DNA of 63,679 nucleotides, the filler included, from Nemertoderma westbladi (taxonomy: Eukaryota > Animalia > Xenacoelomorpha), in the NCBI GenBank assembly GCA_032718475.1. It is 4 parts of 4 records of this genome, joined end to end, with 100 filler letters (N's around TTAATTAATTAA, not from the genome) between each part and the next. Parts side by side here need not be neighbours in the genome. Positions count along the whole stretch, not along the records: positions 13,526 to 44,285 come from JAUCBJ010002082.1; 3 more parts are not named here. One strand, given 5' to 3'. Below are positions 1-63,679 of the stretch, piece by piece; within the stretch, counting starts at the first letter, position 1, and each line of letters starts with the position of its first letter. The position numbers and the translations under genes were made by a program. The notes beneath the pieces are model-generated. The model did no database searches and had not been told where the DNA came from. It saw nothing but the letters and a program-made list of their open reading frames with translations.

Positions 1-272
1 TCCATTTTACCGGTACACTTCACTTTACAATCAACTGTGTTATATCTTATTCTGACTCTATATTATACCCTTATGTTTATAAGAATTAAGTTTTATTTAC
101 TGTTTTAATATAATAAAATAAATATATTTCAAGGGCTAAGGGCCCACATTGTCAATAATCAACTGAATGTAAACAGAATTAATGAATTATTACAGCTACC
201 TATTTATGAAATGTTTTTAACAGTACAAAAGGTACCTAACTGCCTAACTACTAAATTACTATACGCACAAAA

Positions 273-1072
273 TTATTTAATTTTCAGGAACCCCCCGCTT
301 TCCAACACTGCTATACTTAAATGATCTACGTCTGTGGATAATCTCTTGTTAACTGCCCGGGGTCCCAATGATTGAATATACATACTCTCTAATATTAGCC
401 TACCGTGCAAGTCTGACACTCTCCCTATCACTGTTGCCTTATCCCATAATGGAATGTGTCCAGTAGCTACATGATGGCCCGACAACTCGGATGCTTTGGG
501 CCTACGGTGTTTAACATCGCCCTGATGCTGGGTCAGACGGACATCAAGACTGTATAAGGTTTGGCCTACATATATGTTGCCACAGCAACACGGTATCTGA
601 TACACTATACCTCTGGGTGGGTATTTCGGTTTATGGCCTCTAAGTAGGTATGATCTTAACGTTCTACCCCTAACCGTATATGTGCCGACATCATATTTCT
701 TACACATTCGTTCTAGAGGTTCTGTTAGTCCCTTTAAATAAGGCAGTCCTATATTGACTTCAGGGTGTTGTGGCTTTGTTGGTATGTCTTCACTGGTTAC
801 CTTAAGGCTATCAAAGGACTTATTACACTTTCGTAAGGAATTATAAATGACCCTAGTTGGATAACCATTGGACATAAGTGAGTCAGTTAACTGCGATTGA
901 GTGCGCCCTCTAGCGTCTCGATCCGAACATAATTTGTTAGTCCTATAGAATAACCCACTACACACACTTCTCTTAACTCTCGGGTGATGATTAGAGCTGA
1001 AATTCAAATAGCGATGGGAATGTGTCGGTTTGTGATATATGGTAGTACGGAATGTTCCTTTACTTAAAGTTA
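273..1072 (-). mobile_element. Penelope-like retroelement fragment (RT C-terminus plus GIY-YIG endonuclease)
   Basis: Reads FRTTIYHKPTHSHRYLNFSSNHHP...LPYLKGLTE...GIVYQIPCCCGNIYVGQT...RLTQH...LESMYI, the RT thumb plus GIY-YIG layout of Penelope elements. It is 5'-truncated where BEL sequence begins at about 1073. Confidence 0.92.
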
Positions 1073-2359
1073 ATCCGGGAATTCCCCGTAGTTCAGCTAA
1101 GAGTCCATGGATTAAATAAGAGTTTTATAGTCAACGCACTCCTGGACTCTGGCAGCACAGGAACGTTCATCGATAAAGAACTAGCCAAAGACATCTTTGC
1201 AGGACAACCCAAGCTCCGAACTAAGTTGAACCTTTCAGGAATTATGCAGGTTTGGAAATTTACAGTAGCTACAGTCTACTATGTAGGTGCGTTGTCCACT
1301 CCCCAAGACGAACTAGGAGAACACAGTATAAGGTCAGTAAAAATGGTGGCGATAAAGAACTTTGCTACCAGCCAAGTAGAACCTTACCACTGGGATGAAG
1401 ACGATTTTACCCAGCAACATAATATCCCTAGATTCAACACCGACTACCCAGGGGTGCAAATATTAATCGGCCAAAACGCGCATGAGGCGCTTGAGACATT
1501 AGAGAAATGACCTGCTCGACCGCAACCATTGCAAACCTATGCGGGAAGAACTAGAGTAGGTTGGTACTTCACTGGACCTTCCCATAGGACACTCATGGAA
1601 AGGCTACCTAACGACCAAGTCCATCAGGTGAGTGAATGGGAAGAAGAAATCAGTGAGGGAGAGACCACAACTGAGGGAACACCATACTCCTCTGATAATG
1701 ATGATATTAACTCTAATGTAGATCAATGGAGATATTGCCCTGGGACTATTAATCCAGCCGACATCGCTTCCAGAGGAGCAACCCCTCAAGAACTGATAGA
1801 TACTCCGGACTGGTTAGGTGGACCCGACTTCCTAAGTAAAGAAGAAGATGAATGGCCTCCCCATCTTACCACAGCTGAGATTAGACAAGCCAAGGGAGCG
1901 GAGAAAGTCAAACCTAAAACCCGGACGAGTAAATCCAAGTTATTCAAACCTGTGATGGATCGGTCTGTACTACACATTTCCAGGGACGACGCTGTAGATC
2001 TAAACTCCCCCGCCACAAATAAATCTGTTGTGGAAATCAGAGAAAAAGACTGGAAATCTAGAACACCAGACGTTTCGCAGGGATTCTCACCTCTCCTGCA
2101 GAGAGCGATAAATCACTATAGCTCCTGGAATCGGCTTTGTAAGGCCGTCGTGTATTTGAAGCAATGTTTCTATCGTCACTATTCCAGGACGAAGAAGAAA
2201 CCTGGAATTGTATTCGAAACACAACAACCCAATCGCTCAGTTGGTCGTTTATGTTTACTGGAAAGAGACAGAGAACTATCCGGAAACTATGGAAGGCAAG
2301 ATACTCTTCCCACGACCAGCTACCTAATCCAACAAACATCTAGGGACTCCCCAACGTAA
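1073..2359 (+). mobile_element. BEL/Pao LTR retrotransposon pol, internally deleted copy 1
   Basis: Protease ALLDSGSTGTF, then QWRYCPGTINPADIASRG, then integrase C-terminus NRSVGRLCLLE. Closely similar to 25284-29040 but RT/RNase H is deleted at about 1705 and the integrase core at about 2190; stop at 1510. Confidence 0.92.
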
Positions 2360-2377
2360 CAGCATCTGGAGTGGGTG

Positions 2378-4088
2378 TGTGACTACATTATTTTATATTT
2401 GTTTTATTATTTTTATATTTATGTATGTATTATTAAGTAATTTTATTATAATCGTTTTCTTTAATTTTATTTAGTAGAATGTTATTTTAGCGATTATTTA
2501 GTAGAATTAGTGCAATATATACTCGTGTTTATTACTTAATTACTTATATTATATATTTAGTGCAACGGCGAGAAATAATTCTTTTTCTCTTTCCTTACTG
2601 TCCGTATCATATTATAAATACGTGACTACAGTAAGATGAAATATCCGTACTTATTAAAGTACAATAAAGCTCCTACTATACTCAAGTATTATCGGTAAGT
2701 AGAGTATTAGGAATGCAAAGTTCAGATCCTCGTGTCTCGGCTAAACCAAGCTCTGGGTAGACCTTGGAAACAACTTGCCTCTTCTCACTGACATTGCTTC
2801 TTGCAATATTGCTCTCATACCGTATATTAAATAATACATATAGTAGCGTGATGTCCCTTTAACAGTAGCGTAAAACGCAAAATAAATCTGTTAAACCCTT
2901 TGACCATCTGTAATTCTAGTCGATTAAGATATCGCGGCACCCACCGATATACTTGAAAGACAAAATTCTAGAATCAATGGTTAACGTCCCCAGACATGTT
3001 CTGGACTAAATCAGTGCCCATCTTAAATATTACATAGTTAATATTTATAAAAATCTATTAAAACAAATGTTATAATAGAGTAAATGCACAAAAATAAACT
3101 CTAAGGAGTTTGTAAACCGAGAAAATCTATAAATCAAGATCTGTTAAAATTTAGATCCTTTAAAAATTCTAGTCGATTAAGATATCGTAGCATTTACCGA
3201 TACTCTTAAAAGGACAAATTTCCTAGAATCAAGGATCTCAGTCCCTAGACATGCTCTGGAATAAAATTGTGCCTATTTTAATATTAAATAATAAAATTTA
3301 CGGGAATAAATTTAAATTCATATCTTATCATGAATTTGATAAATTGTTATTTTATACAATTTATAATATTCCCAAAATTCCATTAATTAATAGATCATGG
3401 GAGCGGAGATTCACCCTATTAAGTGTATTAGTGTGCGACAATCTCCAGTATATAGTCAATAACCGATAAATTTCATAAAATCATGTATAAGGGGGAATAT
3501 TGACAATTAAAGAATTACTATTAAATAGCATCCCAGATCTGTATGCATGAGAATTACCCTAATTCTACTGCTAGCTTTCCATAATGTCACCATGGCAACA
3601 ACCACGCCAGAATTAGAAGTGAGTTAAAAGAACAATAAAAAGCTTGCCCCATTGAATAGCATACGGAATAAATAGCGCACTGCTAGTATCCAGAGATACA
3701 TAATAATAACGTGGCATTCTGGAAGGCACTTGACTAACGGACAAATGGCCCGAATGTGTACAATTTGTGACAGTTGTGTGGAATTTGTGCGTTTATAGGT
3801 GAATGTTACTACTAAAGTGTGTTTACATTAGCGAGTCGCAGTTGTGAAAGTTACCCTGCCTCTGTAGCAAGAACCTGAAGTAATTCTGAGCCCTTGGGAC
3901 GGAGAGTGGAGTGACTCGCGCTGGTTGTTGTTGTCGTTGTGTAGCTACTATGTTGGCGATAGACACAGCGGCGACAGTACATCAGCGCTGAGGAGCTTGC
4001 GCTGTCCGGGGGCATTGAGGGGGAGGCAGCAACGACCGCTAGCCTAAATTATAATTAATTATAATATCGATAAACTCATATAGCAGCT
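2378..4088 (+). mobile_element. Long non-coding 3' region of the BEL family, shared with 22082-25266
   Basis: Follows purine-rich GGAGTGGGTG and starts TGTGAC. Aligns by eye to the reverse complement of 22082-25266 apart from the piggyBac-like insertion. Contains a diverged ~150-bp internal duplication (about 2887-3030 and 3140-3285). Confidence 0.8.
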
Positions 4089-5526
4089 ATGACTGAGTTG
4101 ATAGAATATGATCTTGGTATCAGGGAGCGATATACCATTGCAAGCGTTTGTTGATAGTTTAATACGCGGCGACGCTAGTCCACCCACTACGGAGGATGAT
4201 GGCCGTTATATCGAACTGCCAATGTCAAAGGAACAGCTCACGTGTGAATTGGACTATAGAAAATTCACCACTCGCTATACGCATCGTAATGGTACGTATA
4301 AAGACTTCTTTACTACTGGCCATCCTATCGATTTACACGATATGGATGATGTAGACACCGAAAGGGAAATGATCCTATTTAAATATCATACCCAGCGGAG
4401 TCGGAACGATAAACTGAGAATCGAACACGAAAATTATATTCGAAACCAACTCGAAAGAGAAGATGTTAAAGAACCGGATAAACGCAGTGACTTCAATGTA
4501 TATTTGGAATTCTTGAGAGAGACATTGTAAAACTGGAGAAAGATCACCCGCGTTTCCCCTACAAGACGTGCATCTTTGGTATTATTACGATGAATGCCCT
4601 AGACCCAACCAACACACGGAAAGACATAAACATCCGCGGAGACGTTGCGCTAAACACAGTTTTACTCGCTATATTTACGGGAGTTTCGAGCGAAACTTGT
4701 TCAACATATCACCTACGCTCGCTCGACTCAAACGATCCTTAAATAAACCAATGATCGGAGTTCCGGAATACTCGGTCAGACCTCCTCATTCCCTGGTGAA
4801 ACCTCAGACTCTTGATTCTAATAGTATGACGGATCCCCCTGAACTGTACTCATTGTTCAAAGATCTAGTGTTACCCGAACAATTAGTCGGTGGCACTCCG
4901 GTTGTGGGCTACCTAGATATTCGCCCATCTTACCTAGCTGGATTGGGATGCGGACATTTAATATCGCCGTTCAACCCGTATAATTGTCCCGGTTTAACTC
5001 CGATACAACCTGTCACCGAGGTGGAGGAGAGAGTTGTACGCAACGCGTTAGACACTATTTGACAAAAGATCGGAAAAGGAACCTACGATTGTTTAGAGAA
5101 ACGTAAATTGCAGCAGCAAGTCCAAGCGGTAAACGAATTAGCTTTATCTCAATTCGATCGGGAAATCCAGAATCTCTAAGAAGATATCGAAGAGCCCGAG
5201 AACGCGAGTCGGAAAGAACCATCAAACCGAGGAAATTTCTCACTACACACGGTCCACCTACCGCTCGCGTGCAAACGACCCGTCAGGAACCAGTAAGAGC
5301 TGCTGTCTTAAAACGCGCTCTCAAGGTTGTTCGACCTCATTCCACTAAGGTTGATACTGATCAACCGGGTACCTCGACCGGCGGATACACCGACTGTAAT
5401 CCTAAACCTTCTGATGCAATTGTATTGCACCCTTTACCCAGGAGTTATAGCCATCCTAGTAAAGTGGCTCGCCCCAAAGAGAAAAGGACTCTTGCTAGCC
5501 TCAAAAAACTGCGTAAACGCCGTTAG
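4089..5526 (+). pseudogene. Accessory ORF of BEL family, unknown protein, frameshifted pieces
   Basis: ATG at 4089 matches the start of 21680..22081(-), with a 5-bp deletion near 4135. Pieces 4108-4530, 4568-5062 and 5269-5526 are co-oriented. Only the first ~120 codons are confirmed by the second copy. Confidence 0.6.
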
Positions 5527-5619
5527 CGTAAGAAGGACTAACTGTTTAGAGTATTTTTATATTTTAGAAACTGTGATTTTTTATATTTTATAGAATTAAA
5601 TCCCATTTTCTGGGAGCAG

Positions 5620-5765
5620 TGTAAAAGCTTTTGCGGATATAACAAGCCATTTTTCTCCGCAATATACCGTGTAGGTGTTTTAGCGGACATAACAAGCCAT
5701 TTTTACCCGCTATGTCTGCATGTGTGCTTTAGCGGACATAACAAGCCATTTTCTCCGCAATGCGC
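5620..5765 (+). repeat. Three ~50-bp repeats at a candidate LTR start
   Basis: GCGGA(C/T)ATAACAAGCCATTTT near 5633, 5683 and 5732, preceded by GGGAGCAG|TGT resembling a PPT/LTR junction. No LTR end was identified. Confidence 0.5.
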
Positions 5766-7779
5766 TTAATACTCTAAAAGATGACTCAGATGACGCAATC
5801 TGTCAGCTGATTTACTGCCAACGTGGAACCTGAACCTCTCTTTGTTCTTTGTTCGGCTCAGCCAATCAGAGCGATTTTCACTTTGTGTTGGACAGTGCCT
5901 ACAGAAACCTACGCAATTCAGTCAGTGTGTATCTTTTCTAAGCACAGAACACCAGCTTAGGATTCTTCTGTACTTCTGTAGAAGTTTCAGACTTTGACCT
6001 AAACATCAGAAACATCAGATGGCTTTGATTACAAGAACGTAAAACTATTAACTGAATCATTGCTGAATCATACTTCATATCTGAATCACTGAAACGCGGC
6101 ACTACGCAACGCGATTCAACTACCGCATCACACCGCAATTCATGCATTGCTGCACATGGAACACTGCATAAGTAACACATACTGACTGTTCACCGCATTA
6201 TTTGATTCTGTTATTAATTGGTGTTATGTTGGTATATATTGCTGATATATTTGGAGAATACCGATGAATAATCATAAAACCCCAATCTTCTTGATTACTA
6301 AAGGTTAGAGGAACAGGTTTACCGGTAGCAACTGCGACTTACATTATAGTGGTTTTTGTGTGAATTGAATGCTATTTCATAATCCCTACATGTGTCAGTT
6401 GCGATCCTCCTTATATATGATCAAATTCAGTGACGGTCGGCAGATCAGTGCGCAGTAGTGTGAACTAGTGTGAAGTCGTGTGAAGTAGTGTGAAGGTTAA
6501 TAAAGCATCTCCTAAAGAATGCGCTTTTTACGAAACTCAGTAGCCATCCAGTTGTGATTAGTATAAGTCATAACTCTGTTTTATACTTAAAGCGCCACGT
6601 CCTAAAGGAACTGTTAATATTTCCCCGAAAGTAAATATATTGTCAGAGATTATATATTAACGATCAATCGAATAATACAGTAGGTCTACACTGCAATCAC
6701 TATCAAAGCATCCGAATCCAGTCTCCCTTAACTGTGGGTGAATGGTCGCGCACAGGCTGGCTTCGGCTGATGTATCTTCAGTACATTAAATAATTGATAT
6801 ACAAAAAGACACCTAAAATTGGCAGGTTAAACTTCTAAAGGTCTAAAAGCGCGAACACGATGGTTCCTGAAGAAACACCTACCTGCATTCCCTCATCACG
6901 GTTAGTTATAGTAGTTCCAATTCTCAGCTTATTTGGTTCGAGGATTTTTCATTAGAGAAAAAAAGAGGTCATTTAACAGGAGTGGAAAGTACAAGTACCT
7001 GTAATGGAAGGTCACTAAAATGAAAGAAGACTGTCAGATCCAAGGATGTTTTAATAGTTAAAATAAACATCGGAGCTTGCGTTTTTAAGGAAAAAATCAT
7101 CATGTTGAAAGAGGTATGGCGAAAATCAATTCAGGTTTCAGTTCCAAATGTTATTGACTATGCAAACTTACTAAAAGTTGCAACAAGTCTGTACAGGGCC
7201 TTATACAGTCATGTATTTGAAGTCTCAGTGCCAGATTCTCGTATGATTGTACTGTATGGTGATCTGAAACCGACTATGCATCTACCAATGTCTGGCGAAG
7301 ATTTTATTCTTTACAAGTATCGTGACGATATATGTAAAGATTTTTGACGATTTATGTTCCTTACTTGGCTACAGAATGGATTATGATCGGCAACGTAGCC
7401 AAGAATAGTGATGATGAAAATAAACAGCAGACTTCTCAACTTCGGTTCCCACATCCACAGCAGTCCTATGATATATAATCTGAGGCTTTGTCAGACAATA
7501 AATAACCTTAACCTCTATGGAGACATTCACACATGGTCTTTCAACTTTCATCTTTCAAATTGCGCTGCGATATGTTCTATATGGTTATATAAAGTTCATA
7601 GTAGTATAGTTTGCATATATTACATTGCAAAAACCCAAGTAGCCATTCTTTCATTGTCTATTTAAATTAAATATATTTTATACAATTTTGTATCAAACAT
7701 GGCCGGTAAAATTAATACCCCGAAGAGTCCGCATTCAGAGAGCAGGACACCGTTGATAGTACTAGTTCTGACTCATTGC

Positions 7780-8367
7780 CAAGTGATAGTGATTCCCTGT
7801 CAACTTTCCTCTCTCTTACACCAGTGCCACTGCCATTTGGACCAACAACACCTTCTGTCACCCCAAGTTCTTCATCAGTTACGCCTATACCAACAGCTAT
7901 TCTACAATTCTACAAAAGCTAAGAAAGAGTAGAAAGGAAAATCCAATGGGCAAAGAACTTATTGTCTTTATGGCAAAAAAGTCGGAGAAGGGGGAAGATG
8001 ATGACATATTGTTATTTCTAAAGAGTTTGATACCCGATATTAAACAGTTATCGGAAAGAAATGTGAGACGATTTAAGCAGAACTGCCAAACTATGATAAA
8101 TGGTTTGTAGATGAGCAAGAATTCACACAGCATTCTGTTCCGCGACGATAAATCATGCAATCACCAAGCGGACATCAACTGGCCCAATTACCCCAGAGCT
8201 CCCCATATAACCAGTACAATATACCCCCAGGTGCAGGAGAGTTTCATATACAGGCATCGCCACATCATCATGATCTAACTAACTTCAGCCGGTATGCTCC
8301 GACGATGGGACAATATACCCCACATATGCAACAATCCCTATCCGGCGAAACATTTATCAACCTGTAA
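7780..8367 (+). pseudogene. BESS-motif (MADF/Myb partner) ORF remnant of a Harbinger transposon
   Basis: Reads EDDDILLFLKSLIPDIKQLSERNVRRFKQNCQTMI, a BESS-like motif, convergent with a Harbinger transposase fragment. Confidence 0.6.
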
Positions 8368-8462
8368 ACTACATTAATTAAAATATCTAAACCATGTGAA
8401 CTAATTCTTTACCATTGTACTATAAATAATATTATGTATGTTATTTGTAATATTTACCATAT

Positions 8463-8756
8463 TTACCTCAAGGTTACAAGTAGTTTTGCATATGGCTCAA
8501 TAGACTTTCTCCAATGTGTGTTGTTTCTGTTAATTTTAGTTTCGATTAAACTCAATAACTCATCGAAAGTTGCGATTGACATTCGAGAATAATTTAAGAA
8601 CTTATTATCGTCTTCTCTTAACTCATGGTATAGTTTGCCTATAGCTCCATGCGTTTCTCTTTTCTGATTAATGGGATGTATACAAAACCTACGCCTTTTC
8701 CTTCTCATCCTATTTATACTGCAGGCAAACAACACATCAGCGATGTCCTCATCCAT
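8463..8756 (-). mobile_element. PIF/Harbinger transposase N-terminal exon remnant
   Basis: IHPINQKRETHG...LYHELREDDNKFLNYSRMSIATFDELL...IEPYAKLLVTLR followed by a GTAAAT donor. The DDE core is absent. Confidence 0.85.
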
Positions 8757-8793
8757 TGTAAAAAAATATGGTAAAATAAACCTACAATTTTAT

Positions 8794-9026
8794 CAAGCAA
8801 GCATCAGTCGGCCGAAGCCGGAGGCGACCCGAAGGCTCCTCTTTCGATAGCTGCTACCCGAGGGTAGGGATGGTCGCTACTCCTATCCCAAGATTTGCTC
8901 CCAGTTATTTAACTGGTACTCATTTTATCGACCCTAGTGGATGAAAGGCTGAGTGGACCCTGGCGGGGCTGAACCTACAACATAGATTGCAGGCCCGGCG
9001 CTCAACCAACTGAGCTACCCCGCCTA
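8794..9026 (-). mobile_element. tRNA-derived SINE with 10-bp TSD
   Basis: Minus strand starts GGCGGGGTAGCTCAGTTGGTTGAGCG (A box), has central ACTCAGCCTTTCATCCACTAGGGTCGATAAAATGAGTACC and a GCTT-repeat tail. TSD ACAATTTTAT at 8784-8793 and 9027-9036. Confidence 0.88.
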
Positions 9027-9639
9027 ACAATTTTATAAAATAAATTTAAATATCATTTCCGAAAAATAAAATTTATAATGATAAAATTTGTAGTAGATGT
9101 GGAGATACCTATGCTGCATGAGTCTAACAGATATAAAATACCGGGGACTATAATCTCATACGTAATGTAAACATAATAATGAATGCAATATTCACAATAA
9201 GGTGTACCGTGTACATCACTGCAGTAGCCCGTGCGCATATTTCCATTTAGGATGTCGTTTCAGCCTATGGAAGAATTTCTGGGCTTCTAATTGGCTGTTC
9301 CTTCAATAAGCTCACCTCATTGGCAAACACTCTCCCACAGCCAAAAAGTGTGCCGGTTCGGCCGAATTCTCAGAAGGGGTGTCGCTTGGGGAAAATCACT
9401 TTTATTACTTGTAAATTTTACTTAAGCCTGCTTACTCCTTCTGTATTAAACAGGCAAATAACAATTATTTTCTCATATTTACTAATGTCTGGTGTTATTT
9501 GTCACCACACCATTTATTGGGTTTAGTTAATTAACAAATACTACTGCCATAATTATATAACATATAATTAATAATTCACAATAATATTTGCGCGAGCCAC
9601 GTACAGTACAGTAGTAGGCGAAGTCATAGTCATAGTAGG

Positions 9640-9790
9640 CAACTCATAGTTTCATTTCGGCAACTCATAGTTGCATTTCGGCAACTGTTAACAGGATGCG
9701 ATTAGTCAAACTGATAGATGCGTTTCGTCAACTGATACTGTAGATGCGTTTCGGCAACTGATACTGTAGATGCGTTTCGGCAACTCGTGA
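9640..9790. repeat. Short tandem repeats with TTTCGGCAACT core
   Basis: About six imperfect 20-28 bp units. Confidence 0.6.
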
Positions 9791-10034
9791 ACAAAGGCCA
9801 ACTGGATACTTAATAGAGCCTACACTGTAGGCTCTATACAGTAGTATAGTATTATCTATACTGTAGGCTACAGTATAGAGATAGGTGGAATCTCAATGTC
9901 ACCATCGTATCGTATCAACATAGGGCAGAGCAAATCAGTATTATTTATTACCTTTGCCTCATTAAGTTTCCCATTATACATTTTCATTCTACATTATTTT
10001 ACCCACGCCTACTCCAACACTACTGACCTTTACC

Positions 10035-12464
10035 CAAGGCGACCTTTACTAACAGGCCTTGCAGCCCAAAAAACTGCAGAATTAGCGTAGGCCTAACATT
10101 TTGCAGTAGCAGAACAAGGCCATGCAACACGCTGACACGTCAGCTTTATTTTCGGATTTATAAGTTCTGGTGCTGAAGTAAATAGGTTTAATTATAATTA
10201 TTCTTAATTGCTTAATTTTGTGTATTTTAGCAGTCCTCACGGTGCACTGTATTAATACTGCAATTCCTTAGATAGAATGCTATTTCCTGATTTCTATAGC
10301 CTAGGCCTACTGTATTTTGTATTTGATAACTACGGTAAGCTAAATATTCTGGAATTTCCAATATTAATACAATACTATGAATTATTTAATTATCATCCAA
10401 ACATTCGGATAAATAAGATGAAATATGCATGTAGAATAAACTGTTGGTAGCGCACAATACTATTAATACGAATAAAACTAGTCGATATGCCTCGCAAGTG
10501 TTGTGTTGGATATTGCCGATCTAACTACAAGGGAACTCAGGCAAATCCACAAGCGGAGAGTGTTAGCGTTTACGGTTTCCCCGCCAACAATGATGATCGT
10601 CAACGCTGGTTGGCTGCGTTAACGAACATCATCGATAAAGACACAAAGACAATTGGTGTTTGCAGAAAACACTGGCCGGACAGCACCAAAATGAAAGTTG
10701 TTCGCGGTGGTTCCTTAGTGCCGAGAGATCCTCCATTGGTATTCACTGCAGCGCCGGCGTCAGTTGTTCCCCCCACTCCTCCGGTATCGAGATCAACCGA
10801 TCGATCGCGACCATCTTCGCGGAATATTCTTCCCGATGAGTTGTCCGAGTTCCTCTCTGGCGACAAGATCGTCGCAGATACGTTTTCTACGGAGTTTAAG
10901 ATAAAGTACCGGTACTACTGTGGCGTAGAGCTGGATATTTTAAACCGCGGCGGTACAACTCTATTGGCGATGCACCGGGAGCGGACTGGGGCTGTTGCGA
11001 AGTGGACCCTCGAGTTTACCATCATTGACGATAAGGTTGAGTTCGTTTGTTAGGCCTACTCGGATCTCGCTCGAATTAGTATCCCATTCTTACGCTACAA
11101 GACCCGCGTAAGTTATTGGTCGGAAGTTACAGAAGTCATCAACTTCCTCGATCATTATGAAGAGGAGAATCCTCGCTTCCTCTTCCTGTATCGCCAAGTT
11201 GCTCTGCTGAACACCCTACGGAACGGAGTTGTCTACACCTCTGGCGATATCTGCAATGCTTTCCAGTGGTATTGCTATTCAACCAAACTTTATAATATTC
11301 TAAGGGAGCAGTTGAAACTCCCTAGTCTACGATTATTGCGCAGTTTGACTAATGCGACTGGTAAACTATCGTCGGACACTTTCCTGACATCAGTCTTCTC
11401 CACGTTAGAACCCCGTAAACGACTTTGCTCCGTAATTATAGATGAGATTCATGTGAAACAATCACTCCAATGCCACGGTGGAACGGTTTTTGGACCAGCT
11501 GCCGACTATCCCGAAAAACTGGCCAGCACTGTGTTGGCATTCATGGTTAATTGCTTGTTCGGGGGACCTGCGTTTGTTATTGGACTTCTTCCATGTTCGA
11601 ACTTAAATGGAACATTCCAATATGATATGTACCTGAAGTTCGCAAAATCTCTGCACGAAACTAATGCGAGAGTCATCGCTGTTTTATGTGATGACAATTC
11701 GGTTAACCGGAAATTCTTTAACATGTTTACACGATATGTTAATGATGTACCATGGAGGGTTCGCTCCCCATTCGATTCAGCGGAGCCGTTATTCCTTATT
11801 CCTTACTATGAAAATATTTATTCTAAATGTAGACTGAGGAACCTTTATAACTATGCAAAGTATCGAAACTGTGCGAGACAGGTGGTTTAGGGGTATAGAT
11901 AACACATTACTCGTCTCCATTACAAGCCTCGTTGCGCTCGTCCTGTTTTGTATGAGAATATTTATTCTAAATGTAGACTGAGGAACCTTTATAACTATGC
12001 AAAGTATCGAAACTGTGCGAGACAGGTGGTTTAGGGGTATAGATAACACATTACTCGTCTCCATTACAAGCCTCGTTGCGCTCGTCCTGTTTTGTATGAT
12101 AATATTTATTCTAAATGTAGACTGAGGAACCTTTATAACTATGCAAAGTCTCTAAACTGTGTGAATAATTTCTGATTTATGACAGATCGATGACTACATC
12201 GATAGATACATACAACATGTAGACACATACATACACATTAGATACATACAGACATACATACTGTATACACACTTAGATAGATAAATACACACCAAAACTC
12301 AAAAAAATACCCCGCCTATACGAGACGGGTTCATAATTTACCATTTCTTAAAGGTCTTATTGATAGAATGGAGAAACTACCGTTCTATTGGTCGCTATAC
12401 TTTTAGGCCTACGCTAATTTTGCAGTTTTCTGGGCTGCAAGGCCTGTTAGTAAAGGTCGCCTTG
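10035..12464 (+). mobile_element. P-superfamily (THAP9-like) DNA transposon, defective
   Basis: ~62-bp TIRs CAAGGCGACCTTTACTAACAGGCC and 8-bp TSD CCTTTACC (10027-10034, 12465-12472). THAP domain MPRKCCVGYC...FP...W...VCRKHW at 10487 and transposase IIDEIHVK...CDDNSVNRKFF. Stop at 11053; C-terminal half missing. Confidence 0.93.
11807..12162. repeat. 144-bp tandem repeat, ~2.5 copies, inside the P element
   Basis: Units start at 11807, 11951 and 12095, followed by a CATA/GATA microsatellite and a short hairpin near 12311-12329. Confidence 0.85.
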
Positions 12465-13425
12465 CCTTTACCGGAGGCCTACACAAAACCAACAATAAAC
12501 GAATATTATTGTTATTATGTCTGATCCATAAAATCAGAGTTAGGGCTACCGGAAGTCTATATCCCCTTTTAAGCATAATCATTGTACCACCAGTAAGCCT
12601 GATTGAGCATCATTAGGCCCCTTGAACAAGCAACAAAATTGAAGTTAAGTTTTGTTTCAGTTTCATTTACAAAGGCCGTAGTACATTCAACAAAATATTC
12701 AAAAAAAATTACCAATTCAACAAAATTGAACTGAAATTAATTATTACTGAAGTTGTAGCTGGAAACCCAGCCCAGCAAGGTGAGCTTCGCTTTGTATTAG
12801 AACAACCAGATAGGGGGGAAACTGGACGCAATAAACATTCATCCCTCTCCAGGGGAAATTCGACGCAAATAACAGCTGATTACTCTCAAAAATAAAACTG
12901 TAACCTGTTCAATTGTGTTTAGTTTATTGTTTTGGTTAAAATAACGTGCCACTGTAACCTGCTCCTTTCCCGAAATTGAGAATTTAACATTGAGAATTTA
13001 ACATTGAGGTGGGATATTAATTCGCCAAGGCGGGTTTTGCATCCTGCCCCTGTCTCAGAAAAACTCCCCTTGGAAATTGTAAACGGGATTTGGGTTTCAG
13101 ACAGAAATTGTAACCGGGATTTGTGTTTCAGACAGAAATTGTAAACGGGATTTGTGTTTAAGACAAACGACTCCAGTTCCAAACGTACACATCCACAACT
13201 TCAGCTGCGGCTTATTTAAGGGGGGAGGACCCCCTCCTTGGGTAAAATTTTCACATTTTTGGTTTTCTATTTTATCTGATGCAGAATTTAATGGGGAGTT
13301 CAAATCTTGAAACAGTTTGGCGAGATCTTTTTTAGTTCTCGAGTTATCGCTGTCTTTCCGTCTATCAGTTTGTCCGTCAAAATTTAGAAGACAGACAGAC
13401 AGACATGCTGTCAGACAGACATATT

Positions 13426-13525
13426 NNNNNNNNNNNNNNNNNNNNNNNNNNNNNNNNNNNNNNNNNNNNTTAATTAATTAANNNNNNNNNNNNNNNNNNN
13501 NNNNNNNNNNNNNNNNNNNNNNNNN
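13426..13525. other. Artificial contig spacer
   Basis: N44-TTAATTAATTAA-N44, which gives stops in all six frames. Confidence 0.97.
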
Positions 13526-14420
13526 AGGAGATATCGCCAATGGGAATATCTGGGAGTACAGACTCAGACACTTTTACTTCTATAAAGTTATCAGGCAATA
13601 CCCTGTCATTATTGAGGAGCTTTTCAAAGTGGGCTTTCCAACCATTGAGGCGATCGGCTGGTGATTCAGCCTTAACCTTGGTGGTTGGTTGGCTTTTCCG
13701 CCCAGTAAGCAGATTGATCGATTTCCATGCCTGGGATGATTGCCTGCTGTCGTCAGCATCATTGATGGCATCAACCTGTTGGTTTATTAGCTCCTGTAGA
13801 TTAACAGAGTACTGCCTGTTCAGGGACCTAGATGCAGCTTTAACTGCATTCTTGGCCGCTGTAGTCTGTTTGAGTCGGGACTCTTTCTGCGCCTTATGAA
13901 GGTCATTTCGGCACTTCTGAATTTTGTTGTCAGTCCAGGGGGCCCTTTTCCTGTTTCGAGGGTATACAGGAACTGTTTCTGCAGCTGCTAACTTAACTGC
14001 TTCTGTAAAGGCAGTATAGCCCTCACAGTGATCTGCCGCCTCAGAGGCAAGAGCCTCATACCTGTTGCTCAGCTGTAGTGTGAAGCTGGATCTCACACTT
14101 GGCTGTTGCAACAGAGAGGACTAGTCATGCCGTGGCAAGGCAGATTTCGTTGTTCTGCTAGCACGCAGACTAAGTCTTACCTTGGCCACAATAAGGCGGT
14201 GATCACTGGAGAAGGGTCGAAGTGTAAATGCATTACAGTCTTGTATAGAGCTCCTGTATTTCCTACGAAACAGAATATGGTCTATCTGGGACTTGTGACC
14301 ACTGGGTCCACTATGAGTCCATAGCTTTCCAGTTCGCTTCTTGAACTGGGTTCCAGCCGAAAACAATCCATTTCCAGAGATAAAATCCTGAAGATGGACA
14401 GAATTTCGGTTAACACTATT
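13526..14420 (-). mobile_element. RTE-like LINE fragment (APE endonuclease C-terminus and linker)
   Basis: WTHSGPSGHKSQIDHILFRRKYRSS...FSSDHRLIVAKVRLSL, then QAWKSINLLTGRK...WKAHFEKLL; frameshifted. Confidence 0.85.
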
Positions 14421-14499
14421 GCTATAGACCCAGGGCGATGTCGGTGATTGATGCAGACTTGCATTGAAGAAAATTAAACTCCCCGCCAGGAACGCGGAA

Positions 14500-16246
14500 A
14501 CCGAGTCGCGGGTGGCCGCGTAGGAACGCGTTCCTCGCGCACAGAACGCGGATCGCGAGACCCGGGCCCGGGAACGGGTGCCGTTCCACGAACGCTTCGA
14601 ACAGACCGAGGTCCCGTCCCTGTTGTCGGACCTGCAATGAAAGAGGCAGAAGGAAATAAAAATGACTTAAATATAAATATTTATTTATCTTAATTGTGTT
14701 AATCAATAAACATGTTTTGGTATAAAATAAATTAATTTGAAGAGAACAGTTCATATATAATTAAGAGAGATACACCTCCAGTAGAGGTAAATAGGTGATT
14801 ATATTATATAATATAAATAGAAATCAAAACTTAATTAAAAAATAACGGAGTAAAAGTAAAAAAAAAAAGATTGAAAACTTAGGAGATAAAGAGTGGCAAT
14901 CCCCTGGGCCAGCAGACACGTGGACGTGTCCAACCCGAGACGCGACAACTCGTCCTCGATGACCCGCATAAAGGTGTCCCCGATGATCCGTCGTTTATCC
15001 TCCGGCTCCACGACGTCACGCAATGCCGGCGTCTCCCGGGAACCACCAACGGTGGTCCGAGCCGAGTAGAACTCCTCGCTGGCGTCCAGATATCGGACCT
15101 TGAGACCCAGGCCGTTGAGGGCGCGGACCACCTGGGTCGACTCGTCTAGTCGCATGAACCCGTTGTTGATGTGAACCGCGATGATGGAGTCAGATGGGAT
15201 GGCCTTGTGGAGCAGCGCAGCGCAGACAGTGGAGTCGACCCCGCCACTAACAAGGACAATCACCTGTGAAATAGAAATAGAATTTCCTTAGACTTTTAAT
15301 ACCACACTGATTTGGTATTAATAATGAAGTTCCGCCTTATCGGAAGTGACACTCTCCCAACGGTACCTTTTTCCACCGGTACCGGAAGTGACGTCTCTCC
15401 GTTTCCCTTACTGATACCTGTGTAACGGAAGTGACGCCCCTCTGCTTCGCCGTTTACTTTACCTTTGGACCGGAAGTGACACCACTCTATTTCCTTTACC
15501 TTTCTGCCGGAAGTGACGTCTCTCCGTTTCCCTTACCTTTGTACCGGAAGTGACGCCTCTCCGTTCCGCCGTTTCCCTTACCTTTGTACCGGAAGTGACG
15601 CACCGCTGTATCTCGGCGGTACAACTCGCTTCTCGGTTATCCATAGTAAAGTTACCGGTGCAACCCGAAACTTTGTACAGGAAGTTCCTCATCATGACCC
15701 GCCCGTTGGTGGTGAGATCAACCTCGGGGTGGAACTGCACCCCGTAGAACGGACGCGATTCGTGTGCCAACGCCGCCACCATGTCGCCGGACCGCGCCAC
15801 AACCTGGTAACCAGGGGCAAACGAGGTAACCGTATCCCCGTGGGTTAGCAGCACCGACTGGTGGGCTTCCAGTTAACTAAACAGAGGACAATCCGTTTCC
15901 ACCGTAACATCGAACTGGCCATCTTCTCTTGCTTCTTTCTTCTCGACTTTGCCTTCGAAGATATATTGTTTATCAGTTGTAGTCCGTAGCAGATACCTAG
16001 AACCGGAATCCCCAAAGAGAATATACCCGGATCGCATCGTGGAGAGTCTGGTGACGTCACGCTTTCTGGGCCGCCCGATATAATGATCGCTTTGAAGCCC
16101 TTCCTATGTAGTTCCTCTGGGTCGGTGTTTAACGGTAGTAACTCGGTCCCAACGTTCAGCTCACGCACTTTACGATCTATAACTTTGCCGTATTGCGCTC
16201 CTGCGTCCAATAACGCTACAAACTCTGCTGAATGGCACGTCGACAT
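14500..16246 (-). pseudogene. GMPS: GMP synthase (glutamine-hydrolysing), disrupted multi-exon copy
   Basis: Exon 16246-15582 has LDAGAQYGKVIDRKVREL, GICYGLQ and GVQFHPEVDLT. Exon 15263 to ~14900 has VSGGVDSTVCAALL and PEDKRRIIGDTF. Exon from 14631 has [13 protein letters not shown]. Frameshift near 15965, in-frame TAA near 15875, the segment after LAQG is missing and the C-terminus is lost. Confidence 0.9.
15335..15600 (-). repeat. ~40-bp tandem repeats derived from the GMPS exon 1/intron 1 junction
   Basis: About seven copies of GTCACTTCCG, several continuing GTACAAAGGTAAGGGAAACGG. Confidence 0.85.
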
Positions 16247-17785
16247 AATTAATTACCGCTAATTCTGTAATTCAATTATTAACATACAATATTTGTAGGC
16301 CTAATTATTATAGTACTGTTCTGACTGTCTGAGGTTTTAGAATGAGCTGATTTCATTGGGAATGTTTATAAAATTGTGGTATTTTCAAAAATGGCCAATG
16401 TGCCAGTCGAAAATTTTAAGTGCCAGCCAGTGCACTTCTATTCCAGTACTGCAGTACTCTGGTCGGTACTGGTCCGGTAATGCAGTGTATTATTCTGTAT
16501 GTGGTATGTGCATTATACTGCACTACTGCGTTAGGCAATAGATTAATGCTGAGTGCATTATGCGTTACTGTGTTAGGCATCAATCAATGCCTTTTATCAT
16601 TATTACATTACCTGATTACCTGTGTTTATTTGACTATTTATTATCACCTCTCTCTACACGGGCTGGCAGCCACCCGGGCCTAATCTAATCTGGACATAGT
16701 ATCTGAATCTGTATGGAGGCCGTAGCAGTAGCAGTTACTAACATTTGTACATTTCGACGGGCGATATATTCAGTAAACCGGAATCTGTTCCGACTTCATT
16801 GTGCTATATGCTATAAATACCTCAAATTCCTCGGAGACCGCCAGAAAAATAATATACCGCCCATCGTCCTTCGAAATTCATGACGGAGAGTAATCAACAA
16901 AGGTGCGATATTTTTAAATGTCATATTCGTGATCAGCATCCCAAACCCCATATGGTCATAAAATCAACTTGTTTTCGTGGTGATTTTTCATTATCGTATT
17001 TTGACTACTTGTTTTTTTCGTGCTCCAGGGGCACAAATAACTGACTAATAACTAATACAACAACATGCCTAAGCCTATGTTGTTATATTACACAACTCTT
17101 CGATATGTTTGATGTAGAGGAATAAACCTTCCCAATGAAATCAGCACATTCTAAAACCTCAGTAGCCAAACTGTACGGCCAATTTACCACTTTTGAAAAA
17201 AGTGATACTTGCACTTTTGGTGCTCTTTTACTATCTATTGATAAAAAAATGAAAATAGTGCTTCTAATCTTGCTTCGATTACTAATAATGAATTAAACAA
17301 ACCAAAAAAGCATAGTATTATAGTTTAATGGTTATACCAAAGTCTTGAAGCAGCGGTGATGTATTTTGTGTACTTTTATCAATTCCGAAAGGTGTTGATA
17401 TGGTATGGGTGCCAGGAATGCCTCATATCTCGAAAACTACTGGAGCTATTAACTTTTTATTTGTCTCGTGTCAAAGAGGATATAATTTTAGTTAGGGACA
17501 AGTACTTTTCGACGCGCTAGACGTATATTTTCAGGGGTTTTATCTAAGAGACTGGCCCACTAAATTAAGGGGCTTTGCAGCAGCTTGGCGGGTCGTATAT
17601 ATAGTAGGTCATGGTACAGTCTTATTGGCCATTTAGAAGCGAGCCTTCCAAAGCTACGCTTAAACACTACTGGAAGACTTTGAGATTGCCGCACAGAGGG
17701 TGGCATTTATAGTTTTAGCGACAAGCCATGCCAAGGCGTCCGTATATCTACTAATGTACATACCGTATCTCTAGTAGGCCTACGC

Positions 17786-20412
17786 TGTGATGAAAACAAT
17801 GTTGTCTAATGCCAGTTATCAATGTTAAAGATATTGTACAACATAAACTGCACTCAGAATAATCTCAATTACTGCAATCCGCCTAAGTACCGGTAGCCCG
17901 TTATCAACCCCAACACCAATCAGTTCTAGTACAGCAGTACTTACCGTACCGGTATACAGTACATCAGTCTATTGTTTTTCAGTCCAGAAAATCGACTTAG
18001 ATCCTACTTTTTCCCCACATCTCCCGCAGTTTTTTCATAAAAACTTTATCATATTTTACTTTCAGTTTCAAACTGTTTCAGTCGGCTTCAACATTCCTCT
18101 ATATATCGTCTCGGTGGGTGCACTGTTCGCTGTGGTCTTGATAATTTCTTTGATGATGATTCTATAACTGAGTCTTCACTGTCTTCGCTGCTACTATCAC
18201 TGTCATTATCGTGCGTCGTCTCGTGAACAACTGGTTTCTCTTCTTGTCGGTAGGTCTTTCTTACGTCATTCATGTGTCTTCTGACTCCATTTACAACTAC
18301 GGCCCACTTGTCTACTGTTTCGACTCGAACCGGGCCTCTTCACTTCTTCCAGCATTTTACATGTTGTCCAGGCTTTACATAGACCCAGTCTCCTGGCTGT
18401 ATCTTGTGTAGTGGCTTCGTCGTGTCGGTGCTCGTTTGTCCTATTGCTGTTTTGATACCCGGTAGCTTGGTACGTCTCTCCGCTAACCCTCGGAAACACA
18501 ATTCCGTGGGGGAACCGTCTTCTCCTCTACTTGTGGTATGATTGTACCAGAAAGTTGACTGTTCTAACGTTTTCCCCAAGCGAGCCGCCCACGTTTTTAT
18601 AGTGCGGTGTACCCGTTCGACCGGGTTGCCCTGTGGTCGATACGCACATATGTATGATATGTTTACTTCCCATTTACTGAGGAATTTCTGGAACTCGTAG
18701 CTCCAGAATGCCGGTCAGTGGTCAGCCATCACTATGTCTGGAGGACCCAATTCTGTGAAGATCTGCTGCATTTCTCGCACCACATTGCAAGCATTCTCGT
18801 TGGTTACACGACGTATTATGGTATACTTTGTTGCACAGTCCTTTATTGACAGATACTGCCGATTTCCATATTCAACGAAGTCTATTGATAGCCGATTCCA
18901 CACTTTTGAGGCCTTTGTACTCCCAGTCTTCCAATTCAACGGACTCGGATCTATGCTGAAGCATTGCTGGCATTCCCGACATATTTGTTCCACCATTTGT
19001 TTGTCTATTACTTCTTTCAGTTCAACGTCGCAATGACACATCTCCAATGTTCTCTCGATACCCGGATGGAATATGTTATGAATTTCTGTAATCCGTTTTC
19101 GATGATCTGAATCTACTGTTTCTTTGAGCTGCATTGTTGCCACAGCTGCTGCTAAGGGTTTTCTTTGATTTTCTTCGATACCATAGGGTTCGCTATTGCC
19201 AATTTTTAACCAATTCTTCGGAACTCTTGTTAGCGCATCTGCTTTGTTTAAATGTGTGGGTACTTGACATGGGTGGATCTTTAAGTCAAATTGCTGGATA
19301 GTGTTAGCGATTATATCCAGCCGTCTTGCTATTAATTTCCGCGATTGTCCCTTTGTTCTGATGCATGTTCAGATGTCTGTTCCAACATTTCCATAGCCAT
19401 CTGTCTAACTTTCGCATCGACGACATTATCCCATGCCATTTCTGCACAGCACCGCTGAATCCATGCGCACGCAGGCCTGATCGATCCTGCTATCGGATAG
19501 TGACCACGCAACTTCCCGCACAGCGAATATATTTCTCGTCTAGTTATCGTATCCGACACTTCCGTTGGTACCTCCAAGTCGCGATTCCGCTGCAGCGTAC
19601 CAGTATGGTCTTCTGTTATGTGGAGTCCTAATACTCGGCTTCCATGCTCGATTTTTTTCGCTGGTTTAGTCATCAGTCCGTACTTAGTCAAATGGTCGCG
19701 CACTTTGCCAGTCGAAATGCGTTCTGTATCGACGTAGATGTCATCTCTGAAGTTGTTAGTTGCTTTCTTCACTTCTACATCCTTTGATAACACTTTCTCC
19801 ACTATTCTATCCATGATTTTGGGTGCTGGTCCTATCCCAAACCCCATTACTGTAACCAAGTACTGAGTCCCATGGTATACCACGGTTTGAAAGGGTCTCA
19901 ATGCTTCAGTAATTCCTACCTGCATATAGGCCCATTTCAAGTCTAAAAGCACTGTTTTATTTCCCATACAGCGCCACTTACGCATTTTTTCGTTACAGGC
20001 AGCCGCTTCGCGACCTGGCGAGTTTTCCACATGCTGGTTCAACTCTCTGTAGTCCAATATGGGGCGGACTCTTTCTTTCTTCGGTTCATATTTAGACATG
20101 ATTGGAATAGTACCTCGCACCGCACCGTGTTTATCTGGGTCGTATGGTACCATCCAACTTTGCTGTACCCACTCTTCCATCCCCGATTCGAACATCCGCC
20201 GATGTTCCGGACGAATTTTGTACTCTGTTGCTCTATTTTGCAGCATCAGCTCCGAGTTGTTCTTCCACTTCCACTCAGCAACCCATTTATATCCATCGTA
20301 GGTAGCGCTAAAGTCTGACTCATCTAATTCGATTACCGGATTAGAGAATGGTTTGGCAACTTTGGGAGAAATGAAGCTCGCTGCTGCTCCGACCAGTTCC
20401 TTTGTATCCCTG
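17786..20412 (-). mobile_element. Gypsy-like LTR retrotransposon, 5'-truncated and decayed
   Basis: RT RPILDYRELN...LDLKWAYMQV...MGFGIGPAP...FRDDIY; NKADALTRV; integrase HNIFHPGIERT...C..C, SIDF, AYRPQGNPVERVHRTIK. PPT GCGGGAGA is followed by TGTGGGG at 18019. LTR end at 17786 is tentative. Confidence 0.82.
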
Positions 20413-20549
20413 CCCTGCAAACATTTTACGTTAATTACGCTAATCTAACGTTAGACTTTAGTCTGTTTTAGGTTAGAAAAATAAAGTTATAAAAATAACT
20501 TAGAACAAACGTTTTCTAACGTCTTATAATCGTTTAAAAACTACATGTC

Positions 20550-21045
20550 TAAAATCAACTAAACCCAAACGTTAAACCGACGTTCAATTTTAACATCAAT
20601 TTTTAACGTTATTTTGAAACGTCTGACATTGGTTAAATTTAATCATGAACAAAAATGACTAAACACAAACGTTAAACAGACGTTGAATTTTAACATCAAT
20701 TTTTAACGTTATTTTGAAACGTCTGACATTGGTTAAATTTAATCATGAACAAAAATGACTAAACACAAACGTTAAACAGACGTTTAATTTTAACATCAAT
20801 TTTTAACGTTATTTTGAAACGTCTGATGTTGGTTAAAATTAATTATGTACAAAAATCACTAAACCCAAACGTTAAACAAACGTTGACTTTTAACATAGAT
20901 TTTTAACGTTATTTTGAAACGTCAGACATTGGTTAAATTTAATCATGAACATAAATCACTAAACCCAATAATAAACAAACGTTGAAATTTAACATCGATT
21001 TTTAATGTTAATTTAAAACGTCTGACATTGGTTAAATAGAATCAT
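20550..21045. repeat. 100-bp tandem repeat, ~5 copies
   Basis: AAAC(A/C)CAAACGTTAAAC recurs at 20561, 20661, 20761 and 20861, with a degenerate copy at 20961. Confidence 0.92.
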
Positions 21046-21149
21046 TCTTGTATTAGAAAATTGTAATTTAATTTAGTCACGTTAATATTTATTGCACCAG
21101 GTCCCCCGGAATATAGTGTTGTAATTCAGTGTCATGCAACTATCACTCA

Positions 21150-21715
21150 AGTTGTACCTTGTGGTCTTACTTTTGTACCTGGGGGGGAGGGGGTGTGGTC
21201 TTACTTTTTTCCCTGGGGGGGGTCTTAATACTTTTGTACTAGGGGGTCTTACTTTTGTTTCAGGGGAGTCTTACTTTTGTACCAGGGGGGTCTTACTTTT
21301 GTACTTGGCGGGGTCTTACTTTTTGTACCTGGAGGGGTCATACTTGGACTTACTTTTGTACCTGGGGGTCTTACACTACTTTTGTACCTAAGGGGGGGAG
21401 GTCTTACTTTTGTACCTGGAGGTCTTACTTTTCTTCCAGGGGAGTCTTACCTTTGTACCTGGGCCACGTGGGTCTTACGTTTGTACCTGGGGGCCTTACG
21501 TTTGTACCAGGGGGTCTTACTTTTGTACCTTGGGGGGGGGGGTCTTACGTTTGTACCTGGGGGTCTTACTTTTGTACCTGGGTGGGTCTTACGTTTGTAC
21601 CTGGGGGCCTTATGTTTGTACCAGGGGGTCTTACTTTTGTACCAGGGGGATTTACTTTTGTACCTTGGGGGGGGGGGTCTTACGTTTGTACCTGGGGGGT
21701 CTTACTTTTGTACCT
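21150..21715. repeat. ~21-25-bp G-run minisatellite
   Basis: About 25 units of GGGGGTCTTAC(T/G)TTTGTACC(T/A). The ORFs called over it are artefacts. Confidence 0.95.
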
Positions 21716-22081
21716 TCGATTTCGAATAGAATTTTCGCATTCGATTCTCAATTTATCGTTCCAACTCCGCTGGGTATGATATTTAAACAGTACCATTTCC
21801 CTTTCGGTGTCGACATCGTCCGTATCGTGTAAATCGATAGGATGACCAGTAGTTAAGAAGTCCATATGCGTACCATTACGATGCGTATAGCGAGCGGTGA
21901 AGTTTCTATAGTCCAATTCACGCGTAAGTTGCTCCTGGGACATTGGCGGTTCGATATAACGACCATCGTCCTCTGTAGTAGTTGGACCAGCGTCGCCGCG
22001 TATCAAGCTATCAACAAACGTTTGTAAAGGTAGAGTATATCGCTCCCTGATACCAAGATCATCTTCTATCAACTCAGTCAT
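21716..22081 (-). CDS. BEL accessory ORF copy 2 (MTELIEDDLG...), truncated by the minisatellite
   Basis: Open ~120 codons homologous to 4089-4450, with many third-position differences. Confidence 0.7.
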
Positions 22082-22988
22082 ATCTGCTATATGAGTTTAT
22101 CAATATTATAATGAGTTTATATTTAGGCTAGCGAGCGTCGCTGCCTACCCCTCTCGGCCCCCGGACAGCGCAAGATCCTCAGCGCTGGTGTATTTTTGCC
22201 GATGTGCCTATCGCCAACGTCGTAGCTGCACAACGACTACAACAACCAGCGCGAGTCACTCCACCGTCCGTCCCAAAGGCTTAGATTTACTTCAGGTTCT
22301 TACTGGAGAGTTAGGGCTACTTTCACAATTGCGACTCGCTACTGTAAACACACTTTAGTAGTAACATTCACCTATAAACGCACAAATTCCACACAACTGT
22401 CACAAATCGCACACATTCGGGCCATTTGTCCGTTAGTCAGTGCCTTCCAGAATGCCACGTTATTATTGGGTATCCTGGGATACTAGCAGTGTGCTATTTA
22501 TTCCTTATGCTATTCAATGGGCAAGCTTTATTGTTCTTTTAACTCACTTCTAATTCTAGCATGGTTGTTGCTATGGTGACATTATGGAAAGCTAGCGGTA
22601 GAATTAGGGTAATTCCCATGCATACAGATCTGGGATGCTATTTAATAGTAATTCTTTAATTGTCAATATTTCTCTTTATACATGATTTTATGAATTTTAT
22701 CGGCTATTGACTATATATTGGAGATTCTCGCACACTAATATACTTAATAGGGTGAATCTCCGCTCCCATGATCTATTAATTTATGGAATTTTGGGAATGT
22801 TATAAATTGTATAAAAATGACAATTTATCAAATTCATTAAAAAGATGAATTTAAATTTATTCCCGTAAATTTTATTATTTAATATTAAATAGACACAATT
22901 TTATTCCAGAACATGTCTGGGGACTGGGATCCTTGATTCTAGGAAATTGATCCTTTTAAGAATATCGGTAAGTGCTACGATATCTTAA

Positions 22989-24555
22989 CCCTATTAAACC
23001 CGGGGGGGGGGGGTCAATATGACCCCTCCCGTGGTTTTTTTATTATAATTCTGAAACAAACGCAGTTGGGAATCTGAAATTTTATGACTTTTCCTTAAAA
23101 TCTATTGTCTTCCTAGTAGTGAAAACCGTTTTCAAAAATATGTGGTACTTTTCGAGTTATAGCGCCATTTTTTAACCCTACTTTTGGCACTTTTTTTGAG
23201 ACGTTTTTTGAAAATTACATTTCATTAAATATGAATTGTAACATCTCTATTTTTTATTTACACGGGTTTTTTGGTGTTAGAAATTTGATGGAATTCATAT
23301 AAATTGATTTAGAAATTTTAAACTTGTTTTTTTCGGTGGGTGCCAAATTTTGGTGCCAGCACCAAATTTTGAAATAAGTCAATTTTGTAAATTGATCGTT
23401 TGAAACTTGTTTTTTACGCAATTTGGGTTTTTTGGGTTTCTGGATTCGAAGAAATATATACGAGTTGCACGAAGCGTATCAAACTTGTATTTTTCGGTGC
23501 TGTGTGCAAATTTTGGTGCTAGCACGAAATAGAAATAGATAAAATTGCTTGTGAGAATTTATTTTTTGCGTTTTAGAGGTTTATGGCTGTTCTGAATTCA
23601 ATGGAAAATATAATTATCGAACTAGACATCTCAAACTTGTATTTTTCGGATGTGGGTGCAAAATGTGGTGCTACTGTAGCACCAAATTTTGAAAACCATC
23701 AAATATATCAATTGATTGTGTCACCTTGTTTCTTGCGTTATACGGGTTTGTGATGGTTCTGAATTCAATGGAATCAGTAAAAATTTCATAGGAGAGTTGT
23801 CAAACTTGTATTTTTCGCCGGTGGGTGAAAATTGTTGTGCCAGCACCAAATTTTGGAAAATATGCAAATTGATAAGTAGATAGTATCACCTTGTTTCTTG
23901 CGTTATACGGGTTTATGAGGGTCCTGAATCCGATGGAATCAATAAAAACTGCACTGAACATCGCAAACTTGTACTTTTTGGTGATGGGTACGAAATTTGG
24001 TGCTAGCACCAAAATTTGCCAAATTACGCCGAAAAATACAAGTAGCAATGATCTAGCATATTAGAAATGTATTCCATTAGAATCAGCGCCCTCAAAAACC
24101 TGAAAATGTGAATTTATAGCATCGTATAAGTGAATTAAAAATTTTGTGTTCTAACTGAAAAGTGCTGGTTACTTGTTTTTTTCATTTTTTTCCTACGCAG
24201 AGAGGACTAAACAGCCTTTTATAGTAATCATATAATTTTTTAATATTTTCCAATGTATTTTACACCCCAGAAAACCTGTATTGAAAAATAATTTGCCGAA
24301 AATGTATCTTTCAAATTTGGTGAAAATTGTGCACTACTTGTAATTTTGGTGCTGCAATATAACCACCCCAGTACATTTTTTCGAAAATTTTTTTTTTCGG
24401 TCGGATCCAGACAAGTGATACCTACGTACAAACAAAAAATCAGACGTTTTCGTAAATATTTGTAGATTTTAGAGGGGGGGGGGGGGGGGGGGGGGGGGTC
24501 AATATGACCCCCTCCCGGTATTTGTACAACATTTTATAGCCCGGTCCTAATAGGG
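22989..24555. mobile_element. Non-autonomous piggyBac-like element
   Basis: TTAA|CCCTATTA...TAATAGGG|TTAA. The paralogous BEL region at about 3177-3180 has a single TTAA (empty site). Internal GCACCAAAATTT-type repeats. Confidence 0.92.
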
Positions 24556-26340
24556 TTAATAGACTAGAATTTTAAAGGATCTAAAATTTGACAGATTTTA
24601 TAAATATTAATAATTAATATTTAGGATGGGCACCAGTTTATTCCAGAACTTGTCTGGGGACGTTAACCACTGATTCTAGAATTTTGTCTTTCAAGTATAT
24701 CGGTGGGTGCCGCGATATCTTAATCGACTAGAATTGCAGATGGTCAAAGGGTTTAACAGATTTATTTTGCGTTATACGCTACTGTTAAAGGGACATCACG
24801 CTACTATATGTATTATTTAATATACGGTATGAGAGCAATATCGCACGAAGCAATGTCAGTGAGAAGAGGCAAGTCGTTTCCAAGGTCTACCCAGAGCTTG
24901 GTTTAGCCGAGACAGGAGGATCTGAATTTTGCATTCCTAATACTCTACTTTACCAATAATACTTGAATATAGTAGGAGCTTTATTGTACTTTAATAAGTA
25001 CGGATATTTCATCTTACTGTAGTTACGTATTTGTAATGTAATACGGACAGTAAGGAAAGAGAAAAATAATTATTTCTCGCCGTCGCTGTAAATATATAAT
25101 ATGTAAATAATTAAGTAATAAGCACTAATATATTGCACTAATCTACTAAATAATCGCTAAAATAACATTCTACTAAATAAAATTAAAGAAAACGATTATA
25201 ATAAAATTACATAATAATACATACATAAATATAAAATAATAAGAATATAAAATAATATGGTCACACACCCACTCCATACGCTACTAAGCTGGGGAGTCCC
25301 TAGATGTTTGTTGGATTAGGGAGGTGGTCGTGGGAAGAGTATCTTGCCTTCCATAGTTTCCGGACAGTTCTCGGTCTCTTTCCAGTAAACATAAACGACA
25401 AACTGGGCGATTGAGGTGCTGTGTCTCGAAGACAATTCCCGGTTTCTTGAAGTTACGTCGCATGACGACGAGTTCTACCGATCGCACCAAACCATCATCC
25501 GAGATGTGAGTCTCGATGATACGACCTGTCTGCCACCGCTTACGTGGAAGATCTGAGTCCACAATAAGGACCATGTCTCCAGCGCTGACGTTTTCTTGCT
25601 GCGCAAACCACTTCGTTCGAAGTTGTAGCGTGGGCAGATAGTGTTTTTCGAAATGATCAGCGAAACGACGGGATAACAACTGCATGAGTTGCCAAGTTTG
25701 CCAGCAGTATTCGTCTCCGTCTGTGATTTCCGATTGTGGGGAGCATGGCTACAGGTTTCTTCAGTAGGAAGTGCGCGGGTGTTAGCGCTTCCAGGGAATC
25801 GGGACTCGATGAGACTGGCATAAGCGGTCTCTCGTTGAGATAGGCGGCGATTTCCTCCATTATCGTCCGCAAAAGTTCGTCGGTGAGATACGCGCGGCGG
25901 CACGGCACTATAAAGTGAAATGCGGTCTTCACGCTTCTAATTAATCTCTCCCAACTTCCTCCCCACCAAGGGGCGTCGGAGGCGTTGAAGGTCCAGCTAG
26001 AAGCTGTTACCCTTAGCTGATCATCCACCTGTCTTTGGTTCCAATCTTTGACGTAAGCTTTGATTTCATTGTTGGCACCAATGAAGTTTGTTCCCTTATC
26101 AGATCTCATCGTGTTACTAGTTCCAAAGCGAGCGATCTGTCGTCGTAAGCTTAATAGGAAGCTGTTGGTAGATAAATCGTTCACCATATCTAGATGGATA
26201 GCTCTACAAGTCATACAAACAAAGATGACGCACCATCTCTTGACTATAGTCCTAGCACGATATACTTCAATAGGGCCAAATAAATCTACACCGGTATTAG
26301 TAAAGGGTGGTTCATAGAAGCTTACTCGTTCCCTAGGTAA

Positions 26341-29300
26341 TTATGCCTCTCGCTGTGTTAAAGGCCTACTGAATGCTTTCCTACAGGGTATGCAGTTCCT
26401 AAGAACTTGGTTCAGAGCTCTACAGGGTTTATAAAAATAATAGCGAGTTCGAATTTCGCTAAGAACTCGTTCTCTACCACCATGATAAAGTTTGCTGTGA
26501 ACATCTACAATCATCTTGACTTGTATTTCAAGATTTCTAATGAGGATGGGGAACTTAGTGTCAAAGGATAATGGAGCATTCGTTAATCTTCCTCCAACAC
26601 GTATCAACCCATCTATCATTGTGCTAGAGAAACGATCCCTTAAGCGCATCTGGGGATTTCTCAACAACAGGAAATACTTATCGGAATCCTCATAGCATTG
26701 CAGGAGTCTCAGCATCTGCTTGTTGGTTTCTTCATGCTCCTGATAACTGATCTTCTCCTTCAGAAACCTGTCGGATATCTTATATTTGGGAAGATCTTTA
26801 ACAACATGGACCTGCACCGATGTCAGCGGAGCGGTATCACTATTGGTCTTCGTCCCGGAGTAGTGATGATGAAAACATCTTTTTAAATATGTAACGGCCT
26901 TACAGAGCCGATTCCAGGAACTGTAGTGATGTATCGCTCTCTGCAGGAGAGGTGAGAGTCCTTGCGAGACGTCTGGTATTCCAGATTTCCAATCCTTCTC
27001 ACGGATTTCCACAACAGACTTATTTATGGCTGTGGGTTTCTGATCCAAAGCGTCGTCTCCGGAAGTATGTAGTACAGACAGATCTACCATAGGTTTAAAT
27101 AACTTCGATTTACTCGCCCGAGTTTTAGGTTTGACTTTCTCCGCTCCCTTGGCCTGTCTGATCTCTGCCGTAGTAAGATGAGGAGGCCATTCTTCTTCTT
27201 CTTTATAGAGTAAGTCGGGTCCACCTAACCAGTCTGGAGTATCTACCAGTTCTTGTGGAGTTGCTCCCCTGGAGGCGATGTCTGCTGGATTAATCGTTCC
27301 GGGGCAATGTCTCCATTGATCCATCGTCGTGCGACTGAGTATAATAGGACCAGACTCACGGGAGTTGCTGGTGAATTTAGTTAATCGAAATCCACCTCTT
27401 TTTAAGCACTCTACCATTCCTTTAGCGACATCAATGGCTTCTTCGACTGATGGAAGGGACTTTAGATTGTCGTCCATGTATATATCCCGTTTGATGTTGT
27501 CAATCACCTCTTTAGAGAAGGCTTCTCGGTTGTCATCCGCAGTGGTGCGCACCACTGAACAGGCGTTTGAAGGGCTTGAGATTATCCCAAAAGCCTGGAT
27601 GGTCATCCAGTACTCCACCGGTTTCTGGTTGAGGTCTCCTTCAGGCCACCACAGAAATCGTAGGCTATCTCGATCCCTATCCAGCGCCTTGACTTGTAAG
27701 AACATGCCTTCTATATCTGAGGCGAAAGTGATTGAATATTGTCTTAATCTTAAGAGTATTCCCAACAAGGATTGGAGTAAGTTGGGTCCGGGTAACAATT
27801 CGGAATTAAGGGATTGGCCCATGTAGAGGGCGGAGCCGTCAAACACTACTCGTACCTCATGGGGTTTACCGGATTTGGGAACGTAATGGTGAGTTAAATA
27901 ATACGTTCTCTCAGTTATAGGTGTTTCTTCTGGTACTCGCTCCGCATATCCCTTGCTAATAAATTTCTTCAACTGTGTTTGATACATTTCTTTAGTTGAA
28001 GAATTTGCCGTAAGGCGTCGATGTAGTTGAGCAATTCTTTTCTCCGCCAAGGGTCTGTTGTTTATGAACTTTGGTTCTCGCTTTCGGAAAGGTAGACCGA
28101 TTTCATATCTACCTTGATCTTTAAGAAAACGTGTAGTTGTCTCTTGGATCTGCTTGGCTCTTTCTTCTTCTACCGATAGGGCCTTATCGTAGGAATTGGG
28201 CTCTACAGCCTCTTGAGTAAAGAATCGTACGGCGTGTTCATCCCGAGTTTTGGCATTATAACGTTCAATGACGTCATTCAGTTCGTCGTTATAGTCGTCT
28301 CGTTCTGATGGACGAAGGAGCTGACATAAGTTCACTCGGTTTTGCCAAGTCTCGTTTACCTTAAGGAGATCAATGGTATTCTCCTCGTCGAACAGTTGGT
28401 GGACATCGTCATTATCTGAGGAGTATGGCGTTCCCTCAGTTGGATCGTCTAACTCACTGCTCTCAACTTCCCATTCTCTTACTTGATATACCTGATCTTT
28501 CGGTAATCTTTCCATGAGAGTTCTACGGGAAGGGCCAGTAAAGTACCAACCCACTCTAGTTCTTCCCGCATAAGCTTGTAGTGGTTGCGGTTGAGCAGGC
28601 CGTTTCTCCAATGTCTCGAGCGCTTCATGCACGTTTTGACCCATGAGTATTTGCACTCCAGGGTAATCGGTGTTGAATCTAGGTATTTCAAGCTGCTGGG
28701 TGAAATCGTCCTCATCCCAGTTATAAGGTTCCACTTGGCTGGTAGCGAAGTTCTTTATCGCCACCATTTTTACTGACCTTATACTATGTTCTCCTAGTTC
28801 ATCCTGGGGGGTGGACAACGCACCTACATAATAATCCGCTATTACTGTAGATTTCCAAACCTGCATAATTCCTGACATATTTAGCTTAGTTCGGAACTTG
28901 GGTTGTCCAGCAAAGATGTCTTCGGCTAGTTCTTTGTCGATGAATGTTCCTGTGCTACCGGAGTCAAGGAGGGCGTTCACTATATAACTCCTTTTAGGTC
29001 CGTGGACCCTTAACTGTACTACAGGAAATTCTCGGATTCCTACATTGGAAGTTGGCGCTTTCCAAGATGGTTGTCTGTCAGAAGTAGTTAGGGTGAGGTC
29101 GCTGTCTGTGTCTTTTTCATATGTAAGTGCTCGATACACTGCGGTATTTATCATGTAACAGGATTCGTCTTCGTCGGAGAATTCGTCCGTATAGAATCCT
29201 TCCATCTCAGAACTTTGGTCAGTGTCATTCACATCACTGAATTGGACATGTAGTTCGGACTCACTTACCTGACTCGGGCTGTTTCGCTCGAATTCAGTGT

Positions 29301-29868
29301 GCAACAAGATATGATGTTTCGCACCGCACTTTGCACACCTTGTGTCGGAGTAACAGGTTCGCCGTTGGTGTCCTTGTCTGAGGCAATTATAACATAACCG
29401 CTTATCCCACATGACTTCCCGTCTATCCGTTAATGATTTCTTTAGGAATTCATCACACACGTTCAAACGGTGGGGCCCGTCACACAGCGCACATTTCGGT
29501 TTGATGTTACTTACCTTATTTTGAGTAACGTTGTGCACACTCGTTCTTTCTTCGGGCTTTCTTACCTGAATTCTCTTAGGAGACGTAGGAGGGGTTTTTC
29601 TTACCTGTTCTCTCCTGTCATTGGTTCGAGACCTGAATTTACTTACGTCTTTGGGCGTTTTGTTGACATAATAAGATCTTTCAGTGTCTTTCCCGCTGTC
29701 CTCTCCTTGAGAAGCCTGGCTTTCGCCGTCGTCGGTATAACACACTGGTGTTACCTTTCTCCTAGAAACGGGTTTCTCACTTACCTTGTTTTCCAGTGTC
29801 TTCTCTCTGGACTGCTTTAGGAGCTGTAATTTCACTTCTCCATCTAAGAATGACATGAGATCAGCCAT
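26341..29868 (-). CDS. BEL gag C-terminus/protease/RT polyprotein, 1175 aa, most of RNase H deleted in frame
   Basis: LTKFTSNSRE is joined almost directly to TTMDQWRHCPG. A premature TAA precedes the integrase core. Confidence 0.85.
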   Translation of the reverse strand: MADLMSFLDGEVKLQLLKQSREKTLENKVSEKPVSRRKVTPVCYTDDGESQASQGEDSGKDTERSYYVNKTPKDVSKFRSRTNDRREQVRKTPPTSPKRIQVRKPEERTSVHNVTQNKVSNIKPKCALCDGPHRLNVCDEFLKKSLTDRREVMWDKRLCYNCLRQGHQRRTCYSDTRCAKCGAKHHILLHTEFERNSPSQVSESELHVQFSDVNDTDQSSEMEGFYTDEFSDEDESCYMINTAVYRALTYEKDTDSDLTLTTSDRQPSWKAPTSNVGIREFPVVQLRVHGPKRSYIVNALLDSGSTGTFIDKELAEDIFAGQPKFRTKLNMSGIMQVWKSTVIADYYVGALSTPQDELGEHSIRSVKMVAIKNFATSQVEPYNWDEDDFTQQLEIPRFNTDYPGVQILMGQNVHEALETLEKRPAQPQPLQAYAGRTRVGWYFTGPSRRTLMERLPKDQVYQVREWEVESSELDDPTEGTPYSSDNDDVHQLFDEENTIDLLKVNETWQNRVNLCQLLRPSERDDYNDELNDVIERYNAKTRDEHAVRFFTQEAVEPNSYDKALSVEEERAKQIQETTTRFLKDQGRYEIGLPFRKREPKFINNRPLAEKRIAQLHRRLTANSSTKEMYQTQLKKFISKGYAERVPEETPITERTYYLTHHYVPKSGKPHEVRVVFDGSALYMGQSLNSELLPGPNLLQSLLGILLRLRQYSITFASDIEGMFLQVKALDRDRDSLRFLWWPEGDLNQKPVEYWMTIQAFGIISSPSNACSVVRTTADDNREAFSKEVIDNIKRDIYMDDNLKSLPSVEEAIDVAKGMVECLKRGGFRLTKFTSNSRESGPIILSRTTMDQWRHCPGTINPADIASRGATPQELVDTPDWLGGPDLLYKEEEEWPPHLTTAEIRQAKGAEKVKPKTRASKSKLFKPMVDLSVLHTSGDDALDQKPTAINKSVVEIREKDWKSGIPDVSQGLSPLLQRAIHHYSSWNRLCKAVTYLKRCFHHHYSGTKTNSDTAPLTSVQVHVVKDLPKYKISDRFLKEKISYQEHEETNKQMLRLLQCYEDSDKYFLLLRNPQMRLRDRFSSTMIDGLIRVGGRLTNAPLSFDTKFPILIRNLEIQVKMIVDVHSKLYHGGRERVLSEIRTRYYFYKPCRALNQVLRNCIPCRKAFSRPLTQREA

Positions 29869-31485
29869 GGTAGGGTCTCGTCGTTGCTGTTACATCATAT
29901 ATAACACTTTCTTATCCCAGCGTGTACCTACTCCACCCTTCGGTAAGGTAGAGGCCACAGCTCCAATAACTATAGAACTCTGATATTCATGAGACTTACC
30001 TAGCCAATCTAATTGTCTACAGATCTCTTGAATCTCATCGGAAAACTCTATTATCCCGCTGCTAATGAACTTTCGGGGCGCTACCAATTTTGCATACAAA
30101 TACCTAGCTATGTTATTCCTATTACCATACCTGATGTTTAGGGTATCCCAAACTTGTCTTAATCCATCGGGATGTCCAATAAACTTTAACGCCATTAACT
30201 TGGGAGATCCTTCCAAGCACTCGATGAGGAATCTAAGTTTCTCTCCGTTAGATAGCACAGAGTTCTGTATGTTATCTTTGTAATATTCATTAAAAGGTAA
30301 CCATTTCATCTCATCTCCATTGAACTTGACGATCTCTCCCACCTTTACCGCTTGACGGGCTTCGGTTCTAGCCATTTGACGCGTAAAACTTTCTTGGGCC
30401 ATCGTGTTATTTAATATCGAGTTATCGGTATATAAATTTCTCGGATTATTATCAAGTCTATATGGAATATCATTGTCAACAGGTTTATAATTACCCTTAA
30501 TAGGGTTTACTATAGGAGTTTCCACTTCGCTAGCAGTATAGATGCGTGTAGGCTCCACACCTTGCGCATGAAATACTTCAGACCTAACAGGTTGACACAT
30601 TGTTACAGGGGGTGGTGGTATACCCTTTTGTGTATTTACTAATTTATTGCGTTCTAACGCGATACTTTGCTGCACTTCTTGCAACTCTAACCTACTTTCC
30701 CTTACTGTGCCCTTGAACTGCTTAACAGTCTCCTGCATCTGCCCGAGCAGGAGATCCATCCCCCGCCGTCTCTCATCCACCCACTCGACCGCCGAAGCAG
30801 GAGTCGCCAACGTTGTAGCGGGCGGACGAGGGACAACGGGCGACAAATCATTAATATTTCGCTCGGAGTCCAAGACATAAACTGTCTCATGGGCTGTTCT
30901 GCTGGGTACAGGTAGCTTAGTGCTATGCAAAGAGAATTTAGAGGTAGGTTCTGGGAGTACAGGTGTCTCTATCACCGAAGGGGTGGCTTCGAGAACAGGC
31001 CTAATTATTTCAGGCTCATCTACTATAGTAGGGAGTCTGTCTATTTTAATAATTTGGTCTATGGGTTCTGTACTACCTAAGTCGGTGCTAGTTAGTTGTT
31101 TTCGAACAGCTGGGGGGCAAATCAGGCAATTTCTGACGGTGGGACATTCTTCTACGTCTGCTAAGACGAGATCTATTTCCTCCGCCTTCAGGATCGGTGG
31201 TATCGCCTTCCTCAGATGATGTATATCCTTGACTAGCTGTTAACTGTTTATTTATGCAGTCTTGATTCTCTTGAAGATTTTCCAACTCTAGTTGGGTTGT
31301 TTCTTCAGATGCCCTCCGTTCTGCTTCTGCCACTGCATCTGCCGCTGCCACTACCGCCTTTCTTTCCGCTTCGGCCGCTGCCACTGCCGCCTTTCTTTCC
31401 ACTTCTACCGCCTTTCTTTTTGCTTCTGCCTCTGCCGCTGCCGCTGCCGCCTTTCTTTCTACTTCTACCGCCTTTCTTTCCGCTT

Positions 31486-32030
31486 GGACATTATGGTGCC
31501 ATACAGAGAGCGGGCCAGGGTTACTCTCTATATCACCGCAAAGAAGGATCGATATGGAAGATGGTTGGAAGGTAATTGAATATACAGTACTACTGTGGCT
31601 AATAAAACATACACTGGATGCCACTGGGTACTGTTTGCAAACCAATAAGAACCATAATAAAACGTGAAAATTTTGAATATGGTTTGTTGTGGCTATCCGC
31701 CACATTTTGTCGGATAATGTAGAAACATTTGGTTGTTACTGGCTTGCAAACAATATAATGCATTATTAGTAAGTTTAAAGTTTGAACAAACAAGAGAAAG
31801 TGGCCAGTGGAATGGGGCTGTGAGTAATAAAACAACGCGCAATGTCAGTCGAGTTGGGCTATGTACGAAAACTGTACTTCTACATAAACAAACCAAAATA
31901 CAACTTACATAAACGGACAACAAATATAAAACAACCATCACCCAATATAATTCTAGTTCACTATACAACAAGAAACTGGCTGTAGCACAGTACGCAAACG
32001 CTTAAGCAACAGTGAGGCAGGTATCAGACC
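31486..32030 (-). mobile_element. 5' fragment of a CR1/L2-type LINE with 2A-like peptide
   Basis: ILLCGDIESNPGP at 31511-31549 followed by LSVWHHNVQ, resembling an APE endonuclease start. The upstream boundary is approximate. Confidence 0.72.
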
Positions 32031-32099
32031 CCACATGACTGCCCACGGGACAGTCAACAGTGTATTTTTACGTGTGGCAGGTCAAATGCCAAATTACAT

Positions 32100-32514
32100 G
32101 GAAGCAGGACAATTCGATCCCGGACAATTCGGTCCTGGACAATTTGTCCGGGACCAATTTTAAATGGTACTATATAATGGTGAATGTTCTAAAACCTTAA
32201 TAGATATTATTATATTGTATCTAGTGTTTTTTTTATTAGCTACTGTAGTATTTTTTTGAAAATAAAAAAATTACAATAGCTAGTAAAAAACAATAGCTAC
32301 CATAAAAAATATATCTACTAATATTCTAGAACCTTCACCAATATCAAAAAAGCACTAACAATTCGGACCCGGACAATTCGGTCCCGGACAATTCGGTCCT
32401 AGGACAATTCGGTCCTAGGACAATTCGGTCCCGGACAATTCGGTCCCATTTATTTAGTGTTTTGGTACTGAATTGTCCGGGGCCGAATTGTCCGGACTGA
32501 ATTGTCCGGGACCC
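32100..32514. repeat. MITE-like element with 14-15-bp GGACAATTCGGTCCC subterminal repeats in both orientations
   Basis: Direct arrays at 32107-32150 and 32359-32447; inverted array at 32465-32513. Confidence 0.7.
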
Positions 32515-33499
32515 AGGGACGGATTAAGGGAGGGGGCAACAGGGGCAGCTGCCGGGGGCCCGTAAGTTGGAAGGGGCCCGGAAGTTGGGAGAAATTTACC
32601 GAACATTATCTCCCTGATAAAACAACCTCATTTATTTATTAATTTCTGGCTGTTCAAAAATATTTAGAGTATATCTCACATATAGCACCATTCAGAGCAC
32701 TGTGTCCCATAGAAAGTTTAAAGTGTTTAAAAAATGTTGAAAGTGTAAAGTAATGCTTGAAGGAAAACTTTAGCAAAAAAGTAGATTTAAAATAATAGTA
32801 AATTATTACTATATTACAATAGCAAAAAAATAGATTTAAACTAATAGTAAATTATTACTGTATTACAATTAACATTTAATTTACTTTTCAATTAGATTTA
32901 TCTGAAATCATTCACGAGGTCAGTAGTCACAAAGCTAGGAAAATGCTTTTTTTAAAGTAATTGTTGTATCTAATTTATTGATTTACCAATATATTTTAAA
33001 AATTATATCCCAATCAAAGTCACACATTATTTTTCAGTATGTCACTAGTCGCTACCCAACGCGTGTACGCTGTCAGTATGGCAGTCGTTCCTAAATATAT
33101 AATTGATGTCTTTTGGATGGTGTCATTTTAGGAAAAAATAAATATTATTTAAATAATAAATGACTATTATGCGAGGAAAAAAAGTAAGACGAAATCACCG
33201 CTTTTTTCACTGATTTTCAATTTAGCGAAATTCAACTATTCTGTCCAAAGTGTTTTCTGTTTCGTTTTTTATGTCGAATATATTGTTTTATTTGGAAAAA
33301 ATATCACAAGCGTTACTTATTTTTACCAACGGGGTCTAAAATTTTTTGCAATTGGTTTTTCGTGGGGGGGGGGGGGGGGGGGGGGGTTCAGTTTCAATAA
33401 GTGTCGCTTTTTTATAGAGCTCTGGAAATATTACGAAATATTAAAAATAATTATAAATTAAAACGAAGTCTTAGACTTATCTAAAGTACCACAAACTAA

Positions 33500-35306
33500 C
33501 TAGACGTAGATAATATCGAATTTGTAATGCTTAGCCAATGAGTCGTTATCTAGAAGTTTGCCTGAGAACTTCATAGCATCGGTATCTGTTGCCAAAGCAA
33601 CAACACCTTTCCCTGGAGACTCCATGGTAGCTGGTTTCATTACCCCGAACCACGGACCGATGTACTTAATAAACTTATCTTCGTGTGGTTCCCAATGTCC
33701 GCTGTCAATCTTCCGTTTAAACTTCTCCACATATGACGTCATTATGAATCCGGGTTGTAACCCGACAACGACTACATTATGGGGCCGCAACTCAATGGCC
33801 ATCATCCGTGTCATCCTATCCAACCCGGCTTTGACCATACTGGCCGCGAGGCCGGTCCCGGCGTAGTAGTCGGGGTTGTCCCCACCGTCCGACGCCGCTC
33901 CTTTGCTCCGTAAATGCTTTATCTGTTCGTCCGATAAGTCGGTAGTGCTGACAATTAGACCGCCGCCCTTAGTAAGGGATATATGGATGGTAGCGAGACA
34001 ACAGGTTAAAGTACCGAAACAGGTTATTTATAATATACAGGCCTACATCATGTAGGGGAGAGAATGGGGGGGGGGGGGGGGGGGAATACCATCTCGGCGA
34101 ATTAATATCGCGTCTTAATGATAAATTATCAATTAAGTGAATGGAAAGAACCAGGTTACAGTGGCACTCAGTGTATTAATTAAAATTCAGTGACATCCCT
34201 CCCCCACAATTATCCACTTAATCTTCAGGGTGTCTCTCTGGGTTTGGGTGTAACCCCTCGGGAGGTTGTTTTTTAAAACATCTGAAAGACCGTGTTTTAG
34301 GTCAATACATCAGTTATTTGGTGTTATGTTAACGTGGGGAGGCTAAAAATGTACTGTCTCTATCTACATTTCACTAAAAACACCACTAGTCTCTTAATAT
34401 TTATTCTAATTTGTTGAAACTTTGTTGTCTTTTTTTGGAATGTACAAAAACACTCCAGCAGATCTTATAAACTATAATTTTTTAATTAAATTAATCAATA
34501 ATATTTGAACAAAAATTTAAAATCGTGCTGGAGTGATTTTCAAGATCCAAAAACCATTCAAATGAGCCATAAATTATAGAATTTGGGTACAAAATGACGG
34601 AGGAGTATAGTAATATGAAAATTTGAACAAGTAATTATTTGATAATTTCATTTAAAGTTTGACAATTTCCGCTCAAAACTGCCGACTTATTTGGAAAAAC
34701 AACAGATCGTTCTCATCGTTGAAATAAATGGATTGTATGGGATTGTTCGTCCTCTGACATTATGATAATTTGAATTTTTGACAATTTGTAACGAATTAAT
34801 TAGATTCCCAGCTCCCCACTGTTGTTACCTTATTGTAAAACTCATGTTGTCAAGCTACATTCACATCCCTGTTTTATCATCATTTTAGCAGCTAACGAAG
34901 AAGCGATGTAGTGAACATTCAGTCCACTGCTCGACATTCTACTAAACGTATCGATCGGCCATTCCCAGAAAGGCGATCCTAATTGACCGTTATACAATAA
35001 CCCAGTAGGGAAACAATGATTCACCAGAATATCCAATCGTTTCTCTTTCTCCTCTATCGATTTAAATACAGAAATTATGTCTTCTTCTTTAGAATGATCG
35101 CATTTAATCGCTGTGACTTTTCCGCCTCTCTTCGCCGCCTCTTCTACAACCTCATCCAACGACATCCCCGGTTGATCTGGTTTCCGTTCTTTCGTTCGCG
35201 CGGTTATGTAGACCTTCGCTCCGGCGTCTGATAGTTGGAGTGCGATTCCCTTTCCGATACCAGTAGAGGCTCCGGTTACTAAGGCAACTTTACCTTTCAG
35301 AGACAT
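33500..35306 (-). CDS. DHRS1: DHRS1-like short-chain dehydrogenase/reductase, two visible exons
   Basis: Exon 1 (35306 to ~34868) has VTGASTGIGKGIA, KCDHS, LDILVN and PFWE. Exon 2 (~33968-33500) has GLIV...KAGLDRMT...ELRPHNV...PG...GKGVVALATD. The splice donor is unresolved. Confidence 0.82.
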
Positions 35307-37309
35307 GATGTTTAAAAAGTAAACAAAAAAGAAAATAATAAGAGGAGAAATAGACAAAGACGATGATTTTTTAAATAACAAATTATGCTGAATCCGAATC
35401 TGATATCAGTTGTTCCATTGGTTGCAATATCAGTTGTTTTCGAGTTATTGGACACCTGAACGACTATCAAATACAAAAACATTTAGAAATATTCCGCAGT
35501 TTTTGGAATTAAGGCCTCAAAAGTATTTTATACTTTATTGCATCCAAATCTTTAAGCAATGACAAAAAATAAGTTTACTTTTGACAATGTAATGTTAAAG
35601 ATGTTTATATTATTGTACAATGACTAAATCGAAATAGATTTTTGACGACGTTTTTCAATCGACCTTTAAACTGTGCAATAAAATTGTATCATTGTTAGCA
35701 AAAATAGGGAAAAACAAACGTTTTATACAATAATTTGTGTTGACTGAATTTTGTTTCTAAAAACGTTATGGCGCATTTCGTATTATACAGTACGGTAAGT
35801 CAGTCCCGCATAATATTTTTATGTTCACATAAAAATTTGCACGGAATGTTTGTTTACATAATAACTCTAGAACTAAACAACTTATCGAAAAACCGATCTC
35901 AGATCCCGAAAAATCACTTTTTTACATCTGCATAATAATAATTATTTATTATATTAAAGTCATTCCCAAACAAAAAATATAACTGATGATAAAGATAGGC
36001 CTACACCTAGAAGGCAAAAACACCAACAACAAATAAAAAACAGTATACAGTACAGTAAATACAGCATATAATATACTGCGGGTTTTAATAGAATAGGCTA
36101 ATTGAACTGCCGAATAGACCCTATACTACTGTATGTACAAAATTATACGCACACACAGACCGGTCATCAACAAACAGAAACGTGATTGTCGCAAGTTTGT
36201 GGTGCTGCTTCCCTTTGGTTAGTTACAGAGCGTCTCTCTTCATTCATCTTTCCCCTTGAGAATACATTCAGCTGCGGAATGAAACCTACAATCAGCTGAC
36301 GTCTACGCCCATTTGCTTTTTAGTTTTTTTAAATGGTTTGGTCCTAGCATAACTACCGGTTGAGGTTTTTACTTAACGTGTTTCAAAAATAAAATAAATA
36401 TAATATGTAATTTACAAAATTTAGTTGAACATAACAAACAATGTTCAATGTGGCAACTAAATGAAAAATTTTAACCAACAGATATTCGAAACTGTTTAGG
36501 TTACTCAACAATGATGCAATAGTTAGTTGCGCAACATGTGTATGTTTATGTAATAATTACTAGATTAGCTATAATAAACTATAAAGGATCGACAGATGTT
36601 TTACTAAAGGTCTATCAATTATTATTCCATTAATTAATAATTAGCGAGAATACTGACGCTGTCCCCAGATGTTCCCATAATTTATTCTTATTATGTAATA
36701 AACGAAACTTAAGTAAACTATGAACATTTCTTAACTAATTAATATGCTTATGTATAGTGGTCCTTTTTCTCAATGGGAGCTATTTATTATGTTGCACATG
36801 GTGTTAAATATTTTATTTTTGGGAAAGTTCTACCCCACACCGTTTATATAACATACTAGTACACAAGTACATGCGCCGACACCAGTTCAAGTTTAAATTG
36901 CACTGCGGACACCAGCGCAAGTACCACTAGCGAAATTAGTAATCGGGTGTAGTTTCACAAATTCTAATAGCTAAGGTACCATACAAATAGCCGACACCAG
37001 TGCAAGTATCGCTAGTATCACAAGTGCTGGTACCGGGGTGAGTACTACAGTAGTACCGACACTGCAATGACCAATTAGATATAAGTATAGTCGAAGGACA
37101 ACATTGTTTAGTCATGACAACGTGTGAACATTGCTATAGATAAGAAATAAAATATTATAATATAAGCATTCTCATTGGATAATATTTGTTTAATAATCGC
37201 CGTGACAATGTGTGAAAACCTTGAGGGTATAGATAAAATAATTTTTTTGAATTCTTTATTCATTATATCATTTTTGTTTGGGAATGTCTTGTATGCAATA
37301 AAACAGAAA

Positions 37310-37822
37310 ATGTTTACTACATTGCAATCTGAAAGTAATTATTACTGCGGCGCTAATTCAATTATACCAATTAGAGTTGAGTTGTTATCCGCTACAGCGC
37401 GAGCACCAGTTTGTGGGCCTTATTGTCCCGCTGGAATAGATATTTTCAGCGCCGTAAATAGAACGATAGAGCCACACACGCGAATGCTCATTGGAACAGG
37501 CATTAAATTATATCTTCCACCCAATTTCTATGGAAGAATTTCTCCACCGTTCGCGCTATCGCAAATTGGGATTGATGTTCTGGAAGGTATATTAGATTCA
37601 AAACCGGCATGCGGGAATATAGATAAACTTATGGTTATTTTAATTAACAACTCACACCGAGAGTACACCGTATCTATTGGAGATAAAATAACCCAAATTA
37701 TCTTTGAACGGAGCAATGCTCCAATACTATATGTTTCTGAAGTTCGTACCGACGCCGAAGACCGTTTTAAGCTTCCAACGCTGGTATCGTATGAAAATGA
37801 AGTTAATTGTTCTTATTATTAA
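37310..37822 (+). CDS. Intronless dUTPase-like protein with degenerate catalytic motifs
   Basis: AGIDIFS, IGTGIKLYLP, YGRISP, GILDS, VILIN and GDKITQIIFE match the trimeric dUTPase fold. Likely start is the ATG at 37310. Confidence 0.82.
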   Translation: MFTTLQSESNYYCGANSIIPIRVELLSATARAPVCGPYCPAGIDIFSAVNRTIEPHTRMLIGTGIKLYLPPNFYGRISPPFALSQIGIDVLEGILDSKPACGNIDKLMVILINNSHREYTVSIGDKITQIIFERSNAPILYVSEVRTDAEDRFKLPTLVSYENEVNCSYY

Positions 37823-38364
37823 TGTAAAATATATTGTGGTTACAGACGGACATGAATATCATATAGCCAACACAGAAAGCAAAATAACAATAAAAGAGCA
37901 TGTAAATTAGGATAATCAGTCAGTTCAGTTATTTCCGATTGGTCAAGTAGTTTGTAGCAAGTATCGAGATAAGTAAGTAAGTAAGTACTGCGCCATATAG
38001 TAGTTCTGTTACAGTATATATATATATATACTATACTTATACTTACATAATACATATATTTAAGTATAATATTTAATTAATTTTATTTATATATTTTTTT
38101 TAATAACAATGCTGTATATTTTAATATCATTTATAAGATGTAGTTAATCAATTTAATTATAAATAGACTTGGTTCAAGTCCGTAAGTTCATTTTTGTCTC
38201 AACAACTTCTTCCATTCAGCTGCACCATCGAATTGATTCAATTATACTTCCCTGTTCCTTTCTTCCCCCGACTTTTCGATCTTCTTTTAATTTTCTTACC
38301 TTTCTTTTACTTTCCTTTACGACTTCTAGACATTCATTAACTTTATAATAATATAATACATATA

Positions 38365-38586
38365 CTAATCTAATACATATACTATATATATAATCTAATA
38401 CATATACTACATATATAATCTAATACATATACTATATATATAATCTAATACATATACTATATATATAATCTAATACATATACTATATATATAATCTAATA
38501 CATATACTATATATATAATCTAATACAGTACATATACTATATATATAATCTAATACATATACTATATATATAATCTAATACATATA
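38365..38586. repeat. 25-bp AT-rich minisatellite
   Basis: CATATACTATATATATAATCTAATA repeated about eight times. Confidence 0.92.
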
Positions 38587-39177
38587 ACTTATATTTATAT
38601 AAAGTGAATTAGAACCAGATCATAATTATTACATTTATCATTGGAAATATATTGAATATATATACTGTAATTGGAAAACAAACTATATCTAATTGCATCT
38701 CATTATTATACATTAACTTTTCTTGAACTATAAGAAAGAAGGTTTATAGACCCGATGAATTAAACCTATTGAATCTTTGAATATCTCCAATGAAAGTAAC
38801 AATGTGTTGGCAAGCTGTATTTTTCGAGGTGTTTGTTATTATACATTTTATTATAAGAAGGGATCTAGGGGTCTATGAGATATTAATTTCAAGAAAAATT
38901 ACGCGATTCCTAAATTTGTACACTACCCGGTTAAAAAGTACGCATGTGATGGGATTAGTCCTACAATTGCGCCAATAAAAGATAAGTTATTTTCGGTAAA
39001 ATAAACTTATCATTCGAGGTTAAGACCCCTAGATCCCTTCTTATAATAAAATGTATAATAACAAACACCTCGAAAAATACAGCTTGCCAACACATTGTTA
39101 CTATCAATAATCAAAAATCAGGGGCTAATAAAATGGCAGCTGTCTTTGAAATTAATACTCCATATCTCAAGAACCTG

Positions 39178-39230
39178 TGGCCTAGTGGTTGTAGTCTCGG
39201 CTTCGGCCTCGAGGTCCCAGGTTCGAATCC
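39178..39230 (+). promoter_or_regulatory. tRNA-type Pol III internal promoter (A and B boxes), repeated every 412 bp
   Basis: A box TGGCCTAGTGG at 39178-39188 and B box GGTTCGAATCC at 39220-39230, with a GGC-TTCG-GCC hairpin between. No complete acceptor stem. Confidence 0.85.
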
Positions 39231-39233
39231 GAC

Positions 39234-39276
39234 ACCACGCTGATGAGACCCAGTAAGGTCGAAACGCGTACGTGGT
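39234..39276 (+). ncRNA. Minimal type I hammerhead ribozyme, copy 1
   Basis: Stem I ACCACG/CGTGGT; core CTGATGA; stem II GACC-CAGTAA-GGTC; GAAA; palindromic stem III ACGCGT; predicted cleavage after GUA at 39270. Confidence 0.92.
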
Positions 39277-39645
39277 TTGGAGAGATATGAGATATTAATT
39301 TCAAGAAAAATTACGCGATTCCTAAATTTGTACACTACCCGGTTAAAAAGTACGCATGTGATGGGATTAGTCCTACAATTGCGCCAATAAAAGATAAGTT
39401 ATTTTCGGTAAAATAAACTTATCATTCGAGGTTAAGACCCCTAGATCCCTTCTTATAATAAAATGTATAATAACAAACACCTCGAAAAATACAGCTTGCC
39501 AACACATTGTTACTATCAATAATCAAAAATCAGGGGCTAATAAAATGGCAGCTGTCTTTGAAATTAATACTCCATATCTCAAGAACCTGTGGCCTAGTGG
39601 TTGTAGTCTCGGCTTCGGCCTCGAGGTCCCAGGTTCGAATCCGAC

Positions 39646-39688
39646 ACCACGCTGATGAGACCCAGTAAGGTCGAAACGCGTACGTGGT
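39646..39688 (+). ncRNA. Minimal type I hammerhead ribozyme, copy 2
   Basis: Same sequence as copy 1. Confidence 0.92.
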
Positions 39689-40057
39689 TTGGAGAGATAT
39701 GAGATATTAATTTCAAGAAAAATTACGCGATTCCTAAATTTGTACACTACCCGGTTAAAAAGTACGCATGTGATGGGATTAGTCCTACAATTGCGCCAAT
39801 AAAAGATAAGTTATTTTCGGTAAAATAAACTTATCATTCGAGGTTAAGACCCCTAGATCCCTTCTTATAATAAAATGTATAATAACAAACACCTCGAAAA
39901 ATACAGCTTGCCAACACATTGTTACTATCAATAATCAAAAATCAGGGGCTAATAAAATGGCAGCTGTCTTTGAAATTAATACTCCATATCTCAAGAACCT
40001 GTGGCCTAGTGGTTGTAGTCTCGGCTTCGGCCTCGAGGTCCCAGGTTCGAATCCGAC

Positions 40058-40100
40058 ACCACGCTGATGAGACCCAGTAAGGTCGAAACGCGTACGTGGT
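40058..40100 (+). ncRNA. Minimal type I hammerhead ribozyme, copy 3
   Basis: Same sequence as copy 1. Confidence 0.92.
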
Positions 40101-40469
40101 TTGGAGAGATATGAGATATTAATTTCAAGAAAAATTACGCGATTCCTAAATTTGTACACTACCCGGTTAAAAAGTACGCATGTGATGGGATTAGTCCTAC
40201 AATTGCGCCAATAAAAGATAAGTTATTTTCGGTAAAATAAACTTATCATTCGAGGTTAAGACCCCTAGATCCCTTCTTATAATAAAATGTATAATAACAA
40301 ACACCTCGAAAAATACAGCTTGCCAACACATTGTTACTATCAATAATCAAAAATCAGGGGCTAATAAAATGGCAGCTGTCTTTGAAATTAATACTCCATA
40401 TCTCAAGAACCTGTGGCCTAGTGGTTGTAGTCTCGGCTTCGGCCTCGAGGTCCCAGGTTCGAATCCGAC

Positions 40470-40512
40470 ACCACGCTGATGAGACCCAGTAAGGTCGAAA
40501 CGCGTACGTGGT
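40470..40512 (+). ncRNA. Minimal type I hammerhead ribozyme, copy 4
   Basis: Same sequence as copy 1. Confidence 0.92.
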
Positions 40513-40881
40513 TTGGAGAGATATGAGATATTAATTTCAAGAAAAATTACGCGATTCCTAAATTTGTACACTACCCGGTTAAAAAGTACGCATGTGATGG
40601 GATTAGTCCTACAATTGCGCCAATAAAAGATAAGTTATTTTCGGTAAAATAAACTTATCATTCGAGGTTAAGACCCCTAGATCCCTTCTTATAATAAAAT
40701 GTATAATAACAAACACCTCGAAAAATACAGCTTGCCAACACATTGTTACTATCAATAATCAAAAATCAGGGGCTAATAAAATGGCAGCTGTCTTTGAAAT
40801 TAATACTCCATATCTCAAGAACCTGTGGCCTAGTGGTTGTAGTCTCGGCTTCGGCCTCGAGGTCCCAGGTTCGAATCCGAC

Positions 40882-40924
40882 ACCACGCTGATGAGACCCA
40901 GTAAGGTCGAAACGCGTACGTGGT
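40882..40924 (+). ncRNA. Minimal type I hammerhead ribozyme, copy 5
   Basis: Same sequence as copy 1. Confidence 0.92.
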
Positions 40925-41135
40925 TTGGAGAGATATGAGATATTAATTTCAAGAAAAATTACGCGATTCCTAAATTTGTACACTACCCGGTTAAAAAGTA
41001 CGCATGTGATGGGATTAGTCCTACAATTGCGCCAATAAAAGATAAGTTATTTTCGGTAAAATAAACTTATCATTCGAGGTTAAGACCCCTAGATCCCTTC
41101 TTATAATCCAATGAAAGTGGCGCTGTGCAATTAGC

Positions 41136-41825
41136 ATGCGAATCTCAGCTCAGCGGTATGAGCTCTGGCTCATACAAGAGCTTTGCTTAGCGTTGCACTG
41201 CTCAATTGGATTTTGCTTCACTTGTAAATTTGGATCAACCTACAATTACACAAATGAAAACGAAGATATCGAAAATAAGGTCCAATCATATATTAACCGC
41301 CTATTATTTGCAAACTTCGGAGACACAATCCCCTTCATTGTAAATCATTGCGAAGACCAATGCGGATTTCTAAGCATGAGATTCCTTGGATACGTCATGG
41401 AGAATGATGTTAAGTTCAAGGGTATGTTGGAATGGAATTCATACAGTTGCAAGTCGGGGGACAATGCGAATCCATGTTCTAACCCAGAAGGATTCCAATG
41501 CGAATCAGTATTCACTTCTCCTCAGGCGGCAGATCAAATACTGAATGGTTTCGGTGATCTTTTCTTCAAAGTGAAAGAAATTTACAAGAGTCAGATGACA
41601 CTCACAAAGGAAATTTGTCAATTTGATTGCTGTAACAGTACTTGCTCTGCTTTTGAATGGGACGCAGCTGACTCATTTACATCACGTCCAACTACCGTAG
41701 CAGCAACTACTGACAAGGCAACCACTAGCGTTGTCGATTACACCACGACGATGAATGGGTCTGCAAACAACATCTCATCAATGATACAACTAGCCGTGAT
41801 CATCACAATGTGTGTAATCTTTTAG
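41136..41825 (+). CDS. Cys-rich, probably secreted and GPI-anchored protein (Ly6/uPAR-like pattern)
   Basis: Moderately hydrophobic N-terminus, CFTC...C...C...CQFDCCN, a Thr-rich stalk, then NGS and a hydrophobic C-terminal tail. Open 229 codons. Confidence 0.72.
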   Translation: MRISAQRYELWLIQELCLALHCSIGFCFTCKFGSTYNYTNENEDIENKVQSYINRLLFANFGDTIPFIVNHCEDQCGFLSMRFLGYVMENDVKFKGMLEWNSYSCKSGDNANPCSNPEGFQCESVFTSPQAADQILNGFGDLFFKVKEIYKSQMTLTKEICQFDCCNSTCSAFEWDAADSFTSRPTTVAATTDKATTSVVDYTTTMNGSANNISSMIQLAVIITMCVIF

Positions 41826-42899
41826 AATTCGGGGTATTGATAATAGTCCAGTAGACGCTCAATAGAGCTCAAGGGAGGACCGTGAACTTGGGTGATCACG
41901 CAATTTTATTTTCTCAATGTCTTCCCTGATAATAATAATGTAAATATTCACCGGGTGCCAGTTGGGATACCTTGGGGAATTTTTTTTACAGCATAGAATA
42001 CAAGTGCAAATTATTCAACCTATTCCAAAAATTACATTGAATTATAAACGTTTGTTACTGGAGTAATTAAATTAAGTGTTCTAGAACAGAGATAAACAAC
42101 TACGTATATCTGTATATGTTTAGATCTGAATATACTGTAATTGCTGTACTGTATACTTAGCTATGATATGAAAGCTTTGATTACCCATATTTTGCAAATC
42201 TTTTAACGGTATGTAGGCCTACGCATATGCTCGTTATCACTGCCGTTTCGTTAACCGCTTTGTTTATATATTGCCTACCGCCTCGTAATTTGACTTGGTT
42301 TACACACACACTTTATTGGCCATTAGTCTTATTTATTGAAATTGACATAGCTAGTATTTTTTATGGTAGCACACAGCGGCACATTTATTCATAAAATCAA
42401 AAAATAATATTACGTAACTTGTTTTGTATTTTACATAGCTAGTATTTTTTTATGGTTGGTAGCAGTTTTAGTTGTGTTGAAAATGAATTTAGCTAAATTC
42501 AAATTTCTAAAATATTCCAGAATAAGCAAAAAGTAAAAACATAAGAAAGGGGAAGTCACTTGGTGGATTGAAGGGGAAAAGTCTGTCCCAAGAACAGTCG
42601 ACCATTTGCGTGTTATCCCACCACATATGCAATATGTTTGCCTTGGGTGTGGATAACATGTTTGATTCAGGGTTAGTGGATGATGATTAAAATCTTGAAG
42701 GTGATTTAAGACGACATAAAGAGGAAGGCACTATGCGGCGGCATCTTGATGCCGGTGATAGAATCAGTATACTTCGAACATTAAAATAGTGCAGGGATCC
42801 ATTTGGCTTTAACCCTATTCAGCCTGGGCTAATCTATCCGAGATTCAACCTGGGTGTTGGCGTTTTCTGCCAACAATTTTGAATACATTTGAATACATT

Positions 42900-44281
42900 C
42901 CAATGTGGATAATGCCGTAAAGTTGGGGTTGGAGTCGGCAAGGGCATTCAAATCAACTCTCCCAAATGGTTCACTACAAAGAAGCAACACCCTAAAGTAT
43001 TCAACCTTCCCCCCCACACAGAGTGCCGCTGTACAACATGTAAAATGGGCTCGTTTTCAAGTTCTTTTGTGGAGAGCTGCTGATGATCCTGCACCTCCAC
43101 TGTTGGCTGTTAACAAGTTTGGTTGGATAAAAAGTAAAGTAGACATAAAAAGTAAAGTAAAACGTAAATTTTCTTCGGCCGCTAGGCCAGGGATTACGCA
43201 CAAAGTCTGACAACTTATTTCCAGTGCGGTCCCCCAGAACTTTACTCCACAGAGGAAACTCCAGTACTCATTTAGCTACCATTTAAGGATGCAAAGCAGA
43301 GATGCGCCCTGGCTGGTCCCTTTAAAGCATTCGTGCCGAAACGAAAGCTGCCCTGGCCCATTTGAGGATCGAACCCACGACCTACAGGAGATGTGAATTC
43401 AATGCAACCACTACACCAAGGTGGAACTATCAATGACCGATGGATAGCGATCAATGACAAACTGATACCGGATCCTGGCGTCTCATCCATTGCCCCAATT
43501 TCGATCCTTAAAACTATATCTTGTAATTGCAAGTCCGAAAGTGCCTGTTCTGCCAATCGATGCGGCTGCTCTATAGCCGCTCTACCATGTACTACAATAT
43601 GCACCTGCACCACTTCAAGGTGTAAAAATAAATACAATGTCTAAAGCGATGTTCCGTTTAAATAAATAATTTAATAAACATACAACTCTTCTAGCTGATT
43701 GATTAACTTTCGTAATACCAGTAATGGAGAGTATATTTGGGATAGATACCCAGATAGGTACACAGTAAAGAATGATGGCACATTGAATCTACTGTACCTA
43801 TATTCTGCAATCGTTGGATAGATACACGTCAAAATTTGCATTTGAAAGGAGAAAACTAACTCATCTAATTAAATGAAAACTAACTTTGATTAATAACCCC
43901 CCAGTGATGATATAATTGTTTGCTTTTATAAATAGTTACATAAATAATCTAAAGTTTAATAGTTGGCATATCTTAATAAACATCCCAAAGGCCAAAATTT
44001 ATGATTAATAATGTTGCTATGGGAACTAATCTTCTAGAAATCTTATTCAGAATAATTAACAAGAGCTGTGGCAATAGGTGCAAGGTCGCAGATATCTCAA
44101 AATAAAACCTTGTGTGCCGGTTGCTATGGAAACTTAGGTTAAGTGCTTTATAAAAAGTTCCCCAAAGGTGCCAAAGTGGCACCCGACGGATTTTGATTAC
44201 TCTAAGGTCCGACTAAAGTTTAAGCAAATAAAAATGCGTGATGACCCAAAGTCACGGTGGACCCCTCTGTTTACCTGACTA
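42900..44281 (+). mobile_element. Academ-like DNA transposon 3' remnant
   Basis: FPPTQSAAVQHVKWARFQVLLW...FGW...ISCNCKSESACSANRCGCSIAALPCTTICTC (Cys8 finger). Candidate terminus ...TTTACCTGACTA reads TAG on the minus strand. Confidence 0.65.
43130..43440 (-). mobile_element. tRNA-derived SINE inserted in the Academ-like ORF
   Basis: A box TGGTGTAGTGG, B box GGTTCGATCC, ACTTT tail; TSD TGGATA at 43124-43129 and 43441-43446. Removing it restores FGWIAINDK. Confidence 0.88.
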
Positions 44282-44285
44282 TAAA

Positions 44286-44385
44286 NNNNNNNNNNNNNNN
44301 NNNNNNNNNNNNNNNNNNNNNNNNNNNNNTTAATTAATTAANNNNNNNNNNNNNNNNNNNNNNNNNNNNNNNNNNNNNNNNNNNN
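44286..44385. other. Artificial contig spacer
   Basis: N44-TTAATTAATTAA-N44. Confidence 0.97.
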
Positions 44386-45500
44386 ACAGCCATGAGGCTG
44401 CTGATTAGGCACTGGCTGGTCCTCACGGCGAAAGCAATGTCCTGCAAAGCGGAGGGGACTTTGTTATAGTGTCAAGCTTGGGGGAACCAATGAGACATCT
44501 ATCTCCAATGTTATATAGTGTCTGGTTGGAGATGTATGCATTGCCCTTGACACAATGAACCCGGCGTAGCATTCTTGTGAATGTGCCATCCAGAGATTTG
44601 GCGTCCTCAGCAGTTAGAGCCCAGCATGGACTCCCATAGAGGAGTACGGGAACTACTGCTGCTCTAAATAATCGGACCTTAATTCTATATGACTTCGAAA
44701 TCCTAGGAAGCCCATTCAAGGCTGACCATGCCTTTCCCTTACGTATTCGAATTTCGAAGGTCCTCATTTGACTTCCGGATCCATGACCCCAGGTAACAGA
44801 AGTCGTCCACATGCTCGAGCATACAGATAGAGGGGAAAACTGGACACAATAAAAATTCACCCCTCTCCAGGGGAAATTGGACGCAAATAACAGATGATTA
44901 CTCTCAAAAATAAAACAGTTACCTGTTCTATTGTGTTTAGTTTATTGTTTTGGTTAAAATATCGTGCCACTGTAACCTGCTCCTTTCCCTAAATTGTGAA
45001 TTTAACATTGATGCGGGATATTAATTCGCCAAGGCGGGTTTTGCATCAAGTTTCCCCCCACCCCCCCCCCCCCCCCCGTCTCCGAGCATACCATCCTTTG
45101 AGCATATGTTCATCCGGCCAGACACTTGCTGAGCACTTTCAAAATTAACTGCCAAAATGTTGGTCTTTTTGGAGTTAATAAAAAGACCAACACTAGAAGC
45201 AGCCTGTTCTATCTAATTAGGTGAGGAGCCGTTGGGCTCCCTCTAGTGATTCTGAGAGTACAGGAGTACTCCAAAGTCATCAGCAAAGTCTAGATCAGTT
45301 AGGTACTTGGCAGGAATTCGACTTCTAGAGCCAGTAGGTGGAGTTACCATTACCCCATCATCATTATGATGATCTAAGGACATGCGTAGAACATACTGAC
45401 ATAGTCAACCACAATTATGATTATGAACAAGAATAGCGCAAGTGTGTCTCCTTGGAGGACTCCCCATAATACTTTAAATGGTTCTGTGTCACCATCAACA
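44386..45500 (-). mobile_element. RTE-like LINE RT fragment
   Basis: GVLQGDTLA, DLDFADD and KVRLFRAAVVPVLLYG...LDGTFTRMLR; same family as 56698-57800. Confidence 0.88.
44825..45082. mobile_element. MITE with 9-bp TSD (MULE-like)
   Basis: CGAGCATAC at 44816-44824 and 45083-45091. Related sequence at about 12808-13045 and 59390-59465. Confidence 0.72.
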
Positions 45501-46900
45501 GTCAGACTGTCAGATAGTAGACACAAAAATAAATTCAAAAATAAAACAAAAATAAAACTCGAACAGAATAAATATACAATATAAGACATTAGAGACTGCT
45601 AATTTCAAGTCATTGTCACTGTACATGTTATTAGCCGGACATTTTAGAAGTACAGGTGGTAGCAAGACTGTAGCATGTATCTCAGTATCTCCTACAACAA
45701 CTAACCACAGTCACTCTAATGATATCAATATCAGCTGATAAGATCAGAAACAAATAGTCGGACAGCAGGACAGAATAACAGTATTAATAACTGGTTGTGT
45801 CAGTGTGTAGCAATTTTTGGGTAAAATCGGTTTCAGTACACCCACTTGGCAATATTTTGAAGTTCCAAAACCCGTTGATTTGCTGATGTACTGTACTGGT
45901 ATAGGCCTATATAAATATACCAATTGAGGAAAAGGAGAAGGTTACAGAGGCAGGCTTTTCGAACCAGAACAATAAATGATCACTTTACCAATTGAGGGAA
46001 ACCATACTGCCATATGGCTGTATGGTCAGAGAGTCATTAGTCACATGGTTAAACAGTCAGTAGTTACTCTACAGCTCTATAACCAAAAAAATCAGTCAGT
46101 CAGGCAATAGGTACCCGTACCCCGTGAACATTTTTTGGACCACCCTCCAGCCCTCTACTGTCAGACTGTCTACTGTCGGACGTCTACAGGGTTATCGTTC
46201 ATATGCCAGTATGCGTAGGTACCTCTGGCAAAAGAAGCAGGTTACAGTGGTGGTGTTTTCTAACCAAAACAATAAACTAATCTCCATTACTTAATTAACG
46301 GAAAGGAGCAGGTTACAGTGGTGGGCTTTTCTAACCAAAACAATAAACAATATCTCAATAACATAGGGTATTTCATACTTATAGTCTTATTTTTGCAATA
46401 CGAAAATACCAGAGGTACGCATATGAACTATAACTGTCTACAGCCCTAGTTCAGTTAGGTACAATGGCCAAATCTGGCAACCTCAAAAGTTGCCACATAT
46501 GGCAATGTTTATTGCCAAATCTGGCAACTTTTGGTTTTTCTAATTTTCGCACGCCCAGAAGCAAAATCGCATTTCGGTAAATAGTTAAGTGAAAAGAGCG
46601 CGAAATTTAAATATAATTGACCGTATAAGAAAAAAAATCATCGTCTGAATTTCTCTTAGCAAAAGGCCGAAATGTGCCTAAAATTATTATTGCCATTTTT
46701 GGCAACCATTAGAATTAAATCAAAATAATGGTTGCCATTTTTGGCAACCATTATTATAATAATAATAATAATATAATATTGGTTATTTATATAGCGCTTT
46801 TCTACGCTCAGCATACTCAATGCGCTTTTATTATCATTAGGCCTACCCCAGCAAAGCCAGGTTCCCATTATACCGCTGGGTTGACATAGGCACTAATTAT

Positions 46901-48820
46901 CAGTCGGTGAGAAGTCAAAAATTGGACTTCAAGTCCAATTTTAGACTTCAAGTCCAATTTTGGACTCCAAAGTCCAATATTGGACTTTAGTACAACTCCA
47001 AGTGTACCCATGCTGCCATACTGTATATCGGTATTTAAATCAAAACTGCATCCCGTATCAGTACATATATATTAGATAATTACAATGCAACATTATTTTA
47101 ATGATCAAATTAATTATTTTATGTATTATACAATTTTATAAACAGGGATCGCACACCTACAGTCAGACATCAGTCGTTACTTTTTGCGGTAGTGGTATAG
47201 CTTTGCGGTAGCCTTACTGCCTTAGCGGTGTATACCGCGGTAGCGTAGTTGAGTTATAGCTGTATAGTTCATTCATACCCATACAGCCATACCTGTGGTA
47301 TTTTCGTATGGCAAAAATAAGACTACTGTAAACTGTAACCTATTACCCTATGTTATTGAGTTAATGTTTATTGACTAATTGTTTTGATTAGGTTCACTGT
47401 GTCAAGTACAATGCACACATCTCTGTATCTCCAACCAGACACTGTATAACATTGGAGTTGGAGGTGTCTCATTCAGTCATTGGTTCCCCCAAGCTTGACA
47501 CTAGAACAAAGCCGCCTCCGCTTTGCAGGACATCGCTTTAAGCCATGAGGACCAGCCAGTGCACCTCATGCTGTCATGGAGTGAATAAGCATGGTGGACA
47601 GCCCATGACTTTCTTGAGACGCATCTTTCTTACTGTCTTAAAGGACACTGGCCTTGAAGATGTGGATGATCTAATAGCAAATGTCATGGGTGATAAGGCT
47701 GTAAGAGTGTAAGGGAGTTGTGGAGGCGCACTTTTGTCAACAAGCTGGCACAGCATTCTTAATACATAATAGGGCCTATATATATAATGCAGCTGCAATG
47801 AATCATGCCGATTGTAGTAGTAGTATGTGGTGAGGTTATAGGGCTCCTTCAATTGGTAAAGTCAAAAGTGGCCGTTTATTGTTTTAGTTAGAAAAGCCTG
47901 CCTCTGTAACCTGTTCCTTTCCCTCAATTGGTTTATGATTGGTTACTTGTTACTTCTGTACTTATTATGTGGAGACCCCAACACGTTAATCAGTTACTAA
48001 TCCCATTTCATTATCCTGTTATCCAGCCGTTTTATAATACCATTCCTGTTGTATGAAAAAATTAGAAGAGACTGAGAGGTGGTGGTCTGGTGGTAGCATC
48101 AACTTGTAGTATTTCTTTCTGATAGGGCTCCCATAGCCTTAGACGAAATCGTAGCTTGAACTGTAGTTAGCCTTAGCAGCAGCTGCAGTTGGCTAACCTG
48201 GCATTGCTATCAGTATCCACCAAATATAATTTGTAATTAAATATTTGTTGGAGCATAATCTAATCTAGTCCTAAAGACACTATAAAGTCCTGGGTACATA
48301 AAGCTGTAAGGTTAGACATAACATGAATGTAAATTGTAAACTAAACAATATGCTAAAAGTAAAGTACAAAGTACCTAGAATGCTAGAATGTACCATTATT
48401 CTAAGTACAGTACAGTCAGTACACTGAAGATACAAACAGAGCTGCTAAGGTAACTTTCCATAACTTAACAGCTGTCTGGCTGTCTCTCATCTGTCATGCT
48501 TCATGTACCTTTAAGTTCGATTCTCAATGTCACGTCCAAAATTGGACTTAAAGTCCAATATTGGACTTTTGTAAAAATTCAAAGCCTTATAAAGAAAGTT
48601 CCCCCTGGTGAATTTCAGGTCCCCCTGTTCAAAACTCTTATTTTTTGATATATTTTCGATTAAAGAAAAAAAATCCCGCCCGATCCAATTACCCAAGGCC
48701 CTGGAACAATTGCCTGATTTGAAGTCCAATATTGGACTCACAGAAGTCCAATTTTGGACTTGAAATGGAGTCGAAGTCCAATTTTGGACTCAAGTCCAAT
48801 TTTTGACTTCTCACCGACTG
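46901..48820. mobile_element. Nested non-autonomous TIR element with 5-bp TSD
   Basis: TIR CAGTCGGTGAGAAGTCAAAAATTGGACT; ATTAT at 46896-46900 and 48821-48825; palindromic AAGTCCAATATTGGACTT subterminal repeats. Confidence 0.87.
47390..47745 (+). mobile_element. 3' end fragment of the RTE-like LINE
   Basis: Matches the reverse complement of 44390-44560 and 56700-56815 (CCAAGCTTGACACTAGAAC...CTCCGCTTTGCA). Confidence 0.75.
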
Positions 48821-51800
48821 ATTATTGTGCAGCCCTGTCAGTTACTCTGTCATTGTAAATTAAAATTGCTCACAACTTGTTTCCCTTCTGCCCTTGTTGA
48901 GTTGTGGTGATTTATAAACATTAGTCCAGTAGTCGATGAAATGTCAGAATGTATATGTGATATGTTGTTAATACAGTCAGACAGTAATATGTTAATGGAC
49001 AGATGGATGAGTCTGTAACAGATACCGTACTGGCAGACTGGTATAAGCATAAACAAAACTAAATAATCACATGCTTCAAAGGCTGAAATGGAATTAAACG
49101 TAATAATATTTGACTACGTGAAGCCACAAAGCAGCAAGCAGGCAAGGGGGCATTAAAGTTTGAGAAGAAAGAAGTGACAGAAGAAAAATATAATTTGTGT
49201 TAAAATTTAGAAAGACTGAGAAAACCAAAACGCGTGTTAAGAGCTTCAACCAAATTGTTTCTAGTAGGCCCTAATAAAAACGGGATGAAATGATTTACAT
49301 TATATGTAGGAATGGAAAGGTAGATATACCGTACTGAACTGATATAGAGTGAAGGACGATTTAGATTGCAGGGCACTTGTATCAGCATTACAGTTACAAT
49401 ATTTAACTATTACAGTATTGGTACAACCAACAATCACCACCTCCCCAAGCAGCGCCAGAGATTACTAACAAAAATAAACTCAACCAGTCAGCCTGTGTTT
49501 GTCAGTTTGTGTTATTGACTCTCATTCTCACCTCATTTTATTCGAATATCTGGATATATTGCTGTATCCATGTATTGGTTAGAATATGCCACTAGCGGTC
49601 CTATAAGTATAACCTGGCCCTACCCCTTAGGCCTAACATTTCAGGATCTAAGGAATGACCATAGAAGGACTTAATGACGCAGAACCTTATTCAATGAGTT
49701 AGTTAAGTTGCCAAATATGGCAACAACGGCTTTATATAGTTGCCAAATCAGGCAATCAGAAATGTAGCTAGATTTTGCTTGGTTGCCAAATATGGCAATC
49801 ACAATCATTGCCAGATTTGGCCATTGTACCTAACTGTAGTTAGATAGTGACCATACATCCCTAAGACAGTAAGATAAGAGTAGGTTTTATTATTGTACCA
49901 GAAACTGAAACTGTACAGTAGGCCTACACAGGTCAACAGGCAGACAGGTACAGGCAGACAGGAGTCTAGGAGTCAGGGAGTATAGGTCAGCCGGTAGCCC
50001 GGTAGGCGACGAAGGGCAGTACAGGCAGTAGCCGGTAGGTACCGGCAGACCGGTACCTTAGTGTAGTCTGGCAATAGTCTGATAGTGGGGCAACTAGTTG
50101 ACCAGTCTGCCAGTTGACTAGCTGGCTTGTGTTCCCTTTCCTTACTTACTACAGTCTGCAGTCTGACAGTACTGCAGTAGCAGCAGAGTAGTACCGATAC
50201 TACTGTGCAGCAGTGCAGCTGTGAAGTGTTGGCTGTTCTCTGATACTGTACAGTCGTGTACAGCAGTCAATGGCAGTACAGATGTACGGTAATCAGTGTC
50301 TGCCAGTAGCCTTACCTACCGACGGTACGTCTGTACGTCTACACGACATACACGTCCAACTTCAACTCAGCCCCTGGCCAGGCAGCCAGGCAGCAGGGTA
50401 GTCAGAGTTCTCTATCAGATTCTCAGAGCTGGCAGTTGGCGCTTCGATTTGAATTTGCCGCCAACGAAATACATACAAAACTGTGTCATTTACATTGTAG
50501 AAGGCGTTAAACACAGTTCGTTTTTTTCATTCTTGCCGATTAGTGGAATGGATACTTCGCTATTACTTATCAACATAGACATTAGACGTGTTCGATCCCT
50601 GGCGTACTGTATCTGTTTATTTTTGCATTATATTTAATAGGCCTATTTTATTATTTAGTCATCAATAACTGACAGTAGAAACAGGCTGTCGGTTTTATTT
50701 TGACGGGCAGGACAAGCATACAAACAGAAACGACGAGGCCAAATTTGAATACTGACATCAGAAATGAAGTCACCGACCAAGAAAACCGATATAGGAAATT
50801 TTTATGATAGATACAGTAGTATATGCTTTCTATTGTTTTGGATACATACTGACGGTGACGGACAGACCGACAGTCAAACAGATAGACGGCCATATCTCGA
50901 GAATTAAGACAGATCATGCTAAACGGTTATCAAATTTGGAATCTTGATAAAAATATGCTCTAGAAGAAATTTAAAAATAAAAATTTATTGTTACAGTTTA
51001 CACCCAATATTTAGATAGTCTGGTACCAGTAATTGCTGTACTGCAGTTGTGTTGAACCGTCTAACAGGAATATTTGAAAATGGAAACATGGGCACAATGA
51101 GAAACGTGCTGTGTTTAACATCTCCTTTACATTGTCAAGGGCCTTCAAACCAGTGCACATTATGTACCACAACAGCACAACTATAATATATATTATTTAA
51201 TCTTTTGTGTATGTTAATAATAATAATAATAAGAGTACGCTAAGGCGATAAACGTCACAAACAGTAAAATAATCAAAGTAGCTGTAGTTAACTAAGAGTT
51301 AAAAAGTATATTCATCCCAAACATTATAAACAATAAAACGAACAGTACAAAACAAATAGTACAAAAGTTATTGGAGTTGTCAAAAAACAATAAAACGTAC
51401 AGGACCTAGCTACAATTCACAAATTCTACAAAACTTCTAGTCGATACAAATAATAAATCCAAAACAATCTAAACAAAACAACCTAAAACAGTCGCTACTC
51501 TGTACAAACAATCAAAAACGTATAACGTATAGACCAATCAATAAAGAGATAATAGATAAAGTAGGGACCGCAGTAGAAGTAGGCCTACCCTACTAAACTG
51601 TATTGACTACAGGACTACTGGTGATCAAGTAACTGAATTGATGTGAGCGGATCCAATTCGCTGCACTACCCAGCGGAAAATGGAAAAATTTACCAATTAT
51701 AGTTGATTAGGTGACATTACAAATATAATGTCACCTAACAATTGGCACCTATCAACCTACCCACAGGGAGAGATGCCAGCGCACAGCTCATCTCAGGGTA

Positions 51801-54635
51801 GAAGCTAGCATAGGAAAAGGGGAAGGTAGATTTGGCCAAGGGGATAGATCGACCAATGGAGGGACAGCATGTGTCCAATTACAGCGCATCCACTGGTTTA
51901 GCCAACCTCTAGGTAGTTAATGTGTCCCATGTAATATATAACCGTTACTCTGTCAATTGTGCTTTAGTTGGTATATTTGGTGAGCAGAAGTCGAACGGTT
52001 TTCAACCGTCATCGGTTGTCTGCTGTCATTGTGTTACTGATTGTGCTATACTACCGGTACTTGTATACTTATCAGAGATTAACAACATTAACACCAAACT
52101 CTTTTATTGTAACCGGCCTTCGGCCTTTCAGTCATTCAGCCACAGCAAGCGGATGCGGCGACGCGTATTGAACCAAGACAAAACCCGGTCGGGATTCGAT
52201 TCCCTCGCCAACTCGGGGATCCCGTCACAGTTGAAAACCGGAACTTAGAGGTGAAAACCAGACTTAGTTGCGACGACAAAAACAAACTGTGTGTGCTAAA
52301 AACTAGAATAGAGCTGCCACCCGTGGAGCCTTTTAAGTTTGATGGTAGCAAGCCGGAAGAATATCTACAGTTCCGGAAGATGTATAGCAATGAGATTTTA
52401 ACGAAAAATCTCACACAGGCGGAGCCTTAAATATCTACAAGTCTATACAGGGGGGCCAGCCTACGACATCGTGAGGCAATACCAATGAAATGAAGGAGGA
52501 TTTACAACGGCATGGAGAGCCTTGGACAGGGAATTTGGCCATCCTGTGAAGATTATCTGACAAACGTTAAGGGGAATAACATCAGGCGGACTCACGGATA
52601 ACCATGCCAGTATCAAAGCCTTTGCCAACAAAGAAGAAAAGGCATTGATAGTTTTAAAGACGCTAGAAGCACCATACAAACTTAATGCTTCAAGTAACAT
52701 CACAAGTATTGTGCATGCACTACTGATATGGTTGAGGAATAAATGGAGAAAGATCGCTTTCTCCACCCGAGAGAAGAAGAGTGCGGAGCTGGGGTTGGAA
52801 GAGATGTCGAACTTCCTTAATTACGAAGCCGAGTTGATAACGGATCCAGTGTACAGCGAGGAGAGTCTGGGCAAGGTGCCGAAAGCGGAATATAGCCGAC
52901 CTAAACCGGAACACAGTGCTGCAGATGCACTTCCGAGAGTGAGGCAATCATTGCCATATGCAACTATTGAGGGACTTCTAGTCCACAGAACAACTGTAGT
53001 GGCTATGGAGGAAACAACACCCCTGACGCGGGTATGTGCATCCAAAACAACAAACCATCTGACTCGGACCTTGACGAAATATGCAAGATGCTATACAGAG
53101 AGCGTTATAATCCAAATTACAGGTGCCAGCTACATAGAAAGCATGTGCATATATGGGATGGGATGCATAAGACCATCGGTTGTTTCCAGAGTGGCAGGCA
53201 CTGCTGAAAGAAGATCCATTAGTCTATACAGGGAGATTTGGGTTATGCCACAGATGCGCGGTGGGAGGACATAAGAAGGATAGGTGTCGAGAGAACCCAC
53301 CAAAGTACACTGAGACCAATGGGACTGGAGGCCAAACTATGGCCACGAGTACTGGGAGATTTAAGAAGCAAGGGACAGTGTTACTGGGAGTGGTGCCAGT
53401 AAAGATAATGGGAGAGGATGGGCGATCGGTGACTACACTGATGTTGATCGACAGTAGGGCGGCATTCAAGTTGACGGAGAGCTGGGTAGCGGATAGGCTA
53501 CAGTTAAAGATGAGTCACCACCATATCCGCCAAGGATGAAATTCTACCAATGAGAACAGGAAGGTGTCGGATAGGGGCTGTAACTCCCGATTCCAACTAT
53601 GGAGCGACTATAGACCCTATATGTATCCCTCAACCCATAAAGATCAATGCCAGGCGGCCGACAAAGATCGAAGTCGCACAGTATCGGCACCTGGATTCGA
53701 TGGACCTGTCGACACCTGTTGACCTGTCGATGTGCCAAAGAAATGTGTCTCTGATAGTCGGGATGGATTGCCTGACAGCCCATGAGAGGCTAGAGACAAT
53801 ATTTGGAAGTGATAAGGAGCGAGACGCAGTGGCGATCGTAATGCCATTTGGATGGACGCTTACTGGGCCTATAAAGTCCAGCATCCCTTTCAACACACCC
53901 GGAACATCTGCATGCATGCTGTCTGGTACCATGGGGGAAGTAGAGCAGAAGCCAAACACGGGCGATGGGGAGAACCCATATGAGAAGCAGCCCGGGGAAG
54001 GATACCAGGAGTCGGAAGTGGGTATGGATATGGATCCACATATAGTGGAAAGGGTGGAGGATGAGTCCAGATAAATACCATCGATTGAGGAGTCAGAAGG
54101 AGGAGCAACAGCAAGAGAGTGGGTGGAGGAGAATGGGTTCGATGCACAGGACCTAGAGGCGATGGGGTGGAACAAAGATGTTCCTGGCGAGGATCAGTAT
54201 AAGGATGGGGAAGAGCGGACGGCGAGATATCCGGAGAGATGTCTGGAAGAGACGCCGGTCCGGTACAAGGATGGGGAAGATTGGATGGCGAGATGTCTGG
54301 AGAGATATATGGAAGAGACGCCGATCCAAATAAGGAGGTCAAATAAGAAGACAAGGTGGAAAGGGGGAGGATGTAAGAAGGTTAATCCAAAGGGAGAGAA
54401 GCCGATGACGAAGGGTGACAAAGGAGGCAGGAAAGTTAGAGGATACGTGTTGTACACGGGGCTGGCAGGGTGCAAGGGGGCATTAAATGGTAAGCCATTA
54501 TGCGTACCGAATGATGACCAAGGGTCATCGGGGGCTTTAATGCCGGCGCACATATTGAGGGGGAGGCCAGAAGAGGTGGCATGTACCAGTGAAGATGAGA
54601 TGAAGGGCGGCATTCTACCGCCAAGAGACAACAAG

Positions 54636-54786
54636 ATGCACTAATGCCGGGTCAATGGGACCATACATATGCACTAACGCTGGGTCAATGGGACCATACA
54701 TATGCACTAACGCCAGGTCAATGAGACCATACATACTCACTAACGCTGGGTCAATGCGACCATACATACGCACTAACACCGGGTAT
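54636..54786. repeat. 33-bp tandem repeat, ~4.5 copies
   Basis: ATGCACTAA(T/C)GC(C/T)GGGTCAATGGGACCATACAT. Confidence 0.9.
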
Positions 54787-55485
54787 TAGGGAAACACATG
54801 GGAGGAAGAGTAGAGGGGTAGGCCAACCCAGATTATGAGGTCATTGAACAACAGGGTGGAGTTTAGGATTTATTGTGAGAGCTCATATCCTGCGGGATAA
54901 GAATCGTCCAGATGGGCGCTACTGGGGGAATGAGTAGGAGGGACACTTGATGGGACCATGGGTTGTGTGGGCTAACAGGCTTGTAGGGTAAGAATAAAAG
55001 GGGATGAGTATGAGAGGAGCATGGGGAGGAGGTGGTGGAGTTTGGAAGAAAAGTAAGAGGTGCGTGATCCGAGTGTGGGGGAGCGAGCAGAGGAGAGGAT
55101 GAGTCCTATGGGACTAGTGAGGTGAGGAGGTTGGACGATGGTGTCTGGGGAGAAAAATTGAGTGAGGAGAAATGGCTATCGTCTAAACAGAGACGCCAGA
55201 TGACTTGGTACAGCTTAGCTCGCAGATGCACCAAGGATGGGTAGTGAGAACAAATCCATGGGGACTAGTCTGGAAAACTGGTCCCAAGAAAAATATACCA
55301 CCCCACATCCAATACTAGATTGGATTCCAGCGGAATTGGAGCGCACTTTAGGTTGATGCTATCTTCTCACCGGGAAGATAGCATGGGGGGGGGGGTGTGA
55401 GCGGATCCATTTTGCTGCACTACCCAGCGGAAAATGGGGAAAATGTCGTTTTACCAATTATAGTTGATTAGGTGACATTACCAAT

Positions 55486-56561
55486 CAGGCCCGTATCGTG
55501 TGGGGGGGGGGGGGGGCTTTGGGGGCACTGCCCCACCAGACATGCTAGCTGTCTTGTTCACTCGTCTTGTTCACAATTAATTAACAATAATATTGTTGAC
55601 CCCAGTGATCAATATTATTGGATACACATTGATAGGGCCTACACTTATAATATGATACACACTTATAATAATTGATACACACTTCTACACACTGACATAC
55701 TCCCCACCATCCCATTTGGTCCAATTATATATTACTACATGACATTAATATACCTAAACCTACCTTCCTGTAACTAAAAATACACGAAAGCTCCAGGTTC
55801 TCTCATTGGTTGATTGTTAGTTGTTGACCCATTGTCTATTTATTTGTAGTTTGGGAGCCAGCTTGCAGCTAAAAGGCTAGACGTTGAGGGTTGCATGGGC
55901 TGGTATCCACATCTATAATTTGTTGTAACTTAACCTTAACCTTAGTCGGTCCTTCGCGCAGCACGTGATATAAACTTATGTAAGTGTCAACTTGAAAGAA
56001 ATATAAGCAAAATCTAAGCAGATATGTCCCTTGATCACTTTACACCTAGAGGCAGTCTGGAAAACTGCAGTCGATTTAAGACCCCAGAAAAAGTTTAAAT
56101 GACACAGCTAATGGTCGAGTACAATTCTGCCGAGTTTCAGCTTAAACGGAAGCAAATAAATGGTAGGACATTTAATGTTTAGACATGTAGCCATCTAGCG
56201 GGAGACTGTTGAACTGTTGGTGTCAAAAGTAGCTAAATAATGTCAAGTTTTGGACATGTTTATGCCTACAAATTTTCAATTCGACAGTTCTAAATCTGAC
56301 AAAGTTATTTGAATGTCAAAATAGTTTCGTCAACAACTATTTGCAATTATTGACATATTCCTTAACAGTGTCAATTCGCCAAGGCTCCGCCAACTTCGTG
56401 GCTCGCCCCACACACCTTTCAACAATATTTATGTACTAAATTAACTCTCACTTTGTTTTTTATGCTCCCCAAATCCTAGTTATGGGTTTACCACCCCCCC
56501 CCCCCCAGATTTGGCCTCTGCCCCCCCCCCCCCCAGATATTATGATCACCATGTGGGCCTG
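55486..56561. mobile_element. hAT-like non-autonomous element inside the 3' LTR
   Basis: CAGGCCC...GGGCCTG termini and 8-bp TSD TTACCAAT. The 5' LTR shows the empty site. Confidence 0.9.
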
Positions 56562-56697
56562 TTACCAATATAATGTCACCTAACAATTGGCACCTAGCAT
56601 TTACACTGCCAGCCACAGGGAGAGATGCCAGCGCACAGCTCATCTCAGGGTAGAAGCTAGCATAGGAACAGGGGAAGGTAGGTTTGGCCAAGGGGAT

Positions 56698-57800
56698 ATG
56701 CAAAGCGGAGGCGATTTTGTTCTAGTGTCAAGCTTGGGGGAACCAATGAGACACCTCCAATGTTATATAGTGTCTGGTTGGTGATGTGTGCATTGAACTT
56801 GACACAATGAACCCGGCGTAGCATTCTTGTGAATGTGCCATCCAGAGATTTGGTGTCCTCAGCAGGTAGAGCCCAGCATGGACTCCCATAGAGGAGTACT
56901 GGAACTACTGCTGCTCTAAATAACCGGACCTTAAGTTTCCGATTAATTCTCGGTGACTTTCAAATCCTCGAAAGCCTATTCAAGGCTGCCCATGCCTTTC
57001 CCTTACGTATTCGAAGGCCCTCACCTGACTTCCGGATCCATGATCCCAGGTAACAGAAGTCATCCACATGCTCAAGCATAACATATTTTGAGCTTATGCT
57101 CATCCGATCAGAGACTTGCTGAGGACTTTCAAAGTTAACTGTCAAAATTTTGGTCTTTCTGGAGTTAATAAAAAGACCAACACTAGAAGCAGCATGTTCT
57201 AATGAGCTGAGGAGCCGTTGGGCTCCCTCTAGTGATTCTGAGAGTACTCCTAATTCATCAGCAAAGTCTAGATCAGTTAGGTACTTGGCAGGATTTCCTC
57301 GACTTCTGGAGCCAGTAGGTGGAGTTATCATCACCCCATCATCATTGTGATGATCCAAGGACATGCGTAGAACATAGTCAACAACAATTATGAACAAGAA
57401 TGGTGCAAGTGTGTCTCCTGGAGGACGCCCCATAACACTTCAAATGGTTCTGTGTCACCGCCAACAGTAGACACAAATGTTGTCGAACCATCGTATACTG
57501 ATCTGATTGCTGCAATAATTTCATCAGGAATCCCATATAATGAAAGTATGCTGAACATACGTGAGCGAGAGACTGAATCAAAGGCCTTGAAGAAGTCAAC
57601 AAAGATAACAGCCAGATGCCTGTCTTTCTTTTTTGATAACTCTTCAATTATCCTTCTAAGTGCCAAAAGGGGCTCCATGGTCGCACGACCTTTACGGAAC
57701 CCATTCTGATTTCCACGGAGCAGTCTCTCAATGGGATCCCTGATGCGATTTAATAGAATTGTATAGCTTTGCAGCAATCGAGATCAATGAGATTCCCCGA
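56698..57800 (-). mobile_element. RTE-like LINE RT fragment replacing part of the 3' LTR
   Basis: NQNGFRKGR, FVDFFKAFDSV, GVLQ/GDTLAPFLF, DLDFADE and FCYLGS; frameshifted. Confidence 0.9.
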
Positions 57801-58459
57801 AAAGAACCATAGAGTGTTAGTTTCCCTCGCCAACTCGGGGATCCCGTCACAATTGAGGTCAGGCCTAATCATCAAGCCTAGCACTAGTAGTAGTATAGCC
57901 CTTACTGTGTCAGTTAATTTATATTTCGCGAAGGAAATTTGAAATTAAACTGCAATTATTTGATTTATAGCCCATATATTTTTGTTTGTGAATGCTATCG
58001 AACGCTGAGAGTGCGAAATTGTCCCCCTATCTGTGAATGGATAGCTTTCACCCCTACTTTAACCTTTTTGATAACCTTTTCGCATAACTTCCGGTAGCTT
58101 TCGGTAATTGTCCTCTTTCAAAACTACAGTATCCCCGTTAAGATAATGAATAACACTTTATATTATAGAGGACTTTTTATCAAGAAAGTTGATCACACCG
58201 TACGGCGAAAGTTATGGAGGTTTTTAGATACTACAGTAATTTCCCCTATTATCGAGTGGATCGAACTAGTGGATCGAGTGGATACAGTATGCCCAACTTT
58301 ACTACTTGAGCACGCTGTACAAATGTAAAATAATACCGGTTAGGCAGACCTAATTTTTAGTAGGCCTAAGTATTTGTTAAAATACTTACAGTTATTTACC
58401 GTTGCAAAATTTATAGACGACTATCTAATTAATAATGACATCAATTAAATAAACAAAAT

Positions 58460-58772
58460 GCCCAGACTTGTTAACCAGGCAGCTTAGTTGTACACGTGCT
58501 GCTCGAAATCCCAGACTAGTTAACCAGCCAGCTTAGTTTTTCACGTGCTGCTCGAAGTCCTAGACTAGTTAACGTGCTGGTTTAGTTGTTCACGTGGTGC
58601 TCGAAGCCCCAGACAACCGGTAGTTAGCGTGCTGGTTTAAATGTTCACGTGCTGCTCGAAGTCCCAGACTAGGTAACCAGCCAGTTTAGTTGTTCACGTG
58701 GTGCTCGAAGCCCCAGACTACCGGTAGTTAGCGTGCTGGTTTAATTGTTCACGTGCTGCTCGAAGTCCCAGA
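58460..58772. repeat. ~50-bp tandem repeat, ~6 copies
   Basis: Recurring TTCACGTG(C/G)TGCTCGAAG(T/C)CCCAGAC. Confidence 0.88.
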
Positions 58773-58859
58773 ATAGATAAATCAACAACATTAACGGATG
58801 AGTGAGTTAAACCGATAATAAATAATTTATTCTGATTCAATGAATTGGGTCCGTCTAAA

Positions 58860-59642
58860 AGCCACATCGGACCCAATCGGTACCACATCGGACCAAATCG
58901 GACCACATCGGACCACATCGGGGCCACATCGGACCACATCGGGGCCACATCGGAGCCACATCGGCCATAAAATAGCAATTTAGGATGTAAATAACAAGTT
59001 CCAGCACCAACCAGCCAACTGACCAAACTCGTATCAGTAATTCAGTAATTGTTAGTCTTTCTGACAACATGTCAGGCTGGTAACCGGTACTGCACTGCAG
59101 TAGGTACTAGATACTACAATATCTAATGCAGAGACTATTGCCCCTACTTATACAGTACTGTACCCGTCTGCAGGTATACACAATGAGCTTGGCAGTTATT
59201 GTATTTGTATAATTATACTATACTATACTGTACTATATACTGACTGACTGATATATAACACATGCACTAGAGACAATCTTCAGTTCTCCAGTCTGCGGAA
59301 GGGAAGGCAAGAAGTTTGAAAGAGAAAACGTTATCAAATGCATTGTTTGAAATAATTTGAAACGGGGGGGGGGGGGGGGGACTGGACGCAAATCCCATCT
59401 TGGCGAATTAATATCCCGCCTCAATGTTATATTCTCAATTTAGGGAAAGGAGCAGGTTGCAGTGGCCCCGATGTGGTCCGATGTGGTACCGATTGGGTCC
59501 GATGTGGTACCGATTGGGTCCGATGCCCGGTACCCATAAGGTCCGATGTGATACCGATTTGGTCCGATTGGGTCCGATGTGGTGCCGATTTGTTCCAATG
59601 TCGTACCGATGTGGTACCGATTGGGTCCGATGTGGTACCGAT
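58860..59642. repeat. Inverted arrays of 10-11-bp CCACATCGGA units (MITE-like)
   Basis: CCACATCGG array at 58862-58965 and complementary CCGATGTGG array at 59468-59642. Confidence 0.75.
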
Positions 59643-59742
59643 NNNNNNNNNNNNNNNNNNNNNNNNNNNNNNNNNNNNNNNNNNNNTTAATTAATTAANN
59701 NNNNNNNNNNNNNNNNNNNNNNNNNNNNNNNNNNNNNNNNNN
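59643..59742. other. Artificial contig spacer
   Basis: N44-TTAATTAATTAA-N44. Confidence 0.97.
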
Positions 59743-61322
59743 ACACCCTTGGAAAGGTGGAGTTTTTAGACCTTTGTGAAGCCTTTCTTTCCAAGATTGG
59801 AAATGAGATGTTGTTTCCAAAGAATGCTGGTCGACCTGGTGAAGAATGGTACCTCTCGTTTATGAAGAAAGGTGGAAGAAAGAACTCAGTGTACGCAAAC
59901 CCAAATTGCTCACCTTAGCTAGAGCATTGGCGTGTAATCGAGTTGTTGTTAATGCATGGTTTATGCTCCTCGAAGATAAACTGGAGAATATGGAGTTAAA
60001 GGACAAACCAGCGCAAATACTGAACTGTGATGAGAGTGGACTTTGCACAAACCCTTCTCTGAGTAAAATTATAACGAAACGTGGGACTAAGAATCCTGTC
60101 AATGTTGTACCAGGTTCCGGGAAGGAACAGTTTACATGATACTCTCCACAGTAAGTGCAGCTGGGCATAACTACCCACCATTTGTTGTCTATCAGGGAAA
60201 GAATCTGTATGCTGAGTGGATGCAAGGTGGTCCTTCAGGAGCTCTTTATGGGGTTACAAACAATGGGTGGATGGAGACTGATGTTTTCTTGAGTATTTCA
60301 AGCAGCTATGCCATGTCTGGCTTCGTGAGGTTCCACGGCCAATTCTTCTCATATATGATGGCCATATGAGAATGAGCCACATCTCTCTAAGAGTCGTTGA
60401 AATGGCAGTTGAACAGCAAGTTATGATCCTGTGCCTTCCTAGCCACTGCTCCCACCTTCTTCAACCACTTGATGTTGGGATATTCAAACCTGCTAAGTCA
60501 ATCTGGCGTGAAATCCTGAAGACATACGACAAAGATTCAAGGCTCAAACAAGTAGGTAAATCTGCATTTCCATCATTGTTGAAGAAACTCTATAACAAGG
60601 CATTTGTACAAGTCCATATAGTAAGTTCATTTGGCAAGACTGGTATCTTTCATATACATCGCACAGCCATTGCTACAGATAAGCTAGCACCTGGAGATGT
60701 TTTTGACAGAGACCAGCCTGTGCTACAAGTGGATACTTCCGTAATTAACACTGACAACGTCGTACCCGATGCTGCAGAGGCTATTGAAGAAGTGAGTTCA
60801 TCTGAATTGTCAGCAGAGGCAGGGACCGCTGGATCTACATTAACAGCTTCCCTGGTTATTGCGCCAACAATATTTGGTGCCAGTTCCCAGCTCTCCTCAG
60901 ATGGACCCAAACGCAACACCGATGAACCAATGTCATTGCACTAATCAATAATGGAGGCTGTATACTCCCAGCTGCGTGAAACACATTCTGTTGTCCGTGA
61001 TACCCAGCGACCAAAGTGTGTTGTGAAGCGCCGATATGGCGGTGAATGTATAACAGAAGATGCTGCCATTGATAGGATCCGGTCAGAGGAGATTGCGAAA
61101 ACAAAGAAGCCACGCAGTAAGCAGACAAGAGGAAAGAGTTCACTTACAACAAGTACAAGTTCAAACATGAATCACTGTGCTGACTGCCATGCTTGTTGGG
61201 ATGATAGGGATGAAAACCATCCTGATTGGGTAATGTGTGAGCGTTGTGATGAATGGTACTGTGGAGACTGTTGGCCTCCTGAATTCTATGGCGATGATGA
61301 ACCTTATTACTGTTGTCAGTAA
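59743..61322 (+). mobile_element. pogo/Tigger-like (DDE_1) transposase pseudogene with C-terminal PHD-like finger
   Basis: ILNCDESG, NGWMETDVF, DGH, LPSHCSHLLQPLDVGIFKP and CADC...WVMCERCDEWYCGDC; stops and frameshifts. Confidence 0.88.
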
Positions 61323-63679
61323 AACAACTGAGTAAAACAACTCAACTCGTTGTTGAGGCTATAGAAATTGACTCAACTCCATAGTAGAATACCTAGTTTT
61401 TTGTGCTTTATACAGAGAATTTGACTCTTAACAGTAGTGGAATACTGTACTAGTGTGCTTGATACACAGTATTCATAAAACATCACCAATTCAGGTGTGT
61501 TATTAGTTTGTAGGTAAAAATGTGCAATAGTTATAATTAGCAAGTCGTAGGACTTGATTACTGTAAGAATTGTTGGCTGATTGACTGACTGACTGACTGG
61601 CTGGCTGACTGACTGACTGATCTACAGCCAAAACTACTCTAACGATTTTGATGAAATTTTCACAGCATCTAGATACCGCGATTCTAAGGTCCCTGGTATG
61701 TTCCGCTATTTCGTCCATGAGCCGTGGGCTCGAAAAATAGACATAAACGAAAAAACGCCATTGGCGCAATGGTAAAATAACACCAATGACAGCTTGTTGA
61801 TGGAATTTACATTTGATTTATGACTTCCGACTTGCTTAACGGCGTCTTGACGCCGTCTCTAGTTATATGATTAAGTCATATTGATCTCTATTATATTGTA
61901 ATTGTATGGTACTTCAGCTATATCTTCATGTGTAATATATGTAAGCACCTACTTGTCTAGCTATCTATATCTACAGATCTAAGTATGTACTGCTTTCTGC
62001 TTATTAGATAATACATGAACCGGTACCTTGTCTGCTTGTCTTTACAGAGGAAGATAGCCAACACATAAATCAATAGTTTGTTATCCACTGGAAACTATTG
62101 GTTTTGTGTTGGTTATCTCTTTTTTAAAACAATTACTATAGTCCACTTTACCCCAGGAATAATCGTGAAGAGTAAATGTGAACTGTACTACAGTTTATGA
62201 AGGGTTTTGATGGTAGTTCACTTTACCCTATAACCAGGGTAAAGTGAACTACCTGAGATGTATAAAAAAAATTCATAATTCACCCACTTCTTGGGTGCAT
62301 TATGCATTTCTGTGTTTTGTATCTGGGAGAGGGAATGTACATTGCATAACTATGCTCATATTCATATTGAATTGTCCTATAAAAGTGTTGAAATTGTCAG
62401 AAAACTGCAAAATCAGTTCACTTTAGCCCAGTTTACGAAAGATCAATGACTCAAGAAATAACTTCCTGCATGCATCAAATGTTATCAATTGGGTCCAAAC
62501 TTAGTTAGAAACCAAAATTTTGACTTTTGGATCAAGGGAACTAGTGCCACAGGGACATAGGCAGAACCTACCCTTTGGTGCAAGTGACGATTATTCTCAA
62601 TTTTCGTGATGGCCAACTTTTAGTTCCCCTACTGCTTTAATATTATGCTCATTAGAACCGCAATGACCAATTTAATGGGCTGATGGGGGTAGACACCATC
62701 AAAACAAGCACAGAGCGAATAGTTCTTGAGATATCGCAGAAAATGTTAAGTCCGGCACAAGTCTACATTACCGCCTTGATGCGATATGGACAAATATACT
62801 AAAAATGATACTTTGAATAATCTCAAGGAATCAAGAATAGACACACCGCAGAAAATGATCAATGTAGTGGGTGTAGACTGTAGACACCTTCAAAATAAGA
62901 GTAGAATCAATAGTTCTTGAGCTAATTTACAAAATGTCAAGACTATGTCCACCAATTTATTGATACTTGATATTGAGTTGACCCATTCCATACATTTCAT
63001 ACAAAAACTATTGTGAATTAATCACTACTCTTTTATTTTAAAGGTGTCTGTATACACTAAATCAATTTGTTGCAGTGATGTGTATATACACTAAATCAAT
63101 TTTTTGCAGTGATGTGTATATTTGGCCAGTATTGGTTGACAGAAGGAGATACGCAATGCGTATCCCATTGCGCCTCATAATAGCCTCTCGTCAACAAGTC
63201 AACCCCACCGACTAGCGGCACTGGCTGTTTCAGCTGACGGGGCTCTGTCGAAAAACGCGTCCCTGATGCAGTAAGGGCCCTCTTTTGAGGAGCAATATTA
63301 TTATTGCCGCGGAACTGCTTCTACTCTAGGCCAGACCTAGCCAGAAGTAGAATCCTCGCCAACCATCAACACGAATAGATGAATCTGACACTTGCCCCAA
63401 CACACCCCCCCCCCCCCCCCCCGATGTCGGAGAGTAAAATACCACGCATTATAGAATACAGGATAAGTTTGATCCAAGCAATGCAACGAAACCTGTAAGT
63501 TAGAAAATGCATGGTCCCGATATTTGCAAAATAATTACAAAAGTCCTACATTTATTTTGCATGAGATACTAACAACCCGTTACTAACCACAACAAACGTA
63601 CTGTATAGTACAGTAGCCTGTCGTATTCGCCCAAATACGGCAGTATAACTCTGGGTTCAGAGAACGTGAGTAGTAGGAG

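Follow-up and report, generated by a model that had tools for sequence, protein, structure and literature searches.

How did more than five identical hammerhead-bearing units come to stand in one row within an animal gene region, and from what kind of RNA were they copied? In this work we address this question for a locus of Nemertoderma westbladi (assembly GCA_032718475.1), examined in a window of 63,679 nucleotides that joins four parts of four genome records end to end; the insertion lies in the part taken from JAUCBJ010002082.1. Movement of animal retrozymes as RNA circles by the enzymes of Penelope elements is a proposal drawn from shared ribozymes, co-occurrence and similarity of the pLTR (10.64898/2026.07.22.740005; PMC7229834, where Penelope elements are put forward as the movers of metazoan non-LTR retrozymes). 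Combining the anatomy of the insertion with contigs from other sequencing runs, we arrive at a reading to which we give an even chance: a polymorphic retrozyme insertion made in one event, in which a reverse transcriptase/endonuclease of Penelope type made about five turns of a 412-nt RNA circle.

Results

Structure of the insertion

The insertion measures about 2.3 kb in total, is non-coding, and consists of a direct array (Table 1) with a period of 412 bp and a length of 2234 nt, together with a short inverted piece, the whole being enclosed by TCCAATGAAAGT, a 12-bp target-site duplication that occurs in two copies only within the window, at 38786 and 41107. A previous reading of the sequence alone had counted about 5.4 identical units without a real ORF, and both statements hold for the assembled sequence, in which 5.42 units with 0 mismatches are present and the longest ATG-initiated ORF of the unit encodes 36 aa on the plus strand and 44 aa on the minus strand. 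The flanking duplication that it had placed at 8-12 bp is fixed at 12 bp by an empty allele with a single copy of the 12-mer. Its account of the array boundaries proved right for the mid-unit end and wrong for a start at the left duplication, since 38795-38874 is an inverted piece of the unit. This piece agrees with the array at 80 of 80 nt, has one nucleotide (38874) in common with it, and reaches 55 nt beyond the 3' end phase of the array. Both outward ends of the insertion are 3' ends of the element, at unit position 174 on the right and 229 on the left, while the truncated 5' ends meet head-to-head. The zone of unit 174-238 also contains the most A/C-rich 30-nt window of the unit and probably represents the start zone of reverse transcription. 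Sequence features taken from PMC7229834 and 10.64898/2026.07.22.740005 as those of non-LTR retrozymes are found here, namely tandem non-coding units within 150-450 bp, complete type I hammerheads in two or more successive units, a duplication longer than 4 bp, and no LTR. An AT-rich 25-bp tandem repeat occupies 38366-38599, 190 bp to the left of the insertion. A match to the Rfam model MIR8007 (E 4.9e-12) was rejected, as it reflects the hairpin of the inversion only.

Table 1. Features of the insertion and of its first repeat unit, in window coordinates.
Feature	Position	Strand	Remarks
Left duplication copy	38786..38797	+	last 3 nt overlap inverted piece; single copy in empty allele
Inverted 80-nt piece, 5'-truncated	38795..38874	-	exact reverse complement of unit 150-229, head-to-head with array
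Direct array, 5.42 identical 412-bp units	38874..41107	+	non-coding; last letter is unit position 174
Sole sense-strand T4 run per unit	38990..38993 (unit 117-120)	+	possible weak Pol III terminator needing read-through
A/C- and A/T-rich zone, unit 174-238	39047..39111	+	holds both outward ends and the 3' ends of many other copies
Degenerate tRNA-like head, unit 1	39175..39241	+	box A 39178-39188, box B 39220-39230; five copies, every 412 nt
Type I hammerhead, unit 1	39234..39276	+	helices I, II and III of 6, 4 and 2 bp; helix III contains the palindrome ACGCGT
Cut-to-cut monomer, the first of four complete ones	39271..39682	+	predicted strongly self-paired RNA
Right duplication copy	41107..41118	+	first base common to array

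These ends bear on a further explanation, mobilisation of an ordinary tRNA-derived SINE by an RTE- or L1-type LINE with twin priming as the source of the inversion, which we consider very improbable. No poly(A) or simple-repeat 3' tail is present at 41107, where the array ends in mid-unit directly at the duplication, and the unit has no match to the LINE pieces in the window (best other match E 0.9). In twin priming, the start of the inverted piece adjoins the stopping point of the direct piece; in this insertion 184 nt separate the two (unit 229 versus 413), and the inverted piece begins within the 3'-end zone of the family. What such an origin would account for is the tRNA-like head, the 12-bp duplication and the occurrence of LINE-type reverse transcriptase pieces in the window (RVT_1, 56963-57783), and the schistosome elements discussed below have themselves been termed SINE-like (PMC6765202; PMC2770079).

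Ribozyme, promoter boxes and unit RNA

A descriptor for type I hammerheads identified five sites in the window, all inside the array and on the plus strand. The earlier claim of one full hammerhead core per unit stands, with the complete motif in 5 of 5 full units and predicted cuts every 412 nt, at 39270/39271 (after unit position 397) and after 39682, 40094, 40506 and 40918. The descriptor matched 1 of 5000 shuffled units and the pair of box A and box B was found in 0 of 5000, which excludes a chance origin for both the hammerhead and the box pair. In a comparison with the Rfam hammerhead models, the check named in the sequence-only reading, Hammerhead_HH9 scores 26.6 bits (E 0.00038) against a cut-off of 52, and no Rfam model matches at its gathering score.

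Directly 5' of the hammerhead, box A at unit 305 and box B at unit 347 form a putative Pol III promoter. They lie in a tRNA-like head that ARAGORN sees only at a lowered threshold (-ps80), no tRNA being reported at the default setting, and whose cloverleaf is broken in the T stem. In its anticodon-like loop (40853-40854) the window reads GG against CA in the family majority, so that the source tRNA cannot be named from the window copy. Each unit also carries a single run of four T residues on the sense strand, possibly a weak terminator for Pol III; sense-strand T runs as a whole are not depleted relative to chance (P 0.52).

The cut-to-cut monomer is predicted to fold strongly, both as a linear RNA (z -5.2, with 0 of 100 shuffles as good) and as a circle (-106.4 kcal/mol, z -5.05, 0 of 60 shuffles). 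Helices I and II of the ribozyme are predicted at a probability of 0.76-1.0 and helix III at 0 in the monomer fold; animal hammerheads whose cleavage takes place between paired copies, as dimers within a tandem transcript, are described with the same architecture (PMC4209133). A search of metagenome and viral contigs for the box B plus hammerhead pattern returned 0 stretches, and the pattern of the hammerhead core was found in metagenome contigs at no fewer than four loci (L001-L004), with 30 of 31 core letters in common and nothing else. The cores at these loci sit in repeats of about 900, 1395 and 1560 bp, and at L002 and L003 they are adjoined by telomere-like hexamer runs, resembling telomere-associated non-coding hammerhead elements.

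An empty allele and an abundant family

Contigs of runs X1-X5 were compared with the window, part of which is represented in 7 of 10 runs. The empty site was recovered in a 963-nt contig of X4, which covers 38612-38797 (its positions 726-909) and 41107-41825 (its 19-737) with the 12-mer shared between them, and whose loose end behind 38797 is the window sequence from 41119 onward. The insertion is therefore polymorphic and recent, being absent from another sample, and the recency claimed in the sequence-only reading is borne out. The filled left junction is matched by a 53-nt contig of X3 with 0 differences, evidence that is weak because its 30 and 23 letters on the two sides fall under the 31-letter bridging rule.

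The unit belongs to an abundant family, with summed depth ratios of unit to flank of 3242 (X1), 6400 (X3) and 70 (X4), figures that express abundance and not copy number. Sense-strand 3' loose ends, which pass into long stretches unrelated to the unit (median loose length 173-255), are concentrated at unit 237-238 in at least 21 contigs of X1, at least 22 plus 10 of X3 and at least 4 of X4. A second pile near unit 174-190 coincides with the edge of the query and is hence less sure. The expectation that copies end in random phase is contradicted by the first of these clusters and probably also by the second. Among the contigs listed and with the query edge left aside, 5' loose ends are single and scattered. 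In X1 and X3, joints between opposite strands and a loose end in inverted orientation also occur in other copies.

At 40760, 40791, 40853 and 40854 the window units differ from the family majority, and these rare letters are common to all five units; the window letter at 40853 makes up at most 0.28% of the depth in X1, 0.04% in X3 and 0 of 931 in X4. Letters in the loose ends suggest two further differences, at unit 168 and 175, where the inverted piece reads like the array. Since all units and the inverted piece carry letters that are rare in the family, the simplest reading points to one variant template from which both were copied. A closed 411-nt unit contig (5 differences, depth 13.8) occurs in X5, a run that bears the label of another organism, is RNA by guess only and did not cover the flank. 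This contig was set aside as evidence for a circle; it may stem from a circle, from tandem DNA, from contamination or from a sister species.

Perfect identity would also be seen in a collapsed consensus, and the array may have begun as a shorter insertion of one to two units plus the inversion that was lengthened by unequal exchange, or its unit count may have been inflated or homogenised by assembly. We regard this as quite unlikely. It draws on the local amplification proposed for retrozymes (10.64898/2026.07.22.740005) and on the depth in X3, where contigs with the window's letter at 40854 reach a summed depth of 18.2 against 11 for the filled-junction contig and five units predict about 55, a weak check in that contigs drop rare variants. 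In X1, however, letters other than the majority one at 40853 account for as many as 923 depth units, compared with 45-120 per flank haplotype, which leaves room for five units if X1 carries the allele, and a site that is still polymorphic would have allowed little time for expansion.

Neighbouring genes and elements

The host genes in the window comprise a GMP synthase (14835-16252, minus strand), an SDR resembling DHRS1 (33500-35405, minus) and an intronless dUTPase-like ORF (37166-37822, plus); the best protein matches reach 70% for the GMP synthase and 52% for the SDR, with neither a fluke nor any close named relative among the matches listed. Much of the window is filled with broken pieces of LTR retrotransposons and LINE-type elements (26341-31239, 18340-20444 and 56657-57783, all on the minus strand). 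An ORF at 41136-41825 (plus), whose ATG lies 17 nt behind the right duplication, encodes 229 aa, among them 14 cysteines and a stretch rich in Thr, has hydrophobic ends, and shows many differences between samples. Its product may be a surface-anchored protein; searches for a homologue and for a Pfam family returned neither.

A further ORF, at 273-1124 (minus), scores 0.96 to HTH_animal/GIY-YIG clusters, and we read it as the probable 3' part of a Penelope-type element. Pfam called no family for this ORF. Within window positions 1-3000 no hammerhead core was found, and between the unit and the DNA surrounding the ORF (window 1-2600) there is no similarity (best E 0.16) and no shared pLTR.

Discussion

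The features that identify the likely enzyme are the head-to-head inversion, the 55-nt extension at one end, the long duplication and the fixed internal 3' ends, which match published insertions and on that ground argue for a Penelope-type protein. Penelope insertions have been described as direct copies with an adjacent inverted 5'-truncated copy, duplications of 8-10 bp and a 31-bp tail at one end (PMC3846280; PMC8557442), and purified Penelope protein cut and extended both strands, beginning synthesis at two internal positions of a stem-loop rich in A and C (PMC11167929). The extension is longer here, at 55 nt (64 to the common end), versus 30-40 nt in print.

The nature of the template is constrained by the place at which copying begins. 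As this place is situated upstream of the promoter, the product of a cut linear monomer could not exceed about 250 nt and would contain neither promoter nor ribozyme, whereas the copy present here crossed the cut site five times and, unless the array grew later, must have been made from a circle or an uncut multimer. The sequence-only reading had a reverse transcriptase copying several turns of such a circle or multimer in a recent event; the recency is confirmed by the empty allele, and a template of more than unit length is retained as the best reading. For a circle, one variant molecule and the read-through of one T4 run would suffice, with no matching donor array. In such a scheme, Pol III would start near unit 297 in a tandem donor and read through one T4 run, two neighbouring hammerheads would pair through their palindromic helix III and release a monomer, and a host ligase would close this monomer into a circle. 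A Penelope-type protein would nick both target strands 12 nt apart, both nicks would prime inside the zone of unit 174-238 to give cDNAs of 2234 nt and 80 nt, and the two cDNAs would be joined head-to-head. Several observations weigh against this reading: the X3 depth check, which fits fewer than five units, the lack of similarity between the unit and the surroundings of the ORF at 273-1124, the missing Pfam call for that ORF, the longer extension, the undepleted sense-strand T runs and the broken T stem.

The same enzyme could instead have copied a long linear read-through RNA from a tandem donor of uniform units, an RNA that had been cleaved a single time, at the 5' end, and was otherwise uncut. 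We hold this alternative to be unlikely. The array starts 15 nt to the 3' side of the cut site, a proximity expected by chance in about 4% of cases; this counts against a circle and is what one would expect of a linear RNA cleaved at its 5' end. Uncleaved RNA was the main substrate of the anole Penelope protein in vitro (PMC11167929), cutting may be slow given that helix III is absent from the predicted monomer fold, and 1 of 9 frog retrozyme dimers was cleaved in vitro (10.64898/2026.07.22.740005). Such a template would nevertheless demand that five T4 runs be read through and five ribozymes left uncut, as well as a donor of at least 6 units, all carrying letters found at 40853 in at most 0.3% of the family. 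Copying from a circle is the reading that we retain, and its fullest form, a promoter-bearing circular RNA parasite caught just after its jump, with the Penelope enzyme having completed five turns of a single variant 412-nt circle at one nick while a second copy was begun at the other, is offered tentatively, at somewhat less than an even chance.

With respect to known systems, the element is best classed as a non-LTR retrozyme built like Sm-alpha but residing in an animal other than a schistosome; its mover would be a Penelope-type enzyme and its template most likely a circle. The sequence-only reading had proposed an undescribed family with its own promoter. The box pair in five units agrees with the second part of this proposal, and the family is new, but its overall design is already known: in the SINE-like elements of schistosomes, which often form tandem arrays, a Pol III promoter precedes a type I hammerhead, and cutting leaves this promoter 3'-terminal on the monomer (PMC6765202). 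Compared by description, Sm-alpha and Sj-alpha of Schistosoma are alike in exactly this tandem order and promoter position, in the tRNA-derived head (PMC2770079) and in the thousands of copies. They differ in that their unit measures 335 bp (PMC8490949) as opposed to 412 bp here, that the host here is probably not a schistosome, and that Penelope-type ends, present in the Nemertoderma insertion, go unmentioned for them in the accessible parts of the literature searched.

The non-LTR retrozymes of coral, mussel and axolotl share with the present element tandem non-coding units of 150-450 bp, a type I hammerhead, low GC, long duplications and a self-paired fold (PMC7229834). They seem to be promoterless according to a 2020 review (PMC7761336), whereas both boxes occur here, and RNA circles have been shown for them, whereas a circle of the present element is a prediction. 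Endonuclease-bearing Penelope-like elements and derivatives such as MRC1 resemble the insertion in tandem plus inverted 5'-truncated copies, the duplication, the one-ended extension and the internal start of reverse transcription; unlike them, the insertion has no ORF, a tRNA-like head, a longer extension, and no partner pLTR in window 1-2600. In a literature search of partial coverage, with most subscription papers, Repbase and supplements outside its scope, we found neither a tRNA-headed retrozyme outside schistosomes nor a retrozyme insertion combining Penelope-type ends with an empty allele; the supplements of PMC7229834 and 10.64898/2026.07.22.740005 could list such families.

To the existing proposal this locus adds the footprint of an insertion: the site is seen both filled and empty, the ends are of Penelope type, and rare letters mark the template. 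With priming upstream of the promoter, promoter and ribozyme would be transmitted only by templates that extend beyond the cut site, which would make tandem copies the fertile form of the element. As the family is active and numerous, a single long-read genome would allow one to count what proportion of insertions run across the cut site and whether their units are clonal, and the locus offers a clean test of the rolling-circle model, which is as yet unproven. The insertion may also alter the expression of a host gene, sitting as it does 17 nt before the ATG of the 229-aa ORF. If the fullest form of our reading is true, it would provide allele-level evidence of rolling-circle retrotransposition for animal retrozymes, and a second origin, outside schistosomes, of the design that couples a tRNA promoter with a hammerhead.

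What the first reader, a model, noticed from the sequence alone, without database searches (positions are those of the whole stretch)
39146..39304. tRNA-like head and ribozyme are interlocked within one long stem
Seen: the end of the B box (TCCGA) can pair with TTGGA after the cleavage site, extending stem I in competition with a T-arm. The anticodon-arm position holds a C(UUCG)G tetraloop. TTGAAATTAATA-CTC-CATATCTC pairs with GAGATATG-AGA-TATTAATTTCAA to enclose the module. The rest of the unit is also hairpin-rich (GATAAGTT.../...AACTTATC, TTCGAGGT/ACCTCGAA, ACAGC-TGCCA/TGGCAGCTGT). The only T4 run I found is near 39399-39403. Inference: a highly paired RNA selected for structure, where Pol III read-through of a weak terminator would give multimers.
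Basis: partly seen in the sequence, partly recalled or inferred. Interest (0 to 1): 0.72.

Follow-up and report, generated by a model that had tools for sequence, protein, structure and literature searches.

The report
tRNA-headed hammerhead retrozyme array
This is an array of five identical copies of a small, likely mobile repeat whose tRNA-like promoter boxes overlap a hammerhead ribozyme predicted to cut mainly when two copies pair; the general design is already known from blood flukes and other animals.

Summary
The finding is one unit of a perfect 412-bp tandem array (38874-41107, 5.4 copies). An 11-bp target-site duplication flanks it and a 77-nt inverted piece lies at its left end. Each unit has A and B boxes 9 nt before a type I hammerhead core.

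Confirmed: the long stems (module z -6.9, circle z -5.1), and the B-box end forming the outer part of helix I.

Not supported:
- T-arm competition (2 of 5 pairs possible, probability 0).
- A selected UUCG loop (not formed in the fold; other runs carry different bases in 93-100% of depth).
- Excess structure in the rest of the unit (z -1.0).

Best reading: a non-LTR retrozyme with a Pol III head, like Schistosoma Sm-alpha, probably copied by a Penelope-type enzyme. Transcription, cleavage and circles are not shown. Covariation could not be tested. The scan noted this kind before on two other genomes. New member of a known kind; interest 0.35.

The parts
38787..38797 (+). Left copy of the 11-bp target-site duplication
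   Evidence: The 11-mer occurs exactly twice in the window, at 38787 and 41108
38798..38874 (-). 77-nt inverted piece of the unit (reverse complement of 39435-39511) at the left end of the insertion
   Evidence: The target 3' end matches the unit just past this piece at 6 of 7 bases. It carries the same rare base as the array at the 39453-equivalent position
38874..41107 (+). Tandem array, period 412, 5.4 copies, five complete head+ribozyme modules
   Evidence: TRF 100% matches; 0 mismatches among 5 copies
39146..39168 (+). 5' arm of the long enclosing stem (upstream of the likely Pol III start)
   Evidence: Pairs with 39282-39304, probability 0.94-0.97
39171..39241 (+). tRNA-derived head; folds as a long hairpin 39171-39224, not a cloverleaf
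   Evidence: ARAGORN finds it only at a threshold lowered to 80% or less; none at default; no Rfam tRNA match
39178..39188 (+). A box
   Evidence: box consensus recalled
39220..39230 (+). B box; 5' half pairs with 39171-77, last three bases belong to outer helix I
39228..39281 (+). Type I hammerhead: outer helix I 39228-32/39277-81, inner helix I 39234-39/39271-76, core from 39240, helix II 39247-60, predicted cut after A39270
   Evidence: Rfam Hammerhead_HH9, 26.6 bits, E 3.6e-4, below the gathering score of 52; pairings checked
39264..39269 (+). Palindrome ACGCGT: one-pair helix III in a monomer, 6-bp helix III between two copies
   Evidence: Duplex -9.5 kcal/mol; constrained folds
39282..39304 (+). 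3' arm of the enclosing stem; in the cleaved monomer it pairs with the next copy's 5' arm and holds the two ends together
39271..39682 (+). Predicted monomer RNA, cut site to cut site (412 nt, 39% GC)
39402..39405 (+). Only T4 run on the sense strand (minimal possible Pol III terminator)
   Evidence: not fewer than chance
39458..39523 (+). A+C-richest part of the unit; ends of other family copies cluster near its two borders, and both ends of this insertion map here (candidate reverse-transcription start region)
   Evidence: Loose-end table (18 of 502 rows shown); composition
41108..41118 (+). Right copy of the target-site duplication
   Evidence: an X4 contig ends its match at 41107 and runs on 226 nt without fitting the element end

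Best explanation
This is one insertion of an abundant non-coding tandem repeat with tRNA-type A and B boxes joined to a type I hammerhead, most likely a Pol III-driven non-LTR retrozyme that is predicted to cut as a double hammerhead and is probably copied by a Penelope-type reverse transcriptase.

Shown: unit anatomy, array, target duplication, inverted end, and many related contigs in three DNA runs.

Inferred cycle:
1. Pol III starts just before an A box and reads through the lone T4 into the next copies (about 0.7).
2. Helix III has one pair, so two neighbouring ribozymes pair through their palindromes and cut after 39270 and one unit on (about 0.6).
3. The 412-nt monomer has its ends held together by helix I and the enclosing stem and is closed by a host ligase (about 0.6). 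A lone circle would cut poorly.
4. An enzyme primes inside the A+C-rich stretch and copies round the template several times. The other target strand primes a short second copy, which gives the inverted end (about 0.65).

The boxes lie at the 3' end of the monomer, beyond the inferred priming region, so only circular or multimeric templates would give a new copy with a promoter. The 'interlock' is the ordinary outer helix I of a type I hammerhead, here built partly from the B box because the ribozyme sits 9 nt behind it.
For: - Array, target duplication and inversion.
- All five copies and the inverted piece share bases that are rare in the family, which fits one template molecule.
- 3659, 1416 and 88 contigs laid in X1, X3 and X4.
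- A probable empty site in X4.
- Core and helices are intact in 5 of 5 modules, with an Rfam HH9 match below the gathering score.
- In two-unit RNAs the double hammerhead costs 0 kcal/mol over the free fold, while two single ones cost 11.2. A single one in the circle costs 5.6.
- The axolotl Amex1 type has the same helix III and cleaves better as a dimer (PMC7229834).
- A Pol III promoter plus hammerhead in tandem is described for Sm-alpha (PMC6765202).
- An inverted 5' copy is typical of Penelope-like insertions (PMC8557442). A Penelope-like enzyme starts at two internal sites in an AC-rich stem-loop (PMC11167929).
Against: - No transcript, cleavage or circle was observed.
- The double-hammerhead helix III has only 0.07-0.14 of the ensemble in three two-ribozyme contexts and 0.0 in the longest Pol III-start RNA.
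- Helix I of the first ribozyme drops to 0.55-0.58 in longer Pol III-start RNAs.
- The internal loop of helix I is shrunk against the HH9 consensus, so the loop contact that speeds cleavage may be weak.
- In Xenopus only 1 of 9 predicted retrozyme dimers cleaved (bioRxiv 2026.07.22.740005).
- No Penelope-type ORF was found among 46 of 52 ORFs scanned in the window, and the genome is not held.
- The two end clusters coincide with family polymorphisms that can break contigs, and only 18 of 502 rows were visible.
- A review states that metazoan retrozymes seem to lack promoters (PMC7761336).
Confidence: 0.7

Rival explanations
1. Same element, but the array grew at the DNA level (unequal exchange after a short insertion) or came from a linear multimeric RNA; circles are not needed.
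For: The Xenopus study argues for local amplification of retrozyme arrays. Identical copies are also expected after recent homogenisation. A Penelope-like enzyme used unprocessed RNA in vitro.
Against: The inverted piece shares a rare base with all copies and the target duplication is intact, so the whole structure is young. Circles are shown for retrozymes of coral, mussel and axolotl.
Confidence: 0.25
2. The A and B boxes are a relic of a captured tRNA or SINE head. The RNA is made by read-through from host promoters, and the head is kept only as structure.
For: The review proposes read-through for retrozymes. The cloverleaf is lost. The array sits 18 nt before a 229-codon ORF whose promoter could be nearby.
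Against: Both boxes are intact and at tRNA spacing in all copies. No variant of 5% or more falls inside either box. Sm-alpha is reported as Pol III-transcribed.
Confidence: 0.2
3. One reading: the RNA switches between a tRNA-like fold (T-arm, UUCG-capped anticodon arm) and the ribozyme fold.
For: The B box does overlap outer helix I, and the CTTCGG letters are present.
Against: T-stem 2 of 5 pairs and acceptor 1 of 7. Forcing the T-arm costs 13.8 and forcing UUCG costs 8.5 kcal/mol. UUCG is absent from most family copies.
Confidence: 0.05
4. The perfect five-fold array is partly an assembly product, and the real copy number at this locus differs.
For: The window has N gaps, and no laid contig spans the unit or the array.
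Against: The copies carry rare bases rather than the family majority, which collapse towards a majority would not give. Both junctions are clean and share the target duplication.
Confidence: 0.08

Closest known systems
Schistosoma Sm-alpha / Sj-alpha SINE-like hammerhead repeats (PMC6765202 passages; PMC2770079 passages; Sm-alpha t-2 sequence seen in the supplement of PMC8490949; the original paper PMC108972 is not held)
   Same: A tRNA-derived Pol III promoter followed by a type I hammerhead, in tandem units of a few hundred bases. The promoter ends up at the 3' end of the cleaved monomer, so tandems are needed. Helix III is short.
   Different: The B box is 9 nt from the core here, against about 38 nt in Sm-alpha t-2 (counted by eye), so only here does the B box supply part of helix I. 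The unit is 412 nt against 335 nt. Sequence homology was not tested by alignment.
Metazoan non-LTR retrozymes (Cervera and de la Pena 2020, PMC7229834; parts 2-4 of 6 read, supplement unreadable)
   Same: Tandem 150-450 bp units, a type I hammerhead in each, GC under 50%, target duplication over 4 bp, no ORF, self-paired predicted circle. Helix III is like the dimer-dependent axolotl Amex1.
   Different: It carries clear A and B boxes, which a review says retrozymes seem to lack (PMC7761336 passages). Circles and cleavage are not shown here.
Penelope-like elements and their non-autonomous partners (PMC8557442 passages; PMC11167929 parts 1-2 of 4; bioRxiv 10.64898/2026.07.22.740005 parts 1-3 of 5)
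   Same: Tandem insertion with an inverted truncated copy at the 5' end, a type I hammerhead, and ends in an A+C-rich internal region.
   Different: No coding region and no partner identified. The left junction shows 6 of 7 base microhomology, whereas the anole enzyme primed without homology in vitro.

Membership tests
Metazoan non-LTR retrozyme | Type I hammerhead in each tandem unit | tested here: met
   5 of 5 complete modules; HH9 match 26.6 bits, below the gathering score
Metazoan non-LTR retrozyme | Unit of 150-450 bp, GC under 50%, no coding region | tested here: met
   412 bp, 39% GC; no ORF of 120 codons or more inside the array
Metazoan non-LTR retrozyme | Target-site duplication longer than 4 bp | tested here: met
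   11 bp
Metazoan non-LTR retrozyme | Stable self-paired circle predicted | tested here: met
   z -5.1, 0 of 200 shuffles; 59% paired against 55% in shuffles
Metazoan non-LTR retrozyme | Self-cleavage of the transcript | not testable with these tools
   Needs run-off transcription
Metazoan non-LTR retrozyme | Expression as circular RNA | not testable with these tools
   Only contigs could be laid, and they cannot show ends or strand
Sm-alpha-type Pol III hammerhead SINE | A and B boxes directly upstream of the hammerhead | tested here: met
   39178-88 and 39220-30, core at 39240; no such box pair by the same patterns elsewhere in the window
Sm-alpha-type Pol III hammerhead SINE | Transcription by Pol III | not testable with these tools
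   Inferred from the boxes
Sm-alpha-type Pol III hammerhead SINE | Sequence homology to Sm-alpha | not tested
   Compared by eye only; the spacing differs
tRNA gene | Cloverleaf with acceptor and T stems | tested here: not met
   Acceptor 1 of 7, T stem 2 of 5; ARAGORN 0 at default; no Rfam tRNA match
Non-autonomous Penelope-like element | Inverted truncated copy at the 5' end of a tandem insertion | tested here: met
   38798-38874
Non-autonomous Penelope-like element | Two internal start sites / tail | tested here: inconclusive
   Ends cluster near 39458-71 and 39522-23, but these overlap polymorphisms and 18 of 502 rows were shown
Non-autonomous Penelope-like element | Shared terminal sequence with an autonomous element in the same genome | not testable with these tools
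   No whole genome held; none among 46 of 52 window ORFs scanned

The most novel reading that the evidence does not exclude
Promoter and ribozyme have fused into one 110-nt cassette that is read twice: as DNA the B box recruits Pol III, and as RNA the same bases build helix I, while the old tRNA fold has been replaced by a hairpin. A one-pair helix III makes cutting depend on tandem copies, so multimers are cut but monomer circles stay shut. Two fixed internal priming sites show a Penelope-type enzyme rolling round the circle. The element would then answer two points left open for animal retrozymes: where their transcription starts, and why their circles do not cut themselves.
Probability: 0.3. 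Interest if true: 0.55.

Novelty: new member of a known kind. Interest (0 to 1): 0.35.

Why it matters
Animal retrozymes are abundant, but their promoter, the block on self-cutting in circles, and their mobilising enzyme are mostly inferred. This locus holds testable marks for all three in 2.3 kb: intact Pol III boxes, a ribozyme predicted to need a partner copy, and insertion scars (target duplication, inverted end, internal end points). It is a good test case, not a new class. A Pol III head plus hammerhead in tandem has been described for schistosomes since 1998, and this scan has noted the kind on two other genomes.

Tried and rejected
- Covariation: not possible. B-box + core patterns gave 2 loci in viral contigs, 12 in metagenome contigs and 4 in prokaryote genomes. 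None of the 14 loci matched the unit beyond one 19-nt hit; the 4 were not examined further. An exact ribozyme pattern gave 0. The family in runs X1, X3, X4 and X5 is too uniform, and variants cannot be phased.
- Expression: no RNA holder listed. X5 (RNA only by guess, organism B) has one 441-nt contig that closes on itself over the unit. It also holds the neighbouring high-copy SINE at similar low depth and nothing on the nearby ORF. Trace DNA fits this, so I do not count it as a circle.
- Terminator avoidance: T4 count 1 against 1.5 expected; rejected.
- Energy sets: the loaders had no effect. In one search they changed the best-fold energies but not the probabilities, so all probabilities are Turner 2004 only.
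- The two-pair helix III constraint implied a 2-nt loop. It was redone with one pair and gave the same value.
- tRNA isotype: against 30 microbial tRNA calls, Gly(TCC) ties with Gln for best score with the majority bases; not decided.
- The neighbouring ORF has no Pfam match and no homologue, so the organism was not placed.
- Earlier-findings look-ups by sequence and by place returned nothing.
- I found no paper describing a B box inside hammerhead helix I in eight searches. The library lacks most subscription papers and Repbase/Dfam, PMC108972 is not held, and the supplement of PMC7229834 could not be read; it may show similar invertebrate elements.

Full report
WHAT IS THERE. The finding is one module of a perfect tandem array, period 412, from 38874 to 41107 (5.4 copies). 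Five copies compared showed 0 mismatches. The window looks eukaryotic and rich in mobile elements: BEL/Pao-type, THAP, DDE and RT domains, plus an SDR and a glutamine amidotransferase gene in pieces. The organism was not placed. Each full module has an A box (39178-88), a B box (39220-30) and, 9 nt later, a hammerhead core at 39240 with the predicted cut after A39270. Rfam gives no match at gathering level but aligns Hammerhead_HH9 at 26.6 bits, E 3.6e-4. Box and core consensus are recalled; the HH9 alignment is from the call.

CHECK OF THE OBSERVATION. The stems are real and beyond chance: z -6.9 for 39146-39304, z -5.1 for the circle, z -3.2 for the inner module alone. The B-box end does extend helix I (probability 0.96). 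In the HH9 alignment this helix sits where the normal outer helix I lies, with the internal loop shrunk. It has no competitor: 2 of 5 T-stem and 1 of 7 acceptor pairs are possible, and the 5' half of the B box pairs with 39171-77 at probability 1.0. The head is tRNA-derived in sequence, since ARAGORN finds it at a threshold of 80% or less, but it folds as a hairpin.

The UUCG loop is not formed under four energy sets (best folds). It is private to this array: the family mostly has other bases at 39205-06, which turn ARAGORN's anticodon-position call from tcgg to tcca. The rest of the unit is no more structured than shuffles (z -1.0). The one T4 run (39402-05) is what chance gives.

After GAAA comes CGCG-TA, so helix III is one A-U pair capped by a palindromic tetraloop. 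Two copies can form a 6-bp helix III (-9.5 kcal/mol). In two-unit RNAs the double hammerhead equals the free minimum, while two single hammerheads cost 11.2 kcal/mol, and a single one in the circle costs 5.6. Against this, the dimer helix holds only 7-14% of the ensemble in three contexts and 0% in the longest Pol III-start RNA. The axolotl Amex1 ribozyme has this helix III and cleaves poorly alone but well as a dimer (PMC7229834).

An 11-mer found only twice in the window flanks the array (38787, 41108). Inside the left copy lies a 77-nt inverted piece of the unit. The target's 3' end matches the unit just beyond that piece at 6 of 7 bases, as second-strand priming on the RNA would predict (twin priming, recalled). 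All copies share bases that are rare in the family, and the inverted piece shares the one it covers, so they likely come from one template. An X4 contig reaches 41107 and runs on 226 nt without fitting the element end, probably an empty site. Its depth (74 against about 28 nearby) allows a paralogue, and its letters were not shown.

The family is abundant: 3659, 1416 and 88 contigs laid in three DNA runs. The best-supported loose ends cluster near 39458-71 and 39522-23, the A+C-richest part of the unit. This insertion also ends there (39459-equivalent on the right, 39511-equivalent on the left). None of the 18 rows shown of 502 lies at the cut site. The clusters overlap polymorphisms, so this is suggestive only.

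MECHANISM. Most likely Pol III starts before an A box and reads through the T4. Neighbouring ribozymes then cut as a pair. The monomer's ends are held by helix I and the enclosing stem and are closed by a host ligase, as RtcB did in vitro for axolotl and mussel retrozymes. A Penelope-type enzyme then primes internally and copies several rounds. Such enzymes start at two internal sites in an AC-rich stem-loop (PMC11167929), and their insertions often carry an inverted 5' copy (PMC8557442). Every step of this cycle is inferred; only the DNA anatomy and the folding predictions are shown. Rivals are DNA-level array growth or a linear multimer template (0.25), relic boxes with host read-through (0.2), assembly inflation (0.08) and the tRNA/ribozyme switch (0.05). 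The first two alter single steps and are not fully exclusive of the main reading.

COMPARISON. It meets the sequence-level criteria for a metazoan non-LTR retrozyme (PMC7229834); cleavage and circles are untested. It works like Sm-alpha, where a Pol III promoter precedes a hammerhead in tandem units (PMC6765202) and the head is tRNA-like (PMC2770079). In Sm-alpha t-2 the B box is about 38 nt from the core (by eye), so the overlap seen here is a local variation. It is not a tRNA gene. A 2026 preprint links retrozymes to Penelope pseudo-LTRs but found cleavage in only 1 of 9 elements. A review says retrozymes seem to lack promoters, which gives this case some value as a test.

Papers seen: PMC7229834 parts 2-4 of 6 and passages; bioRxiv 10.64898/2026.07.22.740005 parts 1-3 of 5; PMC11167929 parts 1-2 of 4; passages only of PMC6765202, PMC2770079, PMC8557442, PMC8490949 (plus supplement search and part 7), PMC10886601, PMC7761336 and PMC3088659; nothing of PMC108972. 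Two earlier notes of this scan describe the same kind on other genomes. I read them after forming my view and did not test them.

VERDICT. Observation partly confirmed, interpretation partly supported. New member of a known kind, interest 0.35. A side lead from the control scans, hammerheads predicted to cut at the -1 base of tRNA-His in tRNA clusters of viral and metagenome contigs, is listed under Noticed in passing and may deserve its own follow-up.

Noticed in passing
L001:628-768 (same contig as L047), L004:424-553, L005 minus strand, L121 minus strand; also L024 minus strand: In tRNA clusters of viral and metagenome contigs, a type I hammerhead sits directly before tRNA-His. Its 5-6 bp helix I puts the predicted cut exactly one base before ARAGORN's position 1, the -1 base of tRNA-His (G in three contigs, U in one): 4 distinct contigs. 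In L024 the cut falls at position 1 of tRNA-Tyr. Possible ribozyme-made tRNA 5' ends. Two searches (listings only) showed no paper on it.
   Followed up: partly
window 43124-43440, minus strand: A second very high-copy repeat, a tRNA-headed SINE with A and B boxes and a short-repeat tail. Runs X1, X3 and X4 show a joint 43123 to 43441 that skips it (empty site). Its head aligns with the retrozyme head better than 500 of 500 shuffles, probably through the shared boxes.
   Followed up: partly
window 41136-41825 +: A 229-codon single ORF starting 18 nt after the target duplication: Cys-rich, with a Thr-rich stretch and a hydrophobic C-terminus like an anchored surface protein. No Pfam match, no homologue. 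The array may sit in its promoter or 5' UTR.
   Followed up: partly
window 39195-39303, run X4 record 17: A diverged copy in a contig of depth 401 covers this stretch with 11 differences; X4 variants at that depth include core positions 39242, 39262 and 39269, so it is probably a dead ribozyme subfamily.
   Followed up: no
window 25287-31239 - and 1046-4445 +: A BEL/Pao-type retroelement (DUF1759, integrase zinc finger, DUF5641) with a decayed inverted copy about 25 kb away.
   Followed up: no
window 10451-11890 +, 19335-20444 -, 56963-57783 -, 60282-60944 +: THAP plus transposase-like RNase H pieces, an RT with DUF7047, a second broken RT, and a DDE_1 transposase piece.
   Followed up: no
window 37166-37822 +, 33503-35405 -, 14838-16252 -: A dUTPase ORF, a short-chain dehydrogenase in pieces, and a glutamine amidotransferase gene resembling GMP synthase, in pieces.
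   Followed up: no
window 38366-38599: An AT-rich 25-bp tandem repeat (9 copies) about 190 nt left of the insertion.
   Followed up: no

Follow-up and report, generated by a model that had tools for sequence, protein, structure and literature searches.

A tandem array of identical 412-nt units in the genome of Nemertoderma westbladi, with a type I hammerhead ribozyme motif in each full unit, is likely a member of the non-LTR retrozymes. In the reading that we favor, at a probability of roughly 60%, paired (double) hammerheads would cut the multimeric transcript of this retrozyme, the resulting circle would stay mostly uncut, and a Penelope-like enzyme would copy the circle. The hammerhead anatomy, the palindrome in helix III, the array, the promoter-type boxes, the target duplication, the inverted arm and the high copy number were read directly from DNA sequence.

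The array, its insertion site and its hammerheads

We analyzed a stretch of 63,679 nucleotides, hereafter the window, along which all positions are counted. Its four parts are separated by three gaps (13426-13525, 44286-44385 and 59643-59742), each made of paired runs of N around a short spacer. The array and its immediate surroundings comprise the following features.

38786-38797, + strand: left target-site duplication, TCCAATGAAAGT, 12 nt, edges uncertain by 1-3 nt
38795-38873, - strand: inverted 5' arm, 76-79 nt, exact reverse complement of unit positions 151-229
38874-41107, + strand: tandem array by repeat analysis, 5.42 copies of a 412-nt unit, 100% identical, 39% G+C, non-coding
41107-41118, + strand: right target-site duplication, 12 nt
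39146-39168, + strand: left arm of a 23-nt inverted repeat, pairing with 39282-39304, 87% complementary
39171-39233, + strand: tRNA-like head; its A box (39178-39188) and its B box (39220-39230) lie 42 nt from each other
39402-39405, + strand: sole T4 run in the unit (unit position 117), a possible weak Pol III terminator

The forward array begins 15 nt past a cleavage site, which would be expected in about 4% of cases for a circular template, and runs to unit position 174. The first 3 nt of the inverted arm are common with the target duplication. Within each unit, the 23-nt inverted repeat encloses the tRNA-like head and the ribozyme, and the unit array contains no long ORF. The array thus has the tandem units of 150-450 nt, the hammerhead in each, the G+C content below 50%, the lack of coding sequence and the target duplication longer than 4 bp that define non-LTR retrozymes, along with the inverted 5' copy and internal ends of elements mobilized by Penelope-like elements (PLEs). 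By analogy with PLEs, the target duplication and the inverted 5' arm give the insertion a Penelope-like shape. It is not an autonomous PLE, having no ORF with both reverse transcriptase and GIY-YIG domains. A GIY-YIG domain was likewise absent from all 36 window ORFs of at least 140 aa, and no PLE partner was identified in the window, which contains two reverse transcriptase fragments of unassigned clade (19335-20420 and 56963-57439).

The insertion lies in the likely 5' region of a 229-aa ORF (41136-41825, +), because this ORF starts 17 nt past the right duplication. The predicted protein is cysteine-rich, with a Thr-rich stretch and a hydrophobic C-terminus; it has no Pfam match and looks surface-anchored. 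To the left, an AT-rich 25-nt minisatellite (9 copies, 38366-38599) ends about 190 nt from the insertion, and a dUTPase ORF (37175-37822, +) lies about 1 kb from the array. Elsewhere, the window holds a short-chain dehydrogenase gene in two coding stretches (33500-35405, -), the remains of a BEL/Pao-type LTR retrotransposon (25284-31705, -) with DUF1759, an integrase zinc domain and DUF5641, an ORF (14835-15287, -) with a PP-loop/HUP domain and matches to NAD synthase and QueC-like proteins, and P-element-like ORFs with THAP and TNP-like RNase H domains together with a DDE_1 transposase fragment (10487-11890, +, and 60366-60944, +).

Sequence and structure scans identified a complete type I hammerhead at 39234-39276, with an intact core and ends within helix I. 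Its parts are as follows.

39234-39276, + strand: type I hammerhead motif, copy 1 of 5 identical copies (sequence, structure scan, Rfam HH9 below gathering)
39646-39688, 40058-40100, 40470-40512 and 40882-40924, + strand: further identical hammerhead copies
39234-39239, + strand: helix I 5' arm ACCACG, forming 6 bp with the 3' arm CGTGGT
39240-39246, + strand: core CTGATGA, from sequence
39247-39260, + strand: helix II, GACC/GGTC, 4 bp, from sequence
39251-39256, + strand: loop 2, CAGTAA, which by alignment matches the HH9 consensus loop in length and ends
39261-39263, + strand: GAA of the core, from sequence
39264-39269, + strand: helix III region ACGCGT, 1 bp plus palindromic tetraloop in the monomer, 6-bp helix between two copies
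39268-39270, + strand: predicted cleavage triplet GUA, cut after 39270, from its position in the core
39270, + strand: A17, third letter of the GUA triplet
39271-39276, + strand: helix I 3' arm CGTGGT, from sequence
39228-39282, + strand: extended helix I, with 5 additional pairs past a bulge (11 in total), from alignment and folding

The motif has the CUGANGA, GAAA and NUH elements together with helices I and II. In a structure scan of both window strands, the hammerhead occurred five times, at 39240+412n, each time with the same perfect palindrome, and nowhere outside the array. A loose core pattern matched 15 times in the window, and five of these matches are the array hammerheads. Rfam HH9 scored 26.6 bits against all five copies, under its gathering score of 52 (E 1e-4 in a 301-nt stretch). 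The local fold of the hammerhead region is more stable than expected (z -6.1), a value reached by 0 of 200 shuffles.

Helix III in one copy and in two

A single copy closes helix III with one base pair under a palindromic loop, within the 1-2 bp and palindromic loop of dimer-type hammerheads. The first-pass annotation had described stem III, ACGCGT, as self-complementary and weak as a hairpin, and our folding models confirm this: a single copy pays about 5.2 kcal/mol to close the A-U pair over CGCG, against -7.5 kcal/mol for the duplex between copies. By itself, the palindrome is modest evidence for action as a dimer. Palindromes make up 16 of the 256 possible inner tetramers (6% by chance, or 0.067 at the base composition of the unit), and ACGCGU ranks fourth of 256 in homodimer stability. 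The HH9 consensus has a C-G pair adjacent to the core; if this pair is fixed, just two letters can vary, and a palindrome would arise by chance in about 1 of 4 cases.

The preference for two copies was computed with a nearest-neighbor folding model. In this model, the single active fold has a probability of 2e-5 at 37 °C, equal in the circular monomer. Unconstrained cofolding of two copies gave a strand-swapped double hammerhead at -44.3 kcal/mol, versus 2 x -18.0 kcal/mol. For a 617-nt transcript of two units, the modeled probability was 0.02 for the double fold versus 2e-5 for the single active fold, a ratio of about 1000; an inactive fold of two monomers reached 0.009, about half of the double fold's 2%. 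A transcript from the predicted Pol III start gave 0.015 for the double fold versus about 1e-5. A second copy lies nearby in the array, and the model favors the double over the single active fold. Because the model contains neither tertiary contacts nor Mg2+, its ranking alone is meaningful, and by that ranking a dimer preference of this palindromic-helix-III hammerhead is likely.

The circular monomer is highly self-paired (z -5.0, matched by 0 of 100 shuffles), and helices I and II form in about 73% of the ensemble. We also considered whether the ribozyme folds only with its upstream arm and set this aside as weak, since the probability of helices I and II was 0.38 without the arm versus 0.73 with it. 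The palindrome-breaking and compensatory mutants that the first-pass annotation had proposed were modeled in silico. Two breaking variants lowered the probability of the double fold to 3e-8 and 5e-10, a drop of six to eight orders of magnitude that is rough because non-standard pairs were forced, and two substitute palindromes failed to restore it (2.5e-5 and 6e-4).

The extended helix I and loop 2 bear on an unlikely alternative, in which the ribozyme is efficient as a monomer. Here, contact between the extended helix I and loop 2 would prop up the 1-bp helix III, and the palindrome would be a fixed C-G pair plus chance, the 1-in-4 event above. Helix I does have 11 pairs with a bulge and forms with helix II in most of the ensemble, loop 2 equals the HH9 consensus loop in length and ends, and newt monomers whose helix I extensions contain internal loops do cleave, as reported in PMC6155905. 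Loop 1, however, is 2 letters shorter per strand than in the HH9 consensus by alignment and lacks the consensus UAC letters, the cost of closing helix III counts against monomer action, and in PMC7229834 the axolotl Amex1 monomer, with the same helix III and all tertiary contacts, was just 6% cleaved.

The claim that this hammerhead works as a dimer survives as a preference, carried by the roughly 1000-fold ratio in the model and by the axolotl analogy. A strictly dimeric mode overstates the case, because cleavage is also reported for newt monomers with an extended helix I, which is present here too. Against a dimer cycle, the double fold would make up only 2% of the model ensemble, and the helix I and loop 2 features resemble those of cleaving newt monomers.

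Promoter, family copies and the proposed cycle

In 5 of 5 full units, the A and B boxes sit directly upstream of the hammerhead. Judged by its sequence, the tRNA-like head is likely a Pol III promoter, and a cut monomer would have it at its 3' end because the boxes sit just before the ribozyme. Only one other A/B box pair occurs in the whole window (43340-43430, -, boxes at 43418 and 43375); it is unrelated to the array and probably an ordinary SINE. A real tRNA gene in the head was rejected, as ARAGORN returned 0 and Rfam no tRNA match, and so was a cloverleaf reading, since the acceptor and T stems do not pair. At 39205-39206, in the loop at the anticodon position of the head, the array reads GG and most family copies read CA; with CA, the central triplet of the head would read TCC (Gly).

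The first-pass annotation had also claimed that the tandem order is functional because adjacent units pair to cleave. The dimer fold is indeed favored in the model. Dimer catalysis alone is an insufficient explanation, because releasing a unit needs two sites, and the tandem order has a further reason in that cutting would leave each monomer with the A/B-box promoter at its 3' end, the arrangement described for Sm-alpha.

The single T4 run lies 232 nt past the predicted Pol III start and precedes the next ribozyme. It would suit a scheme that we rate very improbable, in which separate short Pol III transcripts ending at T4 form dimers in trans, and dispersed single copies could cut each other when numerous. 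In the model, binding between two local hammerheads is worth about 6 kcal/mol (ensemble -44.67 versus 2 x -19.15), the family is abundant, and Sm-alpha cleaves both in cis and in trans according to PMC6765202. In the model, though, the best dimer of the 234-nt terminated transcript pairs elsewhere than at helix III. Moreover, the ends of the insertion (unit positions 174 and 229) and the loose ends of family copies (177 and 237-238) lie downstream of T4 at unit 117, which implies that templates read through it. Depletion of T4 runs, considered separately as a sign of selection for read-through, was dismissed (1 observed versus 1.5 expected).

Seven of 12 listed sequencing runs contain the stretch or part of it, and among these 12 none of the runs containing it is listed as RNA. 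We aligned family pieces from runs X1, X2, X4 and X5 to 38500-39900 and obtained 3691 matching pieces from X1, 1432 from X2 and 89 from X5, all DNA runs, and one from X4. In X1 and X2, summed depth over the repeat exceeds that of the flank by a factor of about a thousand, which is not a copy number. The retrozyme family is high-copy. The X4 match, from a run labeled as another organism and RNA by guess, is a single 441-nt contig (39434-39874) of one unit plus 30 nt, a length compatible with units closed head to tail, whether in tandem DNA or in a circle. A separate search for relatives by B box plus hammerhead core gave 0 matches in viral contigs and 4 metagenome loci, which we rejected as chance matches: 3 of the 4 are bacterial-looking tRNA ends followed by hairpins, and the fourth has neither helix I nor a triplet that could be cleaved.

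At unit positions 168, 270, 332 and 333, most family copies differ from the array, whose units all carry the minority letters; the inverted arm shares the one minority letter within its span. One template for the whole insertion, for example an uncut circle, fits because all units share these letters. The identity and number of the units could also reflect assembly smoothing, as no run contig spans the array. An X5 contig follows the left flank (38603-38797) through the final base of the duplication, then continues for 725 letters outside the aligned region. This contig is possibly an empty site, which would make the insertion polymorphic.

The family copies also bear on whether the ribozyme acts at all. 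It is improbable, in our judgment, that the ribozyme is weak or silent in both forms and that tandems arise from promoter position, copying of linear multimers or growth at the DNA level. The promoter at the 3' end of the cut unit would let only tandems propagate, by the logic of Sm-alpha. Of 9 Xenopus dimer retrozymes, 8 stayed uncleaved in vitro (bioRxiv 10.64898/2026.07.22.740005), PLE hammerhead dimers had low activity (PMC4209133) and PLE insertion in vitro needed no cleavage (PMC11167929). The modest 2% share of the double fold points the same way, as does the array start 15 nt past the cleavage site, the strongest argument for a linear template; it fits a multimer that was cut once and whose inner ribozymes stayed uncut. 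Against silence, the core is intact, and family contigs have no letter differences in the ribozyme, helix III included (among the best 40 of 97), and no indels there (among the best 12 of 47). In addition, one diverged family copy in X1 and X2 begins with the very base that follows the cut site (among the 25 of 5371 pieces listed). Among the same 25 of 5371, one family piece begins 3 nt ahead of the predicted Pol III start. The loose ends of family copies group at two places in the unit, positions 177 and 237-238 (among the matches listed, 18 of 640), near the ends of this insertion at 174 and 229.

In the cycle that we favor, with double hammerheads and a spared circle, Pol III would start at the A and B boxes of one unit and read through the single T4 run. 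Neighboring hammerheads would swap helix I strands, join their palindromes into one 6-bp helix and cut after GUA; efficient cutting is predicted only in such a two-copy arrangement. A host ligase would then close the freed 412-nt monomer into a circle, which would stay mostly uncut because it has no partner copy. A Penelope-like reverse transcriptase/endonuclease would start inside the circle and go round it several times, and this copying would account for the tandem array as well as for the inverted 5' arm and the 12-nt target duplication. The transcription, cleavage, circle and enzyme of this cycle are what we infer.

Comparison with known systems

The dimer (double-hammerhead) idea is not new, since it dates from 1988. 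It also stands nearly verbatim, together with the protection of monomer circles, in PMC4209133; double hammerheads in general are covered in PMC6466107, and cave crickets are described with single and double hammerhead modes (PMC2837043). PMC4209133 gives canonical metazoan type I hammerheads a 6-bp helix I, a 4-bp helix II and a 1-2-bp helix III with a palindromic loop of 2-4 nt, and presents them as active as dimers, spared in monomer circles and distinct from the minimal hammerheads (min-HHRs) of PLEs. By this description, the motif at 39234-39276 is of the canonical metazoan type. Its assignment to the Penelope minimal hammerheads in the first-pass annotation was mistaken; it is the weak-helix-III type of axolotl HHR_Amex1 and the newt (PMC4209133). 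Unlike min-HHRs, which are described with a helix I of 4-5 bp, a helix II of 6-8 bp, no helix III and an extra base before helix II, the array hammerhead has a helix I of 6 bp, a helix II of 4 bp, four extra helix III letters and no extra base.

The closest known ribozymes are those of axolotl Rtz_331/HHR_Amex1 and newt satellite 2, which share tandem units of a few hundred bases, low G+C, a self-paired monomer and a type I hammerhead with a one-pair helix III under a palindromic tetraloop. HHR_Amex1, with 1 bp and a palindromic tetraloop, reached 6% cleavage as a monomer and much more as a dimer (PMC7229834), and axolotl and newt dimers cleave far better than monomers (PMC7229834; PMC6155905). 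Unlike these, the array has a 412-nt unit, tRNA-type A and B boxes and a loop 1 shorter than consensus; newt satellite 2 is apparently transcribed by Pol II (PMC6765202). The 1-bp helix III also differs from usual invertebrate hammerheads, in which helix III has 2 bp and the monomer is active; PMC7229834 reports efficient cleavage for coral and mussel monomers.

The head finds its counterpart in Sm-alpha, where a Pol III-type, tRNA-related promoter precedes a type I hammerhead in tandem (PMC6765202, PMC2770079). Compared by description, the array shares with Sm-alpha and Sj-alpha the order of promoter and hammerhead, a cut monomer with the promoter at its 3' end and the high copy number. The Sm-alpha hammerhead is fast and canonical (PMC6155905) whereas that of the array has the weak palindromic helix III, and the present insertion differs by its inverted 5' arm and 12-nt duplication. 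No tRNA-headed retrozyme except Sm-alpha appeared among the papers listed in our literature searches.

With PLEs, the array shares a dimer-type ribozyme, a tandem with an inverted 5' copy and ends at two internal positions, and differs in lacking an RT-GIY-YIG ORF. PLE insertions have an inverted, 5'-truncated copy and an end "tail" (PMC8557442), and the two loose-end clusters of the family, like the insertion ends, recall the two internal reverse transcriptase start sites of PLEs (PMC11167929). Animal retrozymes have been argued to be non-autonomous PLE derivatives in a study in which 1 of 9 Xenopus dimers cleaved (bioRxiv 10.64898/2026.07.22.740005), and they seem to be without a promoter (PMC7761336).

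A more specific version of our reading is doubtful as a whole. It would make the element a SINE-like retrozyme with a tRNA-derived Pol III promoter of its own, gained independently of Sm-alpha, and with a hammerhead acting as a dimer-only switch that cuts multimers and spares circles; a Penelope enzyme would copy the circle by two primings at one target, one making 5.4 turns and one the inverted arm, to leave a young, probably polymorphic insertion. If true, a SINE-like head would sit on a Penelope-mobilized circle, contrary to the no-promoter view in PMC7761336.

Taken together, the array is likely a further non-LTR retrozyme, whose ribozyme is of the known dimer type and whose head resembles that of Sm-alpha. 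It would become a convenient case for studying the transcription and mobilization of animal retrozymes if its circle and a Penelope partner could be demonstrated. The locus is a clean, young insertion that joins three features usually found apart: the tRNA-type promoter of Sm-alpha, the weak helix III of amphibian type, and Penelope-like ends with a target duplication.
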